Shown piece by piece: positions 1 through 64,000 of a stretch of 64,000 nucleotides of DNA. Source of the DNA: Pleurocapsa minor GSE-CHR-MK 17-07R (GTDB taxonomy: Bacteria > Chloroflexota > Anaerolineae > Aggregatilineales > Phototrophicaceae); contig JAHHHY010000006.1 in the NCBI GenBank assembly GCA_019359125.1, forward strand, positions 210,030 to 274,029. Reading direction: 5' to 3'. The notes below the pieces were generated by a model. It did not search any database and was not told where the DNA came from. It was given only the letters and a program-made list of their open reading frames with translations. Made by a program: the position numbers and the translations under genes. Position 1 is the stretch's first letter. Each line of letters starts with the position of its first letter.

Positions 1-38
1 AGCTTTCCTGCGTCGGCTGAGACTGAACAATGACAAAC

Positions 39-68
39 AGTCTAACAAGAAAGTTGATGCTTTGTCAA
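39..68 (-). promoter_or_regulatory. Putative sigma70 promoter pointing out of the left window edge
   Basis: Minus strand TTGACA (68-63), 18 bp spacer, TAGACT (44-39), in an AT-rich intergenic stretch. Confidence 0.4.
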
Positions 69-105
69 CTGATTCAATCAGATTAGTGGGATTGGTCGGG
101 TGAAG

Positions 106-561
106 TCAGGTGTTGTGCTTGCGCCGCAGCAGCGCCTGGCCGGGCTGGCTGGCCCGCGCCAGCGGCCATAATCCTGCGATCAGCGCCTCAAATTCGTGCG
201 GCTCAGCCAGCGTGCCGATCGAGGTGTTGAAGCCTTCTTCGATATCCATCAGCGCGGGCAGGATGGCCTCGCCTTTGCTGGTCAGGCGCAGCAGCACGGC
301 CCGTCCGTCATCCGGATTCGGATGCTTTTCCAGCCAGCCAGCCTCCACCATCGTCCCCACCAGCCGGCTGGGGCTGCCGCCCTCGCACACCAGCCGTTCT
401 CCCAACTGAAGCAGCGTCATCGGCTGATACTGGGCCAGCACCTGGATGACCTCGGCCTGCGACGGGGTGATGCCCAGCGGGCGCAGCGCGTCGCTGAGCT
501 GGCGGTTGCCCTCGCGTTGCAGGGCCAGCACGAGGTAACGAAATTCTTCAGCAGGGAGCAT
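106..561 (-). CDS. MarR family transcriptional regulator
   Basis: LRPLGITPSQAEVIQVL...LVGTMVEAGWLEKHPNPDDGRAVLLRLTSKG winged-helix pattern. Start may instead be the TTG at 621, which overlaps the upstream stop. Confidence 0.85.
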   Translation of the reverse strand: MLPAEEFRYLVLALQREGNRQLSDALRPLGITPSQAEVIQVLAQYQPMTLLQLGERLVCEGGSPSRLVGTMVEAGWLEKHPNPDDGRAVLLRLTSKGEAILPALMDIEEGFNTSIGTLAEPHEFEALIAGLWPLARASQPGQALLRRKHNT

Positions 562-617
562 GGCAATACACTCATAGTTGGACAGGATGGGTATTGTGAC
601 AGGCGAACGCCGTGACT

Positions 618-1460
618 TCAAACCCCTGCGGGTAGCGCCTCACGGGCAGCCAGGCGGTCACGCGAGGCCCATTCGTGCGCCGGCATATAGACCGTCGGCT
701 GCTGGCGGGCGAATGCGCGGATGCGCCCGTGCGTCTGGTGGGCCAGCTGTCCGCTGCGCGACACGCCATCCAGTTGATCCCCCAGCAGGGCGGCCTGGGT
801 GTAGCTGGTATCCCCGGCGATAAACAGGGCATGGTCGCCCTGCTGAACGATGACCGACAGGTGGCCGGGCGTGTGGCCGGGCGTCGGCACCAGATAGACG
901 GATCCGTCCCGGGTGAGCGTGGCCCGACCGCCGAAGATCGCATCTGGCTCGGCAAAGTCGATGGTCTTTGGCTGAAAGTCGGCTGGCCAGCGCTGGCGAA
1001 GGTAGCCCGCCATGCTGCCGCTGATGCCCTGCGCCGCCCGCCATTCTGCGCGCGCGACCAAAAATTCCGCGTTCGGGAAGTGGTGCAGGCCGCCATCGTG
1101 ATCCTGATGCAGATGCGTCAGCACGACCTGACGCACATCGGTCGGGTCGAAGCCCAGCGCGCGCATCTGCGGGCCGATTTCGTCCTGCGGGCCGGTAATC
1201 TGGAAGCGCGCGGCGCGCTGCACCAGGCGCATGTGCGGCGGAAACCAGACGGGTTGGTTGGCGTTGTGGGGGATGCCGCTGTCGACCACGATCAGCCCAT
1301 CCGGATGGGGGATGACGAAACACCAGATGGGCAGCGGCTCGGTGTGATGCGGGTCGGCCAGGGCGCGGAGCAGCCGCCCGGGATAGCTCCCGCTGCCGGA
1401 CTGCCAGCGGGTGGTGACGGTGACGGTGCCTGTGGTGAGCGCGTGAATGTGCATGAGCAT
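618..1460 (-). CDS. Metallo-beta-lactamase-fold hydrolase, N-acyl-homoserine lactonase-like family
   Basis: THLHQDH (HxHxDH), PTPGHTPGH, AGD and PAHE metal ligands. Confidence 0.85.
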   Translation of the reverse strand: MLMHIHALTTGTVTVTTRWQSGSGSYPGRLLRALADPHHTEPLPIWCFVIPHPDGLIVVDSGIPHNANQPVWFPPHMRLVQRAARFQITGPQDEIGPQMRALGFDPTDVRQVVLTHLHQDHDGGLHHFPNAEFLVARAEWRAAQGISGSMAGYLRQRWPADFQPKTIDFAEPDAIFGGRATLTRDGSVYLVPTPGHTPGHLSVIVQQGDHALFIAGDTSYTQAALLGDQLDGVSRSGQLAHQTHGRIRAFARQQPTVYMPAHEWASRDRLAAREALPAGV

Positions 1461-1474
1461 CCCCTGAAATTAAA

Positions 1475-1516
1475 TGACATGTCACTTACTTTACGGCAAT
1501 ATACATGACACGTCAA
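1475..1516 (-). promoter_or_regulatory. Sigma70 promoter overlapped by two palindromic operators (likely MarR sites)
   Basis: Minus strand TTGACG (1516-1511), 17 bp, TAAAGT (1493-1488). Palindromes TGACATGTCA (1475-1484) and TGACACGTCA (1506-1515). Confidence 0.7.
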
Positions 1517-1582
1517 GTAAATATCCATAGGCGCATGACTGAGACTCAGCGTTTGGGCATGGTAAGGTGAATGGAAGCGTGG

Positions 1583-2632
1583 TCAGCCCAGACGCTGCGT
1601 CATGCCCGTGCAGCTGGATTCGTGTGCGGCGGCCATGATCTGAATCTGCGCGATCAACTCGGACGCCTGCACGGGCGGGGGTGCGCCCGCGGTGATGGCC
1701 TGATGCACGGCCTGCCAGTACAGCCGCCAGTCGCCGGGCAGCGTCTCGACCGTGCTTTGCGACGGCTGGGGCTCGCCCGTGTCCAGATACAACTTCCCCC
1801 AATTTTCGGGCGCATCCTGTCCCCACGACGCATCGGCTGGCGACTGTTCGGCGCGCAGCAGGCCTTCCTGCGGGTCCAGCCCAAACTTGATAAACGCGCC
1901 TTTCAGCCCGCGCACGGCAAAACGCGGCACCGGATACGGGTTCAGGTTGTCGGCCTCCAGCAGCACATACAGGCCGTCGGCATAGCCCAGATGCAGGCGG
2001 AACATATCGTCCACGGCGATGACGCCGCGATTGGCGGCAATCTGCGCGGTCACGGTCTGCGGCATGCCGAATAATTGCAGCGTGTGGTCGATCAGGTGCG
2101 GCCCCAGGTCATAGAAGATGCCACCCTGTTCCTCGGCGGATTCGCGCCACACGCCGCGCGGACGGGGCCGATACATCGGCCAGTGCGACTCGAAATGGTG
2201 GATGCGCCCCAGCGTCCCGGCAGCGATAAGCTGCTGCACCGTGCGGAAGTCGCCATCGAAGCGGCGCTGCTGATAGGGGATGAGCTGCCTGCCGGCAGAC
2301 CGGGCGCGCTCGATCAGCATCCGCAGCTCGTCCAGCGACTGCGTGACCGGCTTTTCGACCACGACATGCTTGCCAGCCTCCAGCGCGGCCAGCGCCTGCG
2401 CCACATGAAAGCGATGCGGCGTGGTGATCACGATCAGGTCGATGTCCGGCCGAGCGATGACCTCGTCATAGGATGCGGACACGGCGGCATCCGGGAAGTG
2501 TGCCTTCACCTGGTCGGCGCGGCTGGTGGCGACCGCGGCCAGCGTGAAGCCCCCGACGGCGCGCAGGAACGGCGCATGCAGATAACGCCCGGCCAGCCCG
2601 TATCCCAGCAGTCCCACGCGAATGTTGTCCAT
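1583..2632 (-). CDS. Gfo/Idh/MocA family oxidoreductase
   Basis: GLLGYGLAG Rossmann motif, HVVVEKP, YQQRRFDGDF, GGIFYDLGPHLID. Confidence 0.9.
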   Translation of the reverse strand: MDNIRVGLLGYGLAGRYLHAPFLRAVGGFTLAAVATSRADQVKAHFPDAAVSASYDEVIARPDIDLIVITTPHRFHVAQALAALEAGKHVVVEKPVTQSLDELRMLIERARSAGRQLIPYQQRRFDGDFRTVQQLIAAGTLGRIHHFESHWPMYRPRPRGVWRESAEEQGGIFYDLGPHLIDHTLQLFGMPQTVTAQIAANRGVIAVDDMFRLHLGYADGLYVLLEADNLNPYPVPRFAVRGLKGAFIKFGLDPQEGLLRAEQSPADASWGQDAPENWGKLYLDTGEPQPSQSTVETLPGDWRLYWQAVHQAITAGAPPPVQASELIAQIQIMAAAHESSCTGMTQRLG

Positions 2633-2675
2633 CGTCCGCTTTCACCTTTTCGTTTGCGCACATACCGACGACTGT

Positions 2676-2722
2676 ACCACCGTCCGCGCCGCTGCCGCCA
2701 CCGTCACGCCGGGTGGTGCACA
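2676..2722. repeat. Direct repeat A1 (47 bp), partner at 4720-4767
   Basis: ACCACCGTCCGCGCCGCTGCCGCCACCG-TCACGCCGGGTGGTGCACA; 42 of 48 aligned columns identical to the copy at 4720. Confidence 0.85.
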
Positions 2723-2770
2723 GCACGGCGCTGGAAGGGTGAGATAAGCTCGAGTGTTTCTGCTGTCAAC

Positions 2771-4654
2771 TCAGTGAAGCAGCCCCCAATTGACGGGCGT
2801 ATCCGGCTTCTCCGTCGGGAAGTCGTACAGGGCAGATTCAGCACGAGGTGGCAGCGACTCGCCCACTCCCGTGATGGACGCCGGCTCATAACCCGCAGCA
2901 GGGACGGGAAGCTGTTCAAGCAAGCGTGGGCCCTGTTCCTCGTCGAATGTGAACACAACCAGATTCTGGTAGGGGATGGTGCGCTCACTGAGTACAAACT
3001 TCGTCCATCGGGTATAGAAGCCGTTTTCAGTGAACGCACATGCTTCGCGGAAGTAGCCGAACGTTTCGGCTCCTGGCACGCAGAACGCGGCGTCCAGGGT
3101 CGGGTTGGCGTACAGATAGCGCACCGCGCCGATCAACATGTCACGGCGATTCTCAAACTCCAGCATTGCACGGCGCTCGGGCGATTCATCCAGCAGCACG
3201 ATCAGTGTGCCATCAGCCGGGCGCGGAGCCTGTTCGATAATTGCGCTGAGTATCCAGTGCTGGCCGCGAGGTGCTTCAGCGTAGAGACTATGCTGCCAAA
3301 GCGTGAATGAGGCGTGCCCACCCATCAGTACACCGAACCCCAGCAGGAACAACCAGCGGGTAGAGACAAAGAGGGCTAACAGGCCGCCAAGTACGAGGGC
3401 CAGCTTGCCTAGGCGCGGAGCAATAATGAGAGCAACGATCAGCGCGCCAGCGGCTGTCGCACGGCGCACCCACTTGCCGCCATAGCTGACGATAAGGAGT
3501 GCCATGCCGAAGACGAGCGCGCTGCCCGCCGCCGAGAAGTAGTAAACGCGGTAATCGACATCACGGTACTCACTGACAAGGTAGCCTGCAAAACCCAGCC
3601 CGATGAGCGCGAACCCGGCGAGGCTCGCCGTGACGACTTCGCGCCAGCGTAGGACGGGAGGCCGCCGACGCAGACTGTACCAGACCGCGCCAACAGACAC
3701 GCCGCTGATGGCGCCGGCATAGGGAAGGAAAGGCAACGTTTCGCGCCAGTAGGTATAGCGGTCGAGAAATGCGCCGCCCAGCAACCGCTTGTAGATGCGG
3801 AACACGCTGTTGGCCATGTCCCGCAGGGGAGACTCAGAAGCAAGCGCTGTGGTGAACTGACCGCTTTGATAGAGCTGGTTTTGCGTCGCCACAACAATAC
3901 CATAGCGGGCAAGCAGAATTATGGGGACGACATACCACAGACCTGCTGTTATCCAGACGCGGCGGTTGAAGCGGCCTGCAATCAGGGGGAGCAGCATCGG
4001 CGCCGCAAAGATGATAGGGAACGCAGCCTCATAGGTCATTGCTAAAGCCTGTGAGATGCCTACCGCGACCCACAGCCAACGTGCCGGACGACGAAACTGC
4101 CGTAGGAATAGCCAGATAGCCACAAACGTCCACAGCCCTGACCACGCGATGCTATGGGTTCCTAACCAGAACCAGCCTAGATCTGCATAGAAGACCGTGT
4201 AGAGTAAAGCTGAGGCCGAAGCGACTACACGCGCGGAGGGAAGCAGTTCACCGATGACGAGATAAAGCGCGAAGCCTCGTGCCAGTAGCAGCGCGGCAAA
4301 GACGAGGTTGATACCCACGTGTGAGTCGGGAGTGAGCAGGTAGCCCAGATGTTGAAACGCGGTGACGAAGGGGCGGAGGCTGCTTGGATCGAGTGAGATA
4401 TTGCTTCCAACAAAATCACCTAGTAGAACCCATTCATCACTTAGACCTGACACATTCCAGCCAAAGGGCAGCCAGAGCAGGACAATCACGGCGCTGAGGG
4501 CTGCGAGGGTAATCAGGTCTAGCTGGTGGACGGATGCCCAAACACGAATACGAGGCATCAGGCCATGGTACATCTGATGAATTACGTTAGACACAACACC
4601 CACACAAAATATTCTAAACATTGCCTGAAATAATACACGTAGCTTAGCTAGCAA
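2771..4654 (-). CDS. Polytopic membrane protein with C-terminal extracytoplasmic domain, GT-C/GtrII-like glycosyltransferase candidate
   Basis: About 12 hydrophobic segments, early SGLSDEW acidic loop, soluble C-terminal domain. Visibly lower GC than neighbours. Start uncertain (later ATGs possible). Confidence 0.6.
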   Translation of the reverse strand: MLAKLRVLFQAMFRIFCVGVVSNVIHQMYHGLMPRIRVWASVHQLDLITLAALSAVIVLLWLPFGWNVSGLSDEWVLLGDFVGSNISLDPSSLRPFVTAFQHLGYLLTPDSHVGINLVFAALLLARGFALYLVIGELLPSARVVASASALLYTVFYADLGWFWLGTHSIAWSGLWTFVAIWLFLRQFRRPARWLWVAVGISQALAMTYEAAFPIIFAAPMLLPLIAGRFNRRVWITAGLWYVVPIILLARYGIVVATQNQLYQSGQFTTALASESPLRDMANSVFRIYKRLLGGAFLDRYTYWRETLPFLPYAGAISGVSVGAVWYSLRRRPPVLRWREVVTASLAGFALIGLGFAGYLVSEYRDVDYRVYYFSAAGSALVFGMALLIVSYGGKWVRRATAAGALIVALIIAPRLGKLALVLGGLLALFVSTRWLFLLGFGVLMGGHASFTLWQHSLYAEAPRGQHWILSAIIEQAPRPADGTLIVLLDESPERRAMLEFENRRDMLIGAVRYLYANPTLDAAFCVPGAETFGYFREACAFTENGFYTRWTKFVLSERTIPYQNLVVFTFDEEQGPRLLEQLPVPAAGYEPASITGVGESLPPRAESALYDFPTEKPDTPVNWGLLH

Positions 4655-4719
4655 CTCAATACCTTCGTGAAGCTTTCAAGGATTGATGTCTAATTACCTC
4701 ATGAGCGAGAAACCTGCCA

Positions 4720-4767
4720 ACCACCGTCCGCGTCGCTGTCGCCAACGCTCATGCGGGGTGGTGCACA
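4720..4767. repeat. Direct repeat A2 (48 bp)
   Basis: ACCACCGTCCGCGTCGCTGTCGCCAACGCTCATGCGGGGTGGTGCACA; internal ACCACC...GGTGGT inverted ends. Confidence 0.85.
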
Positions 4768-4858
4768 CGCCCCTCAGGTTCGCGCGCGGGCTGAACTTCA
4801 CGCATAATGATTTTGTTCAGCCGCGCCCTGCAAACCCACAGAACGGTGAGAAAACCCC

Positions 4859-7486
4859 ATGAAGCGCAGTCACGAGCAGCTCAGACTTCAGGAAGCACGG
4901 GACGGGAAAGCGCGCTGGCGGCAGTGGGGACCGTATCTGAGCGAACGGGCGTGGGGAACCGTGCGCGAAGACTACAGCGCCGATGGCGAGGCGTGGGGGT
5001 TCCTCCCGCACGACCAGGCGCGCAGCAAGGCCTATCGCTGGGGCGAAGACGGGCTGGCGGGCATCAGCGACGAGCGCCAGTACCTGTGCTTTGCGCTGGC
5101 GCTGTGGAACGGGCACGACCCGATCCTGAAAGAGCGCGCTTTCGGCCTGGCCGGAGGGGAAGGCAATCACGGGGAAGACGTCAAGGAATACTATTTTTAC
5201 CGCGACAGCACGCCCACGCACAGCTATATGAAGCTGCTCTACAAATATCCACAGCGGGCCTTTCCGTATCAGGCGCTGATTGAAGAAAGCCGCCGACGCG
5301 GGTTTCACGACGCAGAATTTGAACTGCTGGACACCGGCATCTTCGACGATGACCGCTATTTCGATGTCACGGTCGAATACGCCAAGGCTGCGCCTGATGA
5401 CATCCTCGTCCGCATCACAATCGCGAACCGGGCCGCTCAGTCCGCCGACCTGACGGTGCTGCCCACGCTGTGGTTCCGCAATACCTGGTCGTGGGGCTAC
5501 GACGCCGGGCCGATGAACGATGTGCCGCGCAAACCGGCGCTCAGCCTGCGCGGTCCGCAGGAAATCGTGGCCGATCATCCCGTGCTGGGGACGTATACGC
5601 TGGCCACCGGGGCCGCCGACGAGATCATCTTCACCGAGAACGAGACCAATGCCGAGCGCCTGTATGGCGCGCCCAACGCGGGCCCGTATGTGAAAGATGC
5701 CTTCCACGCCTGTATCGTCCATGGGCGGCGCGAGGCGGTCAACCCGGCGCATACGGGTACCAAAGCAGCGGCTGTATATAGGTTGCATCTTCAGGCTGGC
5801 GAGACGCGGACGCTTTCGCTGCGGCTGTCTGGCCGGGACGTGGCGGAGCCATTCGCCGGATTTGACGGCGTATTTGACGAACGCGTGCACGAGGCTGACC
5901 AGTTCTACGCTGACCTTCACGGCGCGTCCCTCAGCCCGGACCAGCAGAACGTGCAGCGGCAGGCGCTGGCCGGCATGCTGTGGAGCAAGCAGTTGTATTA
6001 CTACGACGTGGAACAATGGCTGGCTGGCGACCCGATCGCCGCACCGCCGCCGCAGCGCAGGCACGGGCGTAATCACCAGTGGGAGCATCTCAACAACTTC
6101 GATATCGTCTCGATGCCCGACAAATGGGAGTATCCGTGGTATGCCGGCTGGGATCTGGCGTTTCACTGCCTGCCGCTGGCTGTTGCCGACCCCGACTTTG
6201 CCAAGGCGCAGTTACTGCTGCTCACGCGCGAATGGTACATGCATCCCAACGGACAGCTTCCCGCCTACGAGTGGGCGTTTGGCGATGTCAATCCTCCCGT
6301 GCATGCATGGGCAGCCTGGAAGGTGTATGAACTGGATGGCAAGCAGGACAGCGCCTTCCTCAAGCGCGTGTTCAACAAGATGCTGCTCAATTTCACCTGG
6401 TGGGTGAATCGCAAGGATGCCGAGGGGCGCAATATCTTTCAGGGCGGCTTCCTGGGGCTGGACAACATCAGCCTGTTTGACCGCAGCCGGGCGCTGCCCG
6501 CGGGCGGCGAGCTGGACCAGAGCGACGGCACCGCGTGGATGGGCTTTTTCTGCCTGACGATGATGAATATCGCGCTGGAGCTGGCGACCAGCGATGCTGC
6601 CTACGAAGACATGGCGATCAAGTTTTACGAGCATTTCCTGTGGATCGCGCGCGCTGTGAGCGGGGAAACACGCGGCGGCGTGGGGCTGTGGGACGAGACG
6701 GACGGGTTCTATTACGATGTGCTGCGCTCGGCCGACGGGGGCGTGCATCCGCTGAAAGTGCGTTCGCTGGTGGGGCTGATGCCGCTGATCGCGGTCGAAA
6801 CGGTCGGCCAGGAGACGCTGGACCGTTTCCCTGGATTTGCGCGCAGCATCGCCTGGCTGCGCCGTCATCGCCCGGATCTGGCGGAGAACATGGCCAGTGT
6901 TGAAGTGCCGGGCTATGGCAGCGCGCACCTGTTTGCCATGCCGGACCGCGAGCGCCTGCGCCGGATGCTGCACTATCTGCTGCACGAGGACGAATTCCTG
7001 TCGCCGTATGGCATCCGCTCGTTATCGAAAGCCCACACGACGCCTTATGAGCTGCATTTTGGTGCAGAGCTGTTCAGCGTGCGCTATACCGCCGCCGAGT
7101 CGGACAGCGGCCTGTTTGGCGGCAATTCCAACTGGCGCGGCCCGATCTGGTTTCCCATCAACTATCTGTTCATCGAGGCGCTGCGAAAATATCACCGCTA
7201 TTATGGCGATGCGTTTCGCGTGGAATGCCCCACCGGAAGCGGCGTCATGATGACGCTGAGCCAGGTGGCAGACGAGCTTTCTGCGCGGCTGACGCGCATT
7301 TTCCTGCGCGATGGGTCCGGCCGCCGTCCGGTTTATGCCGGGGCAGAGCGCTTCCAGACCGATCCGCACTGGCGCGATCACCTGCTGTTCTACGAGTATT
7401 TTCATGGTGATGACGGGGCAGGACTGGGCGCCAGCCATCAAACCGGCTGGACGGGCCTGGTCGCCATGCTGATGCAGGGGCTATGA
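4859..7486 (+). CDS. Glycoside hydrolase family 63 (MGH1-like glucosidase)
   Basis: [58 protein letters not shown]. Confidence 0.9.
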
Positions 7487-7513
7487 AGGTTGCGTAACGC
7501 GAGGCCCACCCGG

Positions 7514-7567
7514 ATTGATTCCCGACCGCCCGAAGTCCGATGCTATGGAGGCAGTATATGACGAGGC
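7514..7567 (+). repeat. Direct repeat B1 (54 bp), contains RBS and start codon of the following gene
   Basis: ATTGATTCCCGACCGCCCGAAGTCCGATGCTATGGAGGCAGTATATGACGAGGC; 52/54 identical to 8888-8941; GGAGG then 6 nt then ATG at 7558. Confidence 0.95.
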
Positions 7568-8892
7568 CGCTTATCGGGTCCCTTACTGTGGTCTTGCTCT
7601 GTCTGATGCTGAGCCTGAGCGCGGCGGCGCAGGCGTCAGACGAGACGGTGCTGGTGGCCACGCCGACCGTGGATGGCATCGACATCTATTCAGCCGACAG
7701 CAGCGGGGAAGTCACGCTGGTGCACAGCCTGAACGGGTTTCGTGTCGGCGATCCCATCGATCAGGATTCCTGGTTCATGAGTCGTTACACGGATTTAACT
7801 GTCTCGCTGGATGGGTCGCAGATTGCCTTCACGGCGCAGCGTGACGGTGCGTGGGCTTTATTCGTCTATACCCGCGCGACCGATGCGCTGCTTGAAATCG
7901 CGCTTCCAGAAGAACTCAGTATCCCTATTTGGTCGCCGGATGGAACCTCAATGCTGCTAACAGCGGGGGCTTCGGCACCACCGTTGAGCGATTATGTGTA
8001 TGATTTACAAACGCAGGAGCTGAACCAAATTACCAGCGTGCCACAGTTCAGAGAGAACAGTTTTCACTGGATGCCAGATAGTACAGGGTTATTCTACGTT
8101 GGCTACTGCGAAACCTGTCTACCGGTAAGTCAAGCGCTTTACCAGGTAAGTCGTGATGGAAGTGAGACGACGCGCTTGGCAGTTGCATCTGTGCTGGCGC
8201 CATCAGACTCGGTAGCCTCTATATGCCATCCGACTTGGTCGGAGCCAAATCATCGGATCTATTTTGTCATTGGATGTGTCGGTGGGGGTGGCCAGTCAAA
8301 CGAGTATCTCTACTCTGTCGACTTGGCAGGAAACGTCCGTGCGGAGCTCAGCGGTGGTTTCAACTCCCTATACTCAGATGAATACAATGTCAGGACGATA
8401 AACATTCATCCAAGCCCATTTTCGGACCAAATCTACATCACGCTAGCTTCACAAGGTGGCGATAGTACTGGTCTTTCAAATCGACGTATTCTTCATTTTC
8501 AAGCTCCCGATATTGTGAACATCGTGTATGAACAAACTCAACAAGACGAAGCGATAACGTCCTCATCAATGTCTCCAAACGGCGCAGCTATTGCCTTAGT
8601 CACCTATGGCAGAGGCACCAGTAACGGTTATCTCGAAGTGATCGACGTAACAACAGAGGAACGTATCGTTGGGCAAGGTACAACGCCTTCAGATGTTTGT
8701 GATGTGTTTTGGTCGGATGAGGACACGCTTTTTTACACGGTGGACCCGACAGGGGCATGCGATGTGGCGCGGGCACCCCAAAGTGTCTGGGTGCTGGACA
8801 TAACCAGCGGCGCTACTCAGGAAGTGACCAGCGAGCTGGGCGCGAATGTGTGGATGCTGCGGCGCGTGGTCGTCACAGCGCCCCTTAATTGA
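7558..8892 (+). CDS. Secreted TolB-like/PD40 beta-propeller protein
   Basis: Signal peptide (MTRPLIGSLTVVLLCLMLSLSAAAQA); blades VSLDGSQIAF, PIWSPDG, FHWMPDS, PTWSEP, SMSPNG, VFWSDE; low-GC interior. Confidence 0.8.
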   Translation: MTRPLIGSLTVVLLCLMLSLSAAAQASDETVLVATPTVDGIDIYSADSSGEVTLVHSLNGFRVGDPIDQDSWFMSRYTDLTVSLDGSQIAFTAQRDGAWALFVYTRATDALLEIALPEELSIPIWSPDGTSMLLTAGASAPPLSDYVYDLQTQELNQITSVPQFRENSFHWMPDSTGLFYVGYCETCLPVSQALYQVSRDGSETTRLAVASVLAPSDSVASICHPTWSEPNHRIYFVIGCVGGGGQSNEYLYSVDLAGNVRAELSGGFNSLYSDEYNVRTINIHPSPFSDQIYITLASQGGDSTGLSNRRILHFQAPDIVNIVYEQTQQDEAITSSSMSPNGAAIALVTYGRGTSNGYLEVIDVTTEERIVGQGTTPSDVCDVFWSDEDTLFYTVDPTGACDVARAPQSVWVLDITSGATQEVTSELGANVWMLRRVVVTAPLN

Positions 8893-8941
8893 TTCCCGAC
8901 CGACCGAAGTCCGATGCTATGGAGGCAGTGTATGACGAGGC
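8888..8941 (+). repeat. Direct repeat B2 (54 bp), contains the stop codon of the preceding gene
   Basis: ATTGATTCCCGACCGACCGAAGTCCGATGCTATGGAGGCAGTGTATGACGAGGC; TGA at 8890-8892. Confidence 0.95.
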
Positions 8942-8977
8942 GGTTTGCCTGGCCCAACCAAAGAAGTGGATCTGCCT

Positions 8978-9652
8978 ATGATCAGCGATGACCAGTTTGA
9001 CCGGGTGCTCCAGACGCTGCCCTTCCTGCGGCAGGCGGATGCCCGCGTCGTCACCGACTTTAAGCGCATGGCGTTTGTCGCCCATATTCCCGCTGGCAAA
9101 GATGTGTTTGTCGAGGGCGACGAGGTGCAGGCGATTGCGCTGCTGATGTCTGGTGCCGTGCGCGTGTACAAGATCGGGGAAACCGGACGCGAAATCACCC
9201 TGTATCGGTTTGGATTTGGCGAGTCGTGTATTTTAACTGCCAATGCCATTCTCTCCCGGCAGTTGTTTTCGGCCATCGCCACGGTGGATCAGGATGCGGA
9301 AGCGATCATGATTCCCGCAGAGTCATTCCGCGAGTGGGTGCAGCGCCACGATTTCTGGCGCGACTTCGTGTTCACGATTCTCTCGCAGCGGCTGTCCCGC
9401 CTCATGGAAATCGTCGATGAAGTGGTCTTTCAGCGCATGGATGCGCGCGTCGCGGCGCTGCTGCACGAGCGCGGCAAGACACATAATCCAATCAGCGGAA
9501 CCCATCAGGAAATTGCGGCTGAGCTGGGCAGCTCGCGCGAGGTCATCAGCCGCATCCTGGAAAATCTGGCCCGGCAGGGGATGATTCGCGTGCTGCGCGG
9601 TTCGATTGAAATTCTGGACGCTGATTTACTGGAAAAACAAACGACTCGGTGA
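8978..9652 (+). CDS. Crp/Fnr family transcriptional regulator
   Basis: cNMP-like domain (VRVYKIGETGREITLYRFGFGESC) and C-terminal HTH (THQEIAAELGSSREVISRIL). Confidence 0.9.
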   Translation: MISDDQFDRVLQTLPFLRQADARVVTDFKRMAFVAHIPAGKDVFVEGDEVQAIALLMSGAVRVYKIGETGREITLYRFGFGESCILTANAILSRQLFSAIATVDQDAEAIMIPAESFREWVQRHDFWRDFVFTILSQRLSRLMEIVDEVVFQRMDARVAALLHERGKTHNPISGTHQEIAAELGSSREVISRILENLARQGMIRVLRGSIEILDADLLEKQTTR

Positions 9653-9689
9653 CTTTGTCACGGATATCCCCGGCCACATCTCCTATACT
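9649..9689 (+). promoter_or_regulatory. Palindrome GTGAC-N3-GTCAC plus -10 box upstream of the DUF2892 gene
   Basis: Palindrome at 9649-9661; TATACT at 9684-9689; palindrome centre about 41 bp upstream of the expected transcription start. Confidence 0.5.
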
Positions 9690-9726
9690 GACAGCACAAT
9701 ATCAAATGAACAGAGGAGATCTGCAA

Positions 9727-9954
9727 ATGAACGCTTTCTTCAACTTTATGGCGTCGCCCGCCGGGCGCATTACTCGCATCGTGGCGGGCATCGCCTTAAT
9801 CGTCCTCGGGCTGGTGGGAGTGGGTGGCACAGGCGGCATCATCGTGGCGGTCATCGGGCTCGTCCCGCTGGCGGCGGGTGTGTTCGATGTCTGTGTCATA
9901 GCCGCGCTGTTTGGGCGTCCCTTCAGCGGCTCGAAACTCCGCTCCGGCCAGTAA
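9727..9954 (+). CDS. DUF2892 (YgaP-like) small membrane protein
   Basis: GRITRIVAGIALIVLG...GLVPLAAGVFDVC; RBS GAGGAG. Confidence 0.8.
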   Translation: MNAFFNFMASPAGRITRIVAGIALIVLGLVGVGGTGGIIVAVIGLVPLAAGVFDVCVIAALFGRPFSGSKLRSGQ

Positions 9955-9981
9955 CCGCCAGCGTCCACCGCAGTACCCGCG

Positions 9982-10033
9982 TGCCCGTGGCTAACTCTCC
10001 TGTAGAGGCGAGATTCAGCCACGGGCATTTTTT
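9982..10033 (+). terminator. Intrinsic terminator
   Basis: TGCCCGTGGCT / AGCCACGGGCA stem followed by TTTTTT. Confidence 0.7.
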
Positions 10034-10188
10034 ATGTCTGTCACCGAAGGCGGGGATGAAACGGCCGGCCGCGATTATCCGCACGCCAGATGTGTTTCTT
10101 TTCTGCCTGCCAAAACGACTTTCTTGACAGCCAGCGCGAGTGGGGAAACACTTCGCCTGGAATCGGCAGCACAGGGGAGCGCATCAAC

Positions 10189-10974
10189 ATGGGAAAACTT
10201 CAGCAGTCGGCGGCGTGGTGGTGCTTCGTGGGCGAGGACGGGCTGTCGCCACAGGACTTCGTGGCCCTGTGCCGGGACATCGGCTTTGATGCCGTTGAGC
10301 TGCCGGACGAGGCCTATTTCCCGCTCATCCGCGATCACGGCCTGGGTATTTCCGCGCTGCGCGGGCACGATTCGATCATCAGCGGGCTGAACCGCGAGGC
10401 CAACCACGACCGCATCGTGCGCGAACTGGAGGCGAATATCCGCCTTGCTTCAGACTGGCAGGTGCCGCACCTGATCTGCTTCAGCGGCTCGCGCGAGAGG
10501 CTGGACGACGACCGCGCCGTCGAGGCCATCGTACGCGGGCTGGGGCGTGTTGCGCCGATGGCCGAAAGCGCGGGCGTCACGCTGACGCTGGAGCTGCTGA
10601 ACAGCCGTGTCGATCACCCCGACTATCAGTGTGACCGCACGCCGTTCGGCCTGCGCGTGATCGAGGGGGTCGCCTCGCCGGCTGTGAAGCTGCTCTACGA
10701 CATCTATCACATGCAGATCATGGAGGGGGACATCATCCGCACGATCACCCACCATCACGCCGCCTTCAGCCATTACCACACGGCGGGCAATCCCGGCCGC
10801 AATGAGCTCAATGACGCGCAGGAGCTGCATTACGCGGCCATCTTCAGGGCGATTGCGGCCACCGGCTACCAGGGCGTAATCACGCATGAATTCATCCCTA
10901 CCGGCGACCCGCGCGCCGGGTTGGCGCAGGCCCACGCGCTGACCGCCAATGCGTTTGCGGGCGGGGCGTCGTGA
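10189..10974 (+). CDS. Hydroxypyruvate isomerase-like (AP endonuclease 2 / xylose isomerase-like TIM barrel)
   Basis: [42 protein letters not shown]. Confidence 0.85.
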
Positions 10975-11445
10975 CCGGGACAGCCTGTATGCCGTATTGA
11001 TGGCCGAGCGTGCGCTGATGGGCATGGCCGGCGCGCCCTAGCGCCTGGCGGATGCCCTCAGCAATCCATACGCCGTCATTGCCCGCAGGAGCAGGCCGAA
11101 ACGCGCCCGTGTCAGGCCACAGCGATCCGCAAAGCGCCACCTCCCGGTACATACACGACATAGGCCAGAGGCCAGACAAGCCACAGCGTCCGGCTATTTT
11201 TGTCGTGCTTTGCGCGTCACAGTGCCGCATATCCCCTTGCTAACGGGCCGCAAGACGGCCCATCGGCCGGAAAAGTTATGTGAAATTCGTACTGCAACCT
11301 CAGCTGAATCCTCGCAACAACCGAATGTAACCGGCCTGTTTGTGAATGCTGTAAATAAATTAATGATTTTTGCTGAAAACTGCGACATCTCCCCGAAAAC
11401 CCCGCTTTAACCATTAGGCATATAGTAGAAAGTTGGGTAATCGCT

Positions 11446-12051
11446 TTGAAAAAGCGCGATGTTGCCTTTTTGTCGTTTGGGGCAGTGCTCGGTTTGGCAG
11501 CTGGATTGATCCTGCTGACCAGCCCTGACTTGCAGCGCTCACTGTCTGGCACGGCCATGGGCATCGATGCACAGCCGGCTTATCTGATCGTGGATAACGA
11601 GCAGGCACAGCAGTGGCTGCTGTCAGTTTATCCCGATGACGAACAGGCCATCCTTTCGGCGTTTGCCAATGCGGGTCGCCTGGCCACGACGACCACCTTT
11701 CCTGAGACATTCCGCGAAGTGGAAGCCGATATCAATCAGTTGTCAGACCGCGCTTTTGCGGCGCTGACCGGACGTCTGCCCGATGCAGATGCCGAGCCGT
11801 CGTTTGCGCTGCCGGATGCGCTGCTGACGGATACGGCGGCTGGAGACATCATGTCGTGTGTGGGGCTGGATGAAAACCCGTACAACTTCGATGGCTACAG
11901 CCTTGAGCTTTATATGGAGATTCCGTCCACACAGCTGGTGAATCTGCCATCTGGGTGGGCGACACATGACGATCCAATGAGCCGGAGTCTTTTCTGGCAG
12001 CGGCTGGCATGCCACGCGCTGACAGGGGACATGGGGGAGAGGAGCCGTTAG
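11446..12051 (+). CDS. Hypothetical exported or membrane-anchored protein
   Basis: N-terminal hydrophobic segment; TTG start; directly upstream of and co-directional with the giant gene. Confidence 0.65.
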   Translation: MKKRDVAFLSFGAVLGLAAGLILLTSPDLQRSLSGTAMGIDAQPAYLIVDNEQAQQWLLSVYPDDEQAILSAFANAGRLATTTTFPETFREVEADINQLSDRAFAALTGRLPDADAEPSFALPDALLTDTAAGDIMSCVGLDENPYNFDGYSLELYMEIPSTQLVNLPSGWATHDDPMSRSLFWQRLACHALTGDMGERSR

Positions 12052-12116
12052 CCTATGGCATGATGCAACAACATTCGGCGTTCTCATCTGGATCCATGCG
12101 TTAGGAGAAAAGTTTT

Positions 12117-15100
12117 ATGAAACGAAATGGGCTTAACAGGCAAGTGATAATGATCGCAGGCATCACCCTTGTGGTGCTGGTGGTTGGCGCGATCATTTTG
12201 TCCAGTGCCATCTCAGGTGGCAGCCTGTCGGGCTCTGGTGTTGAAGGTGAACAGATTGCTGAAGTGCCTTCCGCTACCCCTGAACCGCCGACGCCGGAAC
12301 CCCCGCCGCCGGACTCAGACGGGGATGGTACTCCGGATAATCAGGATGCATGTCCGAACGACGGCTTCCACGATGGTGTAGGCGACCCCTGCAACCACGA
12401 TGAAGACGGCGACGGCGTGCGCGACGATGTCGATAGCTGCCCGACCGAATCCGGCAGTGCGCCGAATGGCTGCGTTCCTACCCCGGAACCGCCGACGGCC
12501 ACCCCGGTGCCCCCGACATCGACTCCTGTGCCCCCGACAGCAACCCCTGTCCCGCCAACTGAAACGCCAGTGCCTCCAACGGCAACAGATGTACCTCCTA
12601 CTGAAACAGCGGTTCCTCCGACGGAAGCTGCGACGCTCGAAAACACCGCAACGGAGACCCCTGGTCGCCCCGACCAGCCTACTCCTGAAACGACGGATGA
12701 GTCGTTAAGTCCGGTTGTTCAAACCGGCCCGACCAATACTCCGACGAATACGCCTGTTGCGGCCACTTCGAGCCCGACGTCGACCAGCACAGGTGGTAAC
12801 TGCCGTGGTGGTACGGATGAGTGGGACTGCACGTCCATTGAAGTCAGCGGTCAGTGCGCCGAAGGTGTGCCGTCCTTTACCGTCAACGAAACTGGCGGCG
12901 ATAACAACATGGACGGCCCGGTTGCGTGGCGTCTGACCCTGAATGGCAACCTTGTTGAGTCTGGTACGCTCCAGCTCAATGCTGGTCAGTCGTTATCGCT
13001 CCAGTTCCCGCAGGTTGCGGGTTCGACTGGCAATTTGCGTCTGCAAGTCGATCAGCGTCCGGGTCACCCGGGCAGCAGCCAGCCACAGGCCAGCTTCTCT
13101 GTGCCGTGCGCGGGTGCTGACTCCCCGACTCCGACGAATACGTCGACGATCGCTGCGACGAATACGCAGACGATTGTGGCCACAAACACGTCGACCGAGA
13201 CGCCGACCGAGACGCCGACCGAAACAGCGACGATTACGCCGACTGAGACGCCGACGGTGACGACTACCTCGACGGTGACTTCGACGGTGACATCAACGCC
13301 GACGGTGACAGTCACCGGCACCCGGTCATCGACGCCGGTTCAGCCGGTTGGCCGCATCAACCTGTCGCATCACTATTGCGTCGCCGGCAGCAACCCGGCC
13401 GATCCGCAGCTGGAAGTCCACTTTGTGGTCACCCAGTCAGGGACTGCCAACTTTGGCACGCTGACGTATGTGATCAACGGGCAGACCCGCTCGATCGGTC
13501 CGTCTGGCCGCACCGGCGGCACCACGCACTACTATGACTACATTTCGCTGGGGCCTGTGGGCACCACGTGGACGGTGGAATCGGGCAGTGTCGTGATCAA
13601 TGGCGCGACCTATGCGGTGCAGAACCTGCCGCAGTCGTACACGTCGCAGGCCGGATGCTATCCGACGGTGCCGACGAGCACGCCGACGACCGCGCCCACA
13701 AATACGCGTACCTCGACGACTGCGCCCACCAACACGCCCGCGAATACGGCGACCAATACGGTGACGCGCACGCCTTCGAACACGCCGACGGTGACCAACA
13801 CGGCCACCAGCACGTCGACGAACACGGCGACCAATACACCGTCGGCGACCAACACGCGTACGAGCACAGCCACCAATACCCCGACGGTGACGAATACGCC
13901 GACGGTGACGAATACGCCGGACACGCGCTTCCTGACGATCTGCCATGTGGCAGGCCGTGCCGAAGACCCGGCCAACTGGGTCGTGCTGACGCTGCCGTAT
14001 CAGGCCGTGTATGCCAATGCGCAGGGCAACGGTGGTCACTTCTTCGAAAACGGCACCCCGCTGGCAGGCCACGAACAGGACTTCATCATCAATGGTCCTG
14101 AAGACCTGGCACGCTGCGCGCCGCCCGCGACCGCCACGCCGACGGAAACGCCGACAGATGTTCCGACGAACACGCTGACGCCGTCGAATACGCCGACCGG
14201 CACCGTGCCGCCGACGGAAACGCCGACGAATACGCCAACGGATGTTCCGACGAATACGCTGACGCCGACTGCGACCGAAGACCCGCGCTTCCTGACGATC
14301 TGCCATGTGGCAGGCCGTGCAGAAGACCCGGCCAACTGGGTCATCCTGACGCTGCCGTATCAGGCAGTGTATGCCAACGCGCAGGGCAATGGCGGCCACT
14401 TCTTCGAGAACGGGACACCGCTGGCGGGCCACGAACAGGACTTCATCATCAATAGTCCTGCCGACTACGCACGCTGCGCCCCGCCGACACCGCAGCCGAC
14501 GGAAACGCCGACCAACACGTCGACGAGCACGCCCAGCAATACGCCGACGAACACGCCGACGAACACCGCGACCAACACGCCGACGAATACGTCCACCGTG
14601 ACGAATACGCCGACGAACACGGCCACGAATACGCCGACGAATACGCGCACGTCGACCAATACGCCGACGAATACGCCGACGAATACGCCGACAGCGACCA
14701 ACACGCCGACGAATACGGCGACGCCGGACACGCGCTTCGTGACGATCTGCCATGTGGCGGGCCGTGCGGATGACCCGGCCAACTGGGTCGTGCTGACGCT
14801 GCCGTACCAGGCAGTGTATGCCAACGCGCAGGGCAACGGTGGTCACTTCTTCGAAAACGGGACGCCGCTGGCCGGCCACGAACAGGACTTCATCATCAAT
14901 GGTCCTGAAGACCTGGCACGCTGCGCGCCGCCCGCGACGCTGACCCCGACGCCGACGGAAACGCCGACGAGCACGCTGACGAATACGCCGACGAACACGC
15001 TCACCCCGTCGACTACCCCGACCGGCACGCAAACGCCGTCGAACACGCCGACTGAGACGCTGACGCCGACCAATACGCCGACGAACACGCCGACGAATAC

Positions 15101-18100
15101 GCTGACGCCGACTGCGACCGAAGACCCGCGCGTCGTGACGATCTGCCATGTGGCGGGCCGTGCCGATGACCCGGCCAACTGGGTCATCCTGACGCTGCCG
15201 TACCAGGCTGTGTTTGCGAACGCGCAGGGCAATGGTGGTCACTTCTTCGAGAACGGGACGCCGCTGGCAGGCCACGAACAGGACTTCATCATCAACAGTC
15301 CTGCCGACGCCGCACGCTGCGCACCGCCGACGCCAGTGCCGAGCGAGACGCCGACCAGCACTTCGACGAATACGCCGAGCAGCACGCCGACGAACACCGC
15401 GACCAACACGCCCACGGCGACCGCGACGAATACCGCGACCAACACGCCGACGAGCACGCCGACGAATACGCCGACGGAAACGCCGAGCGAGACGCCGACC
15501 AATACGCCGACGAATACGCCGACGAATACGCCAACCAACACGCCGACGAATACGGCGACGCCGGACACGCGCTTCGTGACGATCTGCCATGTGGCGGGCC
15601 GTGCGGAAGACCCGGCCAACTGGGTCGTGCTGACGCTGCCGTATCAGGCTGTCTACGCCAACGCGCAGGGCAACGGTGGTCACTTCTTTGAAAACGGGAC
15701 GCCGCTGGCTGGCCACGAACAGGACTTCATCATCAATGGTCCTGAAGACCTGGCACGCTGCGCGCCGCCCGCGACGCTGACCCCGACGCCGACGGAAACG
15801 CCGACGGAAACGCCGACGAATACGCCGACGAACACGCTCACCCCGTCGAACACGCCGACCGGCACGCAAACGCCGTCGAACACGCCGACTGAGACGCTGA
15901 CGCCGACGAATACGCCGACGAACACGCCGACGAATACGCTGACGCCGACTGCGACCGAAGACCCGCGCGTCGTGACGATCTGCCATGTGGCAGGCCGTGC
16001 CGATGACCCGGCCAACTGGGTCATCCTGACGCTGCCGTACCAGGCTGTGTTTGCGAACGCCCAGGGCAATGGTGGTCACTTCTTCGAGAACGGCACGCCG
16101 CTGGCCGGCCACGAACAAGACTTCATCATCAACAGTCCTGCCGATGCCGCACGCTGCGCGCCGCCGCCGACGGCTACCCCGACGCCGACGAATACGCCGA
16201 CGAATACGTCGACCAACACGCCGACGTCGACCAATACGCCGACTGCGACGCCAACGTCGACCAACACGCCGACGAACACGCCGACGAGCACGCCGACGAA
16301 TACCGCGACGAACACGCCAACGTCGACCAACACGCCGACCGCGACGAATACGCCGACGAGCACGCCGACGAATACGCTGACGCCGACTGCGACCGAAGAC
16401 CCGCGTTTCGTGACGATCTGCCATGTGGCAGGCCGTGCGGATGACCCGGCCAACTGGGTCGTGCTGACGCTGCCGTATCAGGCCGTGTACGCGAATGCGC
16501 AGGGCAATGGTGGCCACTTCTTCGAGAATGGGACGCCGCTGGCTGGCCACGAACAGGACTTCATCATCAACGGTCCTGAAGACCTGGCACGCTGCGCGCC
16601 GCCGCCGACCGCGACGCCGACGCCAAGCAACACGCCGACGAATACGCCGACCAACACCGCGACCAATACGCCGACGAACACGCCGACGAATACCGCGACC
16701 AATACGCCGACGAATACGCCGACGCCGACCGAGACGTTGACGCCAACGAACACGCCGACCGGCACGCAGACGCCGTCGAACACGCCGACTGAGACGCTGA
16801 CCCCGACGAATACGCCGACGAATACCAACACGCCGACGAATACGCCGACCAACACGTCTACGCCGACGCCGACGAACACGCCGACCAATACGCTGACGCC
16901 GACGCCGACCGAAGACCCGCGCGTCTACACGATCTGCCATGTGGCGGGCCGTGCCGATGATCCTGCCAACTGGGTCATCCTGACGCTGCCGTACCAGGCT
17001 GTGTTTGCGAATGCGCAGGGCAATGGTGGCCACTTCTTCGAGAACGGCACGCCGACCGCGGGTCACGAGCAGGACTTCATCATCAACAGCCCTGCCGACT
17101 ACGCACGCTGCGCGCCGCCGCCGACGGTGACCCCAACGCCGACTGAAACGCCGACGAATACGCCGACGAATACGCCGACGAACACGCCGACGAACACGCC
17201 GACGAACACGCCGACGAATACGCCGACCGAGACGCCGACGAATACGCCGACCGAGACGCCGACCAATACGCCGACCAACACGCCGACCGAGACGCCGACG
17301 AACACGCCGACGAACACGCCGACCAATACGCCGACCAACACGCCGACGAACACGCCGACCGAGACGCCGACGAATACGCCGACGAATACGCCGACCGAGA
17401 CGCCGACCGAAACGCCGACGAATACGCCGACGAATACGCCGACGAACACGCCGACCGAGACGCCGACGAATACGCCGACCGAGACGCCGACGAATACGCC
17501 GACCGAGACGCCGACGCCGACCATCACACCGACGCTGACGCCGACGACGACAGCAACGCAGCCCGTGGGACCGATCAACCTGTCTCATATGTACTGCGTG
17601 ACGCCTGAGACGCCGCAGCTCGAAGTCCACTTTGTGGTCACACAGCCAGGGGATGGTAACGAGTTTGGTTCGCTGACCTACGAGATCAACGGCGAGAGCC
17701 GCACGATCGCAGGGCCGGAGGATTCGAACGCGGCGATCATCCACTACTACGACTACCTGACGCTGGGCCCGGTGGGCACGACGTACACGGTGCCGTTTGG
17801 CAGTGTGATGATTAACGGTGTGCCATTCGGTGTGCAGAATCTGCCGTATGACTACGTCGTGTCGGAGGACTGCTTCCCGCCGCCGTCGTTGACAGGCGCA
17901 GGCATCTGCACGCGCCCGGGTAACCTGCAGTTCTCGGTGACCAACAACGGCCAGACGACATCGCTGCCAGTGGCATTCGTCATCCTGGGCCCCAACGGCC
18001 AGTTCGCGGATGGCACGGTGCCTGCACTGACATCGGGCCAGACTGCTGACTTCCCGTACAGCGGCGCTGCCCCCGGCACCTACTCCTTCTTCACTGAAGA

Positions 18101-19634
18101 TGGCGCGGTGACCGTGAGCGCCCCATGCGATGAGTCAGCGACAGCCACGCCAACGCCGGGCAACCCGCCCAGCTATACGGCGAATGGCTTCTGCGATGCT
18201 GCTGGCAACCTGGTGTACAACATCACCAACACGGGCGGGCAGGCAAGCGGCCCGATCAACTACCTGGTGTTCACGCCGAGTGGCGAACAGGTCAATGGCT
18301 CGGTGGGCCCGCTGAACAGCGGTGCGACCGAACAGGTCAGCCTGGGCACGCAGCCGGACGGCACCTACACGCTCTTTACGGAAGATGGCTCTGCCACGGT
18401 CTCCGTGGTCTGCCAGGAAGTGCCGCCAGAATGCGTGTACGTCCCGCCGGGCGGAATCCCGACGGATGGCACGACGGTGGACATCAACGCGCTGAATGGC
18501 TGCGTTGAGCCCCAGCAGCCGCGCCCGACGTGGACGCCGATCGAAGTGGGACCGGCAGGTCAGTGCCCTGACTGGCTGGTGTACCACACGGATCAGACCG
18601 GTGACCTGGAAATCTTCCGCCTGGGCGAACTGCCCGATGCGCCGGAAGCCGAAGAAAACCTGACGCAGTCCAGCCAGTTTGGACCGTTTGTGGTGGACAT
18701 GAATCCGTCGCGTTCGCCGGATGATGAGTGGATCGCCTTTGTCAGCAACCGCGATGGCGGGCTGAACTGGGAGATCTATGTGGGACGTACCGATGGCAGC
18801 GAACAGCGCCGCGTGACGTACAACACCTCGTCGTTCGACATGTCGCCGGCATGGTCACCGCTGGGCAACCAGATTGTGTTTACATCGACGCGCGACGGCA
18901 ACTGGAACCTGTACCTGGTCGATGTGCTGACCGGTGCGGAGACGCAGCTGACGAACAACGCGGGCTTCGATGTGACGCCGTCGTGGTCGCCTGACGGGAC
19001 GAAGGTCATCTTCATGAGCAATCGTGACGGTGGTCTGTGGCAGGTGTACACGATTGACGTGGCGACGGGCGAGGAAACGCGCCTGAGCGACGGTACGGGC
19101 AACGACTGGGATCCGATGTTCAGCAATGACGGCGAGCGCATCGCGTTCCGCCGCCAGGGCGAGACGAGCGTCGTCTACGTGATGAACGCGGACGGCACGG
19201 GAGTCCAGCAGGTGTCTGACCCGACAGGCGATGCACGCAACCACGTGTTCAGCCCGGACAACACCCTGGTCGCGTACAACAGCGATCTGGATGGCGACCG
19301 CGATGTGTACATCTACGAGCTGACGGACGAAGGCAGCGGGCGCACGCGCCAGCTGACCGACAACACGACGGACGACTACGCGCCAACCTGGATCTGCGAC
19401 AGCACGCAGGTGGTGTGGACGTCGGATGCGACGGAAGATCAGGACGTGAGCGCGGACAACAACGTGTACAACGTGAACGCGCTGCCGATCGATGGTCCGT
19501 CGCTGAACGTGAAGGCGGAGACGAATCAGATGACGTTCGACCCGAACGATGACCGTCAGCCGCAGAGCGTGCCGAGTGTGGAACTGTCGTCCCGCATCTT
19601 CGGTGAGGATGACGCGAATCCGCGCAACCGTTAA
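12117..19634 (+). CDS. 2505-aa repetitive cell-surface protein (N-terminal TM/signal, TSP3-like Ca motifs, Ig-like modules, 8 TICH modules, Thr/Pro/Asn linkers, C-terminal PD40 propeller)
   Basis: [15 protein letters not shown] and [15 protein letters not shown]; repeated TICHVAGRA[E/D]DPANW...GHEQDFII; [38 protein letters not shown] blades. Confidence 0.9.
13935..17520 (+). repeat. Intragenic repeat array: 8 modules of ~190 bp separated by 12-bp ACGCCGACGAAT-type (TPTN) tandem repeats
   Basis: Module starts at 13935, 14295, 14742, 15138, 15579, 15975, 16413 and 16929; modules 3-4 and 5-6 repeat with an 837-bp period. Confidence 0.95.
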
Positions 19635-19743
19635 GGCGTGAGGCAGGGAGGGGCAGCGCGAGCTGCTCCCCCCAGCGAGACGCAACTGTATTTTCAACAT
19701 CGACGCACTTGCGGCGCGAGCCAGCAGGGGCAGGCGATGGAAC

Positions 19744-19786
19744 AACAGAAGAGGCATCCCGATAACCGGGGTGCCTCTTCTGTTTT
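19744..19786 (+). terminator. Intrinsic terminator of the giant gene
   Basis: AACAGAAGAGGCATCCCG / CGGGGTGCCTCTTCTGTT stem then T-tract. Confidence 0.8.
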
Positions 19787-19799
19787 GTGATGCAGGCGC

Positions 19800-19830
19800 A
19801 AAAAAAGAGACGGGTGTATGCCCGCCTCTC
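19800..19830 (-). terminator. Minus-strand intrinsic terminator
   Basis: GAGGCGGG-CATACA-CCCGTCTC followed by 7 T on the minus strand. Confidence 0.7.
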
Positions 19831-19923
19831 AATCAGATCATTGTCCGCACGCACCTCTGACCTGCTCGCGGAAAGTTGATCCAGCAAGAGTGAGAGTCCA
19901 ATCGTAAGATACCGAGGGACATA
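19817..19923 (-). ncRNA. Candidate rod-shaped structured RNA downstream of tRNA-Arg
   Basis: Nested pairings by eye: TATGTCC/GGGCATA, TCGGT/ATTGA, ATC/GAT, ATTG/CAAT, CTCT/AGAG, CTTGCT/AGCAGG, GGA/TCC. Confidence 0.3.
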
Positions 19924-19939
19924 AGTCGTGCAGGGAAAC

Positions 19940-19970
19940 AAAAAAGCGGCGAAGATTGTCTTCGCCGCTT
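19940..19970 (-). terminator. tRNA terminator
   Basis: Perfect 11-bp stem AAGCGGCGAAG / CTTCGCCGCTT with a T-tract on the minus strand. Confidence 0.8.
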
Positions 19971-19976
19971 CTGGTG

Positions 19977-20049
19977 TGTGCCTGGAGAGATTCGAACCCC
20001 CGACTTTCTGCTCCGTAGGCAGACGCTCTATCCGCTGAGCTACAGGCAC
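19977..20049 (-). tRNA. tRNA-Arg (anticodon ACG)
   Basis: GTGCCTG/CAGGCAC acceptor stem, TAGCTCAGCGGATAGAGC D arm, TCTGC-CTACGGA-GCAGA anticodon arm, GGTTCGAATC T loop. CCA is not encoded directly after the discriminator. Confidence 0.97.
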
Positions 20050-20065
20050 ATGTCACACTCCCCAA

Positions 20066-20094
20066 ATGCTATCATACGCTGTTCGGGTGGTCAA
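20066..20094 (-). promoter_or_regulatory. tRNA promoter
   Basis: TTGACC, 17 bp, extended -10 TGA-TAGCAT on the minus strand. Confidence 0.6.
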
Positions 20095-20252
20095 GACTCA
20101 TTCAGGCAGACAATCGCCCCTGATTGCTGCTGTCGCCCCTGCCGATTACAAAGTTCACAACCTTGAGCATCTTTATGCGCGCTGCTGCCCACATGTGCTA
20201 CGATCACCATGAACACTGTGACCACCGGTCCTCACAACAGGGAATACGCGCT

Positions 20253-20627
20253 ATGCCAGTCGTTCTTGTCGTAGACGACGAAGAAGGGTTTCGCCACATT
20301 CTGCAGATTGTGCTGCAGCGCGCTGGCTTTGGCACGCTGGTGGCCAGCAACGCCGCCGAGGCGCTCCAGATCATCGAGCGTCATCCGCCCGATCTGGTGC
20401 TGCTGGATGACATGATGCCGGGCATGAGCGGCAGCGACCTGTGTGTGAAGCTGAAGGGTGACCCGCAGTTTGCGGCCATCCCGGTGCTGATGCACAGTGC
20501 CAATTCCAAGCTGCATAATCCGGCCTATGTCGAGAGCATTCGGGCGGACGGGGTGCTGCTGAAGCCATGCCCGCCACGCGATGTCGTCGCTGCCGTCAGC
20601 CAGTATTTGCAGACCAACGCGTCTTAA
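20253..20627 (+). CDS. Single-domain response regulator (receiver)
   Basis: VLVVDDE, PDLVLLDDMMPGMSG, LLKP. Confidence 0.9.
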   Translation: MPVVLVVDDEEGFRHILQIVLQRAGFGTLVASNAAEALQIIERHPPDLVLLDDMMPGMSGSDLCVKLKGDPQFAAIPVLMHSANSKLHNPAYVESIRADGVLLKPCPPRDVVAAVSQYLQTNAS

Positions 20628-20647
20628 GCGAGGCGGCGCGGCGGGCG

Positions 20648-21703
20648 CTACGAACGGCCTGCTGCGCGCCGCTGCGCTGCGTCATCCTGGGCGAATGAAT
20701 CCTGGTCGCCCAGCAGATCCTCCAGCGAGACGCGCTCAAACAGGTCAGTTTCTTCCAGGCGCGCGCGCACTTCCGCATGAATTTCGCCATCGCTGGTGAC
20801 CGCCTGCTGAATCTTTTCGCGGCGCGTCTCGCCCCACTGCCAGCTATGCTCCACCAGCAGCACGGTGTCAGCATACACGCGCAGCTTCCACGGCCCGGAA
20901 AAATTGAACGAATCGAGCACTTTCAGCCGCGATGATGGGCTGACGAGGTGTTCGCCGCGCCCCAGCGACACCAGCGTGTCGTGCATGAACAGTTTCTGCC
21001 CATCGGGATCGATCAGCTCAAAGCGAATCAGCCCGTGCGCCTCACGCGCCAGATGCAGGCGCACATACGGCTGCAGCGAGTCGGCATCCCGCGTGATGGC
21101 CTGATCGCGCACCAGCGACAGCGCACCGTCAGACATGACCTTGAAGCCCAGGTCGATGGGGATGACTGCCGCCTGTGCATCCAGCCCGGCGGCGCTGGCC
21201 GCCCGCAGCGCGTGCGTATAGGCCGCCACGCCATTGTCCAGGATGAGCGTGTCCGGCCTGCGGCTGGGCCCGCCCGGCCGAAAAGATGGATTAGCTTGGG
21301 GGCGAGAGGGCGTCTCCATCGGGAAGCGCGTGGAGGGCGCGCTGGGCTGGCCATAGCGCGGCGCATACTGCTCACGCGACTGCATGTCCGGCCTGCTGTC
21401 GGGCATCTGGCTTTGCGCGCTTTCAATCACCTCGCGCACCACCTCAGCGCCGCCGCGCAGCAGGCGCGGAATGGCCGCCATCATGCGCATATACCAGCGC
21501 TGCCGATGCGCGCGGTAAAAAGCCATCGCGCTGCCCAGCATGAAGAACAGGCCCGCGATGACCACGAACAGGCTGACCATCATACCGGCGAAGCCGTCGC
21601 TGGCGGCGATCATGCCCAATGAAAACAGGGCGACCAGCGCCCCGATGGCCATGCCGGCCAGGTAATGCCGACCGCGCAGGCGCACGCGCCCGAATCGGTT
21701 CAT
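20648..21703 (-). CDS. Hypothetical membrane-anchored protein (paralog of the adjacent gene)
   Basis: 2 N-terminal TM segments, Pro/Arg linker, beta-rich domain (IRFELIDPDGQKLFMH...WKLRV), SLEDLL tail. Confidence 0.7.
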   Translation of the reverse strand: MNRFGRVRLRGRHYLAGMAIGALVALFSLGMIAASDGFAGMMVSLFVVIAGLFFMLGSAMAFYRAHRQRWYMRMMAAIPRLLRGGAEVVREVIESAQSQMPDSRPDMQSREQYAPRYGQPSAPSTRFPMETPSRPQANPSFRPGGPSRRPDTLILDNGVAAYTHALRAASAAGLDAQAAVIPIDLGFKVMSDGALSLVRDQAITRDADSLQPYVRLHLAREAHGLIRFELIDPDGQKLFMHDTLVSLGRGEHLVSPSSRLKVLDSFNFSGPWKLRVYADTVLLVEHSWQWGETRREKIQQAVTSDGEIHAEVRARLEETDLFERVSLEDLLGDQDSFAQDDAAQRRAAGRS

Positions 21704-22482
21704 CGGCGATCCCGGCGATTATCCTCGGACTGTCCGCGCAGCAGGTCCTCCAGGCTGAGGGGCTGGTCGGCATCCTGCTGAGACAGGCGGGCGCGGCTGT
21801 CAGACACGCTGGCCGGGGCGCGGCGGGCGCGCTCGAAGCGGTTGGACAGCGAGGGTGTCACGCGAAATACATGCTCGCCAATCATGCGCCCGTCGATCGA
21901 GACGCGCAGGTCCCAGTCGCCAGGCTCAAATTCCTCGGCACCCGCTGCCAGCGGCAGGTGATGATCGGCCAGCAGGTCGGTCTCGCCAGCGCGCAGGTAG
22001 GGGCGCATCTCGTGCACAAAACGCGTTTTGCCCATGCCGTCGCGCAGCTCAAAGCGGATCAGCGCGCGGCGTTCGGCGCCGTTGGGCAGCACGCTCAGCG
22101 AGATAAACGGGCGCACGCCCTCATCGTCCAGCGAGACATCGCGCGTGCGGCGCATGTTGACGCCGTATTCGCCGGTCTGCATGGCGATCATGCCGATGTC
22201 CATCAGCGTCAGGTCGGGGCTGGCATAGCTGCCGCCCGATTTGGCGCGCACCGCGGCTTCCCGCGCCTCGGCGGTCATGCGCACAGCGGCCAGCGACGAA
22301 CGCGAACGCTCCAGTAACTGCGACGGGCGCGCATTCATCAGGCTGAAGCCGATGGCCGCCGCCAGCAGCGCCACCAGCGCCAGCGGGACGAGGATGTTAG
22401 GGGCACTTCCTGACAACACTGCCACGACGACCGATACGCCGAGCAGGGACAGCCAGGGCACCATAGTTGTGCGAAACCGCAT
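21700..22482 (-). CDS. Hypothetical membrane-anchored protein (paralog of the adjacent gene)
   Basis: 2 TM segments, IRFELRDGMGKTRFVH...WDLRV, SLEDLL tail; 4-bp overlap with the next gene. Confidence 0.7.
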   Translation of the reverse strand: MRFRTTMVPWLSLLGVSVVVAVLSGSAPNILVPLALVALLAAAIGFSLMNARPSQLLERSRSSLAAVRMTAEAREAAVRAKSGGSYASPDLTLMDIGMIAMQTGEYGVNMRRTRDVSLDDEGVRPFISLSVLPNGAERRALIRFELRDGMGKTRFVHEMRPYLRAGETDLLADHHLPLAAGAEEFEPGDWDLRVSIDGRMIGEHVFRVTPSLSNRFERARRAPASVSDSRARLSQQDADQPLSLEDLLRGQSEDNRRDRR

Positions 22483-22552
22483 ACGCGTCTGTCCTGAAGG
22501 TTATGCTTTACGTATCAGTATACGGGAAAATGACGTTCGAAGTTGCATCGGT

Positions 22553-23317
22553 TCATCCAATCGTTATCTCCAGCGCCTGCGGCTGGCGCAGCGGCGTGAT
22601 GCCGAAGCCGAAGCGTCCCTGCGCATGCACGACCGCGTACTGGTTGTCGATCCAGGCGACGAAGCCCAGCGGCCCGCCGGGCGAAAACGGCGTATCCAGC
22701 ACGACGTGTTCATCTATCGCACAGGTGACGCGGTCCGGCAGCCACGTCAGCGTATACGTGTGCGGCTGGAAAAGCAGACCCTCGTCCAGCGGGGTCTGGG
22801 CGATTTTCAGCGCCCGCTGGATGCGCGGAAAGAACGCGTCATACAGGCGCGGCGAGCGCATCAGCAGGGCGGCGGGCAGGGCAAACGGGGCCAGTGCCAG
22901 CGCGCGCGGGTTGAGCGCATCGATGACGGCCGCCTTGAAGCCGCTGCCCGGTTGGCCGTGTGCAAGCTGCATATCGTTGGGCGGCGCGCCGAAGAAGAAC
23001 CAGGCCGCGCGCGGCAGGCGGGGCATGCGGCGGGCATCGGGCGAGAACGGATGGTTCCACAGGCCGAAGCCGGCTGTGCCGACGAGCTGGTTCGCTTCGG
23101 CAAAGGCCTGGGCGCGCAGGCGAATGGTCAGCGGCGGACGCAGCATGAACTGCATACGCGCCTGGTCGCCGTCGCGCGCCACGTAATCGCACACCTGCCC
23201 GTTATGGTAGTTTCGCGAGCCATCCGGCGTGATGCCCAGGCTGTAGTGATTTTCCGCCTGCCGGGCGGTGCCGCTGCCGGATAAAACCGGCGTCAATGAC
23301 TCTGGTTGATAGAACAA
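22553..23317 (-). CDS. Hypothetical protein, possible concanavalin A-like/GH16-like fold
   Basis: GTAGFGLWN; HTYTLTWLPDRVTCAID resembles the GH16 FHTYxxxWxPDxIxFxVD strand. Confidence 0.55.
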   Translation of the reverse strand: MFYQPESLTPVLSGSGTARQAENHYSLGITPDGSRNYHNGQVCDYVARDGDQARMQFMLRPPLTIRLRAQAFAEANQLVGTAGFGLWNHPFSPDARRMPRLPRAAWFFFGAPPNDMQLAHGQPGSGFKAAVIDALNPRALALAPFALPAALLMRSPRLYDAFFPRIQRALKIAQTPLDEGLLFQPHTYTLTWLPDRVTCAIDEHVVLDTPFSPGGPLGFVAWIDNQYAVVHAQGRFGFGITPLRQPQALEITIG

Positions 23318-23430
23318 AATTTCTGTGCTTCCCTACTCATTCGCAGCAATCTCGGGTATAATGATATACCGAATGTGACAGTCATCAGTGCTGCCCATGC
23401 TGTGGGCAGCTTGTTAAAGGGACGGGCGAA

Positions 23431-24096
23431 TTGGAAATTACGTGGTATGGACACAGCTGCTTCCGCATCAGTGAGCGCGGGCGCATCAGCGTGGTGACGG
23501 ATCCCTTTCATGAGAGCATTGGGCTGCCGCCGCTGAAGCTGAAGGCCGATGTGGTGACGGTGAGCCACGACAGCGCCGGCCACGGTTATCTGGAAGCGGT
23601 CAAATCAGACATGCGCGTGCTGCGCAGCCCCGGTGAATATGAAATCGGCAATGTGTTTGTCTCCGGGCTGGCGCTGCATAACGTGACGACCGAGCCGCCG
23701 CAGCGTAATGTCGGCTTCATGATCAATTACGACACGCTGAGCGTGCTGCACCTGGGCGACCTGAGCTATGTGCCGGAACAATCGACGATTGAAAACCTGG
23801 GCGAAGTGAATGTGCTGCTGGTGCCGGTGGGCGGGGGCAGCGCGCTGAAAGCGGCCCAGGCCGCCGAGCTGGTCGCGCTGATCGAGCCGCACTTCATCAT
23901 CCCAATGCACTATGCGCTGCCCGGCCTGGCCTTCGAACTGGAGCCTGTGGAGAAATTTCTCAAGGTCATGGGTGTGAGTAAAGTGGTAGAAATGGATATA
24001 CTCAAAATCTCGGCCAGTGACCTGCCGGAACAGCCGCAGGTCGTGGTGCTGAATCCGCAGGGTATGGAACTAGCAGCAGGGCAAACGGGATTATGA
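23431..24096 (+). CDS. MBL-fold metallo-hydrolase (Lactamase_B_3-like)
   Basis: MEITWYGHSCF, VTVSHDSAGH, LHLGDL, IIPMHY. Confidence 0.85.
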   Translation: MEITWYGHSCFRISERGRISVVTDPFHESIGLPPLKLKADVVTVSHDSAGHGYLEAVKSDMRVLRSPGEYEIGNVFVSGLALHNVTTEPPQRNVGFMINYDTLSVLHLGDLSYVPEQSTIENLGEVNVLLVPVGGGSALKAAQAAELVALIEPHFIIPMHYALPGLAFELEPVEKFLKVMGVSKVVEMDILKISASDLPEQPQVVVLNPQGMELAAGQTGL

Positions 24097-24404
24097 GCGT
24101 TAAGCTGTTGATGCACTGGGATATCAAGCCAGGCCGTGATCAGGAGTATTTTGAGTTTGTGGTGCGCGAATGGGTGCCCGGCATCCAGAAGCTGGGCCTT
24201 CAGCCCAGCGGCGCGTGGTACACCGTGTACAGCCGCACCAAAGATGCGCCGCAGATCATGACCGAAGGTATCGCCAAGGATATAGATGTGATGCGCGGCA
24301 TCCTGAACAGCCCGGACTGGCAGACGCTGTTCGAAAAGCTGCAGGACTACGTGCATAACTACCGTCAGAAAATTGTCCATGTGACGGGTGGATTTCAATT
24401 GTGA
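24093..24404 (+). CDS. Small hypothetical protein (NIPSNAP/ferredoxin-like fold possible)
   Basis: Coupled by a 4-bp overlap; WDIKPGRDQEYFEF pattern. Confidence 0.65.
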   Translation: MSVKLLMHWDIKPGRDQEYFEFVVREWVPGIQKLGLQPSGAWYTVYSRTKDAPQIMTEGIAKDIDVMRGILNSPDWQTLFEKLQDYVHNYRQKIVHVTGGFQL

Positions 24405-24454
24405 GGCGGCACAACGCCTGACAATGCCTGTTCTTCGGGGGGAAGGATAGATGC

Positions 24455-25909
24455 ATGTTTGATCGCATTCTGGCGCAGCTCAAAGCCGCCGACTCTGCCA
24501 CACGTCGCCAGGCGATCATCGCAATAGGCAAATCAGGAACGTCATCACTGCTGCCCGCATTGGCAGAAGTGTATCGTACCGACCCTGATCCTGATCTGCG
24601 CGAGCTGGCCCGCAAGGCTGGCCTGGCCATCCGCAAGCGCGAGACCACTGCGTCCGCCCAGTCGCCTGCTGTCGAGATGCCGGAAACCGACGACCTGTTG
24701 TCAGGCACCGGCATGTCCACCAGCGGCAAGTCGGTGTCCGCCTTCACGGTGGACCTGGATGAAGTGGACTTCGAGCAGCTCACGCCCTTTCGCGCTTCCG
24801 ATGCTGTCGAGGACGATGACCCGGACCTGGATGACCTGATCGGCAGGGCGACCGCCGCTGCCGCCATCGCGGGCACGAGCGTGCGCGGGCTGGATGCGCT
24901 GGAAAAGAAACAGGCCCCGCGCACAGCCGCCGACGACATCGAGGATGAACTAAAAGGCAAAGGGCCAATCCCTGGACGCAAGTACAATGTGCCGCCTGAC
25001 GTGCGCGAGCGCGCCAAGGGGTCGGTGGAATCGGCGCTGTCGCTGAATATGCGCGGCGAGAATGCCAAAGCCCTCAAGATGCTGACCGAGGCGCTGAGCC
25101 TTGACCCGAACCTCATCAATGACAAATACTTCGAGAGCATCGCGGCAGCCGTGACCGGCCTGGACGGGAACGGCGCGATGCGCGTGATTATCGACAAAAG
25201 CGAACGCACCAATTTCGTGGAAGTCGCCACCAAGAAACAGAAACAGGAACGCAAAGAGAAGCACGTCAGCGAGACCAAACAGATCGGCTGGGGGTCGCTG
25301 AGCTTTGACCTGGTGCTGTATTTCTTCGTCGCTACCTTTGGCACGTTCTTCAGCTTCCTCGTGCTCTCGCAGGCGTTTCTGGGCAGCTTTGGCGATTACA
25401 CGGCCAATGAAGTCTTTGCCGACTCGCTGCCGATTCAGCCAGACGCCATCGCCAATGGCTTCAGCACGCCGGCGCTGCTGCTGTTCAGCCTGGTCATCGG
25501 CGTGAGCACCGTCATCGGCCTGCTGATTCAGATGGGCGGCGTGCATCTGGTGGCGACAATGATGCTGGGCGGCAAGGGCACCTATACCAACATGACCGCG
25601 CAGGTCACGCGCGTGCAGGTGCGCCTGCAGCCGATTTTGTACGTGCTGAGCTATGTCACCATCGCCATGTTCTTCATCTCGCAGGCATCGCCGGTCATCC
25701 TGTGCTTCGTGCTGCCGCTGGTGATCCTGTCGTTTTACATCCAGTTTCAGACGCTGGGGCGCATCGCCAAAGCCTACGACTTCAGCGTGGCGATGGGCTG
25801 CCTGTCGTTCATCATCGGCTACGTGCTGATCTCGCTGCTGACCACGGGCGTGGTCACGCTGCTCAGCACCACGCTGGGCACGCTGCTCAGCAACTTTGTG
25901 GCGCGGTAG
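24455..25909 (+). CDS. HEAT-repeat / acidic linker / TPR-like / Yip1-like multi-TM protein
   Basis: RRQAIIAIGK...DPDPDLRELA; KMLTEALSLDPNL; 5 C-terminal TM segments. Confidence 0.7.
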   Translation: MFDRILAQLKAADSATRRQAIIAIGKSGTSSLLPALAEVYRTDPDPDLRELARKAGLAIRKRETTASAQSPAVEMPETDDLLSGTGMSTSGKSVSAFTVDLDEVDFEQLTPFRASDAVEDDDPDLDDLIGRATAAAAIAGTSVRGLDALEKKQAPRTAADDIEDELKGKGPIPGRKYNVPPDVRERAKGSVESALSLNMRGENAKALKMLTEALSLDPNLINDKYFESIAAAVTGLDGNGAMRVIIDKSERTNFVEVATKKQKQERKEKHVSETKQIGWGSLSFDLVLYFFVATFGTFFSFLVLSQAFLGSFGDYTANEVFADSLPIQPDAIANGFSTPALLLFSLVIGVSTVIGLLIQMGGVHLVATMMLGGKGTYTNMTAQVTRVQVRLQPILYVLSYVTIAMFFISQASPVILCFVLPLVILSFYIQFQTLGRIAKAYDFSVAMGCLSFIIGYVLISLLTTGVVTLLSTTLGTLLSNFVAR

Positions 25910-25915
25910 CCGGGG

Positions 25916-26509
25916 ATGCCATTCGCGTTCACGATGCCCCACTGGGAGCGGCTCAGCTCGGAGACGCTCATCCGCAACCGCTATATCCATGTGCAGCGCG
26001 ACACCTGCCGTCTGCCGGATGGCCTGGAAATCGATGATTATTTCGTGCTGCGCGAGCCAGACGTGGCGTGCGTGTTTGCCGTGACCGATGACGGGCGTAT
26101 CGTGCTGGTGGAGCAGTACAAGCATGGGCTGGGGCGGGCGTGCCTGGAAATCCCTGGCGGCCAGTTTTCCCCCACCGATGACGACGCGATTGCTGCGGCG
26201 CGCCGCGAGCTGCGCGAGGAAACCGGCTACGAGGCCCCTGTAGAAGCATTTCACCTGCTGGGCGTGCTGCCCGTCAGCCCGGCGCGCACGAATATCCGCG
26301 TGCATCTGGTGGGCGTGACTGGCTGCGCGCTGTCCAGTCAGCCTTATCTGGACCCGCTGGAGCGGATCGCCGTGCATGTGCTGCCGCCTGAAGAGGTGCG
26401 CGGGCTGATGCGCGATGGTACGATCGATGTCATCTCCACACTGACCGGCCTGTTTATAGGCTTTGACTGGTTGCGCGGCGTGGGGCAGGCTGGCCCGACA
26501 ACGGGGTAA
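25916..26509 (+). CDS. NUDIX hydrolase (ADP-ribose pyrophosphatase-like)
   Basis: Nudix box GG...AARRELREETGY. Confidence 0.9.
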   Translation: MPFAFTMPHWERLSSETLIRNRYIHVQRDTCRLPDGLEIDDYFVLREPDVACVFAVTDDGRIVLVEQYKHGLGRACLEIPGGQFSPTDDDAIAAARRELREETGYEAPVEAFHLLGVLPVSPARTNIRVHLVGVTGCALSSQPYLDPLERIAVHVLPPEEVRGLMRDGTIDVISTLTGLFIGFDWLRGVGQAGPTTG

Positions 26510-26522
26510 GGACACCACTGCT

Positions 26523-27386
26523 GTGAATGTAAAAACGACGATTGGACTGCTGGCTGGCGCGGCCCTGGGCGGCGCTGCGCTGGCCTATGCCCGCTTCATC
26601 GAGCCGTTCCGCTGGGACGTGACGCGCCACGAGATTCGCCTGTCGCGCCTGCCCGCCGCCTTTGACGGCTATACCATCGTCCACCTGTCTGACCTGCACA
26701 TGGACGACGTGACCAACGAGGCGCGGCTGATGGAAGTGGTCGCGCTGGCGAATGCTGAAAAGCCCGACATCGTGGTGCTGACGGGCGATTTTGTCACCGC
26801 CGACAAGCCGTTTGACGGCGCGGCGCTGACGCGGGTGCTGGCCGCGCTGGAAGCGCCCGATGGCAAGCTGGGCGTGCTGGGCAATCATGACCGGCTGGGC
26901 CATGTGCAGGCGGTCATCGGTGCTGTCGAGGCGGGCGGGGTGACGGTGCTCAATAACGCCGTGCATACGCTCTATCGCGGGCCGCGCGGCGGGCGCAAAA
27001 AGTCGGCATCGGCTGCCGCGCTGACGTTTGCCGGGGTGGACAGCCTGTATCGGCGCAGGCCGCGCCTGGATGAGGTGCTGAACGCGCTTCCGGCGGGCGA
27101 TGGCGTCCATATCCTGCTGGCGCACGAGCCGGACTTTGCCGATGTGGCCGCGCCCACGCGCCGTTTTGCCTTCCAGCTTTCCGGCCATGCCCACGGCGGG
27201 CAGGTGCGCGTCCCATTCCTGACGAGCTTCGGCCTGCCGCGCTATGGCATGCGCTATGTCGAGGGGCTGAACATGGTGGGGGATATGCTGCTGTATGCGC
27301 ATCGCGGGCTGGGCATGACCAGCGCGCCGATCCGCTTCAACTGCCGTCCCGAAATCGCCGTGCACGTGCTGAGAGCGCACGGCTGA
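26523..27386 (+). CDS. Calcineurin-like metallophosphoesterase (YkuE-like)
   Basis: HLSDLH, TGDF, LGNHD, LAHEPD, SGHAHGGQ. Confidence 0.9.
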   Translation: MNVKTTIGLLAGAALGGAALAYARFIEPFRWDVTRHEIRLSRLPAAFDGYTIVHLSDLHMDDVTNEARLMEVVALANAEKPDIVVLTGDFVTADKPFDGAALTRVLAALEAPDGKLGVLGNHDRLGHVQAVIGAVEAGGVTVLNNAVHTLYRGPRGGRKKSASAAALTFAGVDSLYRRRPRLDEVLNALPAGDGVHILLAHEPDFADVAAPTRRFAFQLSGHAHGGQVRVPFLTSFGLPRYGMRYVEGLNMVGDMLLYAHRGLGMTSAPIRFNCRPEIAVHVLRAHG

Positions 27387-27396
27387 CCAGCGCGCC

Positions 27397-29499
27397 ATGA
27401 TGCCGCTGACAGCAGGTGAACAGCATATCGCCCGGCTGCTGGACGGCCTGAGCCGACAGACGTATTTCTATCGCCACGAGCCGCGCATCGTGACCGCGTT
27501 CGACTCTGGCAAGCCGGACTTCGTCGTCATCGATGCCGACCGGGGCGTGCTGGTGATCGAGGTCAAGGACTGGCGCACGATCACCGGCGTGCGTGACCGC
27601 CAGGTGCATATCCTGCGCGCTGGCGGTGAGCCGGACATCATGCCGGACCCGATCGCGCAGGCCGAACGCTATGCCTACCTGCTGCACAAGAAATTTGAAC
27701 AGCACCACGGTCTGTGGGAATCGGGGCGCGGGCGCACCCTGCTGAAATTCCCCTATCAGGTGATGGTCGCGCTGCCCTATATCGCCCAGGCCGCCGTGAC
27801 ACAATTAGAAGACGCGGGCATCTGGCCGCGCGGCGTGGTGGTGGGCCGCGAGAAGCTGGCCAGCAGCGCGGCACTGGCGACAACGATTCGCGCGCTGCCG
27901 TGGCGCTTCATCATTCCCGCGCCGCTGCCGCTGGACGTGCGCGAAATCCTGCGTGAAGTCCTCGACCCATCGCTGACGATTACTAATGAGCGCGGGCAGT
28001 GGCTGGGCATCCTGACATTGCAGCAGGAGACAGCCGTCAATCTGCCGCTGGCGCGCACCCTGCCGCGGACCGTCAGCCTGTTTGCCGAGGAGCAGGCTGC
28101 GCCCGCGGGCCGGGACATCCGCCGCCTGAAAGGGGTCGCGGGCAGCGGCAAGACGCTGGTGCTGGCCCGGCGCGCCAGCCGCCTGCGCGCCCAGCATCCC
28201 GACCAGCGTATCCTCGTGCTGTCGTTCAACAAGCTGCTGGCCGCTGACATTCAGCAGCGCCTGGCTGCGCTCGACCGGGCGCATCAGCGCGACGCCCTGC
28301 TTGACTTCTCGGATGCGGTCGATGCCTATGACACGGCCGACATGGATGAGACTGCGCCGGGCTTTCATGCGCCGGATGACCCGCCGCCGCTGTTCGAGGT
28401 GGCGACGTTTCACCGCATCTGCCGCCGCCTGCTGCTGCCCGACTGGCAGACGCCGATCAAAACGGGCGCCTGGCTGGGCCGCCATGCCGCTGATGAACTG
28501 GCCGTGCTTAGGCTGGAGACAGGCTACGTGGCCGAGGAACTGGCATGGCGTCGTGAAGTCGGCTGCCTGACCGATGAGGCCTATTTCGAGATTTCGCGTG
28601 AGGGCAGGCATATCCCGCTGACGCGCGACCGGCGCGCCATCATCAACACGATTTTCAACCGTTATGCGGCCTATAAGGCGGCACGTTATGCCCAGGGCGA
28701 GCCGTGGTACGACTTCGCGGACACGCCTGCGCTGGCGGCGGCGCGCCTGCTGGGCCAGCCCGATCATCCGTATCTGGCGGCCTATGACGCGATTTTCATC
28801 GATGAGGCGCAGGACTTCGCCCCGTCGTGGATGCGGCTGGTCGATCTGCTGCTCAGGCCTGACGGCGAGCTGTTCCTGTGTGATGACGAGGCGCAGACGA
28901 TTTTCACGCACTACACCTGGTCGCAGCGCGGCATCACGCTCAACCCGGCGCGCACGATCACGCTGGAGATTCCGTTTCGCTCCACGCACGAGGTGAGCAG
29001 CGCGGCGCACGCCCTGATCGGCGCTGACCCGGTGCTGTCGAAAGCTGCCGGTCTGACGCGGCCGAATTTCCGCTCGATGGCGCTCAGCCGCGGGCCTGCG
29101 CCGTCGGTGGTGCTGTGCGCTGGCCCGGAGGACGAGATGGCCTTCATCACGCGGCGCATCGCGTTCCTGCGCGAAAAAGGCGTGGCCGCGCACAATATCG
29201 CCGTGCTGCTGCACGATTTATCGCTGCGGCGCTGGGGCTTTCGGGCGCTGTCGGAGCAGGGCATTTTCGTCGATGGCTTTGCGCGCATAAAGGGGCTGGA
29301 ATTCACCAGCGTATTTATCCCTGACGTGAACGGCCTGTTTCCGCCGGACGCGGGCGACGAGGAAACAGCCGCGCTCAAGCGCCGCCTGTTTACCGCCATG
29401 ACGCGCTCGCGCAGGCATCTGTTCCTCACCTGCACGGGGCGGCTGGCCGCGCCGCTGGCCGCGCTGGAAAAGGCCTGCGTGGTCGAGGCGCATCGGTGA
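27397..29499 (+). CDS. NERD nuclease domain fused to UvrD-like superfamily 1 helicase
   Basis: PDFVVIDADRGVLVIEVKDW (NERD), GVAGSGKT, FIDEAQDF, CDDEAQTIF, PFRST, KGLEF, FTAMTRSR. Confidence 0.85.
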   Translation: MMPLTAGEQHIARLLDGLSRQTYFYRHEPRIVTAFDSGKPDFVVIDADRGVLVIEVKDWRTITGVRDRQVHILRAGGEPDIMPDPIAQAERYAYLLHKKFEQHHGLWESGRGRTLLKFPYQVMVALPYIAQAAVTQLEDAGIWPRGVVVGREKLASSAALATTIRALPWRFIIPAPLPLDVREILREVLDPSLTITNERGQWLGILTLQQETAVNLPLARTLPRTVSLFAEEQAAPAGRDIRRLKGVAGSGKTLVLARRASRLRAQHPDQRILVLSFNKLLAADIQQRLAALDRAHQRDALLDFSDAVDAYDTADMDETAPGFHAPDDPPPLFEVATFHRICRRLLLPDWQTPIKTGAWLGRHAADELAVLRLETGYVAEELAWRREVGCLTDEAYFEISREGRHIPLTRDRRAIINTIFNRYAAYKAARYAQGEPWYDFADTPALAAARLLGQPDHPYLAAYDAIFIDEAQDFAPSWMRLVDLLLRPDGELFLCDDEAQTIFTHYTWSQRGITLNPARTITLEIPFRSTHEVSSAAHALIGADPVLSKAAGLTRPNFRSMALSRGPAPSVVLCAGPEDEMAFITRRIAFLREKGVAAHNIAVLLHDLSLRRWGFRALSEQGIFVDGFARIKGLEFTSVFIPDVNGLFPPDAGDEETAALKRRLFTAMTRSRRHLFLTCTGRLAAPLAALEKACVVEAHR

Positions 29500-29508
29500 G
29501 GGGGATTT

Positions 29509-29598
29509 CCAACCTCACCCCGTTTCGCTGCGCTCAACCGCCCCTCTCCACGTTGTGGAGAGGGGCAAAAACCCGTCAGGGTTTTGGGGTGAGGTTGG
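29509..29598. repeat. Nested palindromic REP-like element between convergent genes
   Basis: CCAACCTCACCCC/GGGGTGAGGTTGG outer stem enclosing GCCCCTCTCCA/TGGAGAGGGGC and AAAACCC/GGGTTTT hairpins. Confidence 0.8.
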
Positions 29599-29602
29599 CT
29601 GC

Positions 29603-30202
29603 TTAAAACCCGCCGAATCCGTCGCCATCGCCCCGGTTATCCGGCTTGAGCGCGACCACCTGGTCGAACAGCTCGCTTTCGTCAGAACGCAGGATGTCCC
29701 AGTCTGCAAACGCCCCGGCCAGCTCGCCCTGTTCCGCCAGATAGCGCGGATTCAGCTCTGGTAACTCGCGCAGGGCGGCCACGGTATACGTCTGGTAGAT
29801 GACGCGCCCGCCGGGGCTGACACATTCGCGGATGCGCGGCAGCAGGTCGCGCTGAAAGTAGCGGAACACGCACACCAGGTCATAGGCTTCGGTGGCCAGC
29901 GCGGCCTCGTCCAGGTCCACCTGCAGGAAATTGACGCGGCGCAGGCCCAGCGCATGGGCCTCGGACTGGGCGCGGCGCAGTGCCTCGCGGCTGATATCGA
30001 GCAGGTCGACGCTGTAGCCCTGACCGGCCAGCCACAGCCCGTTCTGGCCGATGCCGCAGGCCAGGTCGAGCGCGCGCTGTTCACCGCGCATGCTCGTCAC
30101 CGGCGGCGTGAACTGAAACAGCAGCGGGTCGGGCGCGGGCAGGGCCACCCTGGCCGCCGCTTTGTAGCGCTCATCCCAGCGTTTGCGGTCCTGTACAGAC
30201 AT
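29603..30202 (-). CDS. Class I SAM-dependent methyltransferase (TehB-like)
   Basis: RWDERY, ALDLACGIGQNG, YDLVCVFRY, LSPGG. The longer ORF-track start is an extension overlapping the upstream gene. Confidence 0.85.
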   Translation of the reverse strand: MSVQDRKRWDERYKAAARVALPAPDPLLFQFTPPVTSMRGEQRALDLACGIGQNGLWLAGQGYSVDLLDISREALRRAQSEAHALGLRRVNFLQVDLDEAALATEAYDLVCVFRYFQRDLLPRIRECVSPGGRVIYQTYTVAALRELPELNPRYLAEQGELAGAFADWDILRSDESELFDQVVALKPDNRGDGDGFGGF

Positions 30203-30209
30203 AAGTGGC

Positions 30210-30968
30210 CTATCCTTTTCCCGCATACAGGGGCAGATATTCCAGCGCGTCGGGCAGGGCGGCCATGCTTTCGGCATCGCCCGGCAGGCTGGAGGCATTC
30301 GGTCGGCGGCGTTTGCGCTCGTGCAGGGCATAGGCATTGCGCAGCGCATCAAAGTCGGGCGTGTGCGGGTCGGGCAGGCCGAAGGCGCTGGTGCAGGCGC
30401 GCAGGCGCTGGCCGGCCTCGCTGTTCCAGTCGGGCGCATCGGGATCGCGCGACGTCAACAGCGACATGGCCGCCTCGCGCTGGTCTTCGCCGCCAGACTT
30501 GCCCAGCAGGGTCTTGCTCATGCGGCTGAACATTTTCTTGGCCTGCCCGGCATCGGGATTCATGCGGCGCACATCGTCGGGCAGCACCGAAAAGATATCG
30601 TCCGGCTGGGCCGCTGTCTGGGCGACCGATGTGCCTGCGGCGACCAGCGTCACATCAGACCGGCCGGATGCGTCCCAGGCCTCGAAACGCGGGCTGTCGC
30701 CGCGCAGGCTGAGCAGCGTGAACGGATGGCGTGCGGCGATAGCGGGCAGCAGCGCATCCTGCACATAGCCGATGGCGCGGATGCTGTCGCCCTGGCGCGG
30801 GCACACGAACAGGCGCACCTGCTCGGCATAGTGCTTTGTGGGCAGGCCGCCAAACGGGTTAAACGGCGTGTAGCCCGCCCCCGTGACGACCTCGCGCAGC
30901 AGCGCCAGCAGGTCGGCCGGCGTCAGCGTCTCAGTTTGGAAATACAGGCACGAAAATGTCATCATCAC
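30210..30968 (-). CDS. Hypothetical protein
   Basis: Long ORF with host-like codon usage, 7 bp upstream of the methyltransferase. Confidence 0.65.
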   Translation of the reverse strand: MMMTFSCLYFQTETLTPADLLALLREVVTGAGYTPFNPFGGLPTKHYAEQVRLFVCPRQGDSIRAIGYVQDALLPAIAARHPFTLLSLRGDSPRFEAWDASGRSDVTLVAAGTSVAQTAAQPDDIFSVLPDDVRRMNPDAGQAKKMFSRMSKTLLGKSGGEDQREAAMSLLTSRDPDAPDWNSEAGQRLRACTSAFGLPDPHTPDFDALRNAYALHERKRRRPNASSLPGDAESMAALPDALEYLPLYAGKG

Positions 30969-31203
30969 CCTGCGTGTGTAAGTGCGCCGCGATTTGGGCT
31001 GGCGCGCATGTCTTTATCCGTATTCAACGGAAGAATGCTACAATGAATTCAGCGAGGCGTGTCTGTAATGATGCCGCAGTCGCCTCTGACTGTCTCTTCA
31101 TTGTAACAAGATTCTCACTGTCAGGCACACGCAGTTGGCAGTAATCTCTGGGTTAAAGCACCATTGTAGACGACGCTGCATTCACTCAATAAGTTCTGGG
31201 ACT

Positions 31204-33957
31204 ATGGCTTTCGACGACTTCGGACGCGTATCGCACGATCTCAACAGTATCATGTTCGAACTGCAGGGCATCGGCCGCCTGCTGACCAGCCGCATGGACG
31301 ACGAACAGGCGCTGTGGGACGAGCTGTACGATCACCTGTACGCCATCTTTCCTGATGTGTCTTTTTACCTCGGGCTGTATCAGCGCGAGACGGGCATGCT
31401 GTCGCTGCCGATCGTGTGCGAGGAAGGCATCCGCCAGCCGTACGAGCCGATTCCGCTGGGGGGCTACAGCCGCGCCGTGGTCGATCTGGGGCGCGAGATT
31501 TTCATCCCTGATGTCGAGGCCGACCCCGAAAAACTGATTTCGATGAATATCGTGCCCGACAGCCTGGAGCCAGGCGGGTGGGCGCGCTCGTGGATTGGCG
31601 TGCCTCTGCGCGGGCAGGACAACGAGGTCTTTGGCCTGTTCAGCGTGAGCAGCGGCGAGCCGAACCATTTTGACGACACCAGCTATAACCTGATCTATGG
31701 CATCGCGTCGCAGCTGGCGCTGGGCATGGAAAACCGGCGCATGCGCGCATCGGACCGGTCGCGGCGGCAGCTTCTGAACGCGCTGATGGAGGCCGGCCAG
31801 GTGGTCGCCCGTGCCAATGACCCGGACGAGGCGCTGGAGACGATCATCGAGCAGCTCTCGCGGCTGGTGGGCGCAGACAGCGCGGCACTGCTGCTGTCTG
31901 AGGGCGAAAGCGCCGTGGGCGAGCGCTACCAGATGTATTATTCGTCGCAGCCGGATGACTTTCCGCGCGGTGGCGTCATCATGCTGAATGCGCGAAATCC
32001 GCTGCGCCAGGCGTTTGTCGCCCGCATGCCGGTCGTCCTCAACGACTCGCAGCGGCATTCCGGCTGGGAAGGCTTTGCTGGCATCCCCGGCGCCGACCAT
32101 CTGCATTCGTGGATGGGCCTGCCGATGGTGGTGCGCGACCAGCCCGTGGGCATCATCGTGCTGGGCAAGGCCGAGCCGCGCTATTACTCCGATAATTCGG
32201 CCAGCATCGCGTTTGCGCTGGCGCGCCAGGCAGCCGTCGCGGTGGACAGCGCCCGCGCCCGCATGAGCTATGAGTCCAGCCTGGACGCCCAGCTGCGCAA
32301 TGCGCGCCGCCTGACGCTGATTCACCGCATCGGCGCGATGATCGCCGCCTCGCTGGACCAGCAGCAGGTGCTGAATACCACCGCCCAACTGCTGACCGAG
32401 CTGTTTGAGGTCGATCACTGCGGCATCATGATGGTCGACGAGACCGGCCACAGCGCGCGCGTCGTGTCGGAGTATCCCGACTGGGGCGTGGCGGGCACCG
32501 CTATGACACTGGAAGACAACGCGAATATGCGCCGCCTGCGCGAAGGCGGGCTGGCCTATTCGGTCAGCGAGACGGAAATTGAGAATCTGGACGCGCCCAC
32601 GCGTGAGGTGCTGGAATCGACCGGCGCCCGCTCCACGCTGTTTGCGCCGCTGATTATCGGCGATGAATTCCTGGGCAGCATCGGCCTGGACAGCACCATC
32701 AAGCCGCGCCATTTCACGGAAGAAGAACGCGAGACGGTGATGACTATCGCCGGGCAGGTGGCGATGGCCGTGCGCAACGCCGCGCTGTACGAAGAAGCTG
32801 TGGTGGCCAACAAGCTGAAGAATGAGTTTCTGGCCAATATCAGCCACGAGCTGCGCACCCCGCTGAACGCGATCATCGGCTACACCGATATGCTGGTCGA
32901 AGGCTTTTATGGCGAGCTGGTCGAGGCGCAGACGGACCGTTTGCAGCGCATCGGGGCCAGCGGCCGGCATCTGCTCAATCTGATCGGGGATGTGCTCGAT
33001 TTCTCGCGCCTGGAGACCGGCCAGGTGGATGCCCACCCGCAGATTATGATGGCCAGCGAGGTGGCCGAGACGACGCTGTCGCGCTACCGCGAGAAGGCCG
33101 ACGCGAAAGGCCTGCGCCTGGAGCTGCGGCTGGGGACAGGCGATTTGTCCGCCTATGCCGACCCGCTGCTGCTGGACCGTGCGCTGGGCAATCTGCTGGA
33201 CAATGCGATCAAATTTACCGATGTCGGCGGCGTGCTGGTGCATGTGCGCCCGGAGCGCATCGTGCATGGCTCGTCTGACAGCGGGCTGCGCCCCCCGGCA
33301 CGGCTGAATGCGGCTGACGGCCTGTGGGTGGCCATCACCGTAAGCGATACCGGCATTGGCATCCCGCCGGACCAGCGCGACGCGATCTTCGACAGCTTCC
33401 GCCAGGTGGACGGCAGCGTGGTGCGCGAATATGGCGGCACCGGGCTGGGGCTGGCCATCACGCGCAAGATGATCGCGCTGCAAGGGGGCTATGTGTGGGT
33501 GGATGCCCCGCCGCCGGGCGGCAGCGCCTTCACCGTGCTGGTTCCTGCCGCGCCCATGCTGGGCGGCGAGCCAGTCAAAGACAATCGCGTGTGCGTGCTG
33601 GCCGTGGACGATGACCCGGAGGCGCTGTATCTGCTGCGCGATTATCTGGACGAGGATGCCTATCAGCTCATCGCCACGACCGACCCGAATCAGGCGGTTG
33701 AGCTGGCGCTGCGCTATGTGCCGAACGTGATTATCAGCGATGTGCTGATGCCCGACATGGACGGCTTTGCGCTGGTGGCGGCCCTGCGCGAACGGCCGGT
33801 GACGGCTGCGATTCCGATCATCCTCATGTCGGTCGAGGACCAGCGTTTGCAGGCGGCCTACCAGAACGTGACCGATTTCCTGATGAAACCGGTCACGCGC
33901 GAGTCGCTGTTGCAGCAGATTCAGGCGGCGCTGACCCGCTCACGCGAAACACGCTGA
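31204..33957 (+). CDS. Hybrid sensor histidine kinase (3 GAF, HisKA, HATPase, receiver)
   Basis: SWIGVPL and SWMGLPM GAF motifs, FLANISHELRTPL, NLLDNAIKFT, DTGIGI, GGTGLGL, LAVDDD...DVLMPDMDG. Confidence 0.95.
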   Translation: MAFDDFGRVSHDLNSIMFELQGIGRLLTSRMDDEQALWDELYDHLYAIFPDVSFYLGLYQRETGMLSLPIVCEEGIRQPYEPIPLGGYSRAVVDLGREIFIPDVEADPEKLISMNIVPDSLEPGGWARSWIGVPLRGQDNEVFGLFSVSSGEPNHFDDTSYNLIYGIASQLALGMENRRMRASDRSRRQLLNALMEAGQVVARANDPDEALETIIEQLSRLVGADSAALLLSEGESAVGERYQMYYSSQPDDFPRGGVIMLNARNPLRQAFVARMPVVLNDSQRHSGWEGFAGIPGADHLHSWMGLPMVVRDQPVGIIVLGKAEPRYYSDNSASIAFALARQAAVAVDSARARMSYESSLDAQLRNARRLTLIHRIGAMIAASLDQQQVLNTTAQLLTELFEVDHCGIMMVDETGHSARVVSEYPDWGVAGTAMTLEDNANMRRLREGGLAYSVSETEIENLDAPTREVLESTGARSTLFAPLIIGDEFLGSIGLDSTIKPRHFTEEERETVMTIAGQVAMAVRNAALYEEAVVANKLKNEFLANISHELRTPLNAIIGYTDMLVEGFYGELVEAQTDRLQRIGASGRHLLNLIGDVLDFSRLETGQVDAHPQIMMASEVAETTLSRYREKADAKGLRLELRLGTGDLSAYADPLLLDRALGNLLDNAIKFTDVGGVLVHVRPERIVHGSSDSGLRPPARLNAADGLWVAITVSDTGIGIPPDQRDAIFDSFRQVDGSVVREYGGTGLGLAITRKMIALQGGYVWVDAPPPGGSAFTVLVPAAPMLGGEPVKDNRVCVLAVDDDPEALYLLRDYLDEDAYQLIATTDPNQAVELALRYVPNVIISDVLMPDMDGFALVAALRERPVTAAIPIILMSVEDQRLQAAYQNVTDFLMKPVTRESLLQQIQAALTRSRETR

Positions 33958-33968
33958 GCAGCGGCCTG

Positions 33969-34349
33969 ATGGATGCATGCAGCGAGCCGCTGCCGCCGCG
34001 CGCGCAAGAGGCGATTTCCCTGTTCAACAGCGGCGAATACTACCTTCAGCATGACCTGCTGGAGGCGCTGTGGCGCGACGAGCCGCGGCGCATCCGTGAT
34101 TTGTACCAGGGCATCCTGCAGGTGGGGGTGGCCTATTATCAGGCGACGCGGGGCAACCGACGCGGCGCGGTCAAGATGCTGCTGCGCGCCGAACGCTGGC
34201 TGGCCGACCTGCCCGATGTCTGCCAGACGGTGGATGTGGCCGCGCTGCGGGCCGATGCCGCCCGCGTGAAGGCGGCCCTGCTGGCCCTGCGCGATGACGA
34301 GATGGACGCGTTTGATACGGCGCTGTTTCAGCCCGTGAAGCGGGCGTGA
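33969..34349 (+). CDS. DUF309 family protein
   Basis: LFNSGEYYLQHDLLEALW...YQGILQVGVAYY. Confidence 0.85.
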   Translation: MDACSEPLPPRAQEAISLFNSGEYYLQHDLLEALWRDEPRRIRDLYQGILQVGVAYYQATRGNRRGAVKMLLRAERWLADLPDVCQTVDVAALRADAARVKAALLALRDDEMDAFDTALFQPVKRA

Positions 34350-34397
34350 GCCAGGCCCAGCCTCGTCCGGCCTGAAATTAAATGGGTTTTGCCAGCG

Positions 34398-34461
34398 CGG
34401 ACACGGCAGGCCGTGTCCCTACACGGGCAACCATTTGTAGGGACGAGGCCTGCCTCGTCCG
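34398..34461. repeat. Inverted pair of GTAG-type REP sequences
   Basis: CGGACACGGCAGGCCGTGTCC-CTAC ... GTAG-GGACGAGGCCTGCCTCGTCCG. Confidence 0.85.
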
Positions 34462-34501
34462 TTCCTCAAGAGAGAGAATCGGACAAAGCGCGTGGTGAGT
34501 T

Positions 34502-36166
34502 TCACCCGCCCCCTGAAACGATGCGTTTGCCCAGCCGCCACGCCGGGATCAGCGCGACGATGCAGATAATCGCGCCGACCAGGTTGATTTCGCCCAGCAC
34601 CTGCACGGTCAGGCGCGAATACACGTCGATGGCGGCAAACGGATCGACCACCTCGGCGCCCAGCTCGGCGGCGGCCAGGATGCCCAGCCGCTGCGACGCC
34701 AGCGCCGTCAGCAGGCTGATGCTGATGGTCATGCCCAGCAGGCGCATGATGATGACCAGCGCCGAGGATGCGCCCAGCCGGTCGTCTTCGGCGTCGTTGA
34801 TGACCGCCGCGCTGATGGGCGAAAAGGTCAGGCCGATGCCGATGCCGACGATCGCCATCTGCACCGCGACCAGCGCGTCGCTCATGTCCAGCGTCCACGT
34901 GCGCCAGATCAGCAGGAAGCCGATGAGCGCCAGCCCCAGCCCGATGCTGGCGGCGCGGCCATAGCCCACGCGGGCGGCCAGCCAGCCGCCGGGAATCGCC
35001 GCCAGCGCCATCGGCACGGTGAACGCGCTGAGCAGGATGCCCACCTGCAGGGCGGCCGCGCTCAGGTTGGTGGCGTCGGCTACGCGGATATTGACCAGGA
35101 TGGGCACGCTGACCAGCCCGATCATCAGGCAGAAGCCCACCAGCAGATTCACCAGCGAGCCGCGCCCGGTGCTGCCGCGCACGATGCGCCGCAGGTCAAA
35201 CAGCGGGTACGGGTGGCGCAGCTCCACGAACACAAACGCGGCGAACATGACAGCAGCGGCGGCCAGCAGCGGCGCGGCATAGGGCGGCAGCCCGCCCAGG
35301 TCAGTGAACGAGCTGGCGCTGGACGAAATCTCGATATTGGCGCCCAGGCCGAGCACCAGACAGGTGATGGATCCGGCGATGAGCAGCGCGCCCAGCAGGT
35401 CAAAGCGCGCCTTGCTGCGTTCGTGTTTGACGCCGCGCAGGGCGAAAGCAGTCACGACGATGGCGATCAGCGTGACCGGGATATTGATCCAGAACAGCCA
35501 GCGCCAGTCGGGGACATCCCAGTTCAGCCCCAGCGAGGCGAACAGATTCTCGAAGCCGAGCGCGTTGGCGGCGAAAAAGTTGACCATGATGCCGCCGTAC
35601 AAATGGCCGAGTACCCAGCCCAGCGTGTCGATCGCGCCGATGATGCCCAGCGGCTGGGCACGCTTCTCGCGCGGGAACATGTCGCCCACCAGCGCCAGGC
35701 TGACCGGCACCAGCGCGCCAGCGCCCAGCGCCTGCACGATACGCCCGATGATGATGGTGATGAGGGCGATGCCGCCTGCGTCCGGTCGTTCGCCGGTGAT
35801 GCGGAAGGCCGCGTTATACAGCCAGCCTGCGATGCCGCTGCGCGCCTGCGGATCGACCTCGGCGACGATGAACGAGCCGATCAGGAAGATGACCAGGCAG
35901 GCGAAATAGGTGCGGCGGCGGCCGATGATGTCGCTCAGGCGGCCCATAAACGTCATGCTGACGGTGTAGGCCAGCAGATAGCCGGTCACGACCCAGGCCG
36001 CGTCGTCGATCACGTTCTGGATGGGCAGCTCCAGCTGGACGATGATTTCCGGCAGGAACGCCGAGACGATCGTCAGGTCCAGCGAGCCGATGAACACAGG
36101 GATGGCGACCAGCAGCAGAATCAGCCATGGATTCGGGCGGGCGCGCGATGTCGTCACGGCGCTCAT
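34502..36166 (-). CDS. MFS transporter, DHA2 type, P55/Rv1410c-like
   Basis: LDLTIV, WVVTGYLLAY, GRLSDIIGRR, WLFWINIP; about 14 TM segments. Confidence 0.9.
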   Translation of the reverse strand: MSAVTTSRARPNPWLILLLVAIPVFIGSLDLTIVSAFLPEIIVQLELPIQNVIDDAAWVVTGYLLAYTVSMTFMGRLSDIIGRRRTYFACLVIFLIGSFIVAEVDPQARSGIAGWLYNAAFRITGERPDAGGIALITIIIGRIVQALGAGALVPVSLALVGDMFPREKRAQPLGIIGAIDTLGWVLGHLYGGIMVNFFAANALGFENLFASLGLNWDVPDWRWLFWINIPVTLIAIVVTAFALRGVKHERSKARFDLLGALLIAGSITCLVLGLGANIEISSSASSFTDLGGLPPYAAPLLAAAAVMFAAFVFVELRHPYPLFDLRRIVRGSTGRGSLVNLLVGFCLMIGLVSVPILVNIRVADATNLSAAALQVGILLSAFTVPMALAAIPGGWLAARVGYGRAASIGLGLALIGFLLIWRTWTLDMSDALVAVQMAIVGIGIGLTFSPISAAVINDAEDDRLGASSALVIIMRLLGMTISISLLTALASQRLGILAAAELGAEVVDPFAAIDVYSRLTVQVLGEINLVGAIICIVALIPAWRLGKRIVSGGG

Positions 36167-36966
36167 GCGTCGGGCGTGCTTTCGGCTGTCGCTTCAGGCG
36201 TGGCTTCAGCGGTGGCCTCGGCCTGGGTAGCGCCAGCCCCCGGCGGAACATCGAGCGCGGGCGCCGCGTTGATGTCGGTGATGTCAATCGTCCACACGCG
36301 CGGCTCGTCGGCCTGCGAGCCATCGGCCCACTCGGTCTCGGTCAGGGCGATGCGCGCCGGATAGCCGGTTTCGGTCTCGATATACAGATCGATCTGCGGG
36401 GTGCCGCTGACGCCGATCAGCCCCACCAGCAGCGAATTGACCGCGTCGCCGGCCACGGTGCCGCGCAGATGCTGCACCGACATGCCCGTCTCCAGCGATT
36501 CCTCGCCCATGTAGGCGATGTCGATGACCGCGCCCAGGGCGGCCTGGAAGCCAGTGTCCTCGGCGATCAGCGTTTGCGGGTCGAAGCCGGGCGCGAAGGC
36601 CGCATTGACCCAGGTGTTGCCGGTCCAGATAGCGCGGAACCACTGGTCCAGCCCCTGCGCGAATACATCCACATCCACGGGAATCCCCGCCGCGCTCACG
36701 CGGACGGCTGCCTGCATCGTGCCCGGCGTCACATACTGGGCGGTGGCCCGGCGGAACAGCACTGCGCCGAAGTCGGTATAGATTTCATAGTCGGGGCCGG
36801 TCTGCGTCACATCCAGGCGAAAAGTCTCGGCGCTGCGGATGAGCGTGGCGGCCTGCGTGGTCAGAGTCAGGGGGTCGGGCGTGGCCTGGCGGGACGTGTC
36901 ACCGCCGGAACAGGCGGCCAGCACTCCGGTCATCAGCATCAGTCCCGCGAGAAGCAGTTTTTTCAA
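36163..36966 (-). CDS. LppX/LprAFG-like lipoprotein
   Basis: TTG start, lipobox VLAAC, LolA-like beta pattern (GEESLETGMSVQHLRGTV...LYIETETGYPARI); coupled to the MFS gene. Confidence 0.75.
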   Translation of the reverse strand: MKKLLLAGLMLMTGVLAACSGGDTSRQATPDPLTLTTQAATLIRSAETFRLDVTQTGPDYEIYTDFGAVLFRRATAQYVTPGTMQAAVRVSAAGIPVDVDVFAQGLDQWFRAIWTGNTWVNAAFAPGFDPQTLIAEDTGFQAALGAVIDIAYMGEESLETGMSVQHLRGTVAGDAVNSLLVGLIGVSGTPQIDLYIETETGYPARIALTETEWADGSQADEPRVWTIDITDINAAPALDVPPGAGATQAEATAEATPEATAESTPDA

Positions 36967-37165
36967 GGGAGGCCTTTCTGTGCCTGTGCGTGCGTGATCG
37001 CCGCGTATTATAGCGTATACCCGTGTACGTGAGGCTGGCCCGGCAGGTTGCACGACACCCAAAAATCGGGGTGCCTCGCGAATATACAGCGCGTTCTCAT
37101 ATGCCCCTAAGTGAAATTTGTCACAATGTAAGGGTGTCGTCCGACAGGTAAGTGGAGATAGCGTA

Positions 37166-37696
37166 ATGTTTGCAGTGCGACAGTTCAATCAGATCGACCG
37201 GCGCGTGACCGCGTGGATGGCCCGCTATGGCATCCTGTTCCTGCGCGTCAGCGTGGGCCTGGTGTTTTTCTGGTTTGGCATCCTCAAGTTTTTCCCCGAC
37301 ATGAGCCCGGCGCAGGACCTGGCCGCCCGCACCATTGAGACGCTGACGTTTGGCATCGTGGGGCCGCAGCTCTCGCTGCCGGTGCTAGCCGCCTGGGAAG
37401 TGCTGATCGGACTGGGGCTGATTTCGGGCCGCTTCATGCGTGTCACGATTTTGCTGCTGCTGGCGCAGATGGCTGGCACGATCACGCCGCTGTTCCTGTT
37501 CCCGGCGGAAACCTGGACGCAGTTCCCGATCGCGCCCACGCTGGAGGGGCAGTACATCATCAAGAATATCGTGCTGGTCAGCGCGGCGCTAGTGATCGGC
37601 GCGACGGTGCGCGGCGGGCAGCTCACCTCACGGCCGGTGATTCAGCAGGCCGAGGAACCGGCTGAAGAGGGTACGTCACTGAAGGCGCACGCCTGA
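37166..37696 (+). CDS. DoxX family membrane protein
   Basis: LRVSVGLVFFWFGILKFF...EGQYIIKNIVL. Confidence 0.85.
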   Translation: MFAVRQFNQIDRRVTAWMARYGILFLRVSVGLVFFWFGILKFFPDMSPAQDLAARTIETLTFGIVGPQLSLPVLAAWEVLIGLGLISGRFMRVTILLLLAQMAGTITPLFLFPAETWTQFPIAPTLEGQYIIKNIVLVSAALVIGATVRGGQLTSRPVIQQAEEPAEEGTSLKAHA

Positions 37697-37702
37697 GCGC
37701 GT

Positions 37703-38557
37703 TTATGCGAACGCGTGGCCGGCGATCAGCGCCGCGATAAGCTCGCGGGCGTCCTCGTCGGGGACATGGCCGGTCACGCGTTCGTAGGCGGTCAGCGCGT
37801 CGTCGCTGCTGGTCGCCGAGTCGGTCGTGACGGCGCAGGCGGCGCGCATTTTCGCGATGAGCTCGGCCATCGAGTCGGCAGAATTCGGTTCGCGGCCGTG
37901 GCCCTCTACGAACACCGATGCGCCAAACGACGCAATCCGGTCCAGCAGAGGCAGCAGCTTCGCGTGGGTGAGGTGGCGCACGGGCGCGTAAATGGCATCA
38001 TACAGGCAGTCGCCCAGCACCAGCACGCCGTCTTCGGGGATGTGCATGACGCAGGCGTCGGCCGCGTGGTCGCCGCCGACAAGATGAATCTCGCAGGTCA
38101 CGCCGCCCAGGTCGAGCGACAGATGGCCGTCGAACACGATATCGGCCTGGGCGATGCGCACGTGGCGCGGCTCGGGCAGCTCCAGCAGGATATTTTCCTC
38201 GCAGAAGGCGATTTCCTCGCCCGACTGCACGCGTGCCGCCAGCGCGGCATTGTCCCACGACTGGCCGGCCATCACGCGCAGCTGCGCGGCTGTCTGGCGC
38301 TGGGCGATGACCGGCGCGCCGATTTCTGCCGCGCCAAACACATGGTCCCAATGCCAGTGCGTCAGCGCGACGAAGCGCGGCGCTGGAATGTCCTCATCAC
38401 GCAGCTCATCCAGGAACAGGCGCGCATGCGCGTCAGACGCGGCGGCGTCAAGCATGAGCGTGCCGCGTGAGCCGGTGACGGCGCACAAGGCGGGCCGGTC
38501 CGGGTCGTCGGCAGGCATGTACAGCACGTGCGGGGAAAGGCGCGAGAGAGTGAGCAT
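37703..38557 (-). CDS. MBL-fold metallo-hydrolase
   Basis: THWHWDHVFG, GGDH, LGD, EGHG. Confidence 0.85.
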   Translation of the reverse strand: MLTLSRLSPHVLYMPADDPDRPALCAVTGSRGTLMLDAAASDAHARLFLDELRDEDIPAPRFVALTHWHWDHVFGAAEIGAPVIAQRQTAAQLRVMAGQSWDNAALAARVQSGEEIAFCEENILLELPEPRHVRIAQADIVFDGHLSLDLGGVTCEIHLVGGDHAADACVMHIPEDGVLVLGDCLYDAIYAPVRHLTHAKLLPLLDRIASFGASVFVEGHGREPNSADSMAELIAKMRAACAVTTDSATSSDDALTAYERVTGHVPDEDARELIAALIAGHAFA

Positions 38558-38572
38558 CGGTTGGCGTCCTGG

Positions 38573-38950
38573 TTACAGGGAAAGCGGGACGTCGAGGCGC
38601 ATCCAGGTGCGGGCGATGCGGAAGATCGTCCCCGGACGCAGGCTGACTTTGCCGCGAATGGTCTTTTTATCGCGCTCGATGAAAGTGCCGTTGCGGCTGT
38701 TCAGGTCTTCCAGCCAGAACGACATCACGTAGGGCTCGGCCACGCTTTCGCTGCTGGTGATGGTTTCGATGTGGCAGCCCAGCCGCGCATGCAGGCGTGA
38801 CACCTGATTGTCGAACGGCAGGTGGATATCGCAGCCATCGCGCCGGCCGATGGTGAGCACCAGCTCCTCGGAAGGCTCTGGCTGTTCAAATCGGAGCGTC
38901 TTGCCGTCCAGCGGGCCGCTCATGAATGTGATCGAGATTTCCTTGTTCAT
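38573..38950 (-). CDS. FHA domain protein
   Basis: TIGRRDGCD, VSRLHA, LEDLNSRNGT. Confidence 0.9.
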   Translation of the reverse strand: MNKEISITFMSGPLDGKTLRFEQPEPSEELVLTIGRRDGCDIHLPFDNQVSRLHARLGCHIETITSSESVAEPYVMSFWLEDLNSRNGTFIERDKKTIRGKVSLRPGTIFRIARTWMRLDVPLSL

Positions 38951-38973
38951 TTGCCTTGCCCGCGTGCTACGAT

Positions 38974-38994
38974 GGGCGACACCCTGTGTCGCCC
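38974..38994. repeat. REP-like palindrome
   Basis: GGGCGACAC-CCT-GTGTCGCCC. Confidence 0.6.
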
Positions 38995-39043
38995 CTTCTC
39001 ACTTCACTGTACCACTTTCCCGCCTGTGTAACCATGTGGTTTT

Positions 39044-39550
39044 TCAGGACATCTCCAGCGCGAACAGGCCCAGCGGCACGCTGCCGAAGGTTGCGGTGCT
39101 GCTTCCGACGCGCCACTGCAATTTGACGGTATGCGCCCCGGCGGCCAGCGCGCGCACGCCGACGAAGCACACGGCGCTGTGCTCTCCCGCCGTGCCGGTG
39201 GTGACATGCACGCTGCCGGCCGAGACGCCGCTGATGCGCGCGCCGTCCAGCAGCAGGTCGAAGTAGCAGTTCACGCCGCCAGCCGCCGCGCTGACGCTGC
39301 CCGAAAAGCCGAATAATACAGGCGCGCCGGTCGTCGTCAGCGCGAGGGACAGATTGGTCGCGTCGACATCGACAAACGAGGTGCTGGAGGTGCTGTAGCT
39401 GGCGACGCTGAGGGCGGATGCGCTGGCTGCTGGCGTCTCGACGCGGGCTTTGAGATGCTCCAGATTATCGCGCAGGTGGGTGTTCATCAGCGTGCTGGTG
39501 ACGACTTCGCCGGTCGTCCATGTGCGTGGTGCGGTCCAGATATCGGGCAT
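39044..39550 (-). CDS. Phage tail-associated-like small protein
   Basis: WTAPRTWTTGEVVTSTLMNTHLRDNL N-terminus followed by a beta-sandwich-like region; RBS AAGGAG. Confidence 0.6.
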   Translation of the reverse strand: MPDIWTAPRTWTTGEVVTSTLMNTHLRDNLEHLKARVETPAASASALSVASYSTSSTSFVDVDATNLSLALTTTGAPVLFGFSGSVSAAAGGVNCYFDLLLDGARISGVSAGSVHVTTGTAGEHSAVCFVGVRALAAGAHTVKLQWRVGSSTATFGSVPLGLFALEMS

Positions 39551-39569
39551 GGGAAGCTCCTTAAGGGAA

Positions 39570-39639
39570 AGTGCTGAGTACTGAGTGCTGAGTGCTGAGT
39601 GATGCGTGACGAGTAATAAGTAATGAGTAATGCGTAAGG
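39570..39639. repeat. Degenerate 7-bp tandem repeat (AGTGCTG, about 10 units)
   Basis: AGTGCTG AGTACTG AGTGCTG AGTGCTG AGTGATG CGTGACG AGTAATA AGTAATG AGTAATG CGTAAGG. Confidence 0.85.
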
Positions 39640-39646
39640 GATAAGG

Positions 39647-41107
39647 TCAAATGGCGAGTGCGGTGCGGGCGTCGAGGGCGCCGCTGCCCAGCACCCAGAA
39701 CGCCGTATCATCGGCGCGCATCAGCGTGAAGGTGAGGCGATGGCGCGTCCCCGCCAGATCGACCGTATGCGCCTCGCCCAGCACGCGGTAGTGCGCGCTG
39801 TGCCCGGTGTGCGCTTCGCTGATGGCGATGATGTCCATCAGGCTGACGGCCAGCGCGGACGGGTGATCGCGCAGGTCGAGCGTCACCGATGTCGTGCTGA
39901 GGACAGGATCGCCGCCGCGCCCGACTTCAAAGCGCGCCAGCTCGGCCGCTTCGTCGGCGTCGGCCAGCAGCGGCAGCTCCAGCGACAGGGCGTGCAGGCC
40001 GTAGCGCGTGATCGCCTCCTGGTCTTCATGGCTGACGCGCAGGCGTCCATCGCTGATGACGGGCGTCCCGACGACCTGCGCGCCTGCCTGAATCCAGGCT
40101 GTCACGGCGGACGGATTGCTGAAACTGACGACTGCGCCGGAGGCCAATGTATCGGTGATGCTGCCCGCCACGCTGACCAGTCCGCCGCCTGCTGGCTGTG
40201 TCCGCGCTGTGAACGACAGCATAGCCGCGTCGGCGCAACCCACCGCGTCGCCGTCCTCGTCGCGAAAGGCGATGCGCACGGTCACGGTCGCGCGGGCAGG
40301 GACGCGTAACGGGGTATTTAACGTCCATAACGGTGTATCGTCCGGCCCCAGCCGACGCGGCACACAGGTGATGCTCGCCTGATTGACCGCCGGTGCCTGC
40401 TCCAGCGCCAGCGCGGCCATGTCGTCGGACAGGCTGAGCGCAGGCGTTCCAGACAGCAGCAGCGCATGCCGGTTGACGAAGACCAGCCCGCCAGACCGGT
40501 CGGCGAAGCACAGGCCGCGCTCCGCTGACACTACCTGCGCCAGCACGGCGTCAGCGCGCGCGTCCGGGTCAAACACGGCGTAGCGAAAGGCCGAGATGCC
40601 CGGCTGGGCGTCCAGCGCGATCGGCAGGTCATCGGCGATGCGGGCCAGCCCCAGCACGCCAAAGGCCGACGAGCCGATCACCATACACTGGGACAGGGCG
40701 CGCCGTCGCAGGCCAGACCCGGCCAGCAGCGCCCGCAGAATGGCATCGGCGGGCTGATCCACCAGCGGCGGCAGGTCGGCGCGTGCCCCGGACAGGCCAA
40801 TGTCCGCCGTGCGGGCGATTACTATGGCCTGTCGCCTGCCCTGCGCCCCGGCATCCGGCCGGATGTGCGTCACAAGGCCGGTGAACAGAACCTCGTCGCG
40901 CCCGCCAGACAGCGCGCTGATGCGCATGAAGCGCCCGGCCCACGATGCCCCGCTGACGGCTCCATCGGCATTGTCCAGCGTGAGCGTCGCCTCGCCCGGC
41001 GAAGTCACGCCCAGCTGCCAACTTGCCGACAGCACACGCGCGGTGATGTGTTCGCTGAAGCTATCGTCCTCCGCGCTGTCGATGGCGACGGTGTAAATCG
41101 ATGTCAT
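39647..41107 (-). CDS. Phage tail/hub-like protein (putative)
   Basis: Beta-rich; GEATLTLDNADG, LAQVVSAERGLCFADRSGGLVF; RBS AGGAGG 22 bp after the TerL stop. The family call is an inference. Confidence 0.5.
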   Translation of the reverse strand: MTSIYTVAIDSAEDDSFSEHITARVLSASWQLGVTSPGEATLTLDNADGAVSGASWAGRFMRISALSGGRDEVLFTGLVTHIRPDAGAQGRRQAIVIARTADIGLSGARADLPPLVDQPADAILRALLAGSGLRRRALSQCMVIGSSAFGVLGLARIADDLPIALDAQPGISAFRYAVFDPDARADAVLAQVVSAERGLCFADRSGGLVFVNRHALLLSGTPALSLSDDMAALALEQAPAVNQASITCVPRRLGPDDTPLWTLNTPLRVPARATVTVRIAFRDEDGDAVGCADAAMLSFTARTQPAGGGLVSVAGSITDTLASGAVVSFSNPSAVTAWIQAGAQVVGTPVISDGRLRVSHEDQEAITRYGLHALSLELPLLADADEAAELARFEVGRGGDPVLSTTSVTLDLRDHPSALAVSLMDIIAISEAHTGHSAHYRVLGEAHTVDLAGTRHRLTFTLMRADDTAFWVLGSGALDARTALAI

Positions 41108-41129
41108 CGGCGTATGCCCTCCTGTGCAT

Positions 41130-42338
41130 TTATTCCCAGCCAATCATGCTGTTGCCCCCTGCGCGCACGCCGTGCCACGCCAGCGCCAGGCTGATGACCA
41201 TGTCGTCATGCAGGCCGGGCGGCGCGCTGAAACGCAGTCCTCCCCCGGGCAGGCGCGCCAGGGTGTAGGCGGCCAGCTCGGCCAGCAGCGCGTCCCCGTG
41301 CGCGTCGCCGGGCATGGGCAGGCGGATGTCCCCGCGCTCGATTGCCAGCGCCAGCGCTTCAATCAGCGGCGTCTTGCTGGCGGCGGTCATGCTGAACGGG
41401 CGCACAGGCAGACCCTCTGCCTGAAGCGCCTCGATATTGGCGCCCCCGATGCTGTTTTCCTCGGCCCATACCAGGGCGGGGGCCCAGCGCGCACACAGCG
41501 CCGCGATGCGCCCGCGCTGCAGCGCCCAACCCACTTTGTTGAAGCGGTCGAGCGCGACCACCTCGCGGGTGACGCTGTCGATCAGCGTGAAGACGGTGAA
41601 GTCGTGGCTGCGGCCCCAGTCGATACCGCCGACGTATAAGCGCCCGGCGACCGGCTCGGCATGCAGCGGCGCGGTTGCGGTTTCACGGATGCCCCGGAAA
41701 ACCGCCCCGTCATCATCGATGAATTCGGCCAGATATTCGGCGCGGAACACGCGGTCCTGCGTGACCGCCCGGATGGCGTCGATTTCGGCGCGCGGGATGA
41801 GCGGATTGTCGTAGCTGCTGAACTGGAACGACGCCCAGTCCGGATGCGCCGCGTCCTGACCGAGCTGATACACCTCCCAGAACCAGTTACGGCCGTAGGG
41901 CGTGGACAAAAACAGCGCCGCGCCGCCGCGGTCGGCCAGCATCGGCCGGATGACCTCCGGCCAGGTATCCGGCGTCATGAAGGCGGCCTCGTCCAGCACG
42001 ACGAAATCCAGCCCCGCGCCGCGCAGGTTTTCGGGATGGTGCGCGCTGCGGATGGCGATGAAGCCGCCGTTGGGTAGCTCCAGGCGCATCTCCTGCGTGT
42101 TGACTTCCACGCCGTGCAGGCTGCGACACGCCCGTTTCAGGTCGCGCCACACCTGCGAGGCCATGCGGTAGGTGGGCGACACCCACCACACCGCGCCACC
42201 GCGCAGCGCCGCCTCAAGGCTCGTCCATTTCCCCAGCTCGGTTTTGCCGAAGCGGCGTCCGCAGGCGACGACCCGAAAACGCGCCTTCGACGCCATGATC
42301 TTCCGCTGACCACGGTGGGGCGTCATGGATAGTGCCAT
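41130..42338 (-). CDS. Phage terminase large subunit (Terminase_6 plus RNase H-like nuclease)
   Basis: PHRGQ, CGRRFGKTE (Walker A), LRGAGLDFVVLDEAAF (Walker B), LSTPYGRNWF, GIDWG, HDDMVISLALA. Confidence 0.92.
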   Translation of the reverse strand: MALSMTPHRGQRKIMASKARFRVVACGRRFGKTELGKWTSLEAALRGGAVWWVSPTYRMASQVWRDLKRACRSLHGVEVNTQEMRLELPNGGFIAIRSAHHPENLRGAGLDFVVLDEAAFMTPDTWPEVIRPMLADRGGAALFLSTPYGRNWFWEVYQLGQDAAHPDWASFQFSSYDNPLIPRAEIDAIRAVTQDRVFRAEYLAEFIDDDGAVFRGIRETATAPLHAEPVAGRLYVGGIDWGRSHDFTVFTLIDSVTREVVALDRFNKVGWALQRGRIAALCARWAPALVWAEENSIGGANIEALQAEGLPVRPFSMTAASKTPLIEALALAIERGDIRLPMPGDAHGDALLAELAAYTLARLPGGGLRFSAPPGLHDDMVISLALAWHGVRAGGNSMIGWE

Positions 42339-42561
42339 CGGGATACTGGTATTCGATGCGGACGGCCTGCGTTTCTTCGCTGCTGTCATGCGGCCTCCAG
42401 TCACTCAGGCGGATCAGCCGGTCGATGACCACGCCCAGCGCCGCCGCCCGTTCGCGCAGCGAGGCCTCCTCAATCGCGTCGTCCAGGCCGTCGGCCAGCA
42501 GCTGTGCATTGCGCAGAAGGCGCCCACGCAGGGTGGCCAGCAGGTCATCAGGTTCGTGCAT
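42214..42561 (-). CDS. Small helical protein, positional terminase small subunit candidate
   Basis: RBS AGGAG; helical N-terminus; 3' end overlaps TerL by about 125 bp. Confidence 0.6.
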   Translation of the reverse strand: MHEPDDLLATLRGRLLRNAQLLADGLDDAIEEASLRERAAALGVVIDRLIRLSDWRPHDSSEETQAVRIEYQYPDGTIHDAPPWSAEDHGVEGAFSGRRLRTPLRQNRAGEMDEP

Positions 42562-42840
42562 GGCGGTATCTCCTGGTGTGCGAACGATTTTTGTGGAACA
42601 ACAGGCTATCCCGCGCCTCGCCATACGGCTGCTGGCGGAACACGATTGCGGGCGGGTGGGCCACGGCAGAGAATCGTCCGCGGCGCGGGTCAGCCACGTG
42701 TTTAATTTAGCTCAATTGTTCTAATTTGAGGTGGAAAAACAGTCGGAAATATGGTCAGAAATCTGGAACGTGCCAGGCGCGTGAGGTTTGCGTAGAAGCT
42801 GTTACAATCAGGCGCATGTTTGTCTTTACAGATGTGAGCC

Positions 42841-44217
42841 ATGCCCATGACTGCCAGTCGTTTTGCCAATGAAGCCGAAGCCGTCACCTATATCTTCCGG
42901 TCGATGCGCAAGCTGCACGGCTCGCATCATCGCGGCCCGGATGATGTGACGCGTGACACCCGGCCTACGATTCGCCTGCTGACCGAGCGCGATATGGTGC
43001 GCGAGCCGCGCGAATATGCGGTCGTCACCGGCAGCAAGGGCAAGGGCAGCACGACGGCCATCACGGCCAGCGTATTGCGCCGCATCGGCCACACCGTGGG
43101 CATGATCAGCAGCCCGCATCTGGTGAGCTGGCGCGAGCGCATCCGCGTGAATGGCAGGGCGATCCCGGAGGCGGATTTCTGCCGCATCCTGGGCGACCTG
43201 GCCCCCAGCATCGATGCCATCGAAGACACCCTGACCAACAACCAGTATTTCAGCCCGCAGGGCATCTTTCTGGCCATCGGCTTGCAGTGGTTCGACGAAT
43301 GCCACGTGAATGCGGCGGTGCTGGAAGTGGGGCGCGGCGGCCGCTTTGACGATATCGCCGTGGTGCCCAACAAGGTCAGCCTGTTCACGCCGATCATGCT
43401 GGAGCATCCGCTTCAGCTGGGCCCGACGCTGGAGCGCATCGCCTGGCACAAGGCCGGCATCATCAAGGCACAAAGCTATGCCTACAGCGTGCCGCAGGCG
43501 CATGAGGTGCTGGATGTGCTGCAGCGCGAATGCGATACGCTCGACGCCGAATTTTACTGGTTCCCGCCGATGGAGCTGGGCCAGTATGTGGGCCAGAGTG
43601 AGACCGGCCTGCGCATGACGCTGGGGCGCTATGGCGAGGTGGAGCTGGGCCTGCTGGGGCAGTATCAGATGGGCAACGCCACGCTGGCGGTGCAGGCGGC
43701 GGGCAATATGCATGCGCGCCTGCCCGGCATCGACCACAGCACGCCGGAATATGTGCAGGCGGTGCGCGACGGCCTGAAAAACGTGATCTGGCCGGGGCGC
43801 GTGCAGCTTGTGGAAACCTCGCCCAATGTGTTTCTGGACGGGGCGATCAATGCCGAGAGCGCGGCGCTGTTCGTCAAGAGCATCACGGGCCGCCTGACCG
43901 AACCGGTGATCGCCATCGTGGGCGCGCCCGATGACAAAGATTATGTCGGCGTGTACCGCGAGCTGGGCCGAATCGCCAAAACGCTCATCATCACCGAAAC
44001 AGCGCGCAACCCGACGCTCCAGTTTCCCAGCCAGAAAGATGCGCTGGCGGCCGCGGGCCAGTTCAACAGCGACGTGCGTTATGCGCCAACGCTGGCCGAT
44101 GCTCTGACGCTGGCCAAATCGCTGGCAGGCCGCGACGGCAGCATCGTGATCGCCGGCACACAGTCGATCGTGGCCGATACCGTGAATCACTACGGCCTGA
44201 GCTACGAGCAGATTTAA
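42841..44217 (+). CDS. folC: Folylpolyglutamate synthase/Mur ligase family protein
   Basis: VTGSKGKGST, SPHLVSWRERIR, LEVGRGGRFDD, WPGR, FLDGAIN. Confidence 0.75.
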   Translation: MPMTASRFANEAEAVTYIFRSMRKLHGSHHRGPDDVTRDTRPTIRLLTERDMVREPREYAVVTGSKGKGSTTAITASVLRRIGHTVGMISSPHLVSWRERIRVNGRAIPEADFCRILGDLAPSIDAIEDTLTNNQYFSPQGIFLAIGLQWFDECHVNAAVLEVGRGGRFDDIAVVPNKVSLFTPIMLEHPLQLGPTLERIAWHKAGIIKAQSYAYSVPQAHEVLDVLQRECDTLDAEFYWFPPMELGQYVGQSETGLRMTLGRYGEVELGLLGQYQMGNATLAVQAAGNMHARLPGIDHSTPEYVQAVRDGLKNVIWPGRVQLVETSPNVFLDGAINAESAALFVKSITGRLTEPVIAIVGAPDDKDYVGVYRELGRIAKTLIITETARNPTLQFPSQKDALAAAGQFNSDVRYAPTLADALTLAKSLAGRDGSIVIAGTQSIVADTVNHYGLSYEQI

Positions 44218-44268
44218 GGCGCGTCCTCGCTGGTTGAGAGTGCCTGCAGACTTCAATACAAAGCGCTT

Positions 44269-44341
44269 AACCGCCAAGACGCCAAGTACGCCAAGCAATT
44301 CCTGTGATTCGTATCCTGGCGCTCCTGGCGTCTTGGCGGTT
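44269..44341. repeat. Inverted repeat built of CGCCAAG units
   Basis: AACCGCCAAGACGCCAAGTACGCCAAG ... CCTGGCGCTCCTGGCGTCTTGGCGGTT. Confidence 0.8.
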
Positions 44342-44439
44342 CAATTGATCTTTAAGGTGAGGTCATGGGCGCGTCCTCGCCCCGGCACGCGGTGCGACCA
44401 GGCTGTGGGGAGTGTGTGGGGCATGAGGGGGAAACACGC

Positions 44440-45555
44440 GTGAAGGTGCTCATCGACACCAGCGAGGCCTACCGGAACCACACCGGTATCGGCCGCTTTG
44501 CGCGCCAGCTCATCGGGCACCTGCCGGATGCGCTGCCGCCGGATATGAGCATCAGCTTCAGCCAGCCGGACTATGCAGGGCGGATGCACGCGCACGGCGT
44601 CCGCACGCTGGGCCAGCGCGCCCTGCATTTTGGCCAGCATGTGGCGCAGACGCAGGTGCACATGACGCGCCTGGTGCGCCGTCAGAGGCCGCAACTGGTG
44701 CACTCGCTCAGCTTTTTCACCCCGCTGATGGCCGGGGCTCCCCGTGTCACCACTTTTTTTGACCTCGCCTATATCGACCTGCCCGGCCACACCGACCGCT
44801 TCTGGGGGGCCTATGCGCGCGCGCTGATGCCGACGTTTGCGCGCCGTTCAGACGCCATCGTGACCACCTCGCATGTCATGCGCGGGCGTATCGCCGAGGC
44901 ATTTGGCGTGCCGGGGGAGCGCATCCATGTCGTTTACGGCGGGGTGGAGCCGCGCTTTCGCCCGCTGTCACCGGATCATCCCGATGATGCCGCACGGCTG
45001 GCGCATGCCCGCGCTGCGTATCGCCTGCCGGAGACGTTTTTCCTGTACGTGGGGTCATGGGGACGCAGCAAAGACCTGGGTACGCTGCTGCGTGCGGCCT
45101 CCCGCCTGCACGATGCTGACCTGGTGCTGACCGGCCAGCCGCACAGCGCCGACGAACAGCGCATCGTCGCGCTGGCACAAGAGTTGGGTGTCCGCGCCCA
45201 TTTCATCGGCCACGTGCCCGATGCTGATCTGCCCGCGCTGTACAACCTCAGCCATGCCGTCGTGCTGCCATCGCTGTACGAGGGATTCGGCCTGCCTGTC
45301 ATCGAGGGCATGGCGTGCGGCCGGCCGGTGATCGCGTCAGATATTCCGGTGCTGGCGGAGATCACGGGCGGTGCTGCGCCGCTCTTTCGGGCAGGCGACG
45401 CCGATGCGCTTTTTGACCAACTGGGACATCTGCTCTATGATGCAGATGCACACGCTTCCTGGGCGGGGAAAGCAGCCGCCCATGCCCGGGCATTCACATG
45501 GCCCAGCGTCGCGCATGAGATCGTGACCGTGTGGCAGCACTTCAACGACGACTAA
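44440..45555 (+). CDS. Glycosyltransferase family 4
   Basis: GIGRFAR, LPSLYEGFGLPVIEGMACG. Confidence 0.9.
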   Translation: MKVLIDTSEAYRNHTGIGRFARQLIGHLPDALPPDMSISFSQPDYAGRMHAHGVRTLGQRALHFGQHVAQTQVHMTRLVRRQRPQLVHSLSFFTPLMAGAPRVTTFFDLAYIDLPGHTDRFWGAYARALMPTFARRSDAIVTTSHVMRGRIAEAFGVPGERIHVVYGGVEPRFRPLSPDHPDDAARLAHARAAYRLPETFFLYVGSWGRSKDLGTLLRAASRLHDADLVLTGQPHSADEQRIVALAQELGVRAHFIGHVPDADLPALYNLSHAVVLPSLYEGFGLPVIEGMACGRPVIASDIPVLAEITGGAAPLFRAGDADALFDQLGHLLYDADAHASWAGKAAAHARAFTWPSVAHEIVTVWQHFNDD

Positions 45556-45565
45556 GCGAGGTCGT

Positions 45566-46786
45566 GTGGCAGTACTCCTGACGATAACATCTTACCCGCC
45601 AGCTATCGGCGGGGCACAACTGCATACCCACGCCTTCGCACGAGAGCTTGCTGCCAGCGAGCCGGTGGGTGTGATGTATCACTGGAATACCAACCGCGTG
45701 GACTGGCTGCTGGGCACCACGCTGCACGCGCCCACGCGCCCGGCAGACGACGCACCAGTCGTGACCTATGACGGCATCCCCACGCATCAGCTCATCCTGC
45801 CGCCAGAGTCGCGCGCCGCGCTGCGCTCGTGGGTGCACCTGTACCGTGTGCTTCAGTCGCAGGCCATCGACCATATTTCGGCGGCCATCCTGCGCGAGAT
45901 GGAGGCGCACATCGCCGCGCTGATGCCCGCGCCGCCGACCATCGTCCATAACGTGCGCGTGGGCCGGGAAGGGCTGACCTTCGCCGCGCAGAAATTCGCC
46001 CGCCGCCGCGACATCCCGTTCGTGCTGACGACCAACCATCATCACACCTGGCGCGGCTGGTTCTACCGCGATTACCTGCGCGCCTATCGTGCTGCCGACG
46101 CGGTCATCGCGCACACTGAATACGAGCGGCGCGAACTGGCCCGTCTGGGCGTCGACGAAACGCGCCTGCATGTGCTGGGCGTCGGGCCGATTCTGGCGCC
46201 GACTGCCGACGGGGCGGACTTTAGGGCGCGCATGGGCATCGCGCCAGATGCGCCGCTGCTGCTGTATCTGGGCCAGAAATATGCCTACAAGCGCTTTGAT
46301 CTGCTGGCCCGCGCGATGGAGACGGTGTGGGCGAAAGTGCCGAACGCGGTGGCGCTGTTCATCGGCCCGCGCACGCCATACTCGCGCCAGTTTTTCGCCA
46401 GGCTGCACGACCCGCGCATCATCGAGATCGATATCGTCGACCTGCAAACCAAGACCAACGCGTTGGCGGCCTGCGACGTGCTGGTGATGCCGTCAGCCAA
46501 AGAGAGCTTCGGCGGGGTGTATGTCGAGGCGTGGACGCTGGGCAAGCCGGTCATTGGCGGGGATGCGCCTGCGCTGTCTGAAATCATCCGCGAGGGTGAA
46601 TCCGGCTTCACCGTGGGTGCCGATGCTGACCTGCTGGCGGCGCGTCTGCTGACGCTGATTGGCGATCCGGCGCTGCGCGAGGCGATGGGGCGCGCTGGCC
46701 AGGCCTTTGCGAGGCAGTACACCTGGGACCGGCTGGGCGCGCAGCTAAAAGCAATTTACGACCGCGTGCGCGGCTCGTCGGCATAG
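45566..46786 (+). CDS. Glycosyltransferase family 4
   Basis: PPAIGGAQ, PSAKESFGGVYVEAWTLGKPV. Confidence 0.9.
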   Translation: MAVLLTITSYPPAIGGAQLHTHAFARELAASEPVGVMYHWNTNRVDWLLGTTLHAPTRPADDAPVVTYDGIPTHQLILPPESRAALRSWVHLYRVLQSQAIDHISAAILREMEAHIAALMPAPPTIVHNVRVGREGLTFAAQKFARRRDIPFVLTTNHHHTWRGWFYRDYLRAYRAADAVIAHTEYERRELARLGVDETRLHVLGVGPILAPTADGADFRARMGIAPDAPLLLYLGQKYAYKRFDLLARAMETVWAKVPNAVALFIGPRTPYSRQFFARLHDPRIIEIDIVDLQTKTNALAACDVLVMPSAKESFGGVYVEAWTLGKPVIGGDAPALSEIIREGESGFTVGADADLLAARLLTLIGDPALREAMGRAGQAFARQYTWDRLGAQLKAIYDRVRGSSA

Positions 46787-47976
46787 TGAAAGAGCGCCGC
46801 TTCAAACGCATCGCCCCAGCCAAACTCGGTCATGCGCGGGGCCAGATGCGCAAAAGCGCGTTCACCACAGGCGGCGGCCTGTTCGGGCTGACCGATCCAC
46901 GCCGCCAGCGCCCCGGCCAATGCATGCGCATCTGCTACATCGACCAGCCAGCCTGTCTCACCGTCGACGATCATGTCGGCCGGGCCGCCGCGCTGCGCCG
47001 CGATGCTGGCTTTGCGATACAGTGCAGCCTCGGCCACCGGCAGCCCCAGCGGCTCGGCCAGCGCCGGATACAACGCAAACGCGCACGAGGCATAGAGCTC
47101 GGCGCGTTTTTCCCGCGACACATAGCCTGTGAACGAGACGGTGTCCGCAAGGCCGAGCGCCCGCGCCTGATTTTCCAGCGCCGGGCGTGCCTCGCCATCG
47201 CCCATGATGACGACCTTCCAGCCGGACAGCGCACCGTCATCGGCCAGCCGTTTGACCGCCCGCAGCGCGTGATCGACACCTTTGATCGGCTCCAGCCGCG
47301 TCGGAATCAGGATGAACGGGTCGCGCCCGATGTCGGTCTGTGGGGAAACAGGCATGTCCAGCGGCGCCCAGGTGGTGTGGATGTGCCCGGCCAGCGCCGG
47401 ATACACCTGCGCGCACTTTTCGCTGATATACGGGCTGTTGGTCAGGATGGCGCGCATGCCCCGCGCTGCCTGCTGATCGAGCAGGCGCTGAAGGGCGGCC
47501 CGTGCGCCAAACGGCAGCAGCAGATGCGGATCGCGAAGCAGGCTGGACAGCCTGAGCCCGCGATAGCCATGCGGGCCGAAGCCGGGCGCGTCGGCGTACA
47601 TGACCCCCGGATACAGGTTGCGTTTGGGCTCCAGGCACAGCCAGATGCGCGGCTGTGCGCAGCGTATGACCCATGCGCTGGCCGGGAAATTAATCGGCAC
47701 GATCAGGTCTGCCTCGCGCAGCAAAGCGGGCATGCGCCGCATCAGTCGCATCAGCTCCAGCGGATTGGCGTAGAACCCACGCCCGCCCACCGTGATGACG
47801 CTGAACGGCAGCGTCGCCTGTGCGGGAAACAGCGCCTCGTCGTATGATGACGTGTACAGCGTGACGGTGTGGCCGCGCCGGGCCAGCGCGCTGCACGCTG
47901 CTATACTATGATTTTCCGCGCCGCCGGCCTGCCCGAACGACGGATACACGACTGCCAGGCGCAGCGCACGCTTCAT
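46756..47976 (-). CDS. Glycosyltransferase family 4 (Alg2-like)
   Basis: GGAEN, RLEPIKG, EPLGLPVAEA; 31-bp convergent overlap with the previous gene. Confidence 0.85.
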   Translation of the reverse strand: MKRALRLAVVYPSFGQAGGAENHSIAACSALARRGHTVTLYTSSYDEALFPAQATLPFSVITVGGRGFYANPLELMRLMRRMPALLREADLIVPINFPASAWVIRCAQPRIWLCLEPKRNLYPGVMYADAPGFGPHGYRGLRLSSLLRDPHLLLPFGARAALQRLLDQQAARGMRAILTNSPYISEKCAQVYPALAGHIHTTWAPLDMPVSPQTDIGRDPFILIPTRLEPIKGVDHALRAVKRLADDGALSGWKVVIMGDGEARPALENQARALGLADTVSFTGYVSREKRAELYASCAFALYPALAEPLGLPVAEAALYRKASIAAQRGGPADMIVDGETGWLVDVADAHALAGALAAWIGQPEQAAACGERAFAHLAPRMTEFGWGDAFEAALFHYADEPRTRS

Positions 47977-48001
47977 CGAAACCGACCTGTACAGGGATGC
48001 C

Positions 48002-49999
48002 ATGACATTTTCCGACTATACCCGATCGCAGGCGCGCAGCCGAACGCGCAGGCGGATTCTGCTGGCGGGCATCGCGCTGGCCATCGTGCTGGCGCTGGGC
48101 GCAGTCGTTGTGCTGGGCGCCCGCCTGGCCACCAGCGCCGTGGACACGCTCAATCAGTCGCGCGCGCTGGTGACTGCGCTGGAACGCGGCGAAGGCCTGG
48201 ACGAAGCCCGCCTGCGCGATGCCCTGGTTTCCGCCCGCGAGACGTTCCAGGCGGGCCAGTTTGCCCTGCCGCTGACCGGCCTGCTGGGCGAGAACGGCTG
48301 TCTGGCCCGCGAGGCAAACGCGCTGCTGGGCGCGCTGGCCCCGCATCTGCCCGAATTCACGCCATTGATCATGCGCGCCTATGATGCCCTGGGCACCGAA
48401 CAGGGCCGCGCCAGCCTGACGCGCACGCCCAACAGCGTGCCGATCGCCAGCCTGCGCGACGCCATCCCGGAAAATGCCCGTGCCGATGCGGCTGCCGCGC
48501 TGGCCGCGCTGCCGCCCCCGACCGACTGTGCCCCGACGACCGCCCAGGGCATCCAGCTTCAGCGGGCGCTGGATGGCGGCTATGTGCTGCTCAAGCTGGC
48601 GCTGGGCATCGACTGGCGGCTGGCCCTGCGTGATGGCGCGCACTGGCTGATTGTGCTGAACAACAGCGATGAACTGCGCGCATCGGGCGGCTTCACCACC
48701 GCCTATATCGACATCCGCGTGGCGGCCGGCGTGCTGACCTGGGAATTCCATAACAGCTACGATGTCGATAATCTGGACCGGCTGTTCTTTCACCCGCAGT
48801 CGCCAGAGCCGATGCGCGAGCACATGGCGCTGACGTGGTGGATGTTCCGCGATGCCAACTGGTCGCCCGACCACCCGACCAACGCGCAGTTTGGTACGCG
48901 CATCTTCCAGCTTGACCAGCAGATGCCCGCGCCCATCGGCTTCATCACCTTCAACATGAGCGGGCTGTCCACGCTGGCCGAGACATTTATGCCGCCGAGC
49001 TTCGCGTCTGGTCCGCTGCGCGTGAATGGTGTCGATTTCATGCCGGATAATGCGGCCGAACAGATTCGCCTGGCGTGGAACGTAGATGCCATGGAGATGA
49101 ATTCCGACGCGCCCGAACGCAAACAGTTCGTGCTCGACTTCGCCGCCAGCCTGGCGACCAGCATCGCGACCCAGCTTGCGCCGCTCGATTTGCCCGCGCT
49201 GGGGCTGGCCGCAGGCGCGATGCTGGAGCGCCGAGATGTCATGCTCTACAGCGCCGACCCGTCGATTGCCGAATTCCTGCGCGCCCAGGGCTGGGACGGC
49301 CGCATGCTGACGCCCGACAGCGGCGACTACCTGATGATCGTCGATTCCAACCTGGGCTATAACAAAGTGTCGCCACGTGTCACGCGCGAGTTTGCCTATT
49401 CGCTGGTGCTGCCCGCTGACACATCTGCGCCGGCGCAGGCGCGCGTCGACCTGACCTATACCAACGTGAATGAGCCAATCGTGGACTGCACCGTGATTCA
49501 CAACCTGTGGATCGCCGGGCTGGACACGCTGCCGGTCACGCCCACGTATGCCGACCGCATGACCGCCTGTTACTGGAACTACGTGCGCGTGTTTTTCCCG
49601 GCTGGCGGCGTCGGGCGCGGCTTCAGCGGGCATGATGCCCCGGCGGAATGGTTCCCGTACGCCCAGCAGGCCTATCGTGCGCGGCTGGATGCGTGGGAAG
49701 AAGCGGGGCATCCCGGCCTGGGGACGCTGCTGGTGCTGCCACCAGACGAGACGCGCACCGTCTCGTTTGAGGTGGAGTTGCCCGGCGGGCTGGTGCGCGA
49801 GGAAAACGGCGAATACGTCTACACGCTGACGCTTCAGCGGCAGGCCGGCGCGCCCGATGCGACGGTCACCGTGAACCTGACGCTGCCCCCCGGCACGGCA
49901 CTAACGAGCGCGAATGTGCCGGTTGAGCAGGACGGCGATAGCGTGCGCATGGCTGTGTCGCTGGCGCAGGACGCGTTCCTGGAAGTGCGCTACCGGTAA
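48002..49999 (+). CDS. DUF4012 domain membrane-anchored protein
   Basis: N-terminal TM; LNNSDELRASGGF, FRDANWSPD, NLGYNK, NYVRVF, LQRQAG. Confidence 0.8.
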   Translation: MTFSDYTRSQARSRTRRRILLAGIALAIVLALGAVVVLGARLATSAVDTLNQSRALVTALERGEGLDEARLRDALVSARETFQAGQFALPLTGLLGENGCLAREANALLGALAPHLPEFTPLIMRAYDALGTEQGRASLTRTPNSVPIASLRDAIPENARADAAAALAALPPPTDCAPTTAQGIQLQRALDGGYVLLKLALGIDWRLALRDGAHWLIVLNNSDELRASGGFTTAYIDIRVAAGVLTWEFHNSYDVDNLDRLFFHPQSPEPMREHMALTWWMFRDANWSPDHPTNAQFGTRIFQLDQQMPAPIGFITFNMSGLSTLAETFMPPSFASGPLRVNGVDFMPDNAAEQIRLAWNVDAMEMNSDAPERKQFVLDFAASLATSIATQLAPLDLPALGLAAGAMLERRDVMLYSADPSIAEFLRAQGWDGRMLTPDSGDYLMIVDSNLGYNKVSPRVTREFAYSLVLPADTSAPAQARVDLTYTNVNEPIVDCTVIHNLWIAGLDTLPVTPTYADRMTACYWNYVRVFFPAGGVGRGFSGHDAPAEWFPYAQQAYRARLDAWEEAGHPGLGTLLVLPPDETRTVSFEVELPGGLVREENGEYVYTLTLQRQAGAPDATVTVNLTLPPGTALTSANVPVEQDGDSVRMAVSLAQDAFLEVRYR

Positions 50000-50008
50000 G
50001 GGGGCGAC

Positions 50009-51454
50009 ATGATTGGTGCACTGCGCCGCTTCGCGCTGCCCGCCTGCCTGCTGCTGATTGGCCTGTTTTACGCGGCGACCTCGCCATTCGCGGTGACGGG
50101 CGGCCACGGCGGCATCGACGGTGCAGAGCTGGCTGTCGCGGCGACACACCTGGGCGTGGCGCATCCGCCGGGCTACGGCCTGTTTGTGGGGCTCAGCGCG
50201 CCGTTTGCCCGCCTGACGCCGTCTGAGCCAATTGCCGGGCTGATGGCCTTTAACGCCGGGCTGGCCGTGCTGTGCTGCGGCGTGCTGGCATGGGCGGCCT
50301 GGCGCGCCAGCGGACGCCTGTCCGCCGGGCTGGTGGCGGCCATCGGGCTGGGGCTGAGCTTCACCTTCTGGTCGCAGGCGATCATCTACGAGACTTACAC
50401 TCTGATGGCGCTGCTGTTCGCGCTGCTGCTGGCACTGGCGCTGACGCGTTCGCGCCCGCCCTGGCTGGTGTTTTTAGCTGGTCATCTGGCCGGCATCGCG
50501 CTCACGCACCACCTGACCGCGCTGGTCTGGCTGCCCGCGCTTCTGATTTTGTCCGGCTCCACGCGCCGCGAGCTGGCCCGCTGGGGGGTCGGCCTGCTGA
50601 CCGGGTTGTGGCCGATCGTGCTGCTGCTGGCGCTGTCCGCGCGCGGCGGCCCGCCAGACTGGGGCGACGTCAGTCATAGCCTGCCGGACTTGTTCGCGCA
50701 TGTGACCGGCCGGGCCTTCGTCGGCTACCTGACGCCCTTCACGCTGGTTGGCTGGCTGAATGCGCTGGCGGGCAGCCTGGCGCTGCTGTGGCGCGACATG
50801 ACCCCGTTTGGGGTCGCGCTGGCCGGGCTGGGCGCGATCCGCGTGGCCGTTATGCCGGGGGGCAGGCGGGCGCTGCTGGCCTTTTTCACCCTGCTGGCCG
50901 GGCTGAGCGCGGTCGCCAGCGTGTATAGCGCTGCCGACACAAGCACGGTCTATCGCCTGCCGGTCACGGTGATGGCGTGCTGGTTTGCCGGGCAGTCGGT
51001 GATGCCTTACCGGCGGCTGGCGGGCATCGGCGCCGCGGCCGCGCTGGCAGCGCTGCTGCTGGCCGCGCACCTGGTGCCGGTCGCGCTTACAGGCGACGCC
51101 TCGCAGGCCGAGTTTGCCGACAGCCTGCGCGATCTGCCGACCGACAGCCTGATCGTCACCGCCGATACCGAGACGACGTTTCGCCTGTGGTATGCCTGCG
51201 ATGCCAGCGCTCTGTGCGGCGATAACTGGCTGGTGCTGAATACCAACCTGATGCAGTTTGACTGGTATGTGCGGCGCATCATGGCCAGCCAGCCGGGGCT
51301 GAGCGCGTATACGCCTGACGACGTGGCGGGCTGGCTGGCGCAGGACGCCTGGCGCGACCGGCCAATCGCCTCAGACCTGGTGTTTTTTGGGCTGCGCGGG
51401 CGCACACAAACGCGCAGCGGCGGCTGGCAGGTCTGGCGCGTCCCGGCTGATTAG
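50009..51454 (+). CDS. DUF2723 / TMEM260-like GT-C membrane protein
   Basis: DGAELAVAATHLGVAHPPGYGL, FWSQAIIYETY, THH. Confidence 0.8.
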   Translation: MIGALRRFALPACLLLIGLFYAATSPFAVTGGHGGIDGAELAVAATHLGVAHPPGYGLFVGLSAPFARLTPSEPIAGLMAFNAGLAVLCCGVLAWAAWRASGRLSAGLVAAIGLGLSFTFWSQAIIYETYTLMALLFALLLALALTRSRPPWLVFLAGHLAGIALTHHLTALVWLPALLILSGSTRRELARWGVGLLTGLWPIVLLLALSARGGPPDWGDVSHSLPDLFAHVTGRAFVGYLTPFTLVGWLNALAGSLALLWRDMTPFGVALAGLGAIRVAVMPGGRRALLAFFTLLAGLSAVASVYSAADTSTVYRLPVTVMACWFAGQSVMPYRRLAGIGAAAALAALLLAAHLVPVALTGDASQAEFADSLRDLPTDSLIVTADTETTFRLWYACDASALCGDNWLVLNTNLMQFDWYVRRIMASQPGLSAYTPDDVAGWLAQDAWRDRPIASDLVFFGLRGRTQTRSGGWQVWRVPAD

Positions 51455-51515
51455 CACGAACCCGCACTATCCACTATAGTTCCAGATAGAGTCACGCATT
51501 TTCAGGGAGGAAACA

Positions 51516-52913
51516 ATGGATGAAGTCTTTCGTCCGCGTTTTGGGTTGAACGCGCGCGCTGTCCTGCTGGCCGCTGGTTTGTCTGCGGCGCTGTGTCTGC
51601 CCGGGCTGGCCCTGTCCGCCCAGGAGGACGTCTCATTTTCTGCCTTTTATGTCGGCCGCACCGACAGCAATCAGGATGGCCTGGTCGACACGAACGATAT
51701 CGCGCTGATCTATGGCGCTACCGATGAGGCGGATGTTCCGCTGTCTGACGCGAGCGTGTCGGTGCGATCCAGCACCATCGCCTATGATACAAACGGCCTC
51801 AGCATGGCCTATACCCATGGTGCCGAGAATGCCATCAGCCTGACCATGGCCCTGGCTGGCCAGGAACCCGTCACTGTGCCGTTGAGCTTGCCTTTACCCG
51901 GCAGACTGGAACTGCACAACGGGCTGGTGATCGTGCATGGCGCCAATGCCGAGCAGATTGCCGAGGTGCAGGTGTTCGACCCCGCCAGCCCGGCCGCGCC
52001 CATTGCGACGCACACCTTTCGCTCTGCCGACACGGCCTCGTCCGTTTCGGCCAGTGGCACCCGGCTGATGGGCTATAACCAGTTTACGGGCGGCCTCAGC
52101 CTGTTCACGCTGCCGGATATGGCCCCGGTCGACTTTGCGCTGGCAGGCTATGCCAGCACCAGCCCGTCCTGGTCCCCCGTGGATGACGTGTTTGCGATGG
52201 GCATCGGCATGATCGATAACCCGAATGATGCGCGTATTGTTCTGGTGGACGGGCAGACAGGCGCCGTGACCGAGTTTGATGTGCCGGAGGATTTCGCGCT
52301 GGGGACGCCAGCCACAATTCGCTGGAGCAATACCGGGCGCTATGTCTCGCTGGACCCGATCAATGACCCGCTCACGGCGCTGTCGGTTGTCGATGTCCAG
52401 ACTGGCGAAGTGGTCTCACTTCGCGTGGATGGAAGCCGGTTGATTGTGCAGGACTGGGCGGCTGATGACAGCTTTATGCTGCTGCTGGCCCAGCCGTCGC
52501 CCGGTGATGGCCCCGAGCTTTCCCTGATGCGCTATACGTTCCCGGATGCCGCACCGGTGGACCTGGTCAGCCCGGAAACGGTGGATTTTAACTCGATTGA
52601 ATGGGCCTCTCAGTCCACCCAGGTGGCCATCGTCGGGCGGGCTGAAGCCAGCGGCCAGACCGGTATTTTCGTCATTGATGCGGCTGCCGACACGCTGACC
52701 CCTCTGTTTGAGACGCCGGAGACGGACCTGCGCGGTGTATTCTGGTCGGGCGATGATGACAGCGTGTACTTCATCGCGCCATCAGGCGACGACCTGTTTT
52801 CGTCTGAGGGGGATCCTACAGCGCTGTACCGCGTGTCTGTGGAAACAGGTGAGGTTGTGCGCGTGAGCGACGAAGGGATTGTCGTGGCTGGCTATCCCAG
52901 TCGCAGGAACTAA
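51516..52913 (+). CDS. Secreted TolB-like beta-propeller protein with N-terminal EF-hand/dockerin-like motif
   Basis: Signal peptide, DSNQDGLVDTND, SPSWSP, IRWSNTG, DWAADD, EWAS, FWSGD. Confidence 0.7.
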   Translation: MDEVFRPRFGLNARAVLLAAGLSAALCLPGLALSAQEDVSFSAFYVGRTDSNQDGLVDTNDIALIYGATDEADVPLSDASVSVRSSTIAYDTNGLSMAYTHGAENAISLTMALAGQEPVTVPLSLPLPGRLELHNGLVIVHGANAEQIAEVQVFDPASPAAPIATHTFRSADTASSVSASGTRLMGYNQFTGGLSLFTLPDMAPVDFALAGYASTSPSWSPVDDVFAMGIGMIDNPNDARIVLVDGQTGAVTEFDVPEDFALGTPATIRWSNTGRYVSLDPINDPLTALSVVDVQTGEVVSLRVDGSRLIVQDWAADDSFMLLLAQPSPGDGPELSLMRYTFPDAAPVDLVSPETVDFNSIEWASQSTQVAIVGRAEASGQTGIFVIDAAADTLTPLFETPETDLRGVFWSGDDDSVYFIAPSGDDLFSSEGDPTALYRVSVETGEVVRVSDEGIVVAGYPSRRN

Positions 52914-52950
52914 AAAAGCCCGGGGGTTCAGACGAATCCCCGGGCCGTTT
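52912..52950. terminator. Probable bidirectional terminator between convergent genes
   Basis: A-tract, GCCCGGGG...CCCCGGGC stem, then CGTTT. Confidence 0.65.
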
Positions 52951-52970
52951 GTTCAAAAAGCGCGATAACG

Positions 52971-53426
52971 TTATGCGCCGCCGGGGCGGATGATCGGCGG
53001 CAGGGTGAAGGTCGTGGCAGCCAGGTTGCGGTAGCCGATGTAGGTGCCGGTGCCTTCGGTGACCAGCGAGAGTACATCGCCGTTGCAGACGCGGCCAGGG
53101 ACGTTCCACAGGCCCTGCTGGCCCTGATTGTCGACCTTGTAGATGGCGATGTCGGTGGCGCAGGTGGCATTGAACAGCGTCTCGGTATTGCCGACCGTCG
53201 AGGTGCGGAAGCCGACGCAGTCATACACAAACAGGATGGCGCTGGTGCCCGGCGCACGGCCAAGCGCGAGCACGTAGGCAAACGCATCGGCCGGGCTTTT
53301 GGCCGTGCAGCCTGCCACGGTGGGGGCGGGTGCGGGAGGAGCAGTCTGGGCCATGACGGCGGCGGGCAGGGTGAGCAAAACGGCGAAACACACCAGAAGC
53401 AACAGGGTGAGCTTTGATTTTTTCAT
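52971..53426 (-). CDS. Small secreted hypothetical protein with 6 Cys in the mature part
   Basis: Signal peptide MKKSKLTLLLLVCFAVLLTLPAAVMA; RBS GGAG. Confidence 0.75.
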   Translation of the reverse strand: MKKSKLTLLLLVCFAVLLTLPAAVMAQTAPPAPAPTVAGCTAKSPADAFAYVLALGRAPGTSAILFVYDCVGFRTSTVGNTETLFNATCATDIAIYKVDNQGQQGLWNVPGRVCNGDVLSLVTEGTGTYIGYRNLAATTFTLPPIIRPGGA

Positions 53427-53539
53427 TGGAGGAACTCCTTTTACAGCACGTGAGCTAAAGCCATTATAGGACGGCGAAAATGTTTGTCAAATCGAATACT
53501 TTCTTTAGATGTTAAAAATAATCGAATGACAGTTTTCTT

Positions 53540-54934
53540 GTGCCCGTCCGACCCAGCGAAATCAGCGCCCTGATGACCCCTCCTCGCTCACCCATTCATG
53601 CCGTTTATCGCAGGCTGCGGCCTATTCTCGCTGATGCCGGGGTGCTGCGTGCTGCCCGGCGCCTGTTACCGCCCCAGCAGCGCGCCCGCCTCGCCCGGCT
53701 GATCGGCCTGCGCGGGTTTGACCCCAGCACGGCGGAAGGGACGCGAACGCCGTCGTGGGCGGGGGAAAGTCGGGAGCCTGATACCATGCCTGCTGCGCCC
53801 GTGGGTGTGAATTATGTGGGCGACCTGCGCGCCGATATCGGCATCAGCGAACATTCCCGGCTGACGGTGGCCGCGCTGCTGGCCGCCGATATTCCCGTGC
53901 GCCTGATCGAATCGGCCTATCGCTTTCACAGCCGCACCGGGCAGGCGATCGAGATTCCGCCGTTTGACCCGCGCGCCCCACTGCCGATCACGCTGATCGA
54001 CAAGAATTTCTCGCATTTTTACGACGCCCTGCAGGATATCCCCCTGGCGGCTTTACAGGATCGTGTCAGAATTGCGCTGTGGGCGTGGGAACTGCCCTCG
54101 TTTCCGGCGCGTTTCCAGCGCAACTTCGCGCTGGTGGACGAGGTGTGGGTGGCCAGCCGCTTCACGCAGGACGGCCTGGCGCTGGCCTCGCCTGCTCCGG
54201 TGGTGCGGATGCCGTTTGGGCTGAATCCCGCGCCGACGCCGGGGATATCGCGGCGCGACTTTGGCCTGCCGGATGACCGCACGCTTTTTCTGACGGCCTT
54301 CAGCCCGGCCAGCACGTTTGCGCGCAAGCATCCGTTTGGCGTGGTCGATGCTTTTGAGCGCGCCTTTGCGGGCATGACGGAGAGCCAGCGCCCGCTGCTG
54401 GTCGTGAAGACGCATTTTCTGGCGCACGACGCTGATGCCGGGGCGGCTGATGCCCTGCGGGATGCCGTGGAGCGCGTCGGCGGGGTTCTGCTGGACGCGC
54501 ATTATGCACGGGCGCGCATGACCGACCTGCTGGCGCTGTGCGATGCGTTCGTGTCGCTGCACCGCGCCGAGGGTTTTGGATTGAACATCGCCGAGGCGAT
54601 GACGCTGGGCAGGCCGGTCATCGCGACCGGCTATTCGGGCAATATGGACTATATGACGATCGCAAACAGCTATCCGGTACGCTTTACCCTGCGCGAGATT
54701 ACCGACGCCGATCATCGCTGGCAGCCGCATCTGGCCGACCTGTATCCGGCGGGCGAGACGTGGGCCGAGCCTGATCTCGACCATGCCGCCGCGCTGATGC
54801 GGGAAGTCTTCGCGGACAGAAATGCGTCCCGTGCGACCGGCCTGCGCGCCGCCAGCGACATGGCGCGCGAGTATCACCCGTCGGTGACCGGGGCTCGCCT
54901 GCGTGCGCGCCTGAAAAGGCTGCTGTCGCGATGA
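53540..54934 (+). CDS. Glycosyltransferase family 4
   Basis: WAWELP, SLHRAEGFGLNIAEAM, ATGYSGNMDY, WAEPDL. Confidence 0.85.
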   Translation: MPVRPSEISALMTPPRSPIHAVYRRLRPILADAGVLRAARRLLPPQQRARLARLIGLRGFDPSTAEGTRTPSWAGESREPDTMPAAPVGVNYVGDLRADIGISEHSRLTVAALLAADIPVRLIESAYRFHSRTGQAIEIPPFDPRAPLPITLIDKNFSHFYDALQDIPLAALQDRVRIALWAWELPSFPARFQRNFALVDEVWVASRFTQDGLALASPAPVVRMPFGLNPAPTPGISRRDFGLPDDRTLFLTAFSPASTFARKHPFGVVDAFERAFAGMTESQRPLLVVKTHFLAHDADAGAADALRDAVERVGGVLLDAHYARARMTDLLALCDAFVSLHRAEGFGLNIAEAMTLGRPVIATGYSGNMDYMTIANSYPVRFTLREITDADHRWQPHLADLYPAGETWAEPDLDHAAALMREVFADRNASRATGLRAASDMAREYHPSVTGARLRARLKRLLSR

Positions 54935-56160
54935 CAACCACGGTCATGGTCTCCGGCGCGCAGGTCGCCTCTGGCGCACGCAGCCGCGTCTTTTTCGCCG
55001 GACAGCTCTTCCTGATTCTGCTGGGCGGGGCGCTGGCCGCCGCCGATGCCAGCATCCGCCTGCCCAATGCCGCCCAGCCGCTGGCCGGACACAGCCGCTT
55101 CGTGCTGGTCCTGCTGGCGCTGGCCGTCGTCATGTCTGCCGCCGCCAGCATCCTGCTGACGCGCCTGGTGAGGGCGCCAGAAGCAGCGACACAAAAGCGG
55201 ACGGCCTTTCTGGCGGCGGGCTGTGCCGCGCTGGCGACAGCCGCTGGCGGGCTGATCGCGCTGGGCGGGGCATGGCTGGCGCCGCTGGGCTATTTCGTGC
55301 TGGCCAGCCTGTTCATCAGCCTGATCGTGCTGGTGTGGACGCCCGATGGCGGCACCAACGACACGCATCGCGTGCTGGCGGGCTATCTGCGCGGCATCTG
55401 GAAATACAGGCTGCTGCTGCGCATCTGGACGGTGTACAACATCCGCTCGCGCTACAGCCAGACGGTGCTGGGCATCCTGTGGATCGTGCTGCTGCCGCTG
55501 AGCACCGCGCTGGTGCTGTCGTTTCTGTTCGCGCAGATCACGCATCCGGGCGACATCGGTAATGCGCCGTTTATCTCGTTTTTCCTGACCGCGCTCACGT
55601 TCTGGGGCCTGTTTTCCAGCGGCGTAAACATGGGCGTGCGCGCGCTGCTGGGCAGCATGGGGCTGATTAACCAGGTATATTTCCCGCGTGAGGTGCTGAT
55701 TCTGGTGCGCTTCTGCGAGGAAATCGTCGACCTCAGCTTCACGGTGGCCACGCTGCTGATCGTCAACGCAGTGGTGGGCATCTGGCCGAACGCGTGGTAT
55801 GTCGCGCTGCCGCTGGTGGTGCTCATCCAGATGACGCTGACGCTGGGGGCGATGTTTCTCGTCAGCTATACCAGCGTGCTCATCCGCGACGTGCCCCAGC
55901 TCATCGGCGTGCTGTTACAGCTTTTTTTCTACCTGACGCCGATTATCTACCCGGTGCAGCGCACGCCCGAACAGCTTCAGTGGCTGACCTTCATTAATCC
56001 GCTGGCCAGCCTGATCGACGCCTACCGGCGCATCATCGTGTACGGCGAGGCGCCCGTGCTGACGAACCTGCTGTATCCGGCCGTGTTCGCGGTCATCCTG
56101 CTGTTTGCCGGCTTCATGAGCTTCAAGAAGTTCGAGAAGCATATCTCCGATTACAAGTAA
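54931..56160 (+). CDS. wzm: ABC-2 polysaccharide export permease with an extra N-terminal 4-TM domain
   Basis: IRSRYSQTVLGILWIVLLPL, LINQVYFPREV, FFYLTPIIYP, NPLASLIDAYR. Confidence 0.85.
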   Translation: MTTTVMVSGAQVASGARSRVFFAGQLFLILLGGALAAADASIRLPNAAQPLAGHSRFVLVLLALAVVMSAAASILLTRLVRAPEAATQKRTAFLAAGCAALATAAGGLIALGGAWLAPLGYFVLASLFISLIVLVWTPDGGTNDTHRVLAGYLRGIWKYRLLLRIWTVYNIRSRYSQTVLGILWIVLLPLSTALVLSFLFAQITHPGDIGNAPFISFFLTALTFWGLFSSGVNMGVRALLGSMGLINQVYFPREVLILVRFCEEIVDLSFTVATLLIVNAVVGIWPNAWYVALPLVVLIQMTLTLGAMFLVSYTSVLIRDVPQLIGVLLQLFFYLTPIIYPVQRTPEQLQWLTFINPLASLIDAYRRIIVYGEAPVLTNLLYPAVFAVILLFAGFMSFKKFEKHISDYK

Positions 56161-56174
56161 GAGGGACGAAACGC

Positions 56175-56993
56175 ATGTCGCAGCTTCCCGTGCTGCCGGT
56201 CATCGAGGTGAACGGCGTGGGCAAGGAATTCGTGCAGCACCAGCAGCTTCCCAGCCTGCGCGCCGAGGCCACGCAGCTCATCAAACGCTGGGTGGGGCTG
56301 GCGAAGCCGCTGCCGCATGAGACCTTCTGGGCCCTGCGCGACGTGAACTTTCGCGTGCAGGCGGGCGAAAGCCTGGGCATCGTGGGGGCAAATGGCGCGG
56401 GCAAGAGCACGCTCATCCGCATGCTGGCCAATATCATCGCGCCAACGACCGGCGAAATCATCGTGCGCGGGCGCTTTTCGGCGCTGATCGGCCTGTCTGC
56501 CGGATTCGACGCGATGCGCACGGGCCGCGAGAATATCTACCTGAACGCGGCGATTTTTGGCCTGACACGCGGCGAAATTGAGGGCCTGCTGGACGAGATC
56601 ATCGCCTTTGCCGAGATTGGCGAGTTCATCGACCAGCCAGTGAAATACTATTCCAGCGGCATGCTGGCGCGGCTGGGCTTCAGCGTGGCCGTGCACTTCC
56701 TGCCGGAAATTATCATGCTGGACGAGATTCTGGCGGTGGGCGACATGGCCTTCCAGCGCAAATGTTATGCGCGCATGCAGCAGTTGCGCGGCAGCAGCAC
56801 CATGATCCTGGTGATGCACAGCGGCGCGACCATCCGCGATATGTGCGACCGGGCGATCTGGCTGCATAAGGGGACGGTGGCGATGGATGGCCCCAGCGGT
56901 GACGTGGTGGACGCGTACGAAGCGTTCAACCATGTGCGCCACGACGATGCCGCTGCGCACGCGCTCGATACGCCCGACTTTCTGGCGCCCTAG
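56175..56993 (+). CDS. wzt: ABC polysaccharide export ATPase without C-terminal binding domain
   Basis: FWALRDV, GANGAGKST, YSSGMLARLGF, LDEILAVGD. Confidence 0.9.
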   Translation: MSQLPVLPVIEVNGVGKEFVQHQQLPSLRAEATQLIKRWVGLAKPLPHETFWALRDVNFRVQAGESLGIVGANGAGKSTLIRMLANIIAPTTGEIIVRGRFSALIGLSAGFDAMRTGRENIYLNAAIFGLTRGEIEGLLDEIIAFAEIGEFIDQPVKYYSSGMLARLGFSVAVHFLPEIIMLDEILAVGDMAFQRKCYARMQQLRGSSTMILVMHSGATIRDMCDRAIWLHKGTVAMDGPSGDVVDAYEAFNHVRHDDAAAHALDTPDFLAP

Positions 56994-56999
56994 TCGGCC

Positions 57000-58817
57000 T
57001 TACGCCTCGTCCAGCGTGGGCTGGGCGCTGATGCGGATGTCGCGCACGGCCACGCCCAGCAGGCGGATATCCGGGCTTTCCGGGATGCGCTCGCGCGGGG
57101 AGGCCACATGCGGCACGTCCAGCGTCAGCGTGACGATGCGCCCGGGGTCGCTGACGGCGATCGTCCATTCGGCGCACAGCCAGCCCGCCAGCCCGTGGCG
57201 GGTGCCGCGCACCAGCCGCAGCGGCTGCCCGTCGATGCTTACGCGCAGGCCGTCAATCTGGCCCTCGTCCATCGCCGCATGCAGGTCCAGCTCGATCAGG
57301 AATGACTTTCCGGGTGGCAGCGCCAGCGCGACCGTGCTGCGCGTCGCCGGGCCGGTCCAGGCGAAGGGCTGCCCGTCCTCGCCGTGTTCCGGGTCATACC
57401 AGCCATCGGCCAGCGCGGGCGGCTGATGCACCCAGTCCAGGCGTGCCACGGCCTGGCCTTTTTGCAGGCGCGCCACCAGCGCATCCAGCCGGGCAAACGA
57501 GGCCGTTGGCAGCAGCGGCGCGGGCGTGCTGCGGACAGGCCGCAGGCGCACATGGCTGACGGCGATGCCCAGCTGGCGATTGTCTGTGCTTTCGGGGTTC
57601 AGCTCCTGCGGGGAGTAGGTGCGCTCGACCTCAAAGCCCAGCTCGATGACAGGCACGCCGTCAATCTCGATAATCGCCTCCGCTGGAATGCGCCCGGTGA
57701 GGATGTAGCGGGGCGGTTTGAAATAAGGGTCTTTGACTGTAACGTGTTCGAGCAGATTACCGTTGGCAGTCAGTTTCAGCGAGTCCATCAGCCACGGGCG
57801 GATGCACATCGGGATATTGATCTCAAACCAGTGGTCATCGTGCGCAGGCACAGCAAAATACAGATTCGAATATGTTCCCGGCCCCGACCAGATGAAATAT
57901 TCCCAGGCTAACTGTTCTCTGGAAATCCAGTTTTTTCCGAGGACGGGGTCGCTGGCAGCGAAATCGACCTGCTGGCTTTGTGCAGGTTTCATTGTCTGAT
58001 GGCTGGCCGCGTTCGACGGTGTGCGCGCGATTTGCGCCAGCAGGTGATAACGTCGAATGCTTGCCTTCTGCTTTTTCAGAATATCTGTCGCCTGACGATA
58101 TAGAGCAATATCGACCTGATTTTTTGCTTCTATCCTGCGGATTGTTTCCGGGCTGACATCGCTGACACGCAGGCGGTTTTTGGTCACATTAGTTTTGACC
58201 GTTTCCTCAAATGTGAACCAGTTGAACCGCTGGCACATCACATCGAGGAAGGTGTTAAAGTCCTCCACAGTTCCGACAGCCTCTATAGTTTCTAGATTGC
58301 GCGATGCAGTCTGCCACAGTTCGTCGTCGCTGATGTTGTATTCGCGCCTCCAGCCCAGGCTGTGGGCCAGTCGCGCCGCCTGTGAATTATTGACCTCATC
58401 CCATACATCGGGAAAGTCAGACTCGATGAATTCTTCCAGCGGCAGCATGACCTGCTCCGGCACACTTTCTTCAACTTCTATCCCGTTAATGACCACGATT
58501 TCGGGCTTGGCCTGAAAATTGTCATGCCAGTAGCTGTAGTTGGACAGCACGCGTTCTACTGGATCCCGTAGCACAGTGATGATATTCGGTTTCTGAGGAA
58601 AGTAGTGCACAAACTGGTAATCAAAGTGTCCCAGAAAGAGCTTGTATTTATGAATCTCCAGCTTAGGGGTTTGCTGAAGCACCTGAATGCGGTCGATCGG
58701 GAAAATATCCTTCACTGCAAACCTGAATTTCAGCATCTCGCGCAGGGATGATCCCGCTGTTTTTGGCAGATGCAGAAAGTAATACTGGGATGAAGACATA
58801 ACTGTGTTCTGACCCAT
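57000..58817 (-). CDS. Sulfotransferase (Sulfotransfer_2-like) with two C-terminal beta-sandwich modules
   Basis: FLHLPKTAGSS (5'-PSB) and LRDPVERVLSNY (3'-PB); repeated W...E...WSGP/WTGP...R.LG.AV modules. Confidence 0.8.
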   Translation of the reverse strand: MGQNTVMSSSQYYFLHLPKTAGSSLREMLKFRFAVKDIFPIDRIQVLQQTPKLEIHKYKLFLGHFDYQFVHYFPQKPNIITVLRDPVERVLSNYSYWHDNFQAKPEIVVINGIEVEESVPEQVMLPLEEFIESDFPDVWDEVNNSQAARLAHSLGWRREYNISDDELWQTASRNLETIEAVGTVEDFNTFLDVMCQRFNWFTFEETVKTNVTKNRLRVSDVSPETIRRIEAKNQVDIALYRQATDILKKQKASIRRYHLLAQIARTPSNAASHQTMKPAQSQQVDFAASDPVLGKNWISREQLAWEYFIWSGPGTYSNLYFAVPAHDDHWFEINIPMCIRPWLMDSLKLTANGNLLEHVTVKDPYFKPPRYILTGRIPAEAIIEIDGVPVIELGFEVERTYSPQELNPESTDNRQLGIAVSHVRLRPVRSTPAPLLPTASFARLDALVARLQKGQAVARLDWVHQPPALADGWYDPEHGEDGQPFAWTGPATRSTVALALPPGKSFLIELDLHAAMDEGQIDGLRVSIDGQPLRLVRGTRHGLAGWLCAEWTIAVSDPGRIVTLTLDVPHVASPRERIPESPDIRLLGVAVRDIRISAQPTLDEA

Positions 58818-58818
58818 G

Positions 58819-61800
58819 CTAATCCCCGTGCCCGTGTGCTACCTGCTGCTCCAATTGAAGCAGGCGCTGCACCAGCGCGTGATAGTTAGCATTCATATCT
58901 GCATGCACGCTCTCCATGCTGGTAGCAAACTGGTCGGCTATGGCGCCCCGCAAACCATCCGTCTCAGACAGTAAAATATGCTGTAATTCGCGCGCGATAT
59001 CGGCCACGCTGAACTGCTGCTGTGCCATTTGCGCTGCTAGCAGCGTCAGCCTGTCTTGTGTGGTCTGGCTAAGTGTCGACATCTGCTGCGTCATTAACGT
59101 CAGACTGTCTTGCGTGCTTTCGCTCAGCGCCGATATGTGCTGCGTCAGCAGTTCGTCGAAATCTTCCACCACAGCCTTCAGTTCCGCCGACGCATTCTCG
59201 ATCTGTATTGCCAGTTCCTCGCGGGTCGCGGCGATGTGATCGTGAACGATATCCAGCTCTGCCTGATGATGGTCACGCGTCGTCTCCAGGCTGTCCAGGC
59301 GCGGCCAGATGCTCCCTTTCACCTCCACTTCCAGCCCGCTCACCAGCTCCTCGCTGGCCTGTGCCTGCATCTGGGCTGTCGCGGCGGAACCCGCCAGCGC
59401 GGCCATTTGATGCAGCATGGCGCGGTGCAGGTGCATCTGCGCGGCTTCCAGGCGGCCCAGGTTCAGCACGCGCACGACGATGCGGTACAGATAGCCCAGC
59501 ACCGGAATGCGGCGCATGAAGCGGCTCAGCCGCGTGTCGGTGTCGCGCAGGCGAATGGCGTCCCAGTCGGCAAAGGCCTGCTGAAGCGCGTCGATGGACG
59601 CATGTGTCGTGTCTGCCTGCGAATAGCTTGGACTGCCGGTCATAGGCGAAACCTGTCGTTTGGGCATGGGGAACGCGTCGGAAGAGCGGGTCAGCGCATG
59701 CTGATAGTGGCGTTTGCGGGCCGCCTGGCGGGCAATTTCAGCCGGGGCCTGCCGGGCAACCTGCGATAAGGTTTCCTTGAGCACGTGCGCAACCGCCGAC
59801 ATGCTGTGTTCATCGCGCAGGTGAGCGGCTGCGGCCTCTCCGATCTGGCGGGCGCTTTCCGGCTGCTCAAAAACTTTCCGCATCAGCCCAGCGGCGGCAT
59901 CCAGATCAGGCTCTGCCCACATGGCGCTGCCGCTGGCATACAAGGCCTCGTGCGATTCCTGATAGCGGTGCTGCTCGCGGGCGACGGCCGCAAAGCGAAA
60001 AGGCACAGGATAGCTGTTTTCCGCGGTCATGAAGTCCATATTGCCAGACCAGCCCGTGGCGATGACCGGCTTGCCCAGCGCCATCGCTTCCGCCATGCCC
60101 AGCCCCAGCCCCTCCGAGCGATGCAGCGAGACATAGCAGTCGCACCGCGCAATCAGCCCGTACATCTCGTCTCGCGAAAGCTGATCCAGCATCAGCTTGA
60201 TGGGCCAGCCGTGGATACGCCGCTTGATGGCGTCCAGCAGCGCCGGAAAATGATCCAGATGATGCGCTTTCAGAATCAGCAGCGGCCGTTTTGATGCAGG
60301 CAGGTCGCGATAGGCTTTCTGGAAAGCATCGATCACGCCGAACGGGTTTTTGCGTGCGCTGGAGCCAAGCGCGCTGAAGCTGAATAAAAACGTGTATTTG
60401 TCTGTCGGCCAGTCGAAAAAATGCGGGCGCGGCAGCGTCACGACGGGCACATCCAGCGGCAGCGGCACATGGCGCACGGGGATGGGCGACACAGACTGCA
60501 GATTCGCCTGCACATAGCGCGTCGCCACCCAGATTTCATCCAGCCCTGCAAACGCATCCTGCCAGTCCGGCGGAAGCTGGGCCAGCTCGTAGAACCAGTA
60601 GCCGATGTTATAGGCCTGGCTGGCATCCAGTTGTTCGGTCGCATTGAATTTGTCGAATTCCGGCGCGTTCAGCATGAAAATGCGCACCGGATATGCAGCG
60701 CCCGCAGGCGGCGGTGGAAACATCGTCGCCCGAAACAGCGGATCATACGGATACTCGGTGTAGTCCAGCGGGACGCCCAGCGTGCGCAGCGCCGACACCA
60801 GCCCGCGCGCCGCCTGGCTGAGGCCGTTGTCCACATGCAGGTCACCGACGATGGTCATGCCTTCGATGGGCGATACGGCCGCTGGCACGGGCAGTCTGGC
60901 ACAGGTCTGAATCTGAGACAGATAGTGTTTCGCCACGAGCGGCCATGCGGCCTGCTGAGCATACTTGTACGCCTCTTCACGCGCCTGCTGCACTTTCTCG
61001 TGCGTCAGGCCGGCCAGCAGCGCCGTCAGTGTGGGCGCTTCGCCGTCGTCGACCGGCACGCGCCAGCAGAAGCTCTCCGGCAGGTCGGCATACTGGGGCT
61101 GGTCGCTGGTGATGACCGCGCATCCCGCGCCCAGCGCGCGCATGATTGTCCCGGACGTTTCGCCCGTCGTCGGGTGGCGCAGATTGAGGAAGATATCGAC
61201 TCCCTGAAGCAGGTTCTCAAAGGTCTCGAAATCTGTTTCGCCCAGCCAGGTCACCTGTTTCCCAACCGGGCCTTCAAGGATGTCCCGTTTCAGGCGCTGT
61301 GCATATTCCGTCTGATCGTATCCCACGACCAGCAGTCGTGTTCGCTGGAATCGTGTGGGAGCGGTGGAACGCAGTTTTTTCAACGCATTCACTATGGATT
61401 CTATGCGCTTGTTGGCCTGAATGTTTCCAAACACGCCTAGCACCAGGTCGGATTCGCCTGCGTGAAGCGATGCGCGCACCTGCTGTCTGGTGGCGATATT
61501 CCGGCTCGGATGGGCGCCGCTTGGAATGACCGACACCTGCACAGCGGGGTCATAGCGGCGCAGATGCTCGGCACCGAATTGCGAATGCACGATGATGTGC
61601 CCGGCATGGTCGGTGATGCGGCGCAGCATATGGTGTTCGAGATAATCGGTGCTTTTGCCGCCGAAAAACCGCTCGGTCAGCGATTCCGCCGCGCCGCTGC
61701 CATGCTGGTAGGTCATTTCGTCGCGCATGCGCACAGGCCGGCCGCGATGCTGATACAGGAACGAGTAGAACCCCCACAGCGACAGGTCATGCAGCACGAC

Positions 61801-63399
61801 GATGCCGCGTTCGCGCTGGAGCTGGTCGTGAATTTCCTCGTGGAATGCGCAATTGTTGCCCATGTGATAGACATGCACATCCACCGGCGGCACGCGCCCG
61901 GCGGCGTAATCGGCGTAGCTGTACACGCGCACGCCGTCGATCGGTGTCGCGGTTGCTTCCGGCGCGGTGATGACCGAAAACTGCATGCGCGGCGCGGCGG
62001 CGGTCAGCGCGCGCAGCAGATCCATGCTGTAATCGCTGATGCCGGAGGCCAGCGGCGGCAGCGGCGTCCACATCGCCACATGCAGGTCGTCGCGGAGAGG
62101 TTGCGCGGGCATGGGCGGGGCAGGCTGTGGCGCTGGCGCAGGGGCGCTGTCCAGCACGACCGGCGCGGGTTGGCCTTTGCCGCGTGCGAAAGCATAGGCC
62201 ATGCGCGTCCCTTCGCTCAGCCCGGCCTCGGTGAAGCGCGCCGCACTCGCCAGGCCCAGCGCGCGCTGCTGTTCATGCAGCGCATCGTCGGTCAGCAGCG
62301 CGGCAAAGGCCTCTGCCACCTGCGCCGGATTGCGCGGGCGCACTTTCAGCCCGGCGTCCCCGGCCACTTCGCGGCTGGCGCCGTAGTCGGTCACCACCAC
62401 GGGCGTCCCGCACGCCATCGCCTCTGCGATCGGCAGGCCAAAGCCCTCGGCCAGCGAAATGTGCGCCACCAGCCGCGCATGCTGATACAGCGCCGCCATG
62501 GTCGCATCGTCGGTCTTGCCCGTCCACGCGATCTGCCCGCTGATGCCCAGCGCCGCGGCCAGGTCATGCACGTCCTGCGGGACATCCCCGGCAGTCACCA
62601 GCGCGGAGATGACGAGCTGGGTGCGCCCGCGCAGCGCGGTGGGCAGGGCGGCAAAAGCGCGCAGCAGGCCAGAAATATTCTTGTTCTCGCCAAAGCCGGT
62701 CACCGCGAAGATGTAGCGCCCATGAATGCCCATGCGCCGCAGCGAGGCCGGCAGCAGCGCGGGCGACTCGACGAGGGGCGCAAAAATTGGTTCAGGGAAC
62801 GGACTGGCGACGAATACGCGCTCTGGTGCCACGCCCAGCACATCGCTCATATCGCGGCGCGTGGCTTGTGAATTCGCGACGACCGCGCTGGATGCGCGCA
62901 TCAGCATCAGCGCATCGGAGTAGGCCCACATCGCATCCATGTTCGCCGCCAGCGCGCCCGGCGACCGGAACGGAATCAGGTCATGGGCAGTCATGACCAG
63001 CGGCGGTCCTTCCCACGAGCGCGGGGTGTGGTAATAGCCGATGTCATCATAGACGGGCAGGTGCAGGGCGTCGAAGGCATGGCGGCGCGCAAAGTCGTGC
63101 AGGCCGCGCGTATACACGATTTCATCCCGCTTGCGCCAGGTATCGTCTTCGGTAATCAGCCCGGCCGCGTCAAAGTCGAGCGGCACGACCCGCGCCCGGC
63201 CCGTGTGCCGCTGCACGAGGTCGTAGATATCCGCCAGCGGCCCGCTGATCGTGTCCGTGAGCTGATGAAAGAGCAGGAAATCGTCGCCTGGTTCAGGATG
63301 CGCCAGCAGGGCCTTAATGAGCTGGCTGGTCAGCCTGCCCATGCCGCGCAGGGCAGAGCCGCCCTGCAGCACGGAGATGTCGATGCCTGTACGAGCCAT
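58819..63399 (-). CDS. Multidomain glycosyltransferase (three GT4 domains plus C-terminal coiled coil)
   Basis: SLAEGFGLPIAEAMACG; NLRHPTTGETSG; HRSEGLGLGMAEAM; heptad-rich tail. Confidence 0.9.
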   Translation of the reverse strand: MARTGIDISVLQGGSALRGMGRLTSQLIKALLAHPEPGDDFLLFHQLTDTISGPLADIYDLVQRHTGRARVVPLDFDAAGLITEDDTWRKRDEIVYTRGLHDFARRHAFDALHLPVYDDIGYYHTPRSWEGPPLVMTAHDLIPFRSPGALAANMDAMWAYSDALMLMRASSAVVANSQATRRDMSDVLGVAPERVFVASPFPEPIFAPLVESPALLPASLRRMGIHGRYIFAVTGFGENKNISGLLRAFAALPTALRGRTQLVISALVTAGDVPQDVHDLAAALGISGQIAWTGKTDDATMAALYQHARLVAHISLAEGFGLPIAEAMACGTPVVVTDYGASREVAGDAGLKVRPRNPAQVAEAFAALLTDDALHEQQRALGLASAARFTEAGLSEGTRMAYAFARGKGQPAPVVLDSAPAPAPQPAPPMPAQPLRDDLHVAMWTPLPPLASGISDYSMDLLRALTAAAPRMQFSVITAPEATATPIDGVRVYSYADYAAGRVPPVDVHVYHMGNNCAFHEEIHDQLQRERGIVVLHDLSLWGFYSFLYQHRGRPVRMRDEMTYQHGSGAAESLTERFFGGKSTDYLEHHMLRRITDHAGHIIVHSQFGAEHLRRYDPAVQVSVIPSGAHPSRNIATRQQVRASLHAGESDLVLGVFGNIQANKRIESIVNALKKLRSTAPTRFQRTRLLVVGYDQTEYAQRLKRDILEGPVGKQVTWLGETDFETFENLLQGVDIFLNLRHPTTGETSGTIMRALGAGCAVITSDQPQYADLPESFCWRVPVDDGEAPTLTALLAGLTHEKVQQAREEAYKYAQQAAWPLVAKHYLSQIQTCARLPVPAAVSPIEGMTIVGDLHVDNGLSQAARGLVSALRTLGVPLDYTEYPYDPLFRATMFPPPPAGAAYPVRIFMLNAPEFDKFNATEQLDASQAYNIGYWFYELAQLPPDWQDAFAGLDEIWVATRYVQANLQSVSPIPVRHVPLPLDVPVVTLPRPHFFDWPTDKYTFLFSFSALGSSARKNPFGVIDAFQKAYRDLPASKRPLLILKAHHLDHFPALLDAIKRRIHGWPIKLMLDQLSRDEMYGLIARCDCYVSLHRSEGLGLGMAEAMALGKPVIATGWSGNMDFMTAENSYPVPFRFAAVAREQHRYQESHEALYASGSAMWAEPDLDAAAGLMRKVFEQPESARQIGEAAAAHLRDEHSMSAVAHVLKETLSQVARQAPAEIARQAARKRHYQHALTRSSDAFPMPKRQVSPMTGSPSYSQADTTHASIDALQQAFADWDAIRLRDTDTRLSRFMRRIPVLGYLYRIVVRVLNLGRLEAAQMHLHRAMLHQMAALAGSAATAQMQAQASEELVSGLEVEVKGSIWPRLDSLETTRDHHQAELDIVHDHIAATREELAIQIENASAELKAVVEDFDELLTQHISALSESTQDSLTLMTQQMSTLSQTTQDRLTLLAAQMAQQQFSVADIARELQHILLSETDGLRGAIADQFATSMESVHADMNANYHALVQRLLQLEQQVAHGHGD

Positions 63400-63442
63400 G
63401 TCATCCCCCGGGCGACCGCACAATCAGATAAGTGGAATAGCG

Positions 63443-63474
63443 CGGGGCGGGTGACGTCATCATCACCCGCCCCG
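63443..63474. repeat. REP-like perfect hairpin
   Basis: CGGGGCGGGTGA / TCACCCGCCCCG. Confidence 0.7.
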
Positions 63475-63493
63475 TATCTTGACTCGGTGGTGC

Positions 63494-64000
63494 TCAGCCG
63501 CCCAGCTCTGCCAGGCGGTTCTGGATCGCTTCCGGCACGTTGGACAGGCCAACCGCTGCCGCATACTGTGTGTAGGCATTCAGCGCCTCGGCGCGATTGC
63601 CCGCTGCAAAATGCGCGTTGCCCAACACAAGTAAATTCTCGGTATCATTGGGTGCCAGTTCCACTGCCCGTTGGGCATCGGCAATGGCTTCTTCCAGCTC
63701 ACCTGTTGCGATGAAATATCGAGCACGTTCCTGGTAAAGGCGTGGACTTTCGGTGATGTTAATGCCGGTTGTAATTGTAGCAATCGCTGCCTCAATATTG
63801 CCAGCAAGATTCTGTGACGCACCTAGATTGATATAGCCGCCCACGAAATTTGGATTGATCGTTAGCGACTGCTCGTAGTCGGCAATCGCCAGCTCGAATT
63901 CCCCCATGCCCTGATAGACGAAGCCGCGGTCGGCATAAAGGCCGAAGTTGTTCGGTTCAAGGTCGATAGCCGCTGAGAAGCTACCAATCGACAGGTCGTT
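63494..64000 (-). CDS. TPR-repeat protein (5' end beyond the window)
   Basis: Frame stays open to the window edge; YADRGFVY, YINLG, YQERARY, LVLGNAH repeats. Confidence 0.85.
   Translation of the reverse strand, partial: NDLSIGSFSAAIDLEPNNFGLYADRGFVYQGMGEFELAIADYEQSLTINPNFVGGYINLGASQNLAGNIEAAIATITTGINITESPRLYQERARYFIATGELEEAIADAQRAVELAPNDTENLLVLGNAHFAAGNRAEALNAYTQYAAAVGLSNVPEAIQNRLAELGG

Follow-up and report, generated by a model that had tools for sequence, protein, structure and literature searches.

Two single-gene units between long direct repeats in an Anaerolineae genome and their likeness to insertion with long target duplication

INTRODUCTION

Insertion with long target duplication was described in 2000 (Nobusato, Uchiyama, Ohashi, Kobayashi 2000, Gene 259:99) and surveyed in 2010 (Furuta, Abe, Kobayashi 2010, PMC2853133). 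Its hallmarks are direct repeats of >30 bp that are unique in the genome, an insert of low GC content and the lack of a mobility gene; the repeats often span the start or stop codon of a neighbouring gene, and in the published cases a sister strain has one copy of the repeat and no insert (PMC2853133). The class has been described mainly for restriction-modification genes, and ascribed to the DNA breakage that these cause (PMC2853133). It still lacks a mechanism, and discussion has centred on selfish restriction-modification or toxin-antitoxin modules, which might break DNA on their own. Repeat-bracketed insertion scars that lack a recombinase are rare and poorly understood.

The minimal mobile elements of Neisseria are cassettes swapped between conserved flanking genes via transformation and homologous recombination. 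They resemble the units described below in that single accessory genes are exchanged at fixed sites through homology and without a recombinase, but differ in that long flanking genes supply the homology and no direct repeats are left behind.

Here we describe two units, A and B, in a window of 64,000 nt (the whole stretch of DNA analysed). Both are probably horizontally acquired single-gene cassettes: each is a foreign gene lodged in an intergenic spacer, with a copy of a 47-68-nt local sequence on either side. The sequence-only reading had seen in them a possible undescribed route of gene acquisition. The route is not undescribed, because the layout matches that published for long target duplication: an insert of 1-3 kb, direct repeats of >30 bp found nowhere else in the genome and often lying across a neighbour's start or stop codon, no mobility gene, insert GC below the genome average and an unsolved mechanism. 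What differs is the cargo, which here consists of a glycosyltransferase in one unit and a secreted propeller in the other, and elsewhere in the genome of P450, WD40 and other ordinary accessory genes. A further difference is that cassette A, together with its repeats, also stands in a second and unrelated setting, an outcome not expected of pure target duplication.

RESULTS

Each gene lies between its own pair of unique direct repeats

The features of the two units are collected in Table 1. The direct repeats of ~50 bp noticed around each gene are real, at 47/48 nt for pair A and 54-68 nt for pair B (88% identity over 68 nt, rising to 96% over the first 54 nt). Using blastn against all 23 contigs of the 4.85-Mb genome, each pair was found as two copies and nothing further. 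Both units are identical base for base in the assemblies L208 (JGI) and L209 (Logan). As had been proposed, pairs A and B have no sequence in common, and a common core was likewise absent among 19 such repeats, whose best pairwise match was no better than between random segments (p = 0.23). The repeats of units A and B had no Rfam match and folded no better than shuffled sequence.

Table 1. Features of units A and B and of their flanks (positions in the window)
Feature	Position	Strand	Remarks
Gfo/Idh/MocA-family oxidoreductase	1583..2632	-	Pfam PF01408/PF02894/PF22725; NCBIfam PRK11579
Block common to another organism (L201/L207)	2656..4767	-	92% identity
Repeat A copy 1	2676-2722	unstranded	47 nt; 87.5% identical to copy 2, one indel
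Cargo A, GT-C/PMT_2-like polytopic membrane protein (glycosyltransferase family 39-like)	2771..4654	-	weak PMT_2 match
Repeat A copy 2	4720-4767	unstranded	48 nt
GH63/MGH1-like glucosidase	4859..7486	+	875 aa; Pfam PF22422, PF03200
Repeat B copy 1	7514-7581	+	68 nt
Cargo B, secreted beta-propeller	7558..8892	+	444 aa; TolB/PD40/Tricorn_N-like; signal peptide
Repeat B copy 2	8888-8955	+	68 nt
19-codon remnant or leader ORF (MTRRFAWPNQRSGSAYDQR*)	8932..8991	+	read directly from sequence
Crp/Fnr-family regulator	8978..9652	+	224 aa; Pfam PF00027, PF13545

The repeat borders are sharp and coincide with a shift in GC content. Between the repeats, GC is 0.574 in unit A and 0.535 in unit B (10th and 3rd percentiles, respectively, of same-length genome segments) against a mean of 0.613 for the whole genome, bearing out the low GC first remarked for both genes.

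The units lack recombinases, attC sites and terminal inverted repeats

Pfam and NCBIfam scans of the units and all neighbouring genes revealed no recombinase, transposase or integrase, so that the recombinase-less state claimed for both units holds. The whole genome gave only two tyrosine- and three serine-recombinase matches, all on contigs other than that of units A and B; the two tyrosine-type (PF00589) matches are on contigs C19 and C22. The suggestion that a candidate recombinase might be encoded elsewhere thus finds a handful of genes, none of them near any unit.

A pattern search for attC (RYYYAAC ... GTTRRRY) at the borders of both units found none, and terminal inverted repeats were absent from both, in agreement with the original observation that attC cores and insertion sequence ends are missing. 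Integron gene cassettes share with these units single promoterless or compact genes inserted singly, with the recombinase outside the cassette, but no attC hairpin, RYYYAAC/GTTRRRY core, IntI or attI is present here, and the bracketing repeats are long, direct and site-specific; with no attC at either border and only the two PF00589 matches in the genome, we rejected this identity. An insertion sequence or transposon was rejected as well, there being no transposase domain, a best terminal inverted match of only 7-9 nt and a duplication of 47-68 nt versus the 2-15 bp of such elements.

Unit A carries a glycosyltransferase-like gene and recurs in an unrelated context

Cassette A occupies the spacer that separates the divergent oxidoreductase and glucosidase genes. 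On the minus strand the oxidoreductase is the resident gene downstream, and repeat A copy 1 sits 44-90 nt upstream of its start codon. Cargo A (gene GC 0.58) is 595-627 aa long, databases placing its start at 595 or 600 aa, and its PMT_2 score of 20.9 is under the Pfam cut-off of 26.1 bits. An AT-rich region (4655-4719) lies upstream of the gene, with promoter-like hexamers at 4659-4630. That cargo A and cargo B may be envelope genes is a fair guess.

Only two homologues of cargo A (93% and 66%) were found among 5.8 billion proteins. The sole close relative of cassette A is a filled form with both repeats, located between unrelated genes. The block common to the two organisms comprises the upstream repeat, the glycosyltransferase, the downstream repeat and 20 nt; beyond it the flanks are unrelated and the genes around the cassette differ.

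The repeats of unit B supply the start and stop signals of the propeller gene

Cassette B is placed between the glucosidase and Crp regulator genes, the latter being the resident gene downstream. Repeat B copy 1 holds a GGAGG ribosome-binding site (7547-7551), the ATG (7558) and the first codons of the propeller, whilst the stop codon TGA (8890-8892) falls within copy 2; both ends of the cassette therefore take a signal from the duplicated stretch, the 5' end its ribosome-binding site and ATG, the 3' end its stop codon. The duplicated ATG is also the first codon of the 19-codon ORF, which extends over the start of the Crp gene. A Crp/Fnr orthologue in another genome (G057) starts at the equivalent ATG without a repeat-B-like leader.

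Cargo B (gene GC 0.534) has only five homologues among the same 5.8 billion proteins, at 51-61% identity, and the match to them is confined to the coding body (7624-8886). In every host, GC in this family is under that of the surroundings. The homologues of both cargos are thus rare, and they sit in unrelated contexts.

The gene between the two units had been taken for a housekeeping gene. It is an accessory gene of patchy distribution: only about one-quarter of the genomes of the genus have the glucosidase, and its neighbours differ from one genome to the next.

The layout recurs in the genome

The genome-wide search for repeat-flanked reading frames that the sequence-only reading had proposed showed that the pattern recurs: besides A and B, the genome has at least 10 units of this layout, whose cargo is varied and includes no recombinase. 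The layout is also seen in related contigs (L102). The cargo includes a P450, WD40/PD40/SH3 secreted proteins, an HNH nuclease, an Mrr-like protein, a PARIS-like defence pair and a TetR plus SDR pair; the supposed restriction to surface genes does not stand. For half of the 20 repeat pairs examined, the DNA between the copies ranks among the lowest 5% in GC. Short local direct repeats in general are only ~2-4 times commoner here than in control loci.

Elsewhere in the genome, many of the repeats duplicate 3' ends of conserved genes, others are terminators, and one duplicates the 3' half of tRNA-Gln. On contig C12, three copies of one handle at a single site part successive cassettes. Repeat copies have diverged by 4-18%. 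Nine repeat pairs duplicate the 3' end of a neighbour's coding sequence; in these, differences between the copies are distributed 14:7:30 over codon positions 1:2:3. The displaced copy therefore diverged while coding, suggesting a related functional gene as its source. The bias could also be accounted for by a later allelic replacement of the neighbour gene, repeat copy included, with a relative lacking the insert as donor.

Classical end joining is lacking, as no Ku is encoded in the genome. The genome does encode the DNA-uptake channel ComEC, which is weak evidence of competence because ComEC is widespread.

Empty sites

No empty site was found for unit A or B, the nearest relatives having ~76% nucleotide identity at most in the flanks, so for these two units the insertion and duplication are inferred from the layout only. 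For the unit on contig C19, genus relatives show the flanking conserved blocks ~100-200 bp apart without the cargo.

DISCUSSION

Units A and B are likely to be insertions of the published long-target-duplication class. Whether the best explanation as a whole is that of acquired single-gene cassettes of this class, moved via homology handles, seems to us evenly poised. The handle mechanism itself is put forward tentatively, and could well be wrong. Under it, a cassette bearing ~35-130 nt of host-like sequence as a handle would enter as a circle, or as a fragment with inward-pointing ends, and would be integrated where the handle matches the chromosome, through RecA-type recombination (Campbell-type or 'ends-in' integration). 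A handle would be expected on both sides because such integration necessarily leaves two copies. The two copies could later loop the cassette out, allowing it to spread to relatives with the handle; the initial joining of foreign gene and handle would have been illegitimate. Campbell-type integration likewise gives a homology-insert-homology product, is reversible via the copies, forms arrays by repeated events and needs no dedicated recombinase, but its known examples are plasmids and laboratory constructs that share hundreds of bases with their target, rather than natural single-gene circles with the short putative handles considered here, and no circle was found.

The sequence-only reading had offered two candidate mechanisms, circle integration through short homology and long target duplication. 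We lean towards homology handles over a staggered cut, as suggested by the codon bias, the triple copy on C12, the second context of cassette A, the lack of Ku and the presence of ComEC. The occurrence of cassette A in two unrelated contexts is nonetheless hard to explain, because a circle needs the handle already at its target. The three-copy array on C12 is an exact fit to neither simple model, and the mere 2-4-fold excess of short local direct repeats over control loci also weighs against our reading.

With fresh target duplication, opposite strands would be nicked 47-68 nt apart, the overhangs filled and a foreign fragment ligated, so that the repeats are purely target-derived. This accounts for the order of flank, repeat, insert, repeat and flank with sharp borders, for repeat sequences that vary by site and share no core, and for the published empty sites with one repeat copy (PMC2853133); repeat B, too, resembles a native spacer bearing the Crp leader ORF. 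We nevertheless regard it as unlikely. A second organism has cassette A with this very repeat pair amid unrelated genes, a third-codon-position bias is unexpected from neutral decay of a new duplicate, and there is no Ku for end joining. Moreover, a divergence of 4-18% would make the insertions very old, yet their foreign composition has been kept.

Tandem duplication is the commonest bacterial rearrangement, and could have produced the layout with no special insertion route had the stretch from repeat through cargo been duplicated and the second copy then lost save its first 47-68 nt. After the second repeat copy in unit B, the C6 unit and L102 there is a truncated ORF start like that of the cargo itself, as expected of such a remnant, and the repeats would move along with the cassette. 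The pathway has been proposed in print as an alternative (PMC3457768). It would require two events at each of >10 sites and a clean deletion end every time, no extra duplicated pieces of cargo 3' sequence being seen after the second copy, and predicts neither the strong enrichment of low-GC cargo nor the third-codon-position bias. We consider it quite unlikely.

A further candidate is that of decayed or trans-mobilised site-specific elements, in which the repeats would be attL and attR and the integrase would have been lost or act from elsewhere. The many genome repeats that are conserved gene 3' ends, with the tRNA-Gln 3' half among them, are a classic integrase target; the third-codon differences would fit a surrogate gene end borne by the element, and the C12 array its repeated use of one site. 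Cis-mobilisable elements, and the islets that tyrosine integrases leave at tRNA genes or gene 3' ends, show the same combination of gene 3' ends as repeats, a displaced copy that is a diverged coding fragment, units without their own integrase and arrays at one site. They depend, however, on an integrase-specific core and an integrase-bearing partner, and here there is neither a core shared among the repeats nor more than those few tyrosine- and serine-recombinase homologues, all remote from the units. The inserts are clean single genes without integrase remnants, and repeats A and B are in spacers rather than gene 3' ends, making this origin very unlikely.

Regulatory or chance similarity, with the repeats as operator or leader copies kept by selection rather than a recombination scar, is extremely improbable: the repeat does lie upstream of the cargo and of the next same-strand gene in both units, but 54 nt at 96% and 48 nt at 87.5% far exceed operator length and chance, there is no structure or Rfam match, the borders coincide with the GC shift and equivalent repeats elsewhere in the genome are coding 3' ends or terminators.

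Two facts narrow the mechanism of long target duplication, namely the coding-constrained divergence of displaced copies and the presence of cassette A with its repeats in a second unrelated context. A dozen examples here with mostly ordinary cargo argue that the route is supplied by the host, not by the cargo. A broader reading, speculative and in our view unlikely to hold, is that ordinary accessory genes of this Anaerolineae lineage (surface glycosyltransferases, secreted propellers, P450s and genes for defence) move about as cassettes without a recombinase, each looping out and back in through a short host-derived handle and the homologous recombination of the host. Some of these cassettes, such as cassette A, may be self-contained, with defined ends and subterminal direct repeats, and land in unrelated sites. 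Delivery might occur via DNA uptake or gene-transfer-agent-like particles. If this is true, long target duplication would be a general mechanism of gene flux, independent of a nuclease or toxin in the cargo, and looping through short homology would explain how single accessory genes can move among related bacteria almost without integrases or transposases.

Two low-GC genes between unique direct repeats

The host genome comprises 4.85 Mb in 23 contigs at ~61% GC, and the window corresponds to C13:210030-274029. The sequence-only reading had described two low-GC genes, each framed by its own repeat pair, and both arrangements are real: GC between the repeats is 0.574 in unit A (the glycosyltransferase gene) and 0.535 in unit B (the propeller gene), the 10th and 3rd percentiles, respectively, of same-length genome segments. 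On the strand of the cargo gene, both units run repeat, cargo, repeat, next resident gene. In all four repeat copies the similarity breaks off sharply at either end.

Positions of the genes, repeats and repeat-bounded units (window coordinates unless a contig is named)
Feature	Position	Strand	Repeat
Metallo-beta-lactamase-fold lactonase-like gene	618-1460	minus	
Gfo/Idh/MocA oxidoreductase	1583-2632	minus	
Repeat A copies	2676-2722 and 4720-4767		47/48 nt, 87.5%, one indel
Membrane protein, 595-627 aa, weak PMT_2 (GT-C glycosyltransferase) match	2771-4654	minus	
GH63/MGH1-like glucosidase	4859-7486	plus	
Repeat B copies	7514-7581 and 8888-8955		68 nt at 88%, first 54 nt at 96%
Secreted TolB/PD40-like beta-propeller	7558-8892	plus	
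Crp/Fnr regulator	8978-9652	plus	
C1 unit (L114)	C1:9923-12890		92 nt, gene end
C12 array (L115)	C12:60502-63253		three copies, 59-123 nt, 96-98%
C20 tRNA-Gln unit	C20:13748-15677		49 nt, 88%
C21 unit	C21:1631-6864		30 nt, 97%
Metagenome unit, other organism	L102:3405-4674		128 nt, 88%
Soil metagenome unit	L157:1420-2728		64 nt, 97%
Contig with propeller homologue P0002	L104:1-1516		25 nt, 96%

The two copies of each pair differ by substitutions, and the window is 100% identical to two other assemblies (a JGI metagenome contig over 12.6 kb and a Logan contig from another run over 11.7 kb), which rules out an assembly artefact. With blastn, the partner copy was the sole whole-genome match of each repeat, so a dispersed, REP-like family is also ruled out. 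A riboswitch, small RNA or attC-like structure was rejected, since the repeats gave no Rfam match at E up to 0.1 and their folding was not unusual (z-scores -0.4 to +1.2). The absence of attC cores at the borders was confirmed, and neither unit has terminal inverted repeats. Across 400 genomes of the class, repeat A returned only short GC-rich low-complexity matches; a 45-nt match in another genome (G066) does not share its context. Elsewhere in the window, 11435-12000 (566 nt) has a second copy, 91% identical, at C22:163471-164036 of the same genome.

The gene between the units had been taken for a housekeeping gene, and here the earlier reading has to be corrected: the glucosidase is found in about a quarter of same-genus genomes, with different neighbours in each, and its nearest homologues (78% and 76%) occur in other contexts. 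Otherwise the observation is real. No empty site for unit A or B was found among the genus representatives compared (at most 76% identical), and scans of genome and metagenome contigs with the glucosidase as the query were swamped by conservation of that gene across phyla. The Crp orthologue in G057, another genome, has no repeat-B-like leader.

Relation of the repeats to their cargo

Repeat B contributes to the reading frame that it encloses. Copy 1 begins 27 nt past the glucosidase stop and holds both a GGAGG (7547-7551) and the ATG at 7558, so the first codons of the propeller gene (MTR...) lie within the repeat. The stop codon TGA (8890-8892) is made from the first bases of copy 2, which then opens a 19-codon ORF overlapping the Crp start. 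The propeller is a few residues shorter at both ends than its five homologues, and nucleotide homology to them is confined to 7624-8886. Given these repeat-borne signals and the limits of the homology, unit B appears to be a gene body placed in a spacer, the duplicated spacer providing the translation start and stop signals. Those five homologues, at 51-61% identity, are the only ones among 5.8 billion proteins; their contexts are all unrelated, and in every host the gene lies 5-10 GC points under its surroundings. On the G021 contig carrying one of them (P0002), a 25-nt repeat at the contig start and at 1492-1516 encloses the 385-aa gene that lies upstream of this homologue, and two copies of a 51-nt repeat (88%) stand 76 nt apart at 1329-1455.

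Unit A has its repeat 66-113 nt before the glycosyltransferase start and 44-90 nt before the oxidoreductase start; an AT-rich upstream region with promoter-like hexamers belongs to the cassette itself. Among the 5.8 billion proteins, just two homologues of the glycosyltransferase were found (93% and 66% identity). Two samples of another organism (L201 and L207) also contain cassette A, at 92% identity. The block shared with these loci consists of the upstream repeat, which in that organism has lost 26 nt between two GTTGGC motifs, the glycosyltransferase gene, the downstream repeat and 20 more nt. Beyond it, within the 3.8-kb contig of the second organism, the two sequences show no relation; the genes next to the block lack homologues in the host genome. 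This pattern suggests either that repeat pair A moves with its cassette or that the site was rebuilt at both sides.

Recurrence in the genome and beyond

A genome self-comparison, limited to pairs of at most 140 nt and at least 82% identity lying as local direct repeats 0.3-8 kb apart, gave 47 short pairs, and 20 of these were inspected. The recurrence test that the earlier reading had proposed came out positive: the enclosed DNA was in the lowest 5% for GC in half of the inspected pairs (10/20) and in the lowest 10% in 15/20. Short local repeats number 9.7 per Mb in the host genome versus 2.2 and 9.4 in control loci from other phyla, a modest enrichment; of the 10 control pairs, only about one surrounds low-GC DNA.

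Typically, the repeats consist of the final 40-120 nt of the conserved gene next door, stop codon included, or of that gene's terminator hairpin. The cargo is diverse and includes no recombinase: a second PMT_2-like protein, an FRG-domain protein, a PD40+SH3 propeller, an HNH nuclease, a cytochrome P450, an HSDR_N/Mrr-like protein, SH3 and WD40 secreted proteins, an FGE-sulfatase-fold protein, an RNase T-like exonuclease, a TetR + SDR pair and an AAA_15/21 + DUF4435 pair. The last of these, in the C21 unit, has a GC of 0.38-0.39 and the same domain pair as PARIS-type anti-phage systems. The two PMT_2-like glycosyltransferases, in the window and in the C1 unit, have no detectable relation. For the C6 unit with the FGE-sulfatase fold, a diversity-generating retroelement (template/variable repeat) was ruled out since the differences are not adenine-specific.

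For the C19 unit, relatives within the genus have both conserved flanking blocks ~100-200 bp apart and lack the cargo, so this unit is an insertion. The C12 locus, with three copies of the end of one 457-aa gene, looks like an array built at a single site: the copies separate a PD40+SH3 propeller gene from a small ORF and an HNH nuclease gene, and more low-GC genes follow. Its middle copy, an internal 59-nt piece, fits neither target duplication nor a single crossover in its simple form. At C1, low-GC foreign DNA flanks the second copy on both sides (the PMT_2-like membrane protein on one, the FRG-domain gene, GC 0.43, on the other), which suggests two insertions in succession at one gene's end. 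At C20, the 3' half of a tRNA-Gln gene recurs 1.85 kb downstream; the pair encloses only the TetR regulator and the short-chain dehydrogenase, without an integrase, and next to the second copy comes a low-GC gene for a secreted protein.

The layout of unit B recurs on a metagenome contig (L102, ENA) of another organism, which carries the propeller homologue P0004. Its repeat runs from the end of a WD40 gene across a ribosome-binding site into a signal peptide, of which it covers the first 42 nt; one PD40 gene is enclosed, and a 33-codon truncated signal-peptide ORF follows the second copy. In an unrelated soil bacterium (L157), a repeat pair surrounds 1.18 kb with a GC of 0.47 versus 0.61 for the contig, so the same kind of scar is also seen outside the host lineage.

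Precedent and mechanism

The route had been proposed as undescribed. [quoted passage not shown] 2000; Furuta et al. 2010, PMC2853133). The published cases are restriction-modification genes flanked by direct repeats of 46-420 bp that are unique, without any other mobile element; the inserts often have a low GC, and the start or stop codon of a neighbour is often included in the repeats (PMC2853133). DNA breakage caused by the cargo was suspected by those authors (PMC2853133).

Nine pairs have repeats that duplicate a coding 3' end; in these, the differences between copies are distributed 14:7:30 over codon positions 1:2:3 (chi-square ~16 versus equal thirds). Such a bias is not expected from neutral decay of a new duplicate, and the third-position excess suggests that the displaced copy derives from a related functional gene; alternatively, the attached copy could later have been overwritten by a relative's allele. 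Ku is absent from the host genome and ComEC is present. Together, the codon bias, the second context of cassette A and the Ku/ComEC complement lean towards short-homology recombination and away from a fresh staggered cut with end joining. Recombination through a homologous handle, a stretch of 35-130 nt of host-like sequence, is thus the mechanism that we tentatively prefer. A cassette joined to such a handle would enter the chromosome via a single crossover, which would necessarily duplicate the handle, and could loop out again.

Target duplication at a staggered cut is unlikely in the light of the same three results. That the units are what is left of tandem duplications after partial deletion is improbable; tandem duplication with subsequent homologous substitution has been published as an alternative (PMC3457768). 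Decayed or trans-acting integrase sites are also improbable. A search for a candidate recombinase elsewhere in the genome had been suggested; whole-genome matches number only two tyrosine and three serine recombinases, every one on other contigs, and domain scans of the neighbours (Pfam and NCBIfam) found no mobility gene within or adjoining either unit. A 17-19-nt motif (TTCCCGACCG..CGAAGTC) links repeat B with the repeat of the C1 unit and is absent elsewhere in the genome. It is treated as chance because the best repeat-versus-repeat match was no better than that of random genomic segments (p = 0.23), and a shared recombination core was rejected. Every simple model, including recombination through a handle, needs an extra step for the three-copy C12 array and for the second context of cassette A.

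The value of these observations lies in a dozen examples, mostly with ordinary cargo, in one integrase-poor genome, in the codon-position evidence, and in the presence of one cassette, together with its repeats, in a second context.

Follow-up and report, generated by a model that had tools for sequence, protein, structure and literature searches.

A 54-bp direct repeat around a β-propeller gene of an Anaerolineae genome as a possible scar of tandem duplication and deletion

A predicted β-propeller gene (gene X; Table 1) is bracketed by two copies of a 54-bp direct repeat, which we read as the junction scar of a local duplicative rearrangement: the leader and X would have been duplicated in tandem, and nearly all of the second copy would then have been deleted. 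We give this reading a probability of about 0.45, a little under one half; the order of events and the tandem intermediate are what we infer. The proposal made in an initial annotation of this DNA, namely that the repeat is the recombination site of a gene-cassette system, is not supported. The window, i.e., the whole 64,000-nt stretch of DNA that was analyzed, lies on contig C13 of a 4.85-Mb, 23-contig Anaerolineae genome.

Table 1. Coordinates of the features discussed in the text (window positions, unless a contig is given)
Feature	Position	Strand	Remarks
GFO_IDH_MocA-type oxidoreductase gene	1583-2632	-	left copy of second repeat upstream
Second, unrelated direct repeat, left copy	2676..2722	.	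about 48 bp, 42/48 with one gap; 44 nt upstream of oxidoreductase start
PMT_2-like GT-C glycosyltransferase gene	2771-4573/4654	-	between copies of second repeat
Second repeat, right copy	4720..4767	.	upstream of PMT_2-like GT-C glycosyltransferase gene
GH63 / MGH1-like glycoside hydrolase, native upstream gene	4859..7486	+	875 aa; GC3 0.78; Pfam PF22422 (3.5e-26), PF03200
Left repeat copy	7514..7567	+	in-frame TGA 7516-7518, GGAGG 7547-7551, ATG 7558, first 3.3 codons of X; weak similarity to 7581
Gene X, predicted secreted or membrane-anchored PD40-type β-propeller	7558..8892	+	444 aa; Pfam PD40, AlphaFold2 model
Low-GC core of X	7900..8700	+	GC 0.44-0.54 vs 0.60-0.65 in flanks
Right repeat copy	8888..8941	+	X stop TGA 8890-8892; second GGAGG and ATG 8932; 2 mismatches vs left copy
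19-codon ORF	8932..8991	+	begins at right-copy ATG; overlaps crp start by 14 nt
Crp/FNR-family regulator, native downstream gene (crp)	8978..9652	+	224 aa; Pfam PF13545, PF00027, PF00325
Clean repeat-bounded locus	C19:36407/37788		
Clean repeat-bounded locus	C13:151762/153558		
Clean repeat-bounded locus	C16:165302/166595		
Clean repeat-bounded locus	C5:110807/114395		
Clean repeat-bounded locus	C5:237703/238844		
Clean repeat-bounded locus	C5:243153/244444		
Clean repeat-bounded locus	C1:9923/11649		
Clean repeat-bounded locus	C12:60502/63131		
Clean repeat-bounded locus	C6:10205/11170		
Clean repeat-bounded locus	window 2676/4720		

The two repeat copies are identical at 52 of 54 positions, with a start-to-start spacing of 1374 bp, and no such pair arose in 100 dinucleotide-preserving shuffles. 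Their two mismatches (repeat positions 16 and 43) leave perfectly identical blocks of 15, 26, and 11 nt. Beyond the 54 nt the similarity is weak and extends for 14 more bases, to 7581/8955 (88% over 68 nt). Both copies share one frame because 1374 = 458 × 3. In the left copy, the GGAGG precedes the ATG of X by 6 nt; the stop codon of X is reached 3 nt into the right copy, which begins 2 nt before it. The boundary sequences are CCCGG/ATTGATT and CCTTA/ATTGATT, and the junction with X-derived sequence falls at 8887/8888. There, the sequence of the left copy recurs head to tail directly after X-derived sequence, meaning that the start of the unit follows its end.

The coordinates given in the initial annotation, including the start codon supplied by the left copy and the stop codon supplied by the right one, were all confirmed. 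Its geometry was also right: the repeat unit consists of the leader and one ORF (the gene and a 39-nt spacer), and an exchange between the copies would formally release a 1374-bp circle carrying the complete ORF together with its ribosome-binding site (RBS). The presence of both start and stop inside the repeat is, however, more simply explained if the left copy is the gene's leader and the right copy is a junction where a 3′-trimmed ORF reads on to the first available stop.

An assembly or binning artefact, an option that the earlier annotation had left standing, has almost no probability in our view. The genome is a 23-contig draft and probably a MAG, which would leave some room for such an error; however, contigs from two other assemblies (JGI, 380 kb; Logan, 15 kb) are 100% identical to the sequence across the locus (over 8.7-12.7 kb), both inter-copy mismatches included, and 54 bp is far below the length of a read. 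Furthermore, the copies differ at two positions.

As for the cargo, the description of X as a secreted β-propeller was borne out. The protein scored 24.5 bits against PD40 (Pfam cut-off 20.9), and its AlphaFold2 model (mean pLDDT 80.5) consists of an all-β propeller behind an N-terminal hydrophobic helix (residues 7-20), resembling the propellers of TolB and prolyl endopeptidase. Within the collections searched, the family has seven members including X. The six relatives (37-61% identity), five of them retrieved from a set of 5.8 billion proteins and the remainder from 185,000 species genomes, are all on Anaerolineae-type contigs, their hosts being Anaerolineae MAGs; no relative was found in viral contigs, which speaks against a phage origin of X. 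In another metagenome, a 128-nt junction repeat links successive propeller genes beside an X homologue, similar to the 54-bp case. [quoted passage not shown] Among the homologue loci fetched from other Anaerolineae MAGs, none had the 54-mer or comparable repeats around the homologue, and none had a context similar to that of the window.

The 54-mer itself proved to be confined to this locus. Its own genome contains just the two copies described above, while the 26-nt core had no match in 52 congeners (with up to three mismatches allowed) and no exact match in 185,000 species genomes. The annotation that proposed a cassette had named precisely this confinement as an observation contrary to its idea. 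Folding of the two copies with their surroundings gave no structure above shuffled sequences (z = +1.95 for 7487-7581 and z = +0.87 for 8861-8990; 200 shuffles), and no Rfam family matched the repeat; these results ruled out an attC-like or RNA structure. There are no inverted repeats at or near either copy, terminal inverted repeats being absent, and the G/TTRRRY core does not occur at the repeat boundaries. No recombinase gene is found near the locus: the genome's PF00589 matches are at C19:146986-147531 and, below threshold, on C22. The earlier statements that the site is not an attC and that no integrase lies nearby thus hold.

Other classes of mobile DNA were rejected on similar grounds. 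An IS, MITE, or transposon would not fit a locus devoid of terminal inverted repeats, a fixed-length target duplication, a transposase, and multiple copies. A tyrosine-integrase island with att duplication was discarded since there is no integrase inside and the GH63 gene ends 27 nt before the repeat, which is neither a gene end nor a tRNA end. The only tRNA gene of the window (Arg, 19976-20049) has nothing in common with the repeat, which disposes of a tRNA-linked island. Islands integrated in the 3′ end of a gene bring along a substitute end, as e14 does in icd and as tRNA-targeting islands do. Such islands share with our locus the imperfect direct repeats that bracket foreign DNA, but differ in that the present unit has no integrase in or near it, its repeat is not a gene or tRNA end, and the insert is a single gene.

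The resemblance to integron cassettes is of a formal kind. Like them, the unit comprises one promoterless ORF and a short site, and its circular form would be complete; unlike them, it has no attC, GTTRRRY core, IntI, attI, array, or second occurrence of the site. In real integron cassettes, the direct repeat is the 7-bp core only. The integron-like logic attributed to the locus is not supported, given that the 54-mer occurs at this locus only, is unstructured, and is missing, together with any similar context, from the loci of the homologues.

We deem a mobile single-gene cassette of some other type very unlikely. It would be a 1374-bp circle, with the repeat representing the terminal redundancy of a slightly greater-than-unit-length copy, and it would move by means of RecA or a recombinase acting in trans. 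The exact correspondence of the unit to an ORF and its spacer, so that the circle would carry an intact ORF preceded by its RBS, fits this idea, as do the different context of X in every genome and the behavior of other units in this genome (see below): at 12 loci the cargo ORF abuts the distal repeat, and the unit at C6:10205/11170 matches an ORF exactly, its stop and start overlapping as ATGA. A hypothetical cycle of this sort (invasion, amplification, release) was proposed by Kobayashi's group for repeat-flanked RM genes (PMC2853133). On the other hand, we found no further copy of the 54-mer anywhere we searched, no related repeat flanking the X homologues, and no recombinase, structured site, or inverted repeats; X is absent from viral contigs, and a 1.4-kb circle would have no replication or transfer function. 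The longest stretch of perfect identity between the copies, 26 nt, is of borderline length for RecA-dependent exchange; loss of X through RecA acting on the two copies is possible in principle, albeit inefficient.

We looked for an empty site or an alternative allele through exact-protein look-ups with crp, GH63, and X and through a metagenome scan with crp, and found none. These searches returned either identical copies of the same structure or distant orthologues (full-length crp at most 75% identical at the amino acid level) with unrelated neighbors. GH63-crp synteny is absent from the congeners, which are 60-66% identical at the protein level; their GH63 orthologues, also 60-66% identical in amino acid sequence, have other downstream neighbors. 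Neither a single-copy state nor a two-copy intermediate was present in any relative examined (the congeners and 52 metagenomic crp loci). The 52 metagenomic crp orthologues (51-81% identity) conserve the crp start, yet the upstream regions of all 52 share nothing with the repeat.

The latter result bears on the idea that the repeat is a functional regulatory leader (a promoter, operator, or 5′ UTR) copied before a second gene to place X and crp under joint control, a form of "promoter propagation". One copy does precede X and the other crp, with RBS and ATG conserved; the copies differ at only 2 of 54 positions compared with 6 in the next 15 nt; and the neighboring PMT_2 locus also has copies before two successive genes. 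Nonetheless, besides the lack of any counterpart upstream of the crp orthologues, no sigma-70-like promoter or terminator was detected in 7300-9200, the repeat belongs to no RNA family and has no fold, and the fact that the right copy starts 2 nt before the X stop would be left unaccounted for. We judge this explanation to be about as unlikely as a mobile cassette.

The GC content between the repeats is 0.535, as compared with 0.607-0.620 in the flanks, but the low-GC core is nested about 340 nt (left) and 190 nt (right) inside the repeat boundaries. GC3 is 0.85-0.88 over codons 1-60 of X, falls gradually to 0.28 in codons 281-340, and recovers to 0.75 over the final 40. No abrupt change in composition marks the left repeat boundary, and for this reason the leader and the 5′ end of X look co-resident.

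Both termini of the protein appear unusual when six family members are aligned. X has the shortest N-terminus, with just MTRP before the hydrophobic core; all five homologues are 5-9 residues longer there, the additional stretch ending in a conserved Trp that X lacks. The C-terminus of X (VVVTAPLN, followed by the stop) is at least four residues shorter than those of the homologues (VVVTSPVFSRSM and VVVTSPIVVTPTP, each followed by the stop), and the homology to the family ends exactly at the joint, 8887/8888.

Past the joint, the RBS and ATG of the right copy open just 19 codons, MTRRFAWPNQRSGSAYDQR. This short ORF matches X codons 4-8 at 9 of 15 nt and then shows no further similarity, a match that could be due to chance (P about 0.015). 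We read the ORF as the 5′ remnant of a deleted second X copy, the alternative being a native leader ORF of crp.

In the history that we favor, X would initially have stood with its own leader (RBS, ATG) between GH63 and crp; the gene would itself have been of foreign origin, and a lower-GC allele would later have replaced part of it. Segment 7514-8887 would then have been duplicated in tandem, with the joint a few codons before the native end of X, so that copy 1 reads across the joint and terminates at the first in-frame stop of the duplicated leader. Finally, a deletion would have left only the first 54-68 nt of the second copy (the leader, RBS, ATG, and 4-9 codons), and the remnant, fused to the sequence before crp, would have given rise to the ORF that now overlaps the crp start. 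At present, the left copy presumably drives translation of X, and the right copy ends X and may feed ribosomes into crp.

We favor this duplication history because the repeat is unique to the locus, unstructured, and free of boundary inverted repeats; because the leader and the 5′ end of X seem to belong together; because the right copy opens nothing but a short, slightly X-like ORF; because X is trimmed at its C-terminus exactly at the joint; and because the genome has both intact tandem gene pairs or arrays and a decayed analogue of the propeller locus. The intact examples, which share near-identical leaders and gene ends, are found at C16:182751/183392, C5:396-398 kb, and C15:35-52 kb. The decayed one, C6:10205/11170, is the closest analogue that we found: in its left copy 16 codons of an FGE-like 3′ end survive, and its right copy forms a 15-codon 5′ stub. 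A tandem duplication joint followed by partial deletion would indeed be expected to place the start of a unit head to tail after its end, to alter the ORF at the joint, and to leave a 5′ stub, and shared leaders in intact pairs are seen in the same genome; the propeller locus departs from this pattern in that no two-copy intermediate was seen and homology past 54 nt is marginal.

Several observations count against the duplication history. It requires two events, and no relative shows the two-copy intermediate or the single-copy state. The short N-terminus of X, devoid of the Trp, would fit a 5′-trimmed foreign fragment fused to a resident start. Moreover, several clear insertion loci in this genome are bounded by duplicated native sequence, which implies that a target-duplicating type of insertion operates here.

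These loci emerged from a comparison of the genome with itself. Among short high-identity repeats 0.8-7 kb apart, direct pairs outnumber inverted ones eightfold (47 vs 6), whereas the two orientations are equally frequent at larger distances. Fifteen of 84 clean local repeat pairs enclose DNA with a GC content at least 0.07 below that of the flanks, against an expectation of 1.8 derived from 20,000 random segments. When the 303 low-GC islets were taken as the starting point, 12 proved to be flanked by repeats with a score of 25 or higher; shuffled pairings never scored above 17. In total, at least 10 other lower-GC single genes are bounded by locus-specific repeats of 34-122 bp (the clean loci in Table 1). 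A further candidate, C14:2719/3902, was dropped, its repeat being a dispersed REP-like element with many copies.

The repeats of the clean loci are each unique to their own locus and usually correspond to the 3′ end of the native gene on the upstream side (extending to 0-8 nt past its stop) or to a terminator. At six loci, the low GC begins less than 100 nt from the repeat. The cargo comprises secreted WD40/PD40 propellers at four loci (five with X), SH3b proteins at four (two of which are propeller loci), two PMT_2-like glycosyltransferases, an FGE-like protein, an HSDR_N-type nuclease-like protein, and one protein without assigned family. At the 12 loci where the cargo ORF abuts the distal repeat, the median gap is 7 nt, as opposed to 112 nt on the upstream side, and at five of these (X and four others) the ORF reads into the repeat and stops there. 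More than 40 congeners with the same flanking gene order lack the cargo of C19:36407/37788; when C13:151762/153558 was searched for an empty site, only the conserved flanking gene was matched in relatives.

Five units have as their duplicated segment the 3′ end of a native gene, and most differences between the two copies are synonymous. Over the coding repeats, inter-copy differences at codon positions 1, 2, and 3 number 8, 4, and 24, respectively, corresponding to 23 synonymous and 8 non-synonymous codons. This third-position bias exceeds that expected for decay in situ (about 0.44 at position 3; P about 0.005), suggesting that the divergence of the second copy took place in another lineage, where it was still coding. 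Such a pattern is better explained by one homologous exchange combined with an illegitimate joint, or by a Campbell-type integration, than by fill-in of a staggered cut, and suggests that the genes in these units came by recombination with DNA of a related lineage and not through a transposase or integrase. No Ku gene was found in the genome, which also disfavors NHEJ-type capture at a staggered break.

The propeller locus might itself be an insertion, either with a long target duplication or of the Campbell-type insertion-duplication or homology-facilitated illegitimate recombination kind, with the 54-mer being native intergenic or leader sequence before crp. An X fragment carrying neither start nor stop would have entered after codon 4 of a small leader ORF, and the resulting in-frame fusion would borrow the RBS and ATG and stop in the second copy; the native target would read GH63, one 54-mer, directly GGTTTGCCTGG, and then crp, without X. 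We consider this the main rival of the duplication history, though clearly less probable; the trimmed N-terminus and the precedents elsewhere in the genome are its chief support. In its favor, X is rare, patchy, and below flank GC in every genome that has it, and both of its ends are cut back compared with the homologues. Lower-GC single genes between unique 34-122 bp repeats of native sequence occur at 10 or more additional loci, low-GC inserts are in excess genome-wide by both counts given above, the cargo of C19:36407/37788 is missing from congeners with conserved flanks, and the PMT_2 gene next door has the same architecture. There is also published precedent, which includes gene fusion at such insertions (PMC2853133).

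Other features of the locus, however, are at variance with an insertion. The first 60 codons past the joint have a native-like GC3, above that of any homologue, whereas in clear insertion loci the low GC starts within 100 nt of the repeat. The target would already have to hold a strong RBS and an ATG opening a 19-codon ORF, and the fragment would have to land in frame; the lack of Ku makes end-joining an improbable route, and the relatives examined provide no empty site to back a target-derived 54-mer. Overall, the propeller locus differs from the clean insertion loci in that its repeat contains the gene's own RBS and start and not a neighbor's end, there is no composition break, and a stub ORF follows. 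A mirror arrangement, where a donor X upstream of the 54-mer and crp would recombine by homologous exchange in crp and an illegitimate joint at 7567/7568, was disfavored, as the right copy opens the 19-codon ORF and not a real gene. The same objection holds at C6:10205/11170.

Insertion with long target duplication was reportedly described by Nobusato et al. in 2000 for RM systems, and Campbell-type insertion-duplication and homology-facilitated illegitimate recombination are said to have been treated by de Vries and Wackernagel and by Prudhomme et al., both in 2002. Long, variable, unique direct repeats around inserted RM genes, in the absence of a mobility gene, were documented by Furuta, Abe and Kobayashi in 2010; in those cases the repeats overlap gene ends, the composition of the insert is atypical, and gene fusion sometimes occurs (PMC2853133). 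According to Touzain (2010), repeats flank 10-18% of small variable segments; homology-assisted illegitimate recombination was among the topics discussed there (PMC2884548).

Our locus displays the traits used to recognize long target duplications, namely a unique direct repeat of more than 30 bp around an insert of less than 20 kb that has no mobility gene (PMC2853133). The resemblance extends to a locus-specific repeat, a short insert, copies diverged by a few percent, overlap with gene ends, an atypical insert composition, and the gene fusion reported at such joints. The published cases, however, are RM genes with an empty site in a sister strain, whereas here the cargo is a secreted propeller, the relatives examined showed no empty site, and the composition break lies off the repeat boundary; the assignment of the propeller locus to a class rests on composition and on two analogous loci. 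In Campbell-type or homology-facilitated illegitimate recombination, one homologous exchange, or one homologous and one illegitimate joint, would likewise duplicate a shared segment around foreign DNA. This fits the other loci of the genome, where 3′-end copies differ mainly at synonymous sites; it has been shown experimentally only in naturally transformable model bacteria, and the segment shared at the propeller locus is mostly non-coding.

The propeller locus is thus either a further case of the known repeat-flanked insertions or simply the scar of a duplication, and does not belong with integron-like systems. Taken alone, as an ordinary rearrangement scar, it says little. Its main interest is that it is one of a dozen repeat-bounded, lower-GC single-gene units in a genome without Ku and with almost no integrases. 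Long target duplications have been in print since 2000 without a mechanism, mostly for RM systems; a genome with many non-RM examples, in which the cargo always abuts the distal repeat, would be a good place to work the mechanism out.

A broader possibility, to which we assign a low probability, is that ORF-tight units are the form in which this Anaerolineae lineage acquires and exchanges single surface-protein genes (secreted PD40/WD40 propellers, SH3b proteins, GT-C glycosyltransferases). With a 34-122 bp copy of the adjacent native sequence that it brings along or generates, each unit might leave as a small circle and could re-enter related genomes by host homologous recombination alone, without a recombinase of its own, the propeller locus being one such unit. 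If true, this would extend to ordinary cargo the life cycle that Kobayashi's group proposed for RM genes.

The window holds a second, unrelated direct repeat, whose copies lie on either side of the PMT_2-like glycosyltransferase gene (Table 1). The layout of that locus matches that of the propeller locus, with one copy before the cargo and another before the next gene.

Across the genome that holds the window, we found a set of single genes, mostly of lower GC content, each flanked by a direct repeat of 34–122 bp that was specific to its locus (see table). The repeats consisted of native sequence (the 3' end of a gene, a terminator or a leader), and the enclosed cargo was chiefly secreted WD40/PD40 propellers and SH3b proteins. 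Low-GC DNA was enclosed by 15 of the 84 clean repeat pairs in this genome (1.8 expected). At 12 repeat-bounded loci, the cargo ORF abutted the distal copy of the repeat, at a median gap of 7 nt (range -47 to +132), and a median of 112 nt was retained on the proximal side; in 5 of the 12, the ORF ran into the repeat and ended inside it.

Coordinates of repeat-bounded loci (start positions of both repeat copies), of features around the second repeat of the window, and of dispersed elements
Feature	Location	Strand	Remark
Repeat-bounded locus	C19:36407/37788		
Repeat-bounded locus	C13:151762/153558		
Repeat-bounded locus	C16:165302/166595		
Repeat-bounded locus	C5:110807/114395		
Repeat-bounded locus	C5:237703/238844		
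Repeat-bounded locus	C5:243153/244444		
Repeat-bounded locus	C1:9923/11649		
Repeat-bounded locus	C12:60502/63131		
Repeat-bounded locus	C6:10205/11170		
Repeat-bounded locus	C19:165349/166394		
Repeat-bounded locus	C13:119923/121775		
Second direct repeat, copies	window 2676-2722 and 4720-4767		
PMT_2-like GT-C glycosyltransferase gene	window 2771-4573/4654	minus	enclosed by the ~48-bp repeat
Oxidoreductase gene	window 1583-2632		next after PMT_2-like gene
REP/MITE-like element (~85 nt)	C14:2719, C14:3902, C13:184135, C13:239538, C3:20669		example copies

Five loci (C1:9923, C12:60502, C19:36407, C5:243153 and C5:110807) were taken into a count by codon position; their repeats are the 3' ends of native genes and in 5/5 cases terminate 0–8 nt past the stop codon. 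The differences between copies were distributed 8/4/24 over codon positions 1/2/3, with 23 codons differing synonymously versus 8 non-synonymously. The 'pseudo' copy seems to have diverged while still coding, a sign of recombination with DNA from a related lineage rather than of an in-situ duplication of the target.

The window itself contains a second direct repeat, about 48 bp long with 42/48 positions identical, which is unrelated to the repeat of the propeller locus. One copy precedes the PMT_2-like gene and the other precedes the oxidoreductase gene, a layout identical to that of the propeller locus.

The propeller gene opens a stretch of ~13 kb (window 7487 to about 20700) that also holds crp, a 2505-aa surface protein and a tRNA-Arg (19976-20049). 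Judged by gene order, this stretch is lineage-specific, because in one congener (L016, on G016:C54) orthologues of window 20756-22389 follow the GH63 gene within 1.6 kb.

The sole full-length paralogue of the propeller gene in the same genome (C12:63278-64690, minus strand, 26% identity) directly adjoins one of the repeat-bounded loci, C12:60502/63131. Only one congener has a homologue (L015, on G021:C115), located in a 3-kb low-GC island next to a second low-GC gene. A repeat of 25-36 nt lies upstream of both genes (L015:1-36 and 1492-1526), the contig beginning within it, and a 51-nt tandem duplication (1329-1379 and 1405-1455) spans the stop codon of the first gene. In another metagenome (L028; ENA ERZ27296357 k141_385978), a 128-nt repeat (3405-3532 and 4547-4674, 87.5%) is found beside a homologue. 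Present twice along a row of propeller genes, it takes in 75 nt at the end of one gene, the spacer, and 42 nt at the start of the following gene; the ORF opened by its second copy has 33 codons, and a 462-aa gene comes directly after it.

Other repeats occur in the window's genome. At C15:35500-52300, secreted paralogues that are conserved at their ends and variable in the middle form an array; their lower-GC variable gene bodies are separated by a junction module of 175-240 nt (~58 conserved C-terminal codons, stop, RBS and signal-peptide start), which is present in at least six copies. On C20, a 48-nt direct repeat (13780-13827 and 15629-15677) resembling the 3' end of a tRNA (GGTTCGAATCC T-arm) surrounds a 1.85-kb islet, at which no PF00589 integrase was detected. 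A REP/MITE-like element (CCTCACCCCGTTTCGCTGCGCTCAACCGCCCCTCTCC...GGAGAGGGGCAAAAACCC...) is dispersed in many copies across many contigs, and another dispersed element reads GCCGCCTGCGGTTCAAAACCGCAGGC...

Follow-up and report, generated by a model that had tools for sequence, protein, structure and literature searches.

What is a terminase doing among ordinary host genes in an Anaerolineae genome, without a portal, capsid or integrase beside it? The locus lies at positions 39044-42561 (minus strand) of the window, the 64,000-nucleotide stretch of contig JAHHHY010000006.1 that was analyzed here, and a first-pass annotation from sequence alone had read it as a minimal phage-derived operon, representing either a dispersed gene transfer agent (GTA) or domesticated packaging system, or a decayed prophage. 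Our results support the former interpretation. The four genes appear to be the DNA-packaging and tail-tip part of a virus-derived particle gene set whose other genes lie elsewhere in the genome, and we consider the set a strong candidate for a GTA-like system, although its function is inferred only, from the genomes of uncultured organisms (all MAGs) and without particle, transcript or packaging data.

The terminase and tail-tip locus

The four co-directional genes were confirmed, and all four, not only the three checked in the first-pass annotation, are preceded by a ribosome-binding site. The first, p136 (42214-42561, minus strand; 115 aa from the ATG at 42561; AGGAG 8-12 nt upstream of the start), overlaps the start of the large terminase by 176 nt, an arrangement conserved in at least nine loci. 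Its assignment as a small-terminase (TerS) homologue is supported only transitively, as p136 itself has no Pfam or PHROG hit, while its orthologues in a sister family (f2) hit TerS families phrog_2538 (3.6e-7) and phrog_7344. The HTH-like N-terminus is present in these f2 orthologues and absent here. The large terminase, TerL (41130-42389, minus strand; 419 aa; GGAGG), is the only copy in the genome and matches phrog_2 (E 4e-43) and PF03237 (1e-10), with hits covering residues 25-413. It retains Walker A (GRRFGKT), Walker B (VVLDE) and the nuclease Asp motifs (GIDWG, HDDMV), which are conserved in the orthologue from genome G024, and its orthologues are 64-70% identical within the genus and 48-56% identical in other families. 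Apparent TGA/TAG stops inside the TerL of G024 and of a further genome, G038, lie at alignment edges and are not disruptions.

For the two remaining genes, Pfam and PHROG scans found nothing, and their tail-like character was instead established from predicted folds. Specifically, p498 (39647-41107, minus strand; 486 aa; AGGAGG) is predicted to adopt the baseplate/tail-tip hub fold of gp27, Mu gp44, VgrG and siphovirus Tal proteins (AF2 pLDDT 95, pTM 0.92). Foldseek against PDB found hub proteins at E 1e-13 and prob 1.0 (3cdd, 1wru, 7aef_q and 7b5h_AJ), with a target-normalised TM of 0.68-0.72 for 3cdd and 1wru and 0.43-0.44 for the longer CIS chains, and BFVD hits were siphovirus minor tail/Tal proteins, with a best TM of 0.85. 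A word-indexed homologue search returned only 2-3 hits for p498, even with a profile, whereas an exhaustive search yielded a family of 1034 representative clusters. The last gene, p168 (39044-39550, minus strand; AAGGAG), is predicted to form an N-terminal helix and a TNF/C1q-like jelly-roll knob (AF2 pLDDT 91), for which Foldseek found the BC2L-C and PLTL lectins, the cyanophage A-1(L) short-fibre CBD and the Sf6 needle knob. It lies next to p498 orthologues in most relatives and is probably a trimeric receptor-binding tip that sits on the hub. The p498-p168 spacer holds an array of about nine 7-nt repeats (39570-39637) of unknown function, which is the least conserved stretch against the sister contig (L034; 73% identity with 11 gap positions).

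The composition of the four genes is host-like, with a GC3 of 0.71-0.85 (0.82-0.85 for the three larger genes), relative to 0.80-0.90 in the flanks, which are an FHA gene and a Mur-ligase (folC-like) gene. Portal, capsid, protease, tape measure and integrase are indeed absent from this locus, as the first-pass annotation stated. However, the FHA-tail-terL-folC synteny holds only for the nearest sister, and two other genomes, G019 and G014, carry the same four-gene module in other contexts.

Dispersed head genes, inheritance and a shared upstream element

Using the contiguous cluster of genome G025 as a guide for tblastn, we found the head and neck genes elsewhere in the genome studied here (G000), once each on other contigs and set directly among host genes. 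They comprise a portal (contig C16:16045-17238; PF04860), a fused S78 prohead-protease/HK97 capsid protein (contig C3:10951-12768; PF04586+PF05065, the only PF05065 gene in the genome), and, at a separate C3 locus (2563-3874), a head-tail adaptor plus the 150-aa neck protein p145. For p145 there is only a weak tail-terminator hint (E 0.0017), and a p145 profile against PDB sequences found nothing. The portal of G000 carries one in-frame TAG at a conserved His, leaving an open frame of 290 aa, relative to 416-527 aa in relatives, whose portals are intact. The system may thus have been inactivated recently in this genome, or the base call may be wrong. In the 2-contig genome G155, the two halves of the set lie 671 kb apart on one contig, and in another genome, G186, the set is spread over six contigs. 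No integrase or replication genes adjoin any locus, and no holin, endolysin or dedicated regulator was identified.

The cluster is not strain-specific. It was found in 9 of 12 genomes of one RpoB clade of the genus, in other genera of the family and in four other families of the order, and across the genus genomes the presence of TerL, p498, p168, capsid and portal is all-or-none. On the RpoB tree, every carrier falls in one 12-genome clade (SH-aLRT 90), and the three non-carriers inside it form one subclade (97), such that only one loss is needed within the genus. The TerL tree recovers host families (f1 100/100, f2 99/97, f6 100/99). Nor is the locus evolving neutrally: against the 93%-identical sister contig, omega is 0.14 for TerL, 0.19 for p498, 0.13 for p168 and 0.13 for p136 outside its overlap with TerL (inside which dS collapses to 0.03), like the flanking genes, which give 0.04-0.15 at dS 0.14-0.30. 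Further, orthologues at 50-75% identity remain open reading frames.

An upstream element (42704-42766, minus strand) appears to link the terminase operon to the capsid gene. It consists of three 11-12-nt direct repeats (ATTTCTGAC / ATTTCCGAC / TTTCCACC, 42766-42729), for which TRF reports a period of 12, followed by a LexA-like box, AGAACAATTGAGCT (42722-42709), that abuts a -10-like TAAATT. Near-identical copies lie upstream of the capsid gene on C3 and of a p168-type relic on contig C18 and nowhere else in the genome, with the repeat pair occurring exactly 3 times in 4.85 Mb; a fourth TGACC.TATTTCC site, on contig C21, lacks the rest of the element and lies inside coding-like sequence. The repeats are species-specific, whereas the box recurs at both genes in three families, upstream of p136 in 8 of 9 genomes and of the capsid gene in 7 of 7, relative to a background of 0.4% (1 mismatch or fewer) or 4.7% (2 or fewer) per 330 nt. 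The host lexA and uvrB genes carry AGAAC-N4-GTTC. Nevertheless, the AGAAC-N4-GTGCT box also precedes about 25 other host genes and may partly reflect promoter structure rather than LexA binding, and the portal and adaptor loci lack the shared element. Consensus promoter and terminator scans were at chance level, and a sigma-54 reading of TGGCAC in the element was rejected because the -12 element is absent.

A putative domesticated particle system and its alternatives

Taken with moderate confidence, these observations suggest that the locus is one of four loci of a single, non-redundant, phage-derived particle gene set that the host lineage has domesticated, and that is probably SOS-linked. 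In the working model we infer, the direct repeats (as an activator site) and the LexA-like operator next to the -10 would switch on the terminase operon and the capsid gene together, probably after DNA damage. Procapsids would form on the portal and mature through the fused protease, and TerL would fill them with DNA. As its TerS partner has lost its N-terminal, DNA-binding segment, packaging would probably have little sequence specificity. Known GTA TerS proteins lack a DNA-binding domain (PMC11841831). A very short tail of adaptor, p145, a hub trimer and the TNF-like knob would then close the head, with no tube or tape measure. Adaptor, p145, hub and knob are contiguous, with no room for a tube or tape measure, and neither PF10145 nor homologues of the tail proteins of one viral relative, the only tail markers tested, were found in the genome. 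Divergent tail genes elsewhere are therefore not excluded, and a hub joined to the neck without tube or tape measure is not a documented architecture. Because the genes are spread over the chromosome, such particles would probably be unable to carry their own complete gene set and would carry host DNA, as a GTA does.

Alternative explanations appear less likely, although not equally so. A domesticated particle kept for a purpose other than gene transfer, such as SOS-triggered lysis with DNA release, a killing or adhesion particle aimed through the knob, or interference with infecting phages by hijacking or poisoning their assembly, would leave the same signatures of domestication, and the minimal tail without obvious DNA-conduit parts and the lectin-like fold of the knob are in line with it. 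We nonetheless regard it as doubtful, since TerL keeps both ATPase and nuclease motifs and is under selection together with portal and TerS, which argues that DNA is packaged. It is more unlikely still that the genes are the scattered, functionless debris of an old siphovirus-type prophage. The TAG in the portal, the missing tube, tape-measure and lysis genes, and the occurrence of related head modules in IMG/VR contigs that carry a tape measure would fit such a remnant, as would the C18 copy of the promoter, which stands before the first 55 codons of a p168-type gene next to IS transposases and is clearly a relic. Against this reading, purifying selection acts on all four genes, every gene other than the portal is intact in more than 15 genomes, the same rearranged TerL-hub-knob module is kept in three species whose RpoB forms a 99% clade, presence is all-or-none, and the upstream element is shared and co-evolves between loci.

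An active mobile element, either a temperate phage or a satellite of the capsid-forming PICI type, is very unlikely. Sequence relatives of the head module are called viral in IMG/VR, and G019, G014 and G000 carry the four-gene module in different contexts. However, no integrase, replication, repressor or att features lie at any locus, genes up to 671 kb apart on one contig would not excise or be packaged as a unit, the phylogeny tracks the host, and p498 has no match in 50,697 phage records or, by pattern, in IMG/VR.

Comparison with known systems

Experimentally known GTAs come from a handful of lineages, and in the literature searched we found none described for Chloroflexota or Anaerolineae, a phylum that is abundant in sediments, sludge and sponges and is mostly uncultured. 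It is possible, if tentative, that an order of Anaerolineae carries its own, independently domesticated GTA, built from a siphovirus-type HK97 head with a radically reduced tail, whose genes have become a chromosomal regulon of single-gene loci held together by a dedicated activator site that co-evolves in each species and by an SOS (LexA) operator. If the set makes particles, it would add a route of gene exchange for these organisms, and it would represent an unusually small GTA gene set (about 8 genes found here), a natural experiment in how few parts a tailed particle needs, and a clear case of a virus-derived operon dissolving into a host regulon.

The RcGTA-type agents of Alphaproteobacteria (Rhodobacter capsulatus RcGTA and Caulobacter GTA; viriforms) likewise have an HK97-type head (PF04860 portal, S78 protease, PF05065 capsid), a TerS/TerL pair in which TerS lacks a DNA-binding domain (PMC11841831), a hub-type tip protein, and host-owned, vertically inherited genes that are under purifying selection, spread over more than one locus and, as is only inferred here, linked to host stress regulation. 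The set described here differs in its phylum, in the fusion of protease and capsid into one gene, in the apparent absence of tail tube, tape-measure, chaperone or distal tail genes, in its far more extreme dispersal, and in its apparent control by a direct-repeat element plus a LexA-like box, not CtrA/GafA. Lacking the homologous ~15-kb head-tail cluster with tube, tape measure, distal tail and megatron genes, and sharing only generic Pfam families, it does not appear to be a member of the RcGTA-like family (Rhodogtaviriformidae). Other independently derived agents, namely BaGTA of Bartonella, VSH-1 of Brachyspira, Dd1 of Desulfovibrio, VTA of Methanococcus and the Faecalibacterium GTA-like packaging (PMC12946183), show that tailed phages have been domesticated repeatedly into host-DNA-packaging particles, and their putative TerS proteins also lack DNA-binding domains (PMC11841831). 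Those systems have particle or packaging evidence, and their host phylum, gene content and regulation differ.

The same head module also occurs in long-tailed phage-like contigs of IMG/VR (e.g., IMGVR_UViG_3300025327_000057, locus L091), where TerL is 42-51% identical, portal about 40%, the protease-capsid fusion 46-62% and the adaptor 25-35%, in the same order. These contigs have no p145, p498 or p168 homologues, and, in contrast to the dispersed set, they are contiguous and carry an 898-aa tape measure and other tail genes after the adaptor.

Gene content and predicted identities at the locus

The locus comprises four genes on the minus strand of window 39044-42561, each preceded by a Shine-Dalgarno sequence 6-15 nt before its start. 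Specifically, these are p136 (ATG at 42561, 115 aa), TerL (ATG at 42389, 419 aa), p498 (ATG at 41107, 486 aa) and p168 (ATG at 39550, 168 aa). TerL matched phrog_2 (E 4e-43) and PF03237 and keeps Walker A, Walker B and the nuclease aspartates, while the other three genes had no direct Pfam or PHROG hit. The flanks are an FHA-domain gene plus a metallo-beta-lactamase-fold gene on one side and a divergent Mur-ligase (folC-like) gene on the other, and the GC3 of the four genes (0.71-0.85) is like that of the neighbors. No tRNA, integrase or repeat boundary is present. The FHA-domain gene (38573-38950), just downstream of p168, is 100% conserved at the protein level in a sister contig, and its 74%-identical homologue in the relative G024 (contig C34, 14685-15059 of locus L038) lies 1.2 kb upstream of the capsid gene. 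Thus, an FHA gene neighbors the element in two different arrangements, which may point to a functional link or to an ancestral neighborhood.

The identities of the other three genes were inferred from structural models and orthologues. For p498, an exhaustive HMMER search found 1034 representative clusters, and an 80-sequence alignment gave an AlphaFold model with pLDDT 95 and pTM 0.92. Foldseek places this model firmly among baseplate hub proteins, namely Mu gp44, the MuSo2 43-kDa protein, T4 gp27, VgrG and CIS hubs (E about 1e-13, prob 1.0), and among viral models it is closest to siphovirus Tal/minor tail proteins (best TM 0.85). For p168, a 24-sequence alignment gave a model with pLDDT 91, in which an N-terminal helix is followed by a TNF/C1q-like jelly roll that resembles the trimeric BC2L-C and PLTL lectins, a cyanophage short-fibre binding domain and the Sf6 needle knob. 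An array of about nine 7-nt repeats (TGAGTAA / AGTGCTG) fills the spacer between p498 and p168 (39570-39637), which is the least conserved stretch against the sister contig (73% identity, 11 gap positions). Finally, p136 is conserved upstream of, and overlapping, TerL in at least nine loci, and its orthologues in a sister family (f2) hit small-terminase PHROGs (phrog_2538 at 3.6e-7, phrog_7344 at 8e-5). These f2 orthologues carry an extra HTH-like N-terminus of about 45 aa that the versions of genus g1 and family f6 lack. In the 176-nt p136/TerL overlap, dS against the sister contig falls to 0.03 from about 0.2, as expected if both frames are translated.

Dispersal, inheritance and selection of the gene set

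The head genes missing from this locus are found elsewhere in the genome. In the relative G025, one strand carries, in order, p136, TerL and portal; three host-like inserted genes; the protease-capsid fusion, adaptor and p145; and the p498 and p168 homologues. The insertion between portal and capsid gene (11130-14227 of locus L024, G025 contig C20) consists of a TIR-HEAT repeat gene, a HEAT gene and a membrane transporter; a defence-like gene has lodged inside a domesticated phage cluster. Using the G025 proteins as probes, we identified in the genome under study (G000) the protease-capsid fusion at 10951-12768 of contig C3 (56% identity), adaptor and p145 at C3:2563-3874, and the portal at 16045-17238 of contig C16, with Pfam confirming PF04586+PF05065 and PF04860. 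Each gene is single-copy, with one TerL and one PF05065 gene, and each is wedged between ordinary genes: the portal between a PAS-GAF histidine kinase and an ABC-3 permease, the capsid gene between an MFS transporter and a choice-of-anchor-I protein, and the adaptor-p145 pair between an Ada/AraC-MGMT gene and a DUF3352 gene. Notably, the portal has one in-frame TAG in place of a conserved His, while relatives have open portals of 416-527 aa.

The dispersal is real and varies by lineage. The relatives G019 and G014, two Logan contigs and MAG 'CH4' share the p136-TerL-p498-p168 arrangement, although their flanks differ. The public record that holds the G014 module (locus L033, CAZZJW010000031.1) is titled 'uncultured Pleurocapsa sp.', yet it groups with Anaerolineae by RpoB and gene content, and the label is probably wrong. 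By contrast, G024 and G012 keep TerL with the portal on one contig and capsid...adaptor-p145-p498 on another, and G186 spreads the set over six contigs. In the 2-contig genome G155, capsid...adaptor-p145-p498-p168 sits at 2.405-2.414 Mb and portal-TerL at 3.085 Mb of the same contig.

Among 30 genomes of the genus on the RpoB tree, the high-identity set is present or absent as a whole. Every carrier placed on this tree falls in one 12-genome clade, the only non-carriers inside it (G006, G009, G010) form one subclade, and all 18 genomes outside the clade lack the set. G000, G019 and G014, which share the rearranged module, are a 99% RpoB clade and also a TerL clade, and the TerL tree recovers host families f1, f2 and f6 with strong support. 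A 201-genome sample of the class, which held few genomes of the order, revealed the capsid gene only in family f1, while a sample of relatives showed it in four other families of the order.

To assess selection, we used a Logan contig that is 92.9% identical over 12.4 kb and has identical gene order. Nei-Gojobori dN/dS against it gave an omega (95% bootstrap interval) of 0.14 (0.07-0.23) for TerL, 0.19 (0.13-0.26) for p498, 0.13 (0.06-0.24) for p168 and 0.13 (0.02-0.32) for p136 outside the overlap, compared with 0.04-0.15 for seven flanking genes, which were not pooled.

A shared upstream element

Upstream of p136 (window 42766-42704), of the capsid gene and of a third site on contig C18 lies a near-identical element of about 60 nt, composed of three direct repeats at an 11-12-nt period, the box AGAAC-N4-G(T/A/G)(G/T)CT and a -10-like hexamer. 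The repeat pair occurs exactly three times in the genome. The C18 copy (C18:32140-32415) drives only the first ~55 codons of a p168-type gene, the rest of which does not align in any frame, and IS-type transposase genes lie 3-5 kb downstream; it looks like a relic of a duplicated tail-knob gene. The repeats differ between species but agree between the loci of one species, which is what a dedicated regulator co-evolving with its sites would produce.

The box resembles the LexA-type sites of the host at lexA and uvrB. It recurs upstream of p136 in 8 of 9 genomes and of the capsid gene in 7 of 7, across three families, against a background of 0.4% (1 mismatch or fewer) or 4.7% (2 or fewer) per 330-nt window. 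However, the portal and adaptor loci lack the element, and the box also precedes about 25 other host genes, such that SOS control is treated here as an inference. Genome-wide, about 25-30 sites of AGAAC-N4-GT(G/T)CT sit just upstream of genes, including lexA (C11:121208), uvrB (C22:782629), gyrase subunits (gyrB, C22:640843; gyrA-like, C22:39838 and C22:117166), VOC/PhnB-like proteins and a Gp37/Gp68-like gene, with a further example at C23:21343. These form a candidate SOS regulon of this Anaerolineae bacterium that, unusually, includes gyrase.

Tail architecture and interpretation

In every compact version of the set, adaptor, p145, hub and knob abut one another, and family f6 even lacks p145. 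IMG/VR contigs with the same head module (capsid 46-62%, portal about 40% and TerL 42-51% identical) place an 898-aa tape measure after the adaptor and have no p145, p498 or p168. Their tail proteins have no homologue in this genome, and PF10145 is absent from it. These results suggest that the ancestor resembled a long-tailed phage and that the domesticated set has a stub tail or an exchanged tail module, although divergent tube genes elsewhere are not excluded.

The best reading of these observations is a domesticated, co-regulated particle system that may work like a gene transfer agent (GTA), although particle production, random packaging, release and delivery remain inferences. In support, the set is non-redundant, scattered, co-inherited and under selection, has no mobility genes, and its TerS has lost its DNA-binding end, as in known GTAs (PMC11841831). 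It is not a member of the RcGTA family, and we found no description of a GTA in Chloroflexota in the literature searched.

A second, more divergent lineage with the same gene types was observed in genomes G005, G009, G022, G023 and G002 (for example, G009 contig C59, 2599-17895), with identities of 42% for TerL, 48-56% for the protease, about 30% for the capsid, 22-30% for the hub and 33-37% for the knob. Here, about 8 kb separates capsid and hub, which is enough for a full tail, and this lineage may be the true-prophage counterpart or another domesticated set.

What the first reader, a model, noticed from the sequence alone, without database searches (positions are those of the whole stretch)
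53540..63399. ABC-exported glycan pathway in which a sulfotransferase may be the chain modifier or terminator
wzm/wzt converge on a sulfotransferase with two CBM-like modules and on a triple-GT4 polymerase-like protein ending in an amphipathic segment (LSRFMRRIPVLGYLYRIVVRVL) plus a long coiled coil. In E. coli O9a, WbdD uses a coiled-coil ruler and caps chains with phosphate/methyl. Here no methyltransferase or kinase is seen in the locus, so sulfation may fill that role, giving a sulfated surface glycan. Caveat: this Wzt lacks the C-terminal cap-recognition domain.
Basis: partly seen in the sequence, partly recalled or inferred. Interest (0 to 1): 0.55.

Follow-up and report, generated by a model that had tools for sequence, protein, structure and literature searches.

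The report
Sulfated envelope polysaccharide locus, Chloroflexota

Summary
Two convergent operons lie at 53540-63399. One encodes a GT4-like transferase, a Wzm with four extra N-terminal membrane segments, and a short Wzt without a Wzt_C domain. The other encodes a three-module GT4 protein tightly coupled (1-19 nt) to a sulfotransferase.

The sulfotransferase carries the PAPS-binding motifs. Its model matches heparan sulfate 6-O/2-O-sulfotransferases (Z 19/17). It also has two homologous CBM35/22-like beta-jelly-rolls.

The GT4 protein ends in a conserved Arg-rich amphipathic motif followed by about 150 acidic helical residues. Their hydrophobic period is 3.65, not the heptad 3.5.

The same gene set, rearranged, forms one operon in another genus of the family. 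The genome has APS kinase, TagA/WecG and LCP ligases, but no LpxC.

Best reading: a cytoplasmically sulfated envelope polysaccharide exported by a TagGH/Wzm-Wzt-type transporter, with sulfate as a chain decoration. The terminator/ruler idea is not excluded but lacks support: there is no Wzt cap-binding domain, the stalk geometry differs from WbdD, and known ABC-exported sulfated polysaccharides are sulfated on repeat units.

I class it as a new variant of a known kind, of moderate interest.

The parts
53540..54934 (+). Single-module GT4-like glycosyltransferase (464 aa) with an Arg-rich N-terminal extension of about 88 aa. Candidate adaptor or primer transferase.
   Evidence: Glycos_transf_1 E=4e-8. 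It is 40% identical to module 3 of the large GT. The L045 operon has a 42% identical homologue. It overlaps the wzm start by 4 nt.
54931..56160 (+). Wzm-type ABC-2 permease (409 aa) with four extra N-terminal hydrophobic segments.
   Evidence: PF01061 E=6e-11 and NF050109 Wzm/RfbD E=1.5e-14. Hydrophobic peaks lie at about 20-44, 58-76, 93-111 and 117-135, ahead of the ABC-2 core. The same pattern occurs in the L045 Wzm (47% identical) and is absent from the genome's other Wzm.
56175..56993 (+). Wzt/TagH-type ABC ATPase (272 aa) with no C-terminal carbohydrate-binding domain.
   Evidence: ABC_tran residues 54-185. Best NCBIfam matches are TagH (1e-56) and galactan Wzt (6e-49), both below their cut-offs. 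No PF14524 hit.
57000..58817 (-). Sulfotransferase-CBM-CBM protein (605 aa; the database form starts at M7 = 58799).
   Evidence: Pfam Sulfotransfer_2 scores only E=2.7e-3, below the gathering score. Relatives found at E=6e-59 pass it. AF2 mean pLDDT is 84.8.
58023..58796 (-). Sulfotransferase catalytic domain (residues about 8-265).
   Evidence: The motifs HLPKTAGSS (5'-PSB), GH64 and RDPVERVLS (3'-PB) are nearly invariant in 83 relatives. VIA gives Z=19.0 to HS 6-O-sulfotransferase 5t03 (230 residues aligned, rmsd 3.6) and Z=17.3 to HS 2-O-sulfotransferase 3f5f. Foldseek 4ndz/5t05 give E about 1e-6.
57528..57977 (-). Beta-jelly-roll module 1 (residues 281-430), CBM-like.
   Evidence: Z=9.7-11.2 to a xylan-binding module, CBM35 and CBM22. 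W297, W310, G312-P313, N352, R414 and G417 are conserved. No Pfam family matches.
57018..57455 (-). Beta-jelly-roll module 2 (residues 455-600), a paralogue of module 1.
   Evidence: 28% identity to module 1, E=2e-15. The model shows a beta-sandwich at pLDDT about 77-89.
58819..63399 (-). Three-module GT4 glycosyltransferase with a C-terminal anchor motif and helical tail (1526 aa from M9). Candidate polymerase.
   Evidence: Glycos_transf_1 in three stretches, E=1e-49. PDB sequence hits are MshA, PimA and WaaG. Orthologues P0162 (86% identical) and P0163 exist. No TM helix.
59413..59568 (-). Conserved Arg-rich amphipathic motif (residues 1286-1337, core R-I-P-V-x-G-Y-x-x-R-x-x-V-R-x-x-N-L-G). 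Inferred peripheral membrane anchor or docking helix.
   Evidence: It has the highest hydrophobic moment of the tail and net charge +5. It is the best conserved tail block in orthologues. It recurs at the C-terminus of other GT4 proteins in family genomes: L044, L045 and L046.
58831..59277 (-). Acidic helical stalk (residues 1383-1531) containing a 54-bp (18-codon) tandem repeat at 59044-59147.
   Evidence: AF2 predicts helices 1383-1467 and 1473-1531, pLDDT 55-67. The hydrophobic period is 3.65, reached by 0 of 500 shuffles. Net charge is -17. TRF finds period 54, 1.9 copies. P0162 carries one more copy.
57650..59250 (.). Low-GC recombinant cassette spanning the sulfotransferase catalytic domain, most of beta module 1 and the last ~140 codons of the GT.
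   Evidence: GC is 0.47-0.57 here against 0.63-0.73 in the flanks. Identity of the sulfotransferase to P0003 jumps from 25-65% (residues 1-370) to 90-98% (residues 376-605) at the same point.

Best explanation
The five genes form a cytoplasmic assembly, sulfation and export line for a cell-envelope polysaccharide in a bacterium without LPS.

Inferred sequence of events:
1. A polyprenyl-phosphate primer is made by transferases encoded elsewhere in the genome (Bac_transf, Glycos_transf_4 and TagA/WecG homologues).
2. The single GT4 protein and the three-module GT4 protein extend the primer at the inner face of the membrane. The GT4 proteins are held there by their Arg-rich amphipathic segments.
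3. The sulfotransferase, translated from the same message as the polymerase, uses its two CBM-like jelly-rolls to stay on the nascent chain. It O-sulfates sugars along the chain with PAPS.
4. Wzm/Wzt exports the finished lipid-linked polymer. This Wzt lacks a carbohydrate-binding domain, so export is not gated by a terminal cap.
5. Outside the membrane the polymer is probably attached to the wall by an LCP ligase or stays lipid-linked. It would serve as a phosphate-free anionic wall polymer.

Shown here: gene content, domain folds and motifs, operon coupling, conserved synteny, and PAPS capacity. Inferred: the substrate, the position of the sulfate, the role of the stalk and the final attachment.
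For: - Pathway type: an ABC-2 permease and a Wzt/TagH ATPase sit next to four GT4 catalytic modules.
- Sulfotransferase identity: the 5'-PSB lysine, His64 and the 3'-PB Arg/Ser are nearly invariant in 83 relatives. His64 aligns with the catalytic-loop GH of HS2ST. The fold matches at Z=19/17 to HS6ST/HS2ST, both of which sulfate internal residues of a polymer. 37 of 41 long relatives pass Sulfotransfer_2.
- Soluble enzyme: no TM segment was found. APS kinase is present in the genome.
- Glycan-binding modules: two CBM35/22-like jelly-rolls.
- Functional linkage: the GT stop and the sulfotransferase start are 1 nt apart. The same five functions form one collinear operon in another genus, with TagA/WecG alongside (L045).
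- Orthologue pairs P0003/P0162 and P0002/P0163 share contig sizes, 13316 and 6537 bp.
- No cap gating: Wzt lacks Wzt_C, while a second Wzt in the genome has it.
- Envelope context: no LpxC in a 98% complete genome, four LCP ligases, and a TagA/WecG plus Bac_transf pair on the same contig.
- Precedent: the sulfated capsule of Cobetia marina has Kps ABC export and an in-cluster sulfotransferase (PMC11766843). Cyanobacterial ABC-type clusters with sulfotransferases have been noted (PMC8205485).
Against: - The query itself scores below Pfam's gathering score for Sulfotransfer_2 (18.3 vs 22 bits).
- No acceptor, donor or product is known.
- Sulfotransferase+beta homologues in four same-genus or same-order genomes are not next to Wzm/Wzt within the sequence available. 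The family is therefore not tied to ABC export.
- No initiating transferase, nucleotide-sugar gene or PAPS gene lies in the locus itself.
- The position of the sulfate (internal or terminal) was not tested.
- Wall attachment through LCP is inferred only from the presence of those genes in the genome.
Confidence: 0.55

Rival explanations
1. The sulfotransferase caps the non-reducing end and stops polymerisation. The helical tail of the polymerase acts as a ruler that sets where the cap is added. This would be a sulfate-based analogue of WbdD in E. coli O9a or WbbB in Klebsiella O12.
For: - The polymerase and sulfotransferase genes are 1 nt apart and conserved together.
- The tail has long helices and an acidic stalk that would point away from the membrane.
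- An 18-residue repeat in the stalk varies in copy number between orthologues.
- The distal stalk and the sulfotransferase catalytic domain lie in one recombination cassette.
- No methyltransferase or sugar kinase is in the five genes.
- In homologues L044 and L045 the stalk ends in an extra globular domain of about 150 aa, so a stalk tip can carry a module.
Against: - Wzt has no cap-recognition domain, unlike the cap-dependent O8/O9a/O12 systems as I recall them.
- The stalk follows the anchor motif instead of separating the anchor from a catalytic domain, and in this protein it carries no domain at its tip.
- The hydrophobic period is 3.65, not heptad.
- The closest structural relatives, HS2ST and HS6ST, act on internal residues.
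- Two polymer-binding CBM-like modules suit travelling along a chain.
- L045 has both the extra tip domain and a sulfotransferase, so the sulfotransferase is not simply a substitute for a missing tip domain.
Confidence: 0.1
2. The sulfotransferase acts on another acceptor, such as a glycolipid, the lipid-linked primer or a different glycan. Its position next to the polymerase reflects cassette insertion rather than a shared product.
For: - The catalytic half of the gene sits in a low-GC cassette of foreign origin.
- Homologues in related genomes lie in non-ABC contexts, next to HAD hydrolases, PMT-like GT-C proteins or an ammonium transporter.
- A second sulfotransferase domain sits in an unrelated 1387-aa ORF elsewhere in the genome.
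Against: - Synteny with Wzm, Wzt and GT4 genes is conserved in another genus although gene order is rearranged and identity is only 25%.
- The start is 1 nt after the polymerase stop.
- The C-terminal CBM modules are 90-98% conserved with the orthologue alongside the GT, so they stay with the locus while the catalytic half varies.
Confidence: 0.15
3. The assembly line is the same, but the product is a protein-linked glycan (S-layer or surface-protein O-glycan), as in the ABC-dependent S-layer glycan pathway of Geobacillus stearothermophilus. It would not be a wall-linked or lipid-linked polymer.
For: - A TMEM260/PMT-like GT-C (50009-51454) and a secreted propeller-like protein (51516-52913) lie just upstream.
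- That pair is conserved in the genus next to proteins carrying the same beta module (L027, L028).
- GT-C genes also neighbour other sulfotransferase genes.
Against: - PMT/TMEM260-type GT-Cs, as I recall, use polyprenyl-phosphate monosaccharides rather than PP-linked polymers.
- No Wzy_C/WsaB-type O-oligosaccharyltransferase was seen in the genes scanned.
- A strong terminator hairpin at 52918-52945 separates the propeller gene from the locus.
- The L045 operon has TagA/WecG, not a GT-C, beside it.
Confidence: 0.15

Closest known systems
E. coli O9a polymannose O-antigen system (WbdA polymerase, WbdD kinase/methyltransferase ruler, Wzm/Wzt with CBD)
   Same: Both use Wzm/Wzt export. Both have a multi-module GT4 polymerase without TM helices, membrane association through amphipathic helices, and a long helical element in the machinery.
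   Different: This genome has no LPS (no LpxC). Wzt has no CBD. There is no kinase or methyltransferase terminator. The helical region is part of the polymerase, follows the anchor motif and has a 3.65-residue period rather than a heptad one. The modifying enzyme is a sulfotransferase with CBM-like modules.
Sulfated capsular polysaccharide locus of Cobetia marina KMM 1449 (PMC11766843), and the ABC-type clusters with sulfotransferases noted in cyanobacteria (PMC8205485)
   Same: A cytoplasmic sulfotransferase is encoded with GTs and an ABC exporter, and the product is PAPS-dependent. This is the same general kind of pathway.
   Different: Those are diderm Kps-type (KpsMT/KpsSC/KpsDE) or cyanobacterial systems, with PAPS genes in the cluster. 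Here the exporter is a Wzm/Wzt-TagGH-type in an LPS-less Chloroflexota genome. The sulfotransferase is fused to two CBM-like modules, and the polymerase has the anchor-plus-stalk tail.
Wall teichoic acid / secondary cell-wall polymer pathway of monoderms (TagO-TagA primer, cytoplasmic polymerase, TagGH export, LCP ligation)
   Same: The Wzt's best family matches are TagH. TagA/WecG lies beside the syntenic operon in L045 and next to the GT+tail gene in L044. LCP ligases are present. The predicted product is an anionic polymer.
   Different: The charge would come from sulfate esters on a polysaccharide, not phosphodiester repeats. There is no TagB/TagF-type CDP-glycerol transferase. The link to LCP is inferred only.
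Heparan sulfate 2-O- and 6-O-sulfotransferases (Sulfotransfer_2 clan)
   Same: Fold (Z 17-19), the 5'-PSB and 3'-PB motifs, and the catalytic His in the same loop.
   Different: Identity is about 17-21%. This enzyme is bacterial and cytoplasmic, has no Golgi membrane anchor, and carries two C-terminal beta-jelly-roll modules absent from the animal enzymes.

Membership tests
ABC-transporter-dependent glycan pathway (Wzm/Wzt, TagGH type) | ABC-2 family permease adjacent to its ATPase | tested here: met
   PF01061 E=6e-11 and NF050109 E=1.5e-14 for the permease. ABC_tran E=4e-17 and TagH/Wzt NCBIfam 1e-56/6e-49 for the ATPase (below the equivalog cut-offs). The genes are 14 nt apart.
ABC-transporter-dependent glycan pathway (Wzm/Wzt, TagGH type) | Cytoplasmic glycosyltransferases that build the whole chain; no Wzx/Wzy in the locus | tested here: met
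   Four GT4 catalytic modules without TM helices. None of the ORFs scanned in 42.8-63.4 kb matched a flippase or polymerase family. Polymerase activity itself was not tested.
ABC-transporter-dependent glycan pathway (Wzm/Wzt, TagGH type) | Polyprenyl-phosphate initiating transferase | tested here: inconclusive
   None in the locus. Four Bac_transf and three Glycos_transf_4 genes lie elsewhere in the genome. Which one serves this locus is unknown.
O9a/O12-type terminator-ruler chain-length control | Wzt C-terminal carbohydrate-binding domain that recognises the cap | tested here: not met
   This Wzt is 272 aa with no PF14524 hit. The model does detect a Wzt_C in another Wzt of this genome.
O9a/O12-type terminator-ruler chain-length control | Coiled coil separating a terminating catalytic domain from the membrane anchor or polymerase | tested here: not met
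   The domain order is GT1-GT2-GT3, anchor motif, then helical stalk ending at the C-terminus with no tip domain. The period is 3.65 and there is no heptad signal.
O9a/O12-type terminator-ruler chain-length control | A non-reducing-end modification that stops elongation | not testable with these tools
   Requires glycan chemistry or enzyme assays.
PAPS-dependent carbohydrate sulfotransferase (Pfam Sulfotransfer_2 clan) | 5'-phosphosulfate-binding loop (P-K-x-x-G-S/T) and 3'-phosphate-binding R-x(7)-S | tested here: met
   LPKTAGSS at 17-24 and RDPVERVLS at 84-92. K19, G22, R84 and S92 are at least 90% conserved in 83 relatives.
PAPS-dependent carbohydrate sulfotransferase (Pfam Sulfotransfer_2 clan) | Catalytic base His in the loop before the 3'-PB motif | tested here: met
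   G63-H64 is nearly invariant. It aligns with the GH of HS2ST in the phmmer alignment. That this His is the catalytic base of HS2ST is from my own knowledge.
PAPS-dependent carbohydrate sulfotransferase (Pfam Sulfotransfer_2 clan) | Family HMM score above the curated cut-off | tested here: not met
   18.3 bits against a cut-off of 22 for the query. Homologues linked at E=6e-59 to 1e-24 pass it (50.7 and 72.6 bits; 37 of 41 long relatives). The L045 orthologue scores 36.1 bits.
PAPS-dependent carbohydrate sulfotransferase (Pfam Sulfotransfer_2 clan) | Sulfotransferase fold | tested here: met
   VIA Z=19.0 (5t03, 230 residues aligned, rmsd 3.6) and Z=17.3 (3f5f), well above the next classes at about 11. 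Model pLDDT is about 90 in this domain.
Carbohydrate-binding module (CBM6/22/35-like beta-jelly-roll) | Beta-jelly-roll fold | tested here: met
   Z=11.2 (7ehg), 9.9 (2w5f), 9.7 (CBM35 4qb1 and 2w46) and 9.0 (CBM22 4xuo) over residues about 280-430. The second module matches at Z 8.5-9.2. These values are only modestly above background for beta-sandwiches.
Carbohydrate-binding module (CBM6/22/35-like beta-jelly-roll) | Sugar binding | not testable with these tools
   Conserved Trp297 and Trp310 are compatible with binding but prove nothing.
Wzt_C (PF14524) relationship of the beta modules | Sequence or profile similarity to Wzt_C | tested here: inconclusive
   No Pfam hit even at E<=10. hhalign of an 82-sequence module profile against a two-sequence Wzt_C alignment gives probability 0.2%. 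No Wzt CBD appears among the top 50 VIA rows. A distant relative, P0010, is a sulfotransferase fused to a true Wzt_C.

The most novel reading that the evidence does not exclude
The sulfotransferase docks on the acidic, hendecad-type stalk that projects from the membrane-anchored polymerase. It sulfates the non-reducing end once the chain reaches the stalk tip, which ends elongation. This would be a sulfate-based molecular ruler working without a cap-reading Wzt, in a phylum without LPS. The variable 18-residue stalk repeat and the swappable sulfotransferase cassette would then tune chain length and cap chemistry.
Probability: 0.08. Interest if true: 0.8.

Novelty: new variant of a known kind. 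Interest (0 to 1): 0.42.

Why it matters
Little is known about what the non-peptidoglycan envelope layers of Chloroflexota are made of. They have been suggested to be polysaccharide or protein (PMC13319060). This locus gives a concrete, testable candidate: a sulfated polymer made by a teichoic-acid-like export route. That would be a phosphate-free way to make an anionic wall.

The sulfotransferase plus jelly-roll architecture is also common but uncharacterised. It has 6599 cluster representatives at E<=1e-3, and most of the top 150 cover both domains. Characterising one member would annotate many. It could also supply bacterial, soluble polysaccharide sulfotransferases for making sulfated glycans.

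The domain-cassette mosaicism shows how such loci diversify.

Tried and rejected
The contigs of the close orthologues P0002/P0163 and P0003/P0162 could therefore not be read. Their co-location is inferred from equal contig sizes only.
- The search for related loci failed to fetch orthologous loci. In genome contigs it gave one 65-residue match. The two metagenome scans gave nothing. The alignment query had no conserved stretch to search with.
- The tail has no relatives outside its three-member clade by word-indexed search. The ESM Atlas gave only sub-threshold leads for the tail and nothing for the L045 tip domain.
- A link between the beta modules and Wzt_C was not detected.
- Pfam on the tail gave only weak coiled-coil or apolipoprotein-type noise.
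- One genome search hit for the tail, L047, proved to be translation factor IF-2 and was discarded.
- The genome's CBD-bearing Wzm/Wzt pair on contig C5 was examined as a possible comparator with a terminator. It is flanked by sugar-catabolism genes, with no GTs or terminator.
- The adjacent Ser/Thr kinase-TPR gene was considered as a WbdD-like kinase and rejected. It is a standard Pkinase domain (E=3e-32) and is absent from the syntenic operon.
- Literature searches for a sulfotransferase acting as a chain terminator found nothing.

Full report
**Anatomy**

The region holds two convergent operons.

On the + strand:
- A 464-aa GT4-like transferase at 53540-54934.
- A 409-aa ABC-2 permease at 54931-56160, overlapping the transferase by 4 nt.
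- A 272-aa ABC ATPase at 56175-56993.

On the - strand:
- A protein with three GT4 modules. The longest ORF is 58819-63423; the form on record starts at M9 = 63399.
- A 605-aa protein at 57000-58817, whose ATG lies 1 nt after the GT stop.

The two operons meet with 6 nt between stop codons and no terminator hairpin. Pfam and NCBIfam confirm the GT4, ABC-2 and ABC_tran assignments. They also show that the ATPase stops right after the nucleotide-binding domain, with no Wzt_C.

**The sulfotransferase**

Pfam alone is marginal: Sulfotransfer_2 scores E=2.7e-3, below the gathering score. Four other lines of evidence agree that it is a sulfotransferase.
- An exhaustive phmmer search found 6599 cluster representatives at E<=1e-3. 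Most of the best 150 are 400-450 aa and cover query residues about 10-428, that is, the catalytic domain plus one beta module.
- These relatives pass the Pfam sulfotransferase models: 37 of 41 long ones, best E=5e-26.
- In an 83-sequence alignment the nearly invariant residues are H16, K19 and G22 (5'-PSB loop), G63-H64, and R84, P86 and S92 (3'-PB). The weak phmmer hit to HS 2-O-sulfotransferase aligns exactly this GH...RDPxxRxxS stretch.
- The AF2 model (pLDDT 84.8) matches HS 6-O-sulfotransferase at Z=19.0 and HS 2-O-sulfotransferase at Z=17.3. Other sulfotransferase classes score about 8-11 (Foldseek agrees).

Residues 281-430 and 455-600 are paralogous beta-jelly-rolls (28% identity, E=2e-15). 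They resemble CBM35, CBM22 and CBM6-type modules at Z 9-11 and belong to no Pfam family. I could not link them to Wzt_C. A distant relative, P0010, is a sulfotransferase fused to a true Wzt_C.

The protein has no TM segment, and the genome encodes APS kinase.

**The polymerase-like protein**

It has three GT4 modules: residues 9-415, 446-850 and 851-1225. A Pro/Ala linker separates the first two. Module 3 is 40% identical to the stand-alone GT. The tail has three parts.

- *A conserved, Arg-rich amphipathic block (1286-1337).* It has net charge +5 and the highest hydrophobic moment of the tail. It is the best conserved part of the tail among orthologues. A related motif (RIPVxGYxxRxxVRxxNLG) ends or follows other GT4 proteins in genomes of the same family (L044, L045, L046). 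I read it as a peripheral membrane anchor or docking helix. This is inference.
- *A short conserved block, KGSIWPRLDSLETTR.*
- *About 150 acidic residues (net -17) predicted as two long helices at low confidence* (pLDDT 55-67). Their hydrophobic period is 3.65 residues (0 of 500 shuffles reach that power), with essentially no power at 3.5. The region is therefore hendecad-like rather than a classical heptad coiled coil. Its oligomeric state is unknown. It contains a 54-bp tandem repeat, and orthologue P0162 has one more copy.

**Conserved linkage**

In G167, a different genus of the same family, one strand of contig C57 (L045) carries these genes in order:
- a 1141-aa protein with GT modules like 1 and 3 plus the tail motif;
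- Wzm (47% identical, with the same four extra N-terminal hydrophobic segments);
- Wzt (48% identical);
- a homologue of the stand-alone GT (42% identical);
- a sulfotransferase plus jelly-roll protein (25% identical, E=2e-35; Sulfotransfer_2 36 bits).

A divergent TagA/WecG gene lies beside them. The gene order differs from the window, so the association is maintained and not merely inherited. This is the strongest evidence that the sulfotransferase works on the product of these GTs and this transporter.

By contrast, sulfotransferase+beta homologues in four closer genomes sit in unrelated contexts. The family was found in only 3 of 400 other Chloroflexota genomes sampled at E<=1e-10.

**Cell context**

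- No LpxC is found in a 98%-complete genome, so the product is not an LPS O-antigen.
- The genome has four LCP ligases and a TagA/WecG plus Bac_transf pair 63 kb upstream on the same contig.
- The ATPase's best family matches are TagH.
- The literature suggests that Chloroflexota envelope layers are polysaccharide or protein and notes the lack of BAM and LPS pathways (PMC13319060).

The most economical reading is a wall- or membrane-associated anionic polysaccharide made by a teichoic-acid-like route. I did not verify the class. The nearest named homologues come from Roseiflexaceae and Chloroflexia MAGs.

**Terminator or decorator?**

- tight coupling of the sulfotransferase to the polymerase;
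- a stalk-like element with variable repeat number;
- the absence of a methyltransferase or sugar kinase.

Arguments against:
- This Wzt has no cap-reading domain, though the genome has one elsewhere.
- The stalk is not placed between an anchor and a catalytic domain.
- The closest structural relatives modify internal residues of polymers.
- Two CBM-like modules suit binding along a chain.
- The documented bacterial case of an ABC-exported sulfated polysaccharide (Cobetia marina) is presented as a sulfated capsule with ordinary sulfation genes, with no mention of capping (PMC11766843).
- ABC-type clusters with sulfotransferases have already been noticed in cyanobacteria (PMC8205485).

I put the terminator model at about 0.1.

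**Mosaic structure**

A 1.6-kb low-GC tract (0.47-0.57 against 0.63-0.73 in the flanks) spans the sulfotransferase catalytic domain, most of jelly-roll 1 and the last ~140 codons of the GT. At the same boundary, identity to orthologue P0003 jumps from 25-65% to 90-98%. Within the GT, residues about 610-760 are only 35-45% identical to P0162 amid flanks of at least 95%. From their position these residues form the C-terminal half of module 2, which in GT-B enzymes is the donor-binding half. The locus therefore diversifies by domain-sized cassette exchange, as expected for a surface-glycan locus.

**Verdict**

The novelty is a new variant of a known kind. The distinctive points are the Chloroflexota, LPS-less setting, the sulfotransferase with tandem CBM-like modules, the polymerase with an anchor-plus-hendecad tail, and the Wzm with a four-segment N-terminal extension. 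Interest is moderate.

Noticed in passing
window 57650-59250: A low-GC (0.47-0.57) recombinant cassette covers the sulfotransferase catalytic domain, most of beta module 1 and the distal GT tail. Identity to orthologue P0003 switches from 25-65% to 90-98% at the same boundary (about residue 372).
   Followed up: partly
window about 61143-61593 (GT residues about 610-760): The C-terminal half of GT module 2 is only 35-45% identical to orthologue P0162, while flanking sequence is at least 95% identical. This looks like a domain swap that could change donor-sugar specificity.
   Followed up: partly
window 54931-55410 (Wzm residues 1-160): Four extra N-terminal hydrophobic segments precede the ABC-2 core. 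The topology is conserved in the syntenic L045 Wzm and absent from the genome's other Wzm. Function unknown; possibly a docking site for the polymerase.
   Followed up: partly
L045:4898-5407 and L044:2652-3161: In two homologous GT+tail proteins the helical stalk ends in an extra globular domain of about 150 aa. The two copies are 25% identical (E=5e-10), with no Pfam or Atlas match. The window protein lacks this domain.
   Followed up: partly
G000:C1:37396-41559 (L013:9397-13560, minus strand): A second sulfotransferase-like domain (40% identical over the PAPS-binding region) lies within about residues 1130-1340 of a 1387-aa ORF that otherwise has no Pfam match. It sits next to a DUF2142/PMT_2 GT-C membrane protein.
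   Followed up: no
G000:C5:441454-443770 (L030:9455-11771): A second Wzm/Wzt pair, whose Wzt does carry a Wzt_C domain, stands alone among sugar-catabolism and solute-uptake genes. No glycosyltransferase or terminator gene is nearby.
   Followed up: partly
window 63494-64000 and beyond (L012:1524-6050, minus strand): A 1508-aa Hanks-type Ser/Thr kinase with a long TPR array ends about 70-95 bp upstream of the GT gene on the same strand. It is not present in the syntenic operon of L045.
   Followed up: partly
window 52918-53490: A 12-bp-stem terminator-like hairpin at 52918-52945 follows the propeller-like gene. A perfect sigma-70 consensus (TTGACA-16-TATAAT) lies on the minus strand at 53490-53463, upstream of a 151-aa ORF (52971-53426) with no family match.
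   Followed up: no
window 50009-52913; L027:12917-15713; L028:4575-6210: A TMEM260/PMT-like GT-C and a secreted propeller-like protein form a pair conserved in the genus. In two relatives the pair lies near proteins of unknown function that carry the same beta-jelly-roll module as the sulfotransferase.
   Followed up: partly
window 44365-48003: Three further single-module GT4 genes (44365-45555 +, 45566-46786 +, 46756-48003 -) and a DUF4012 gene (48002-49999) lie just upstream. The envelope-glycan region is therefore larger than the finding.
   Followed up: no
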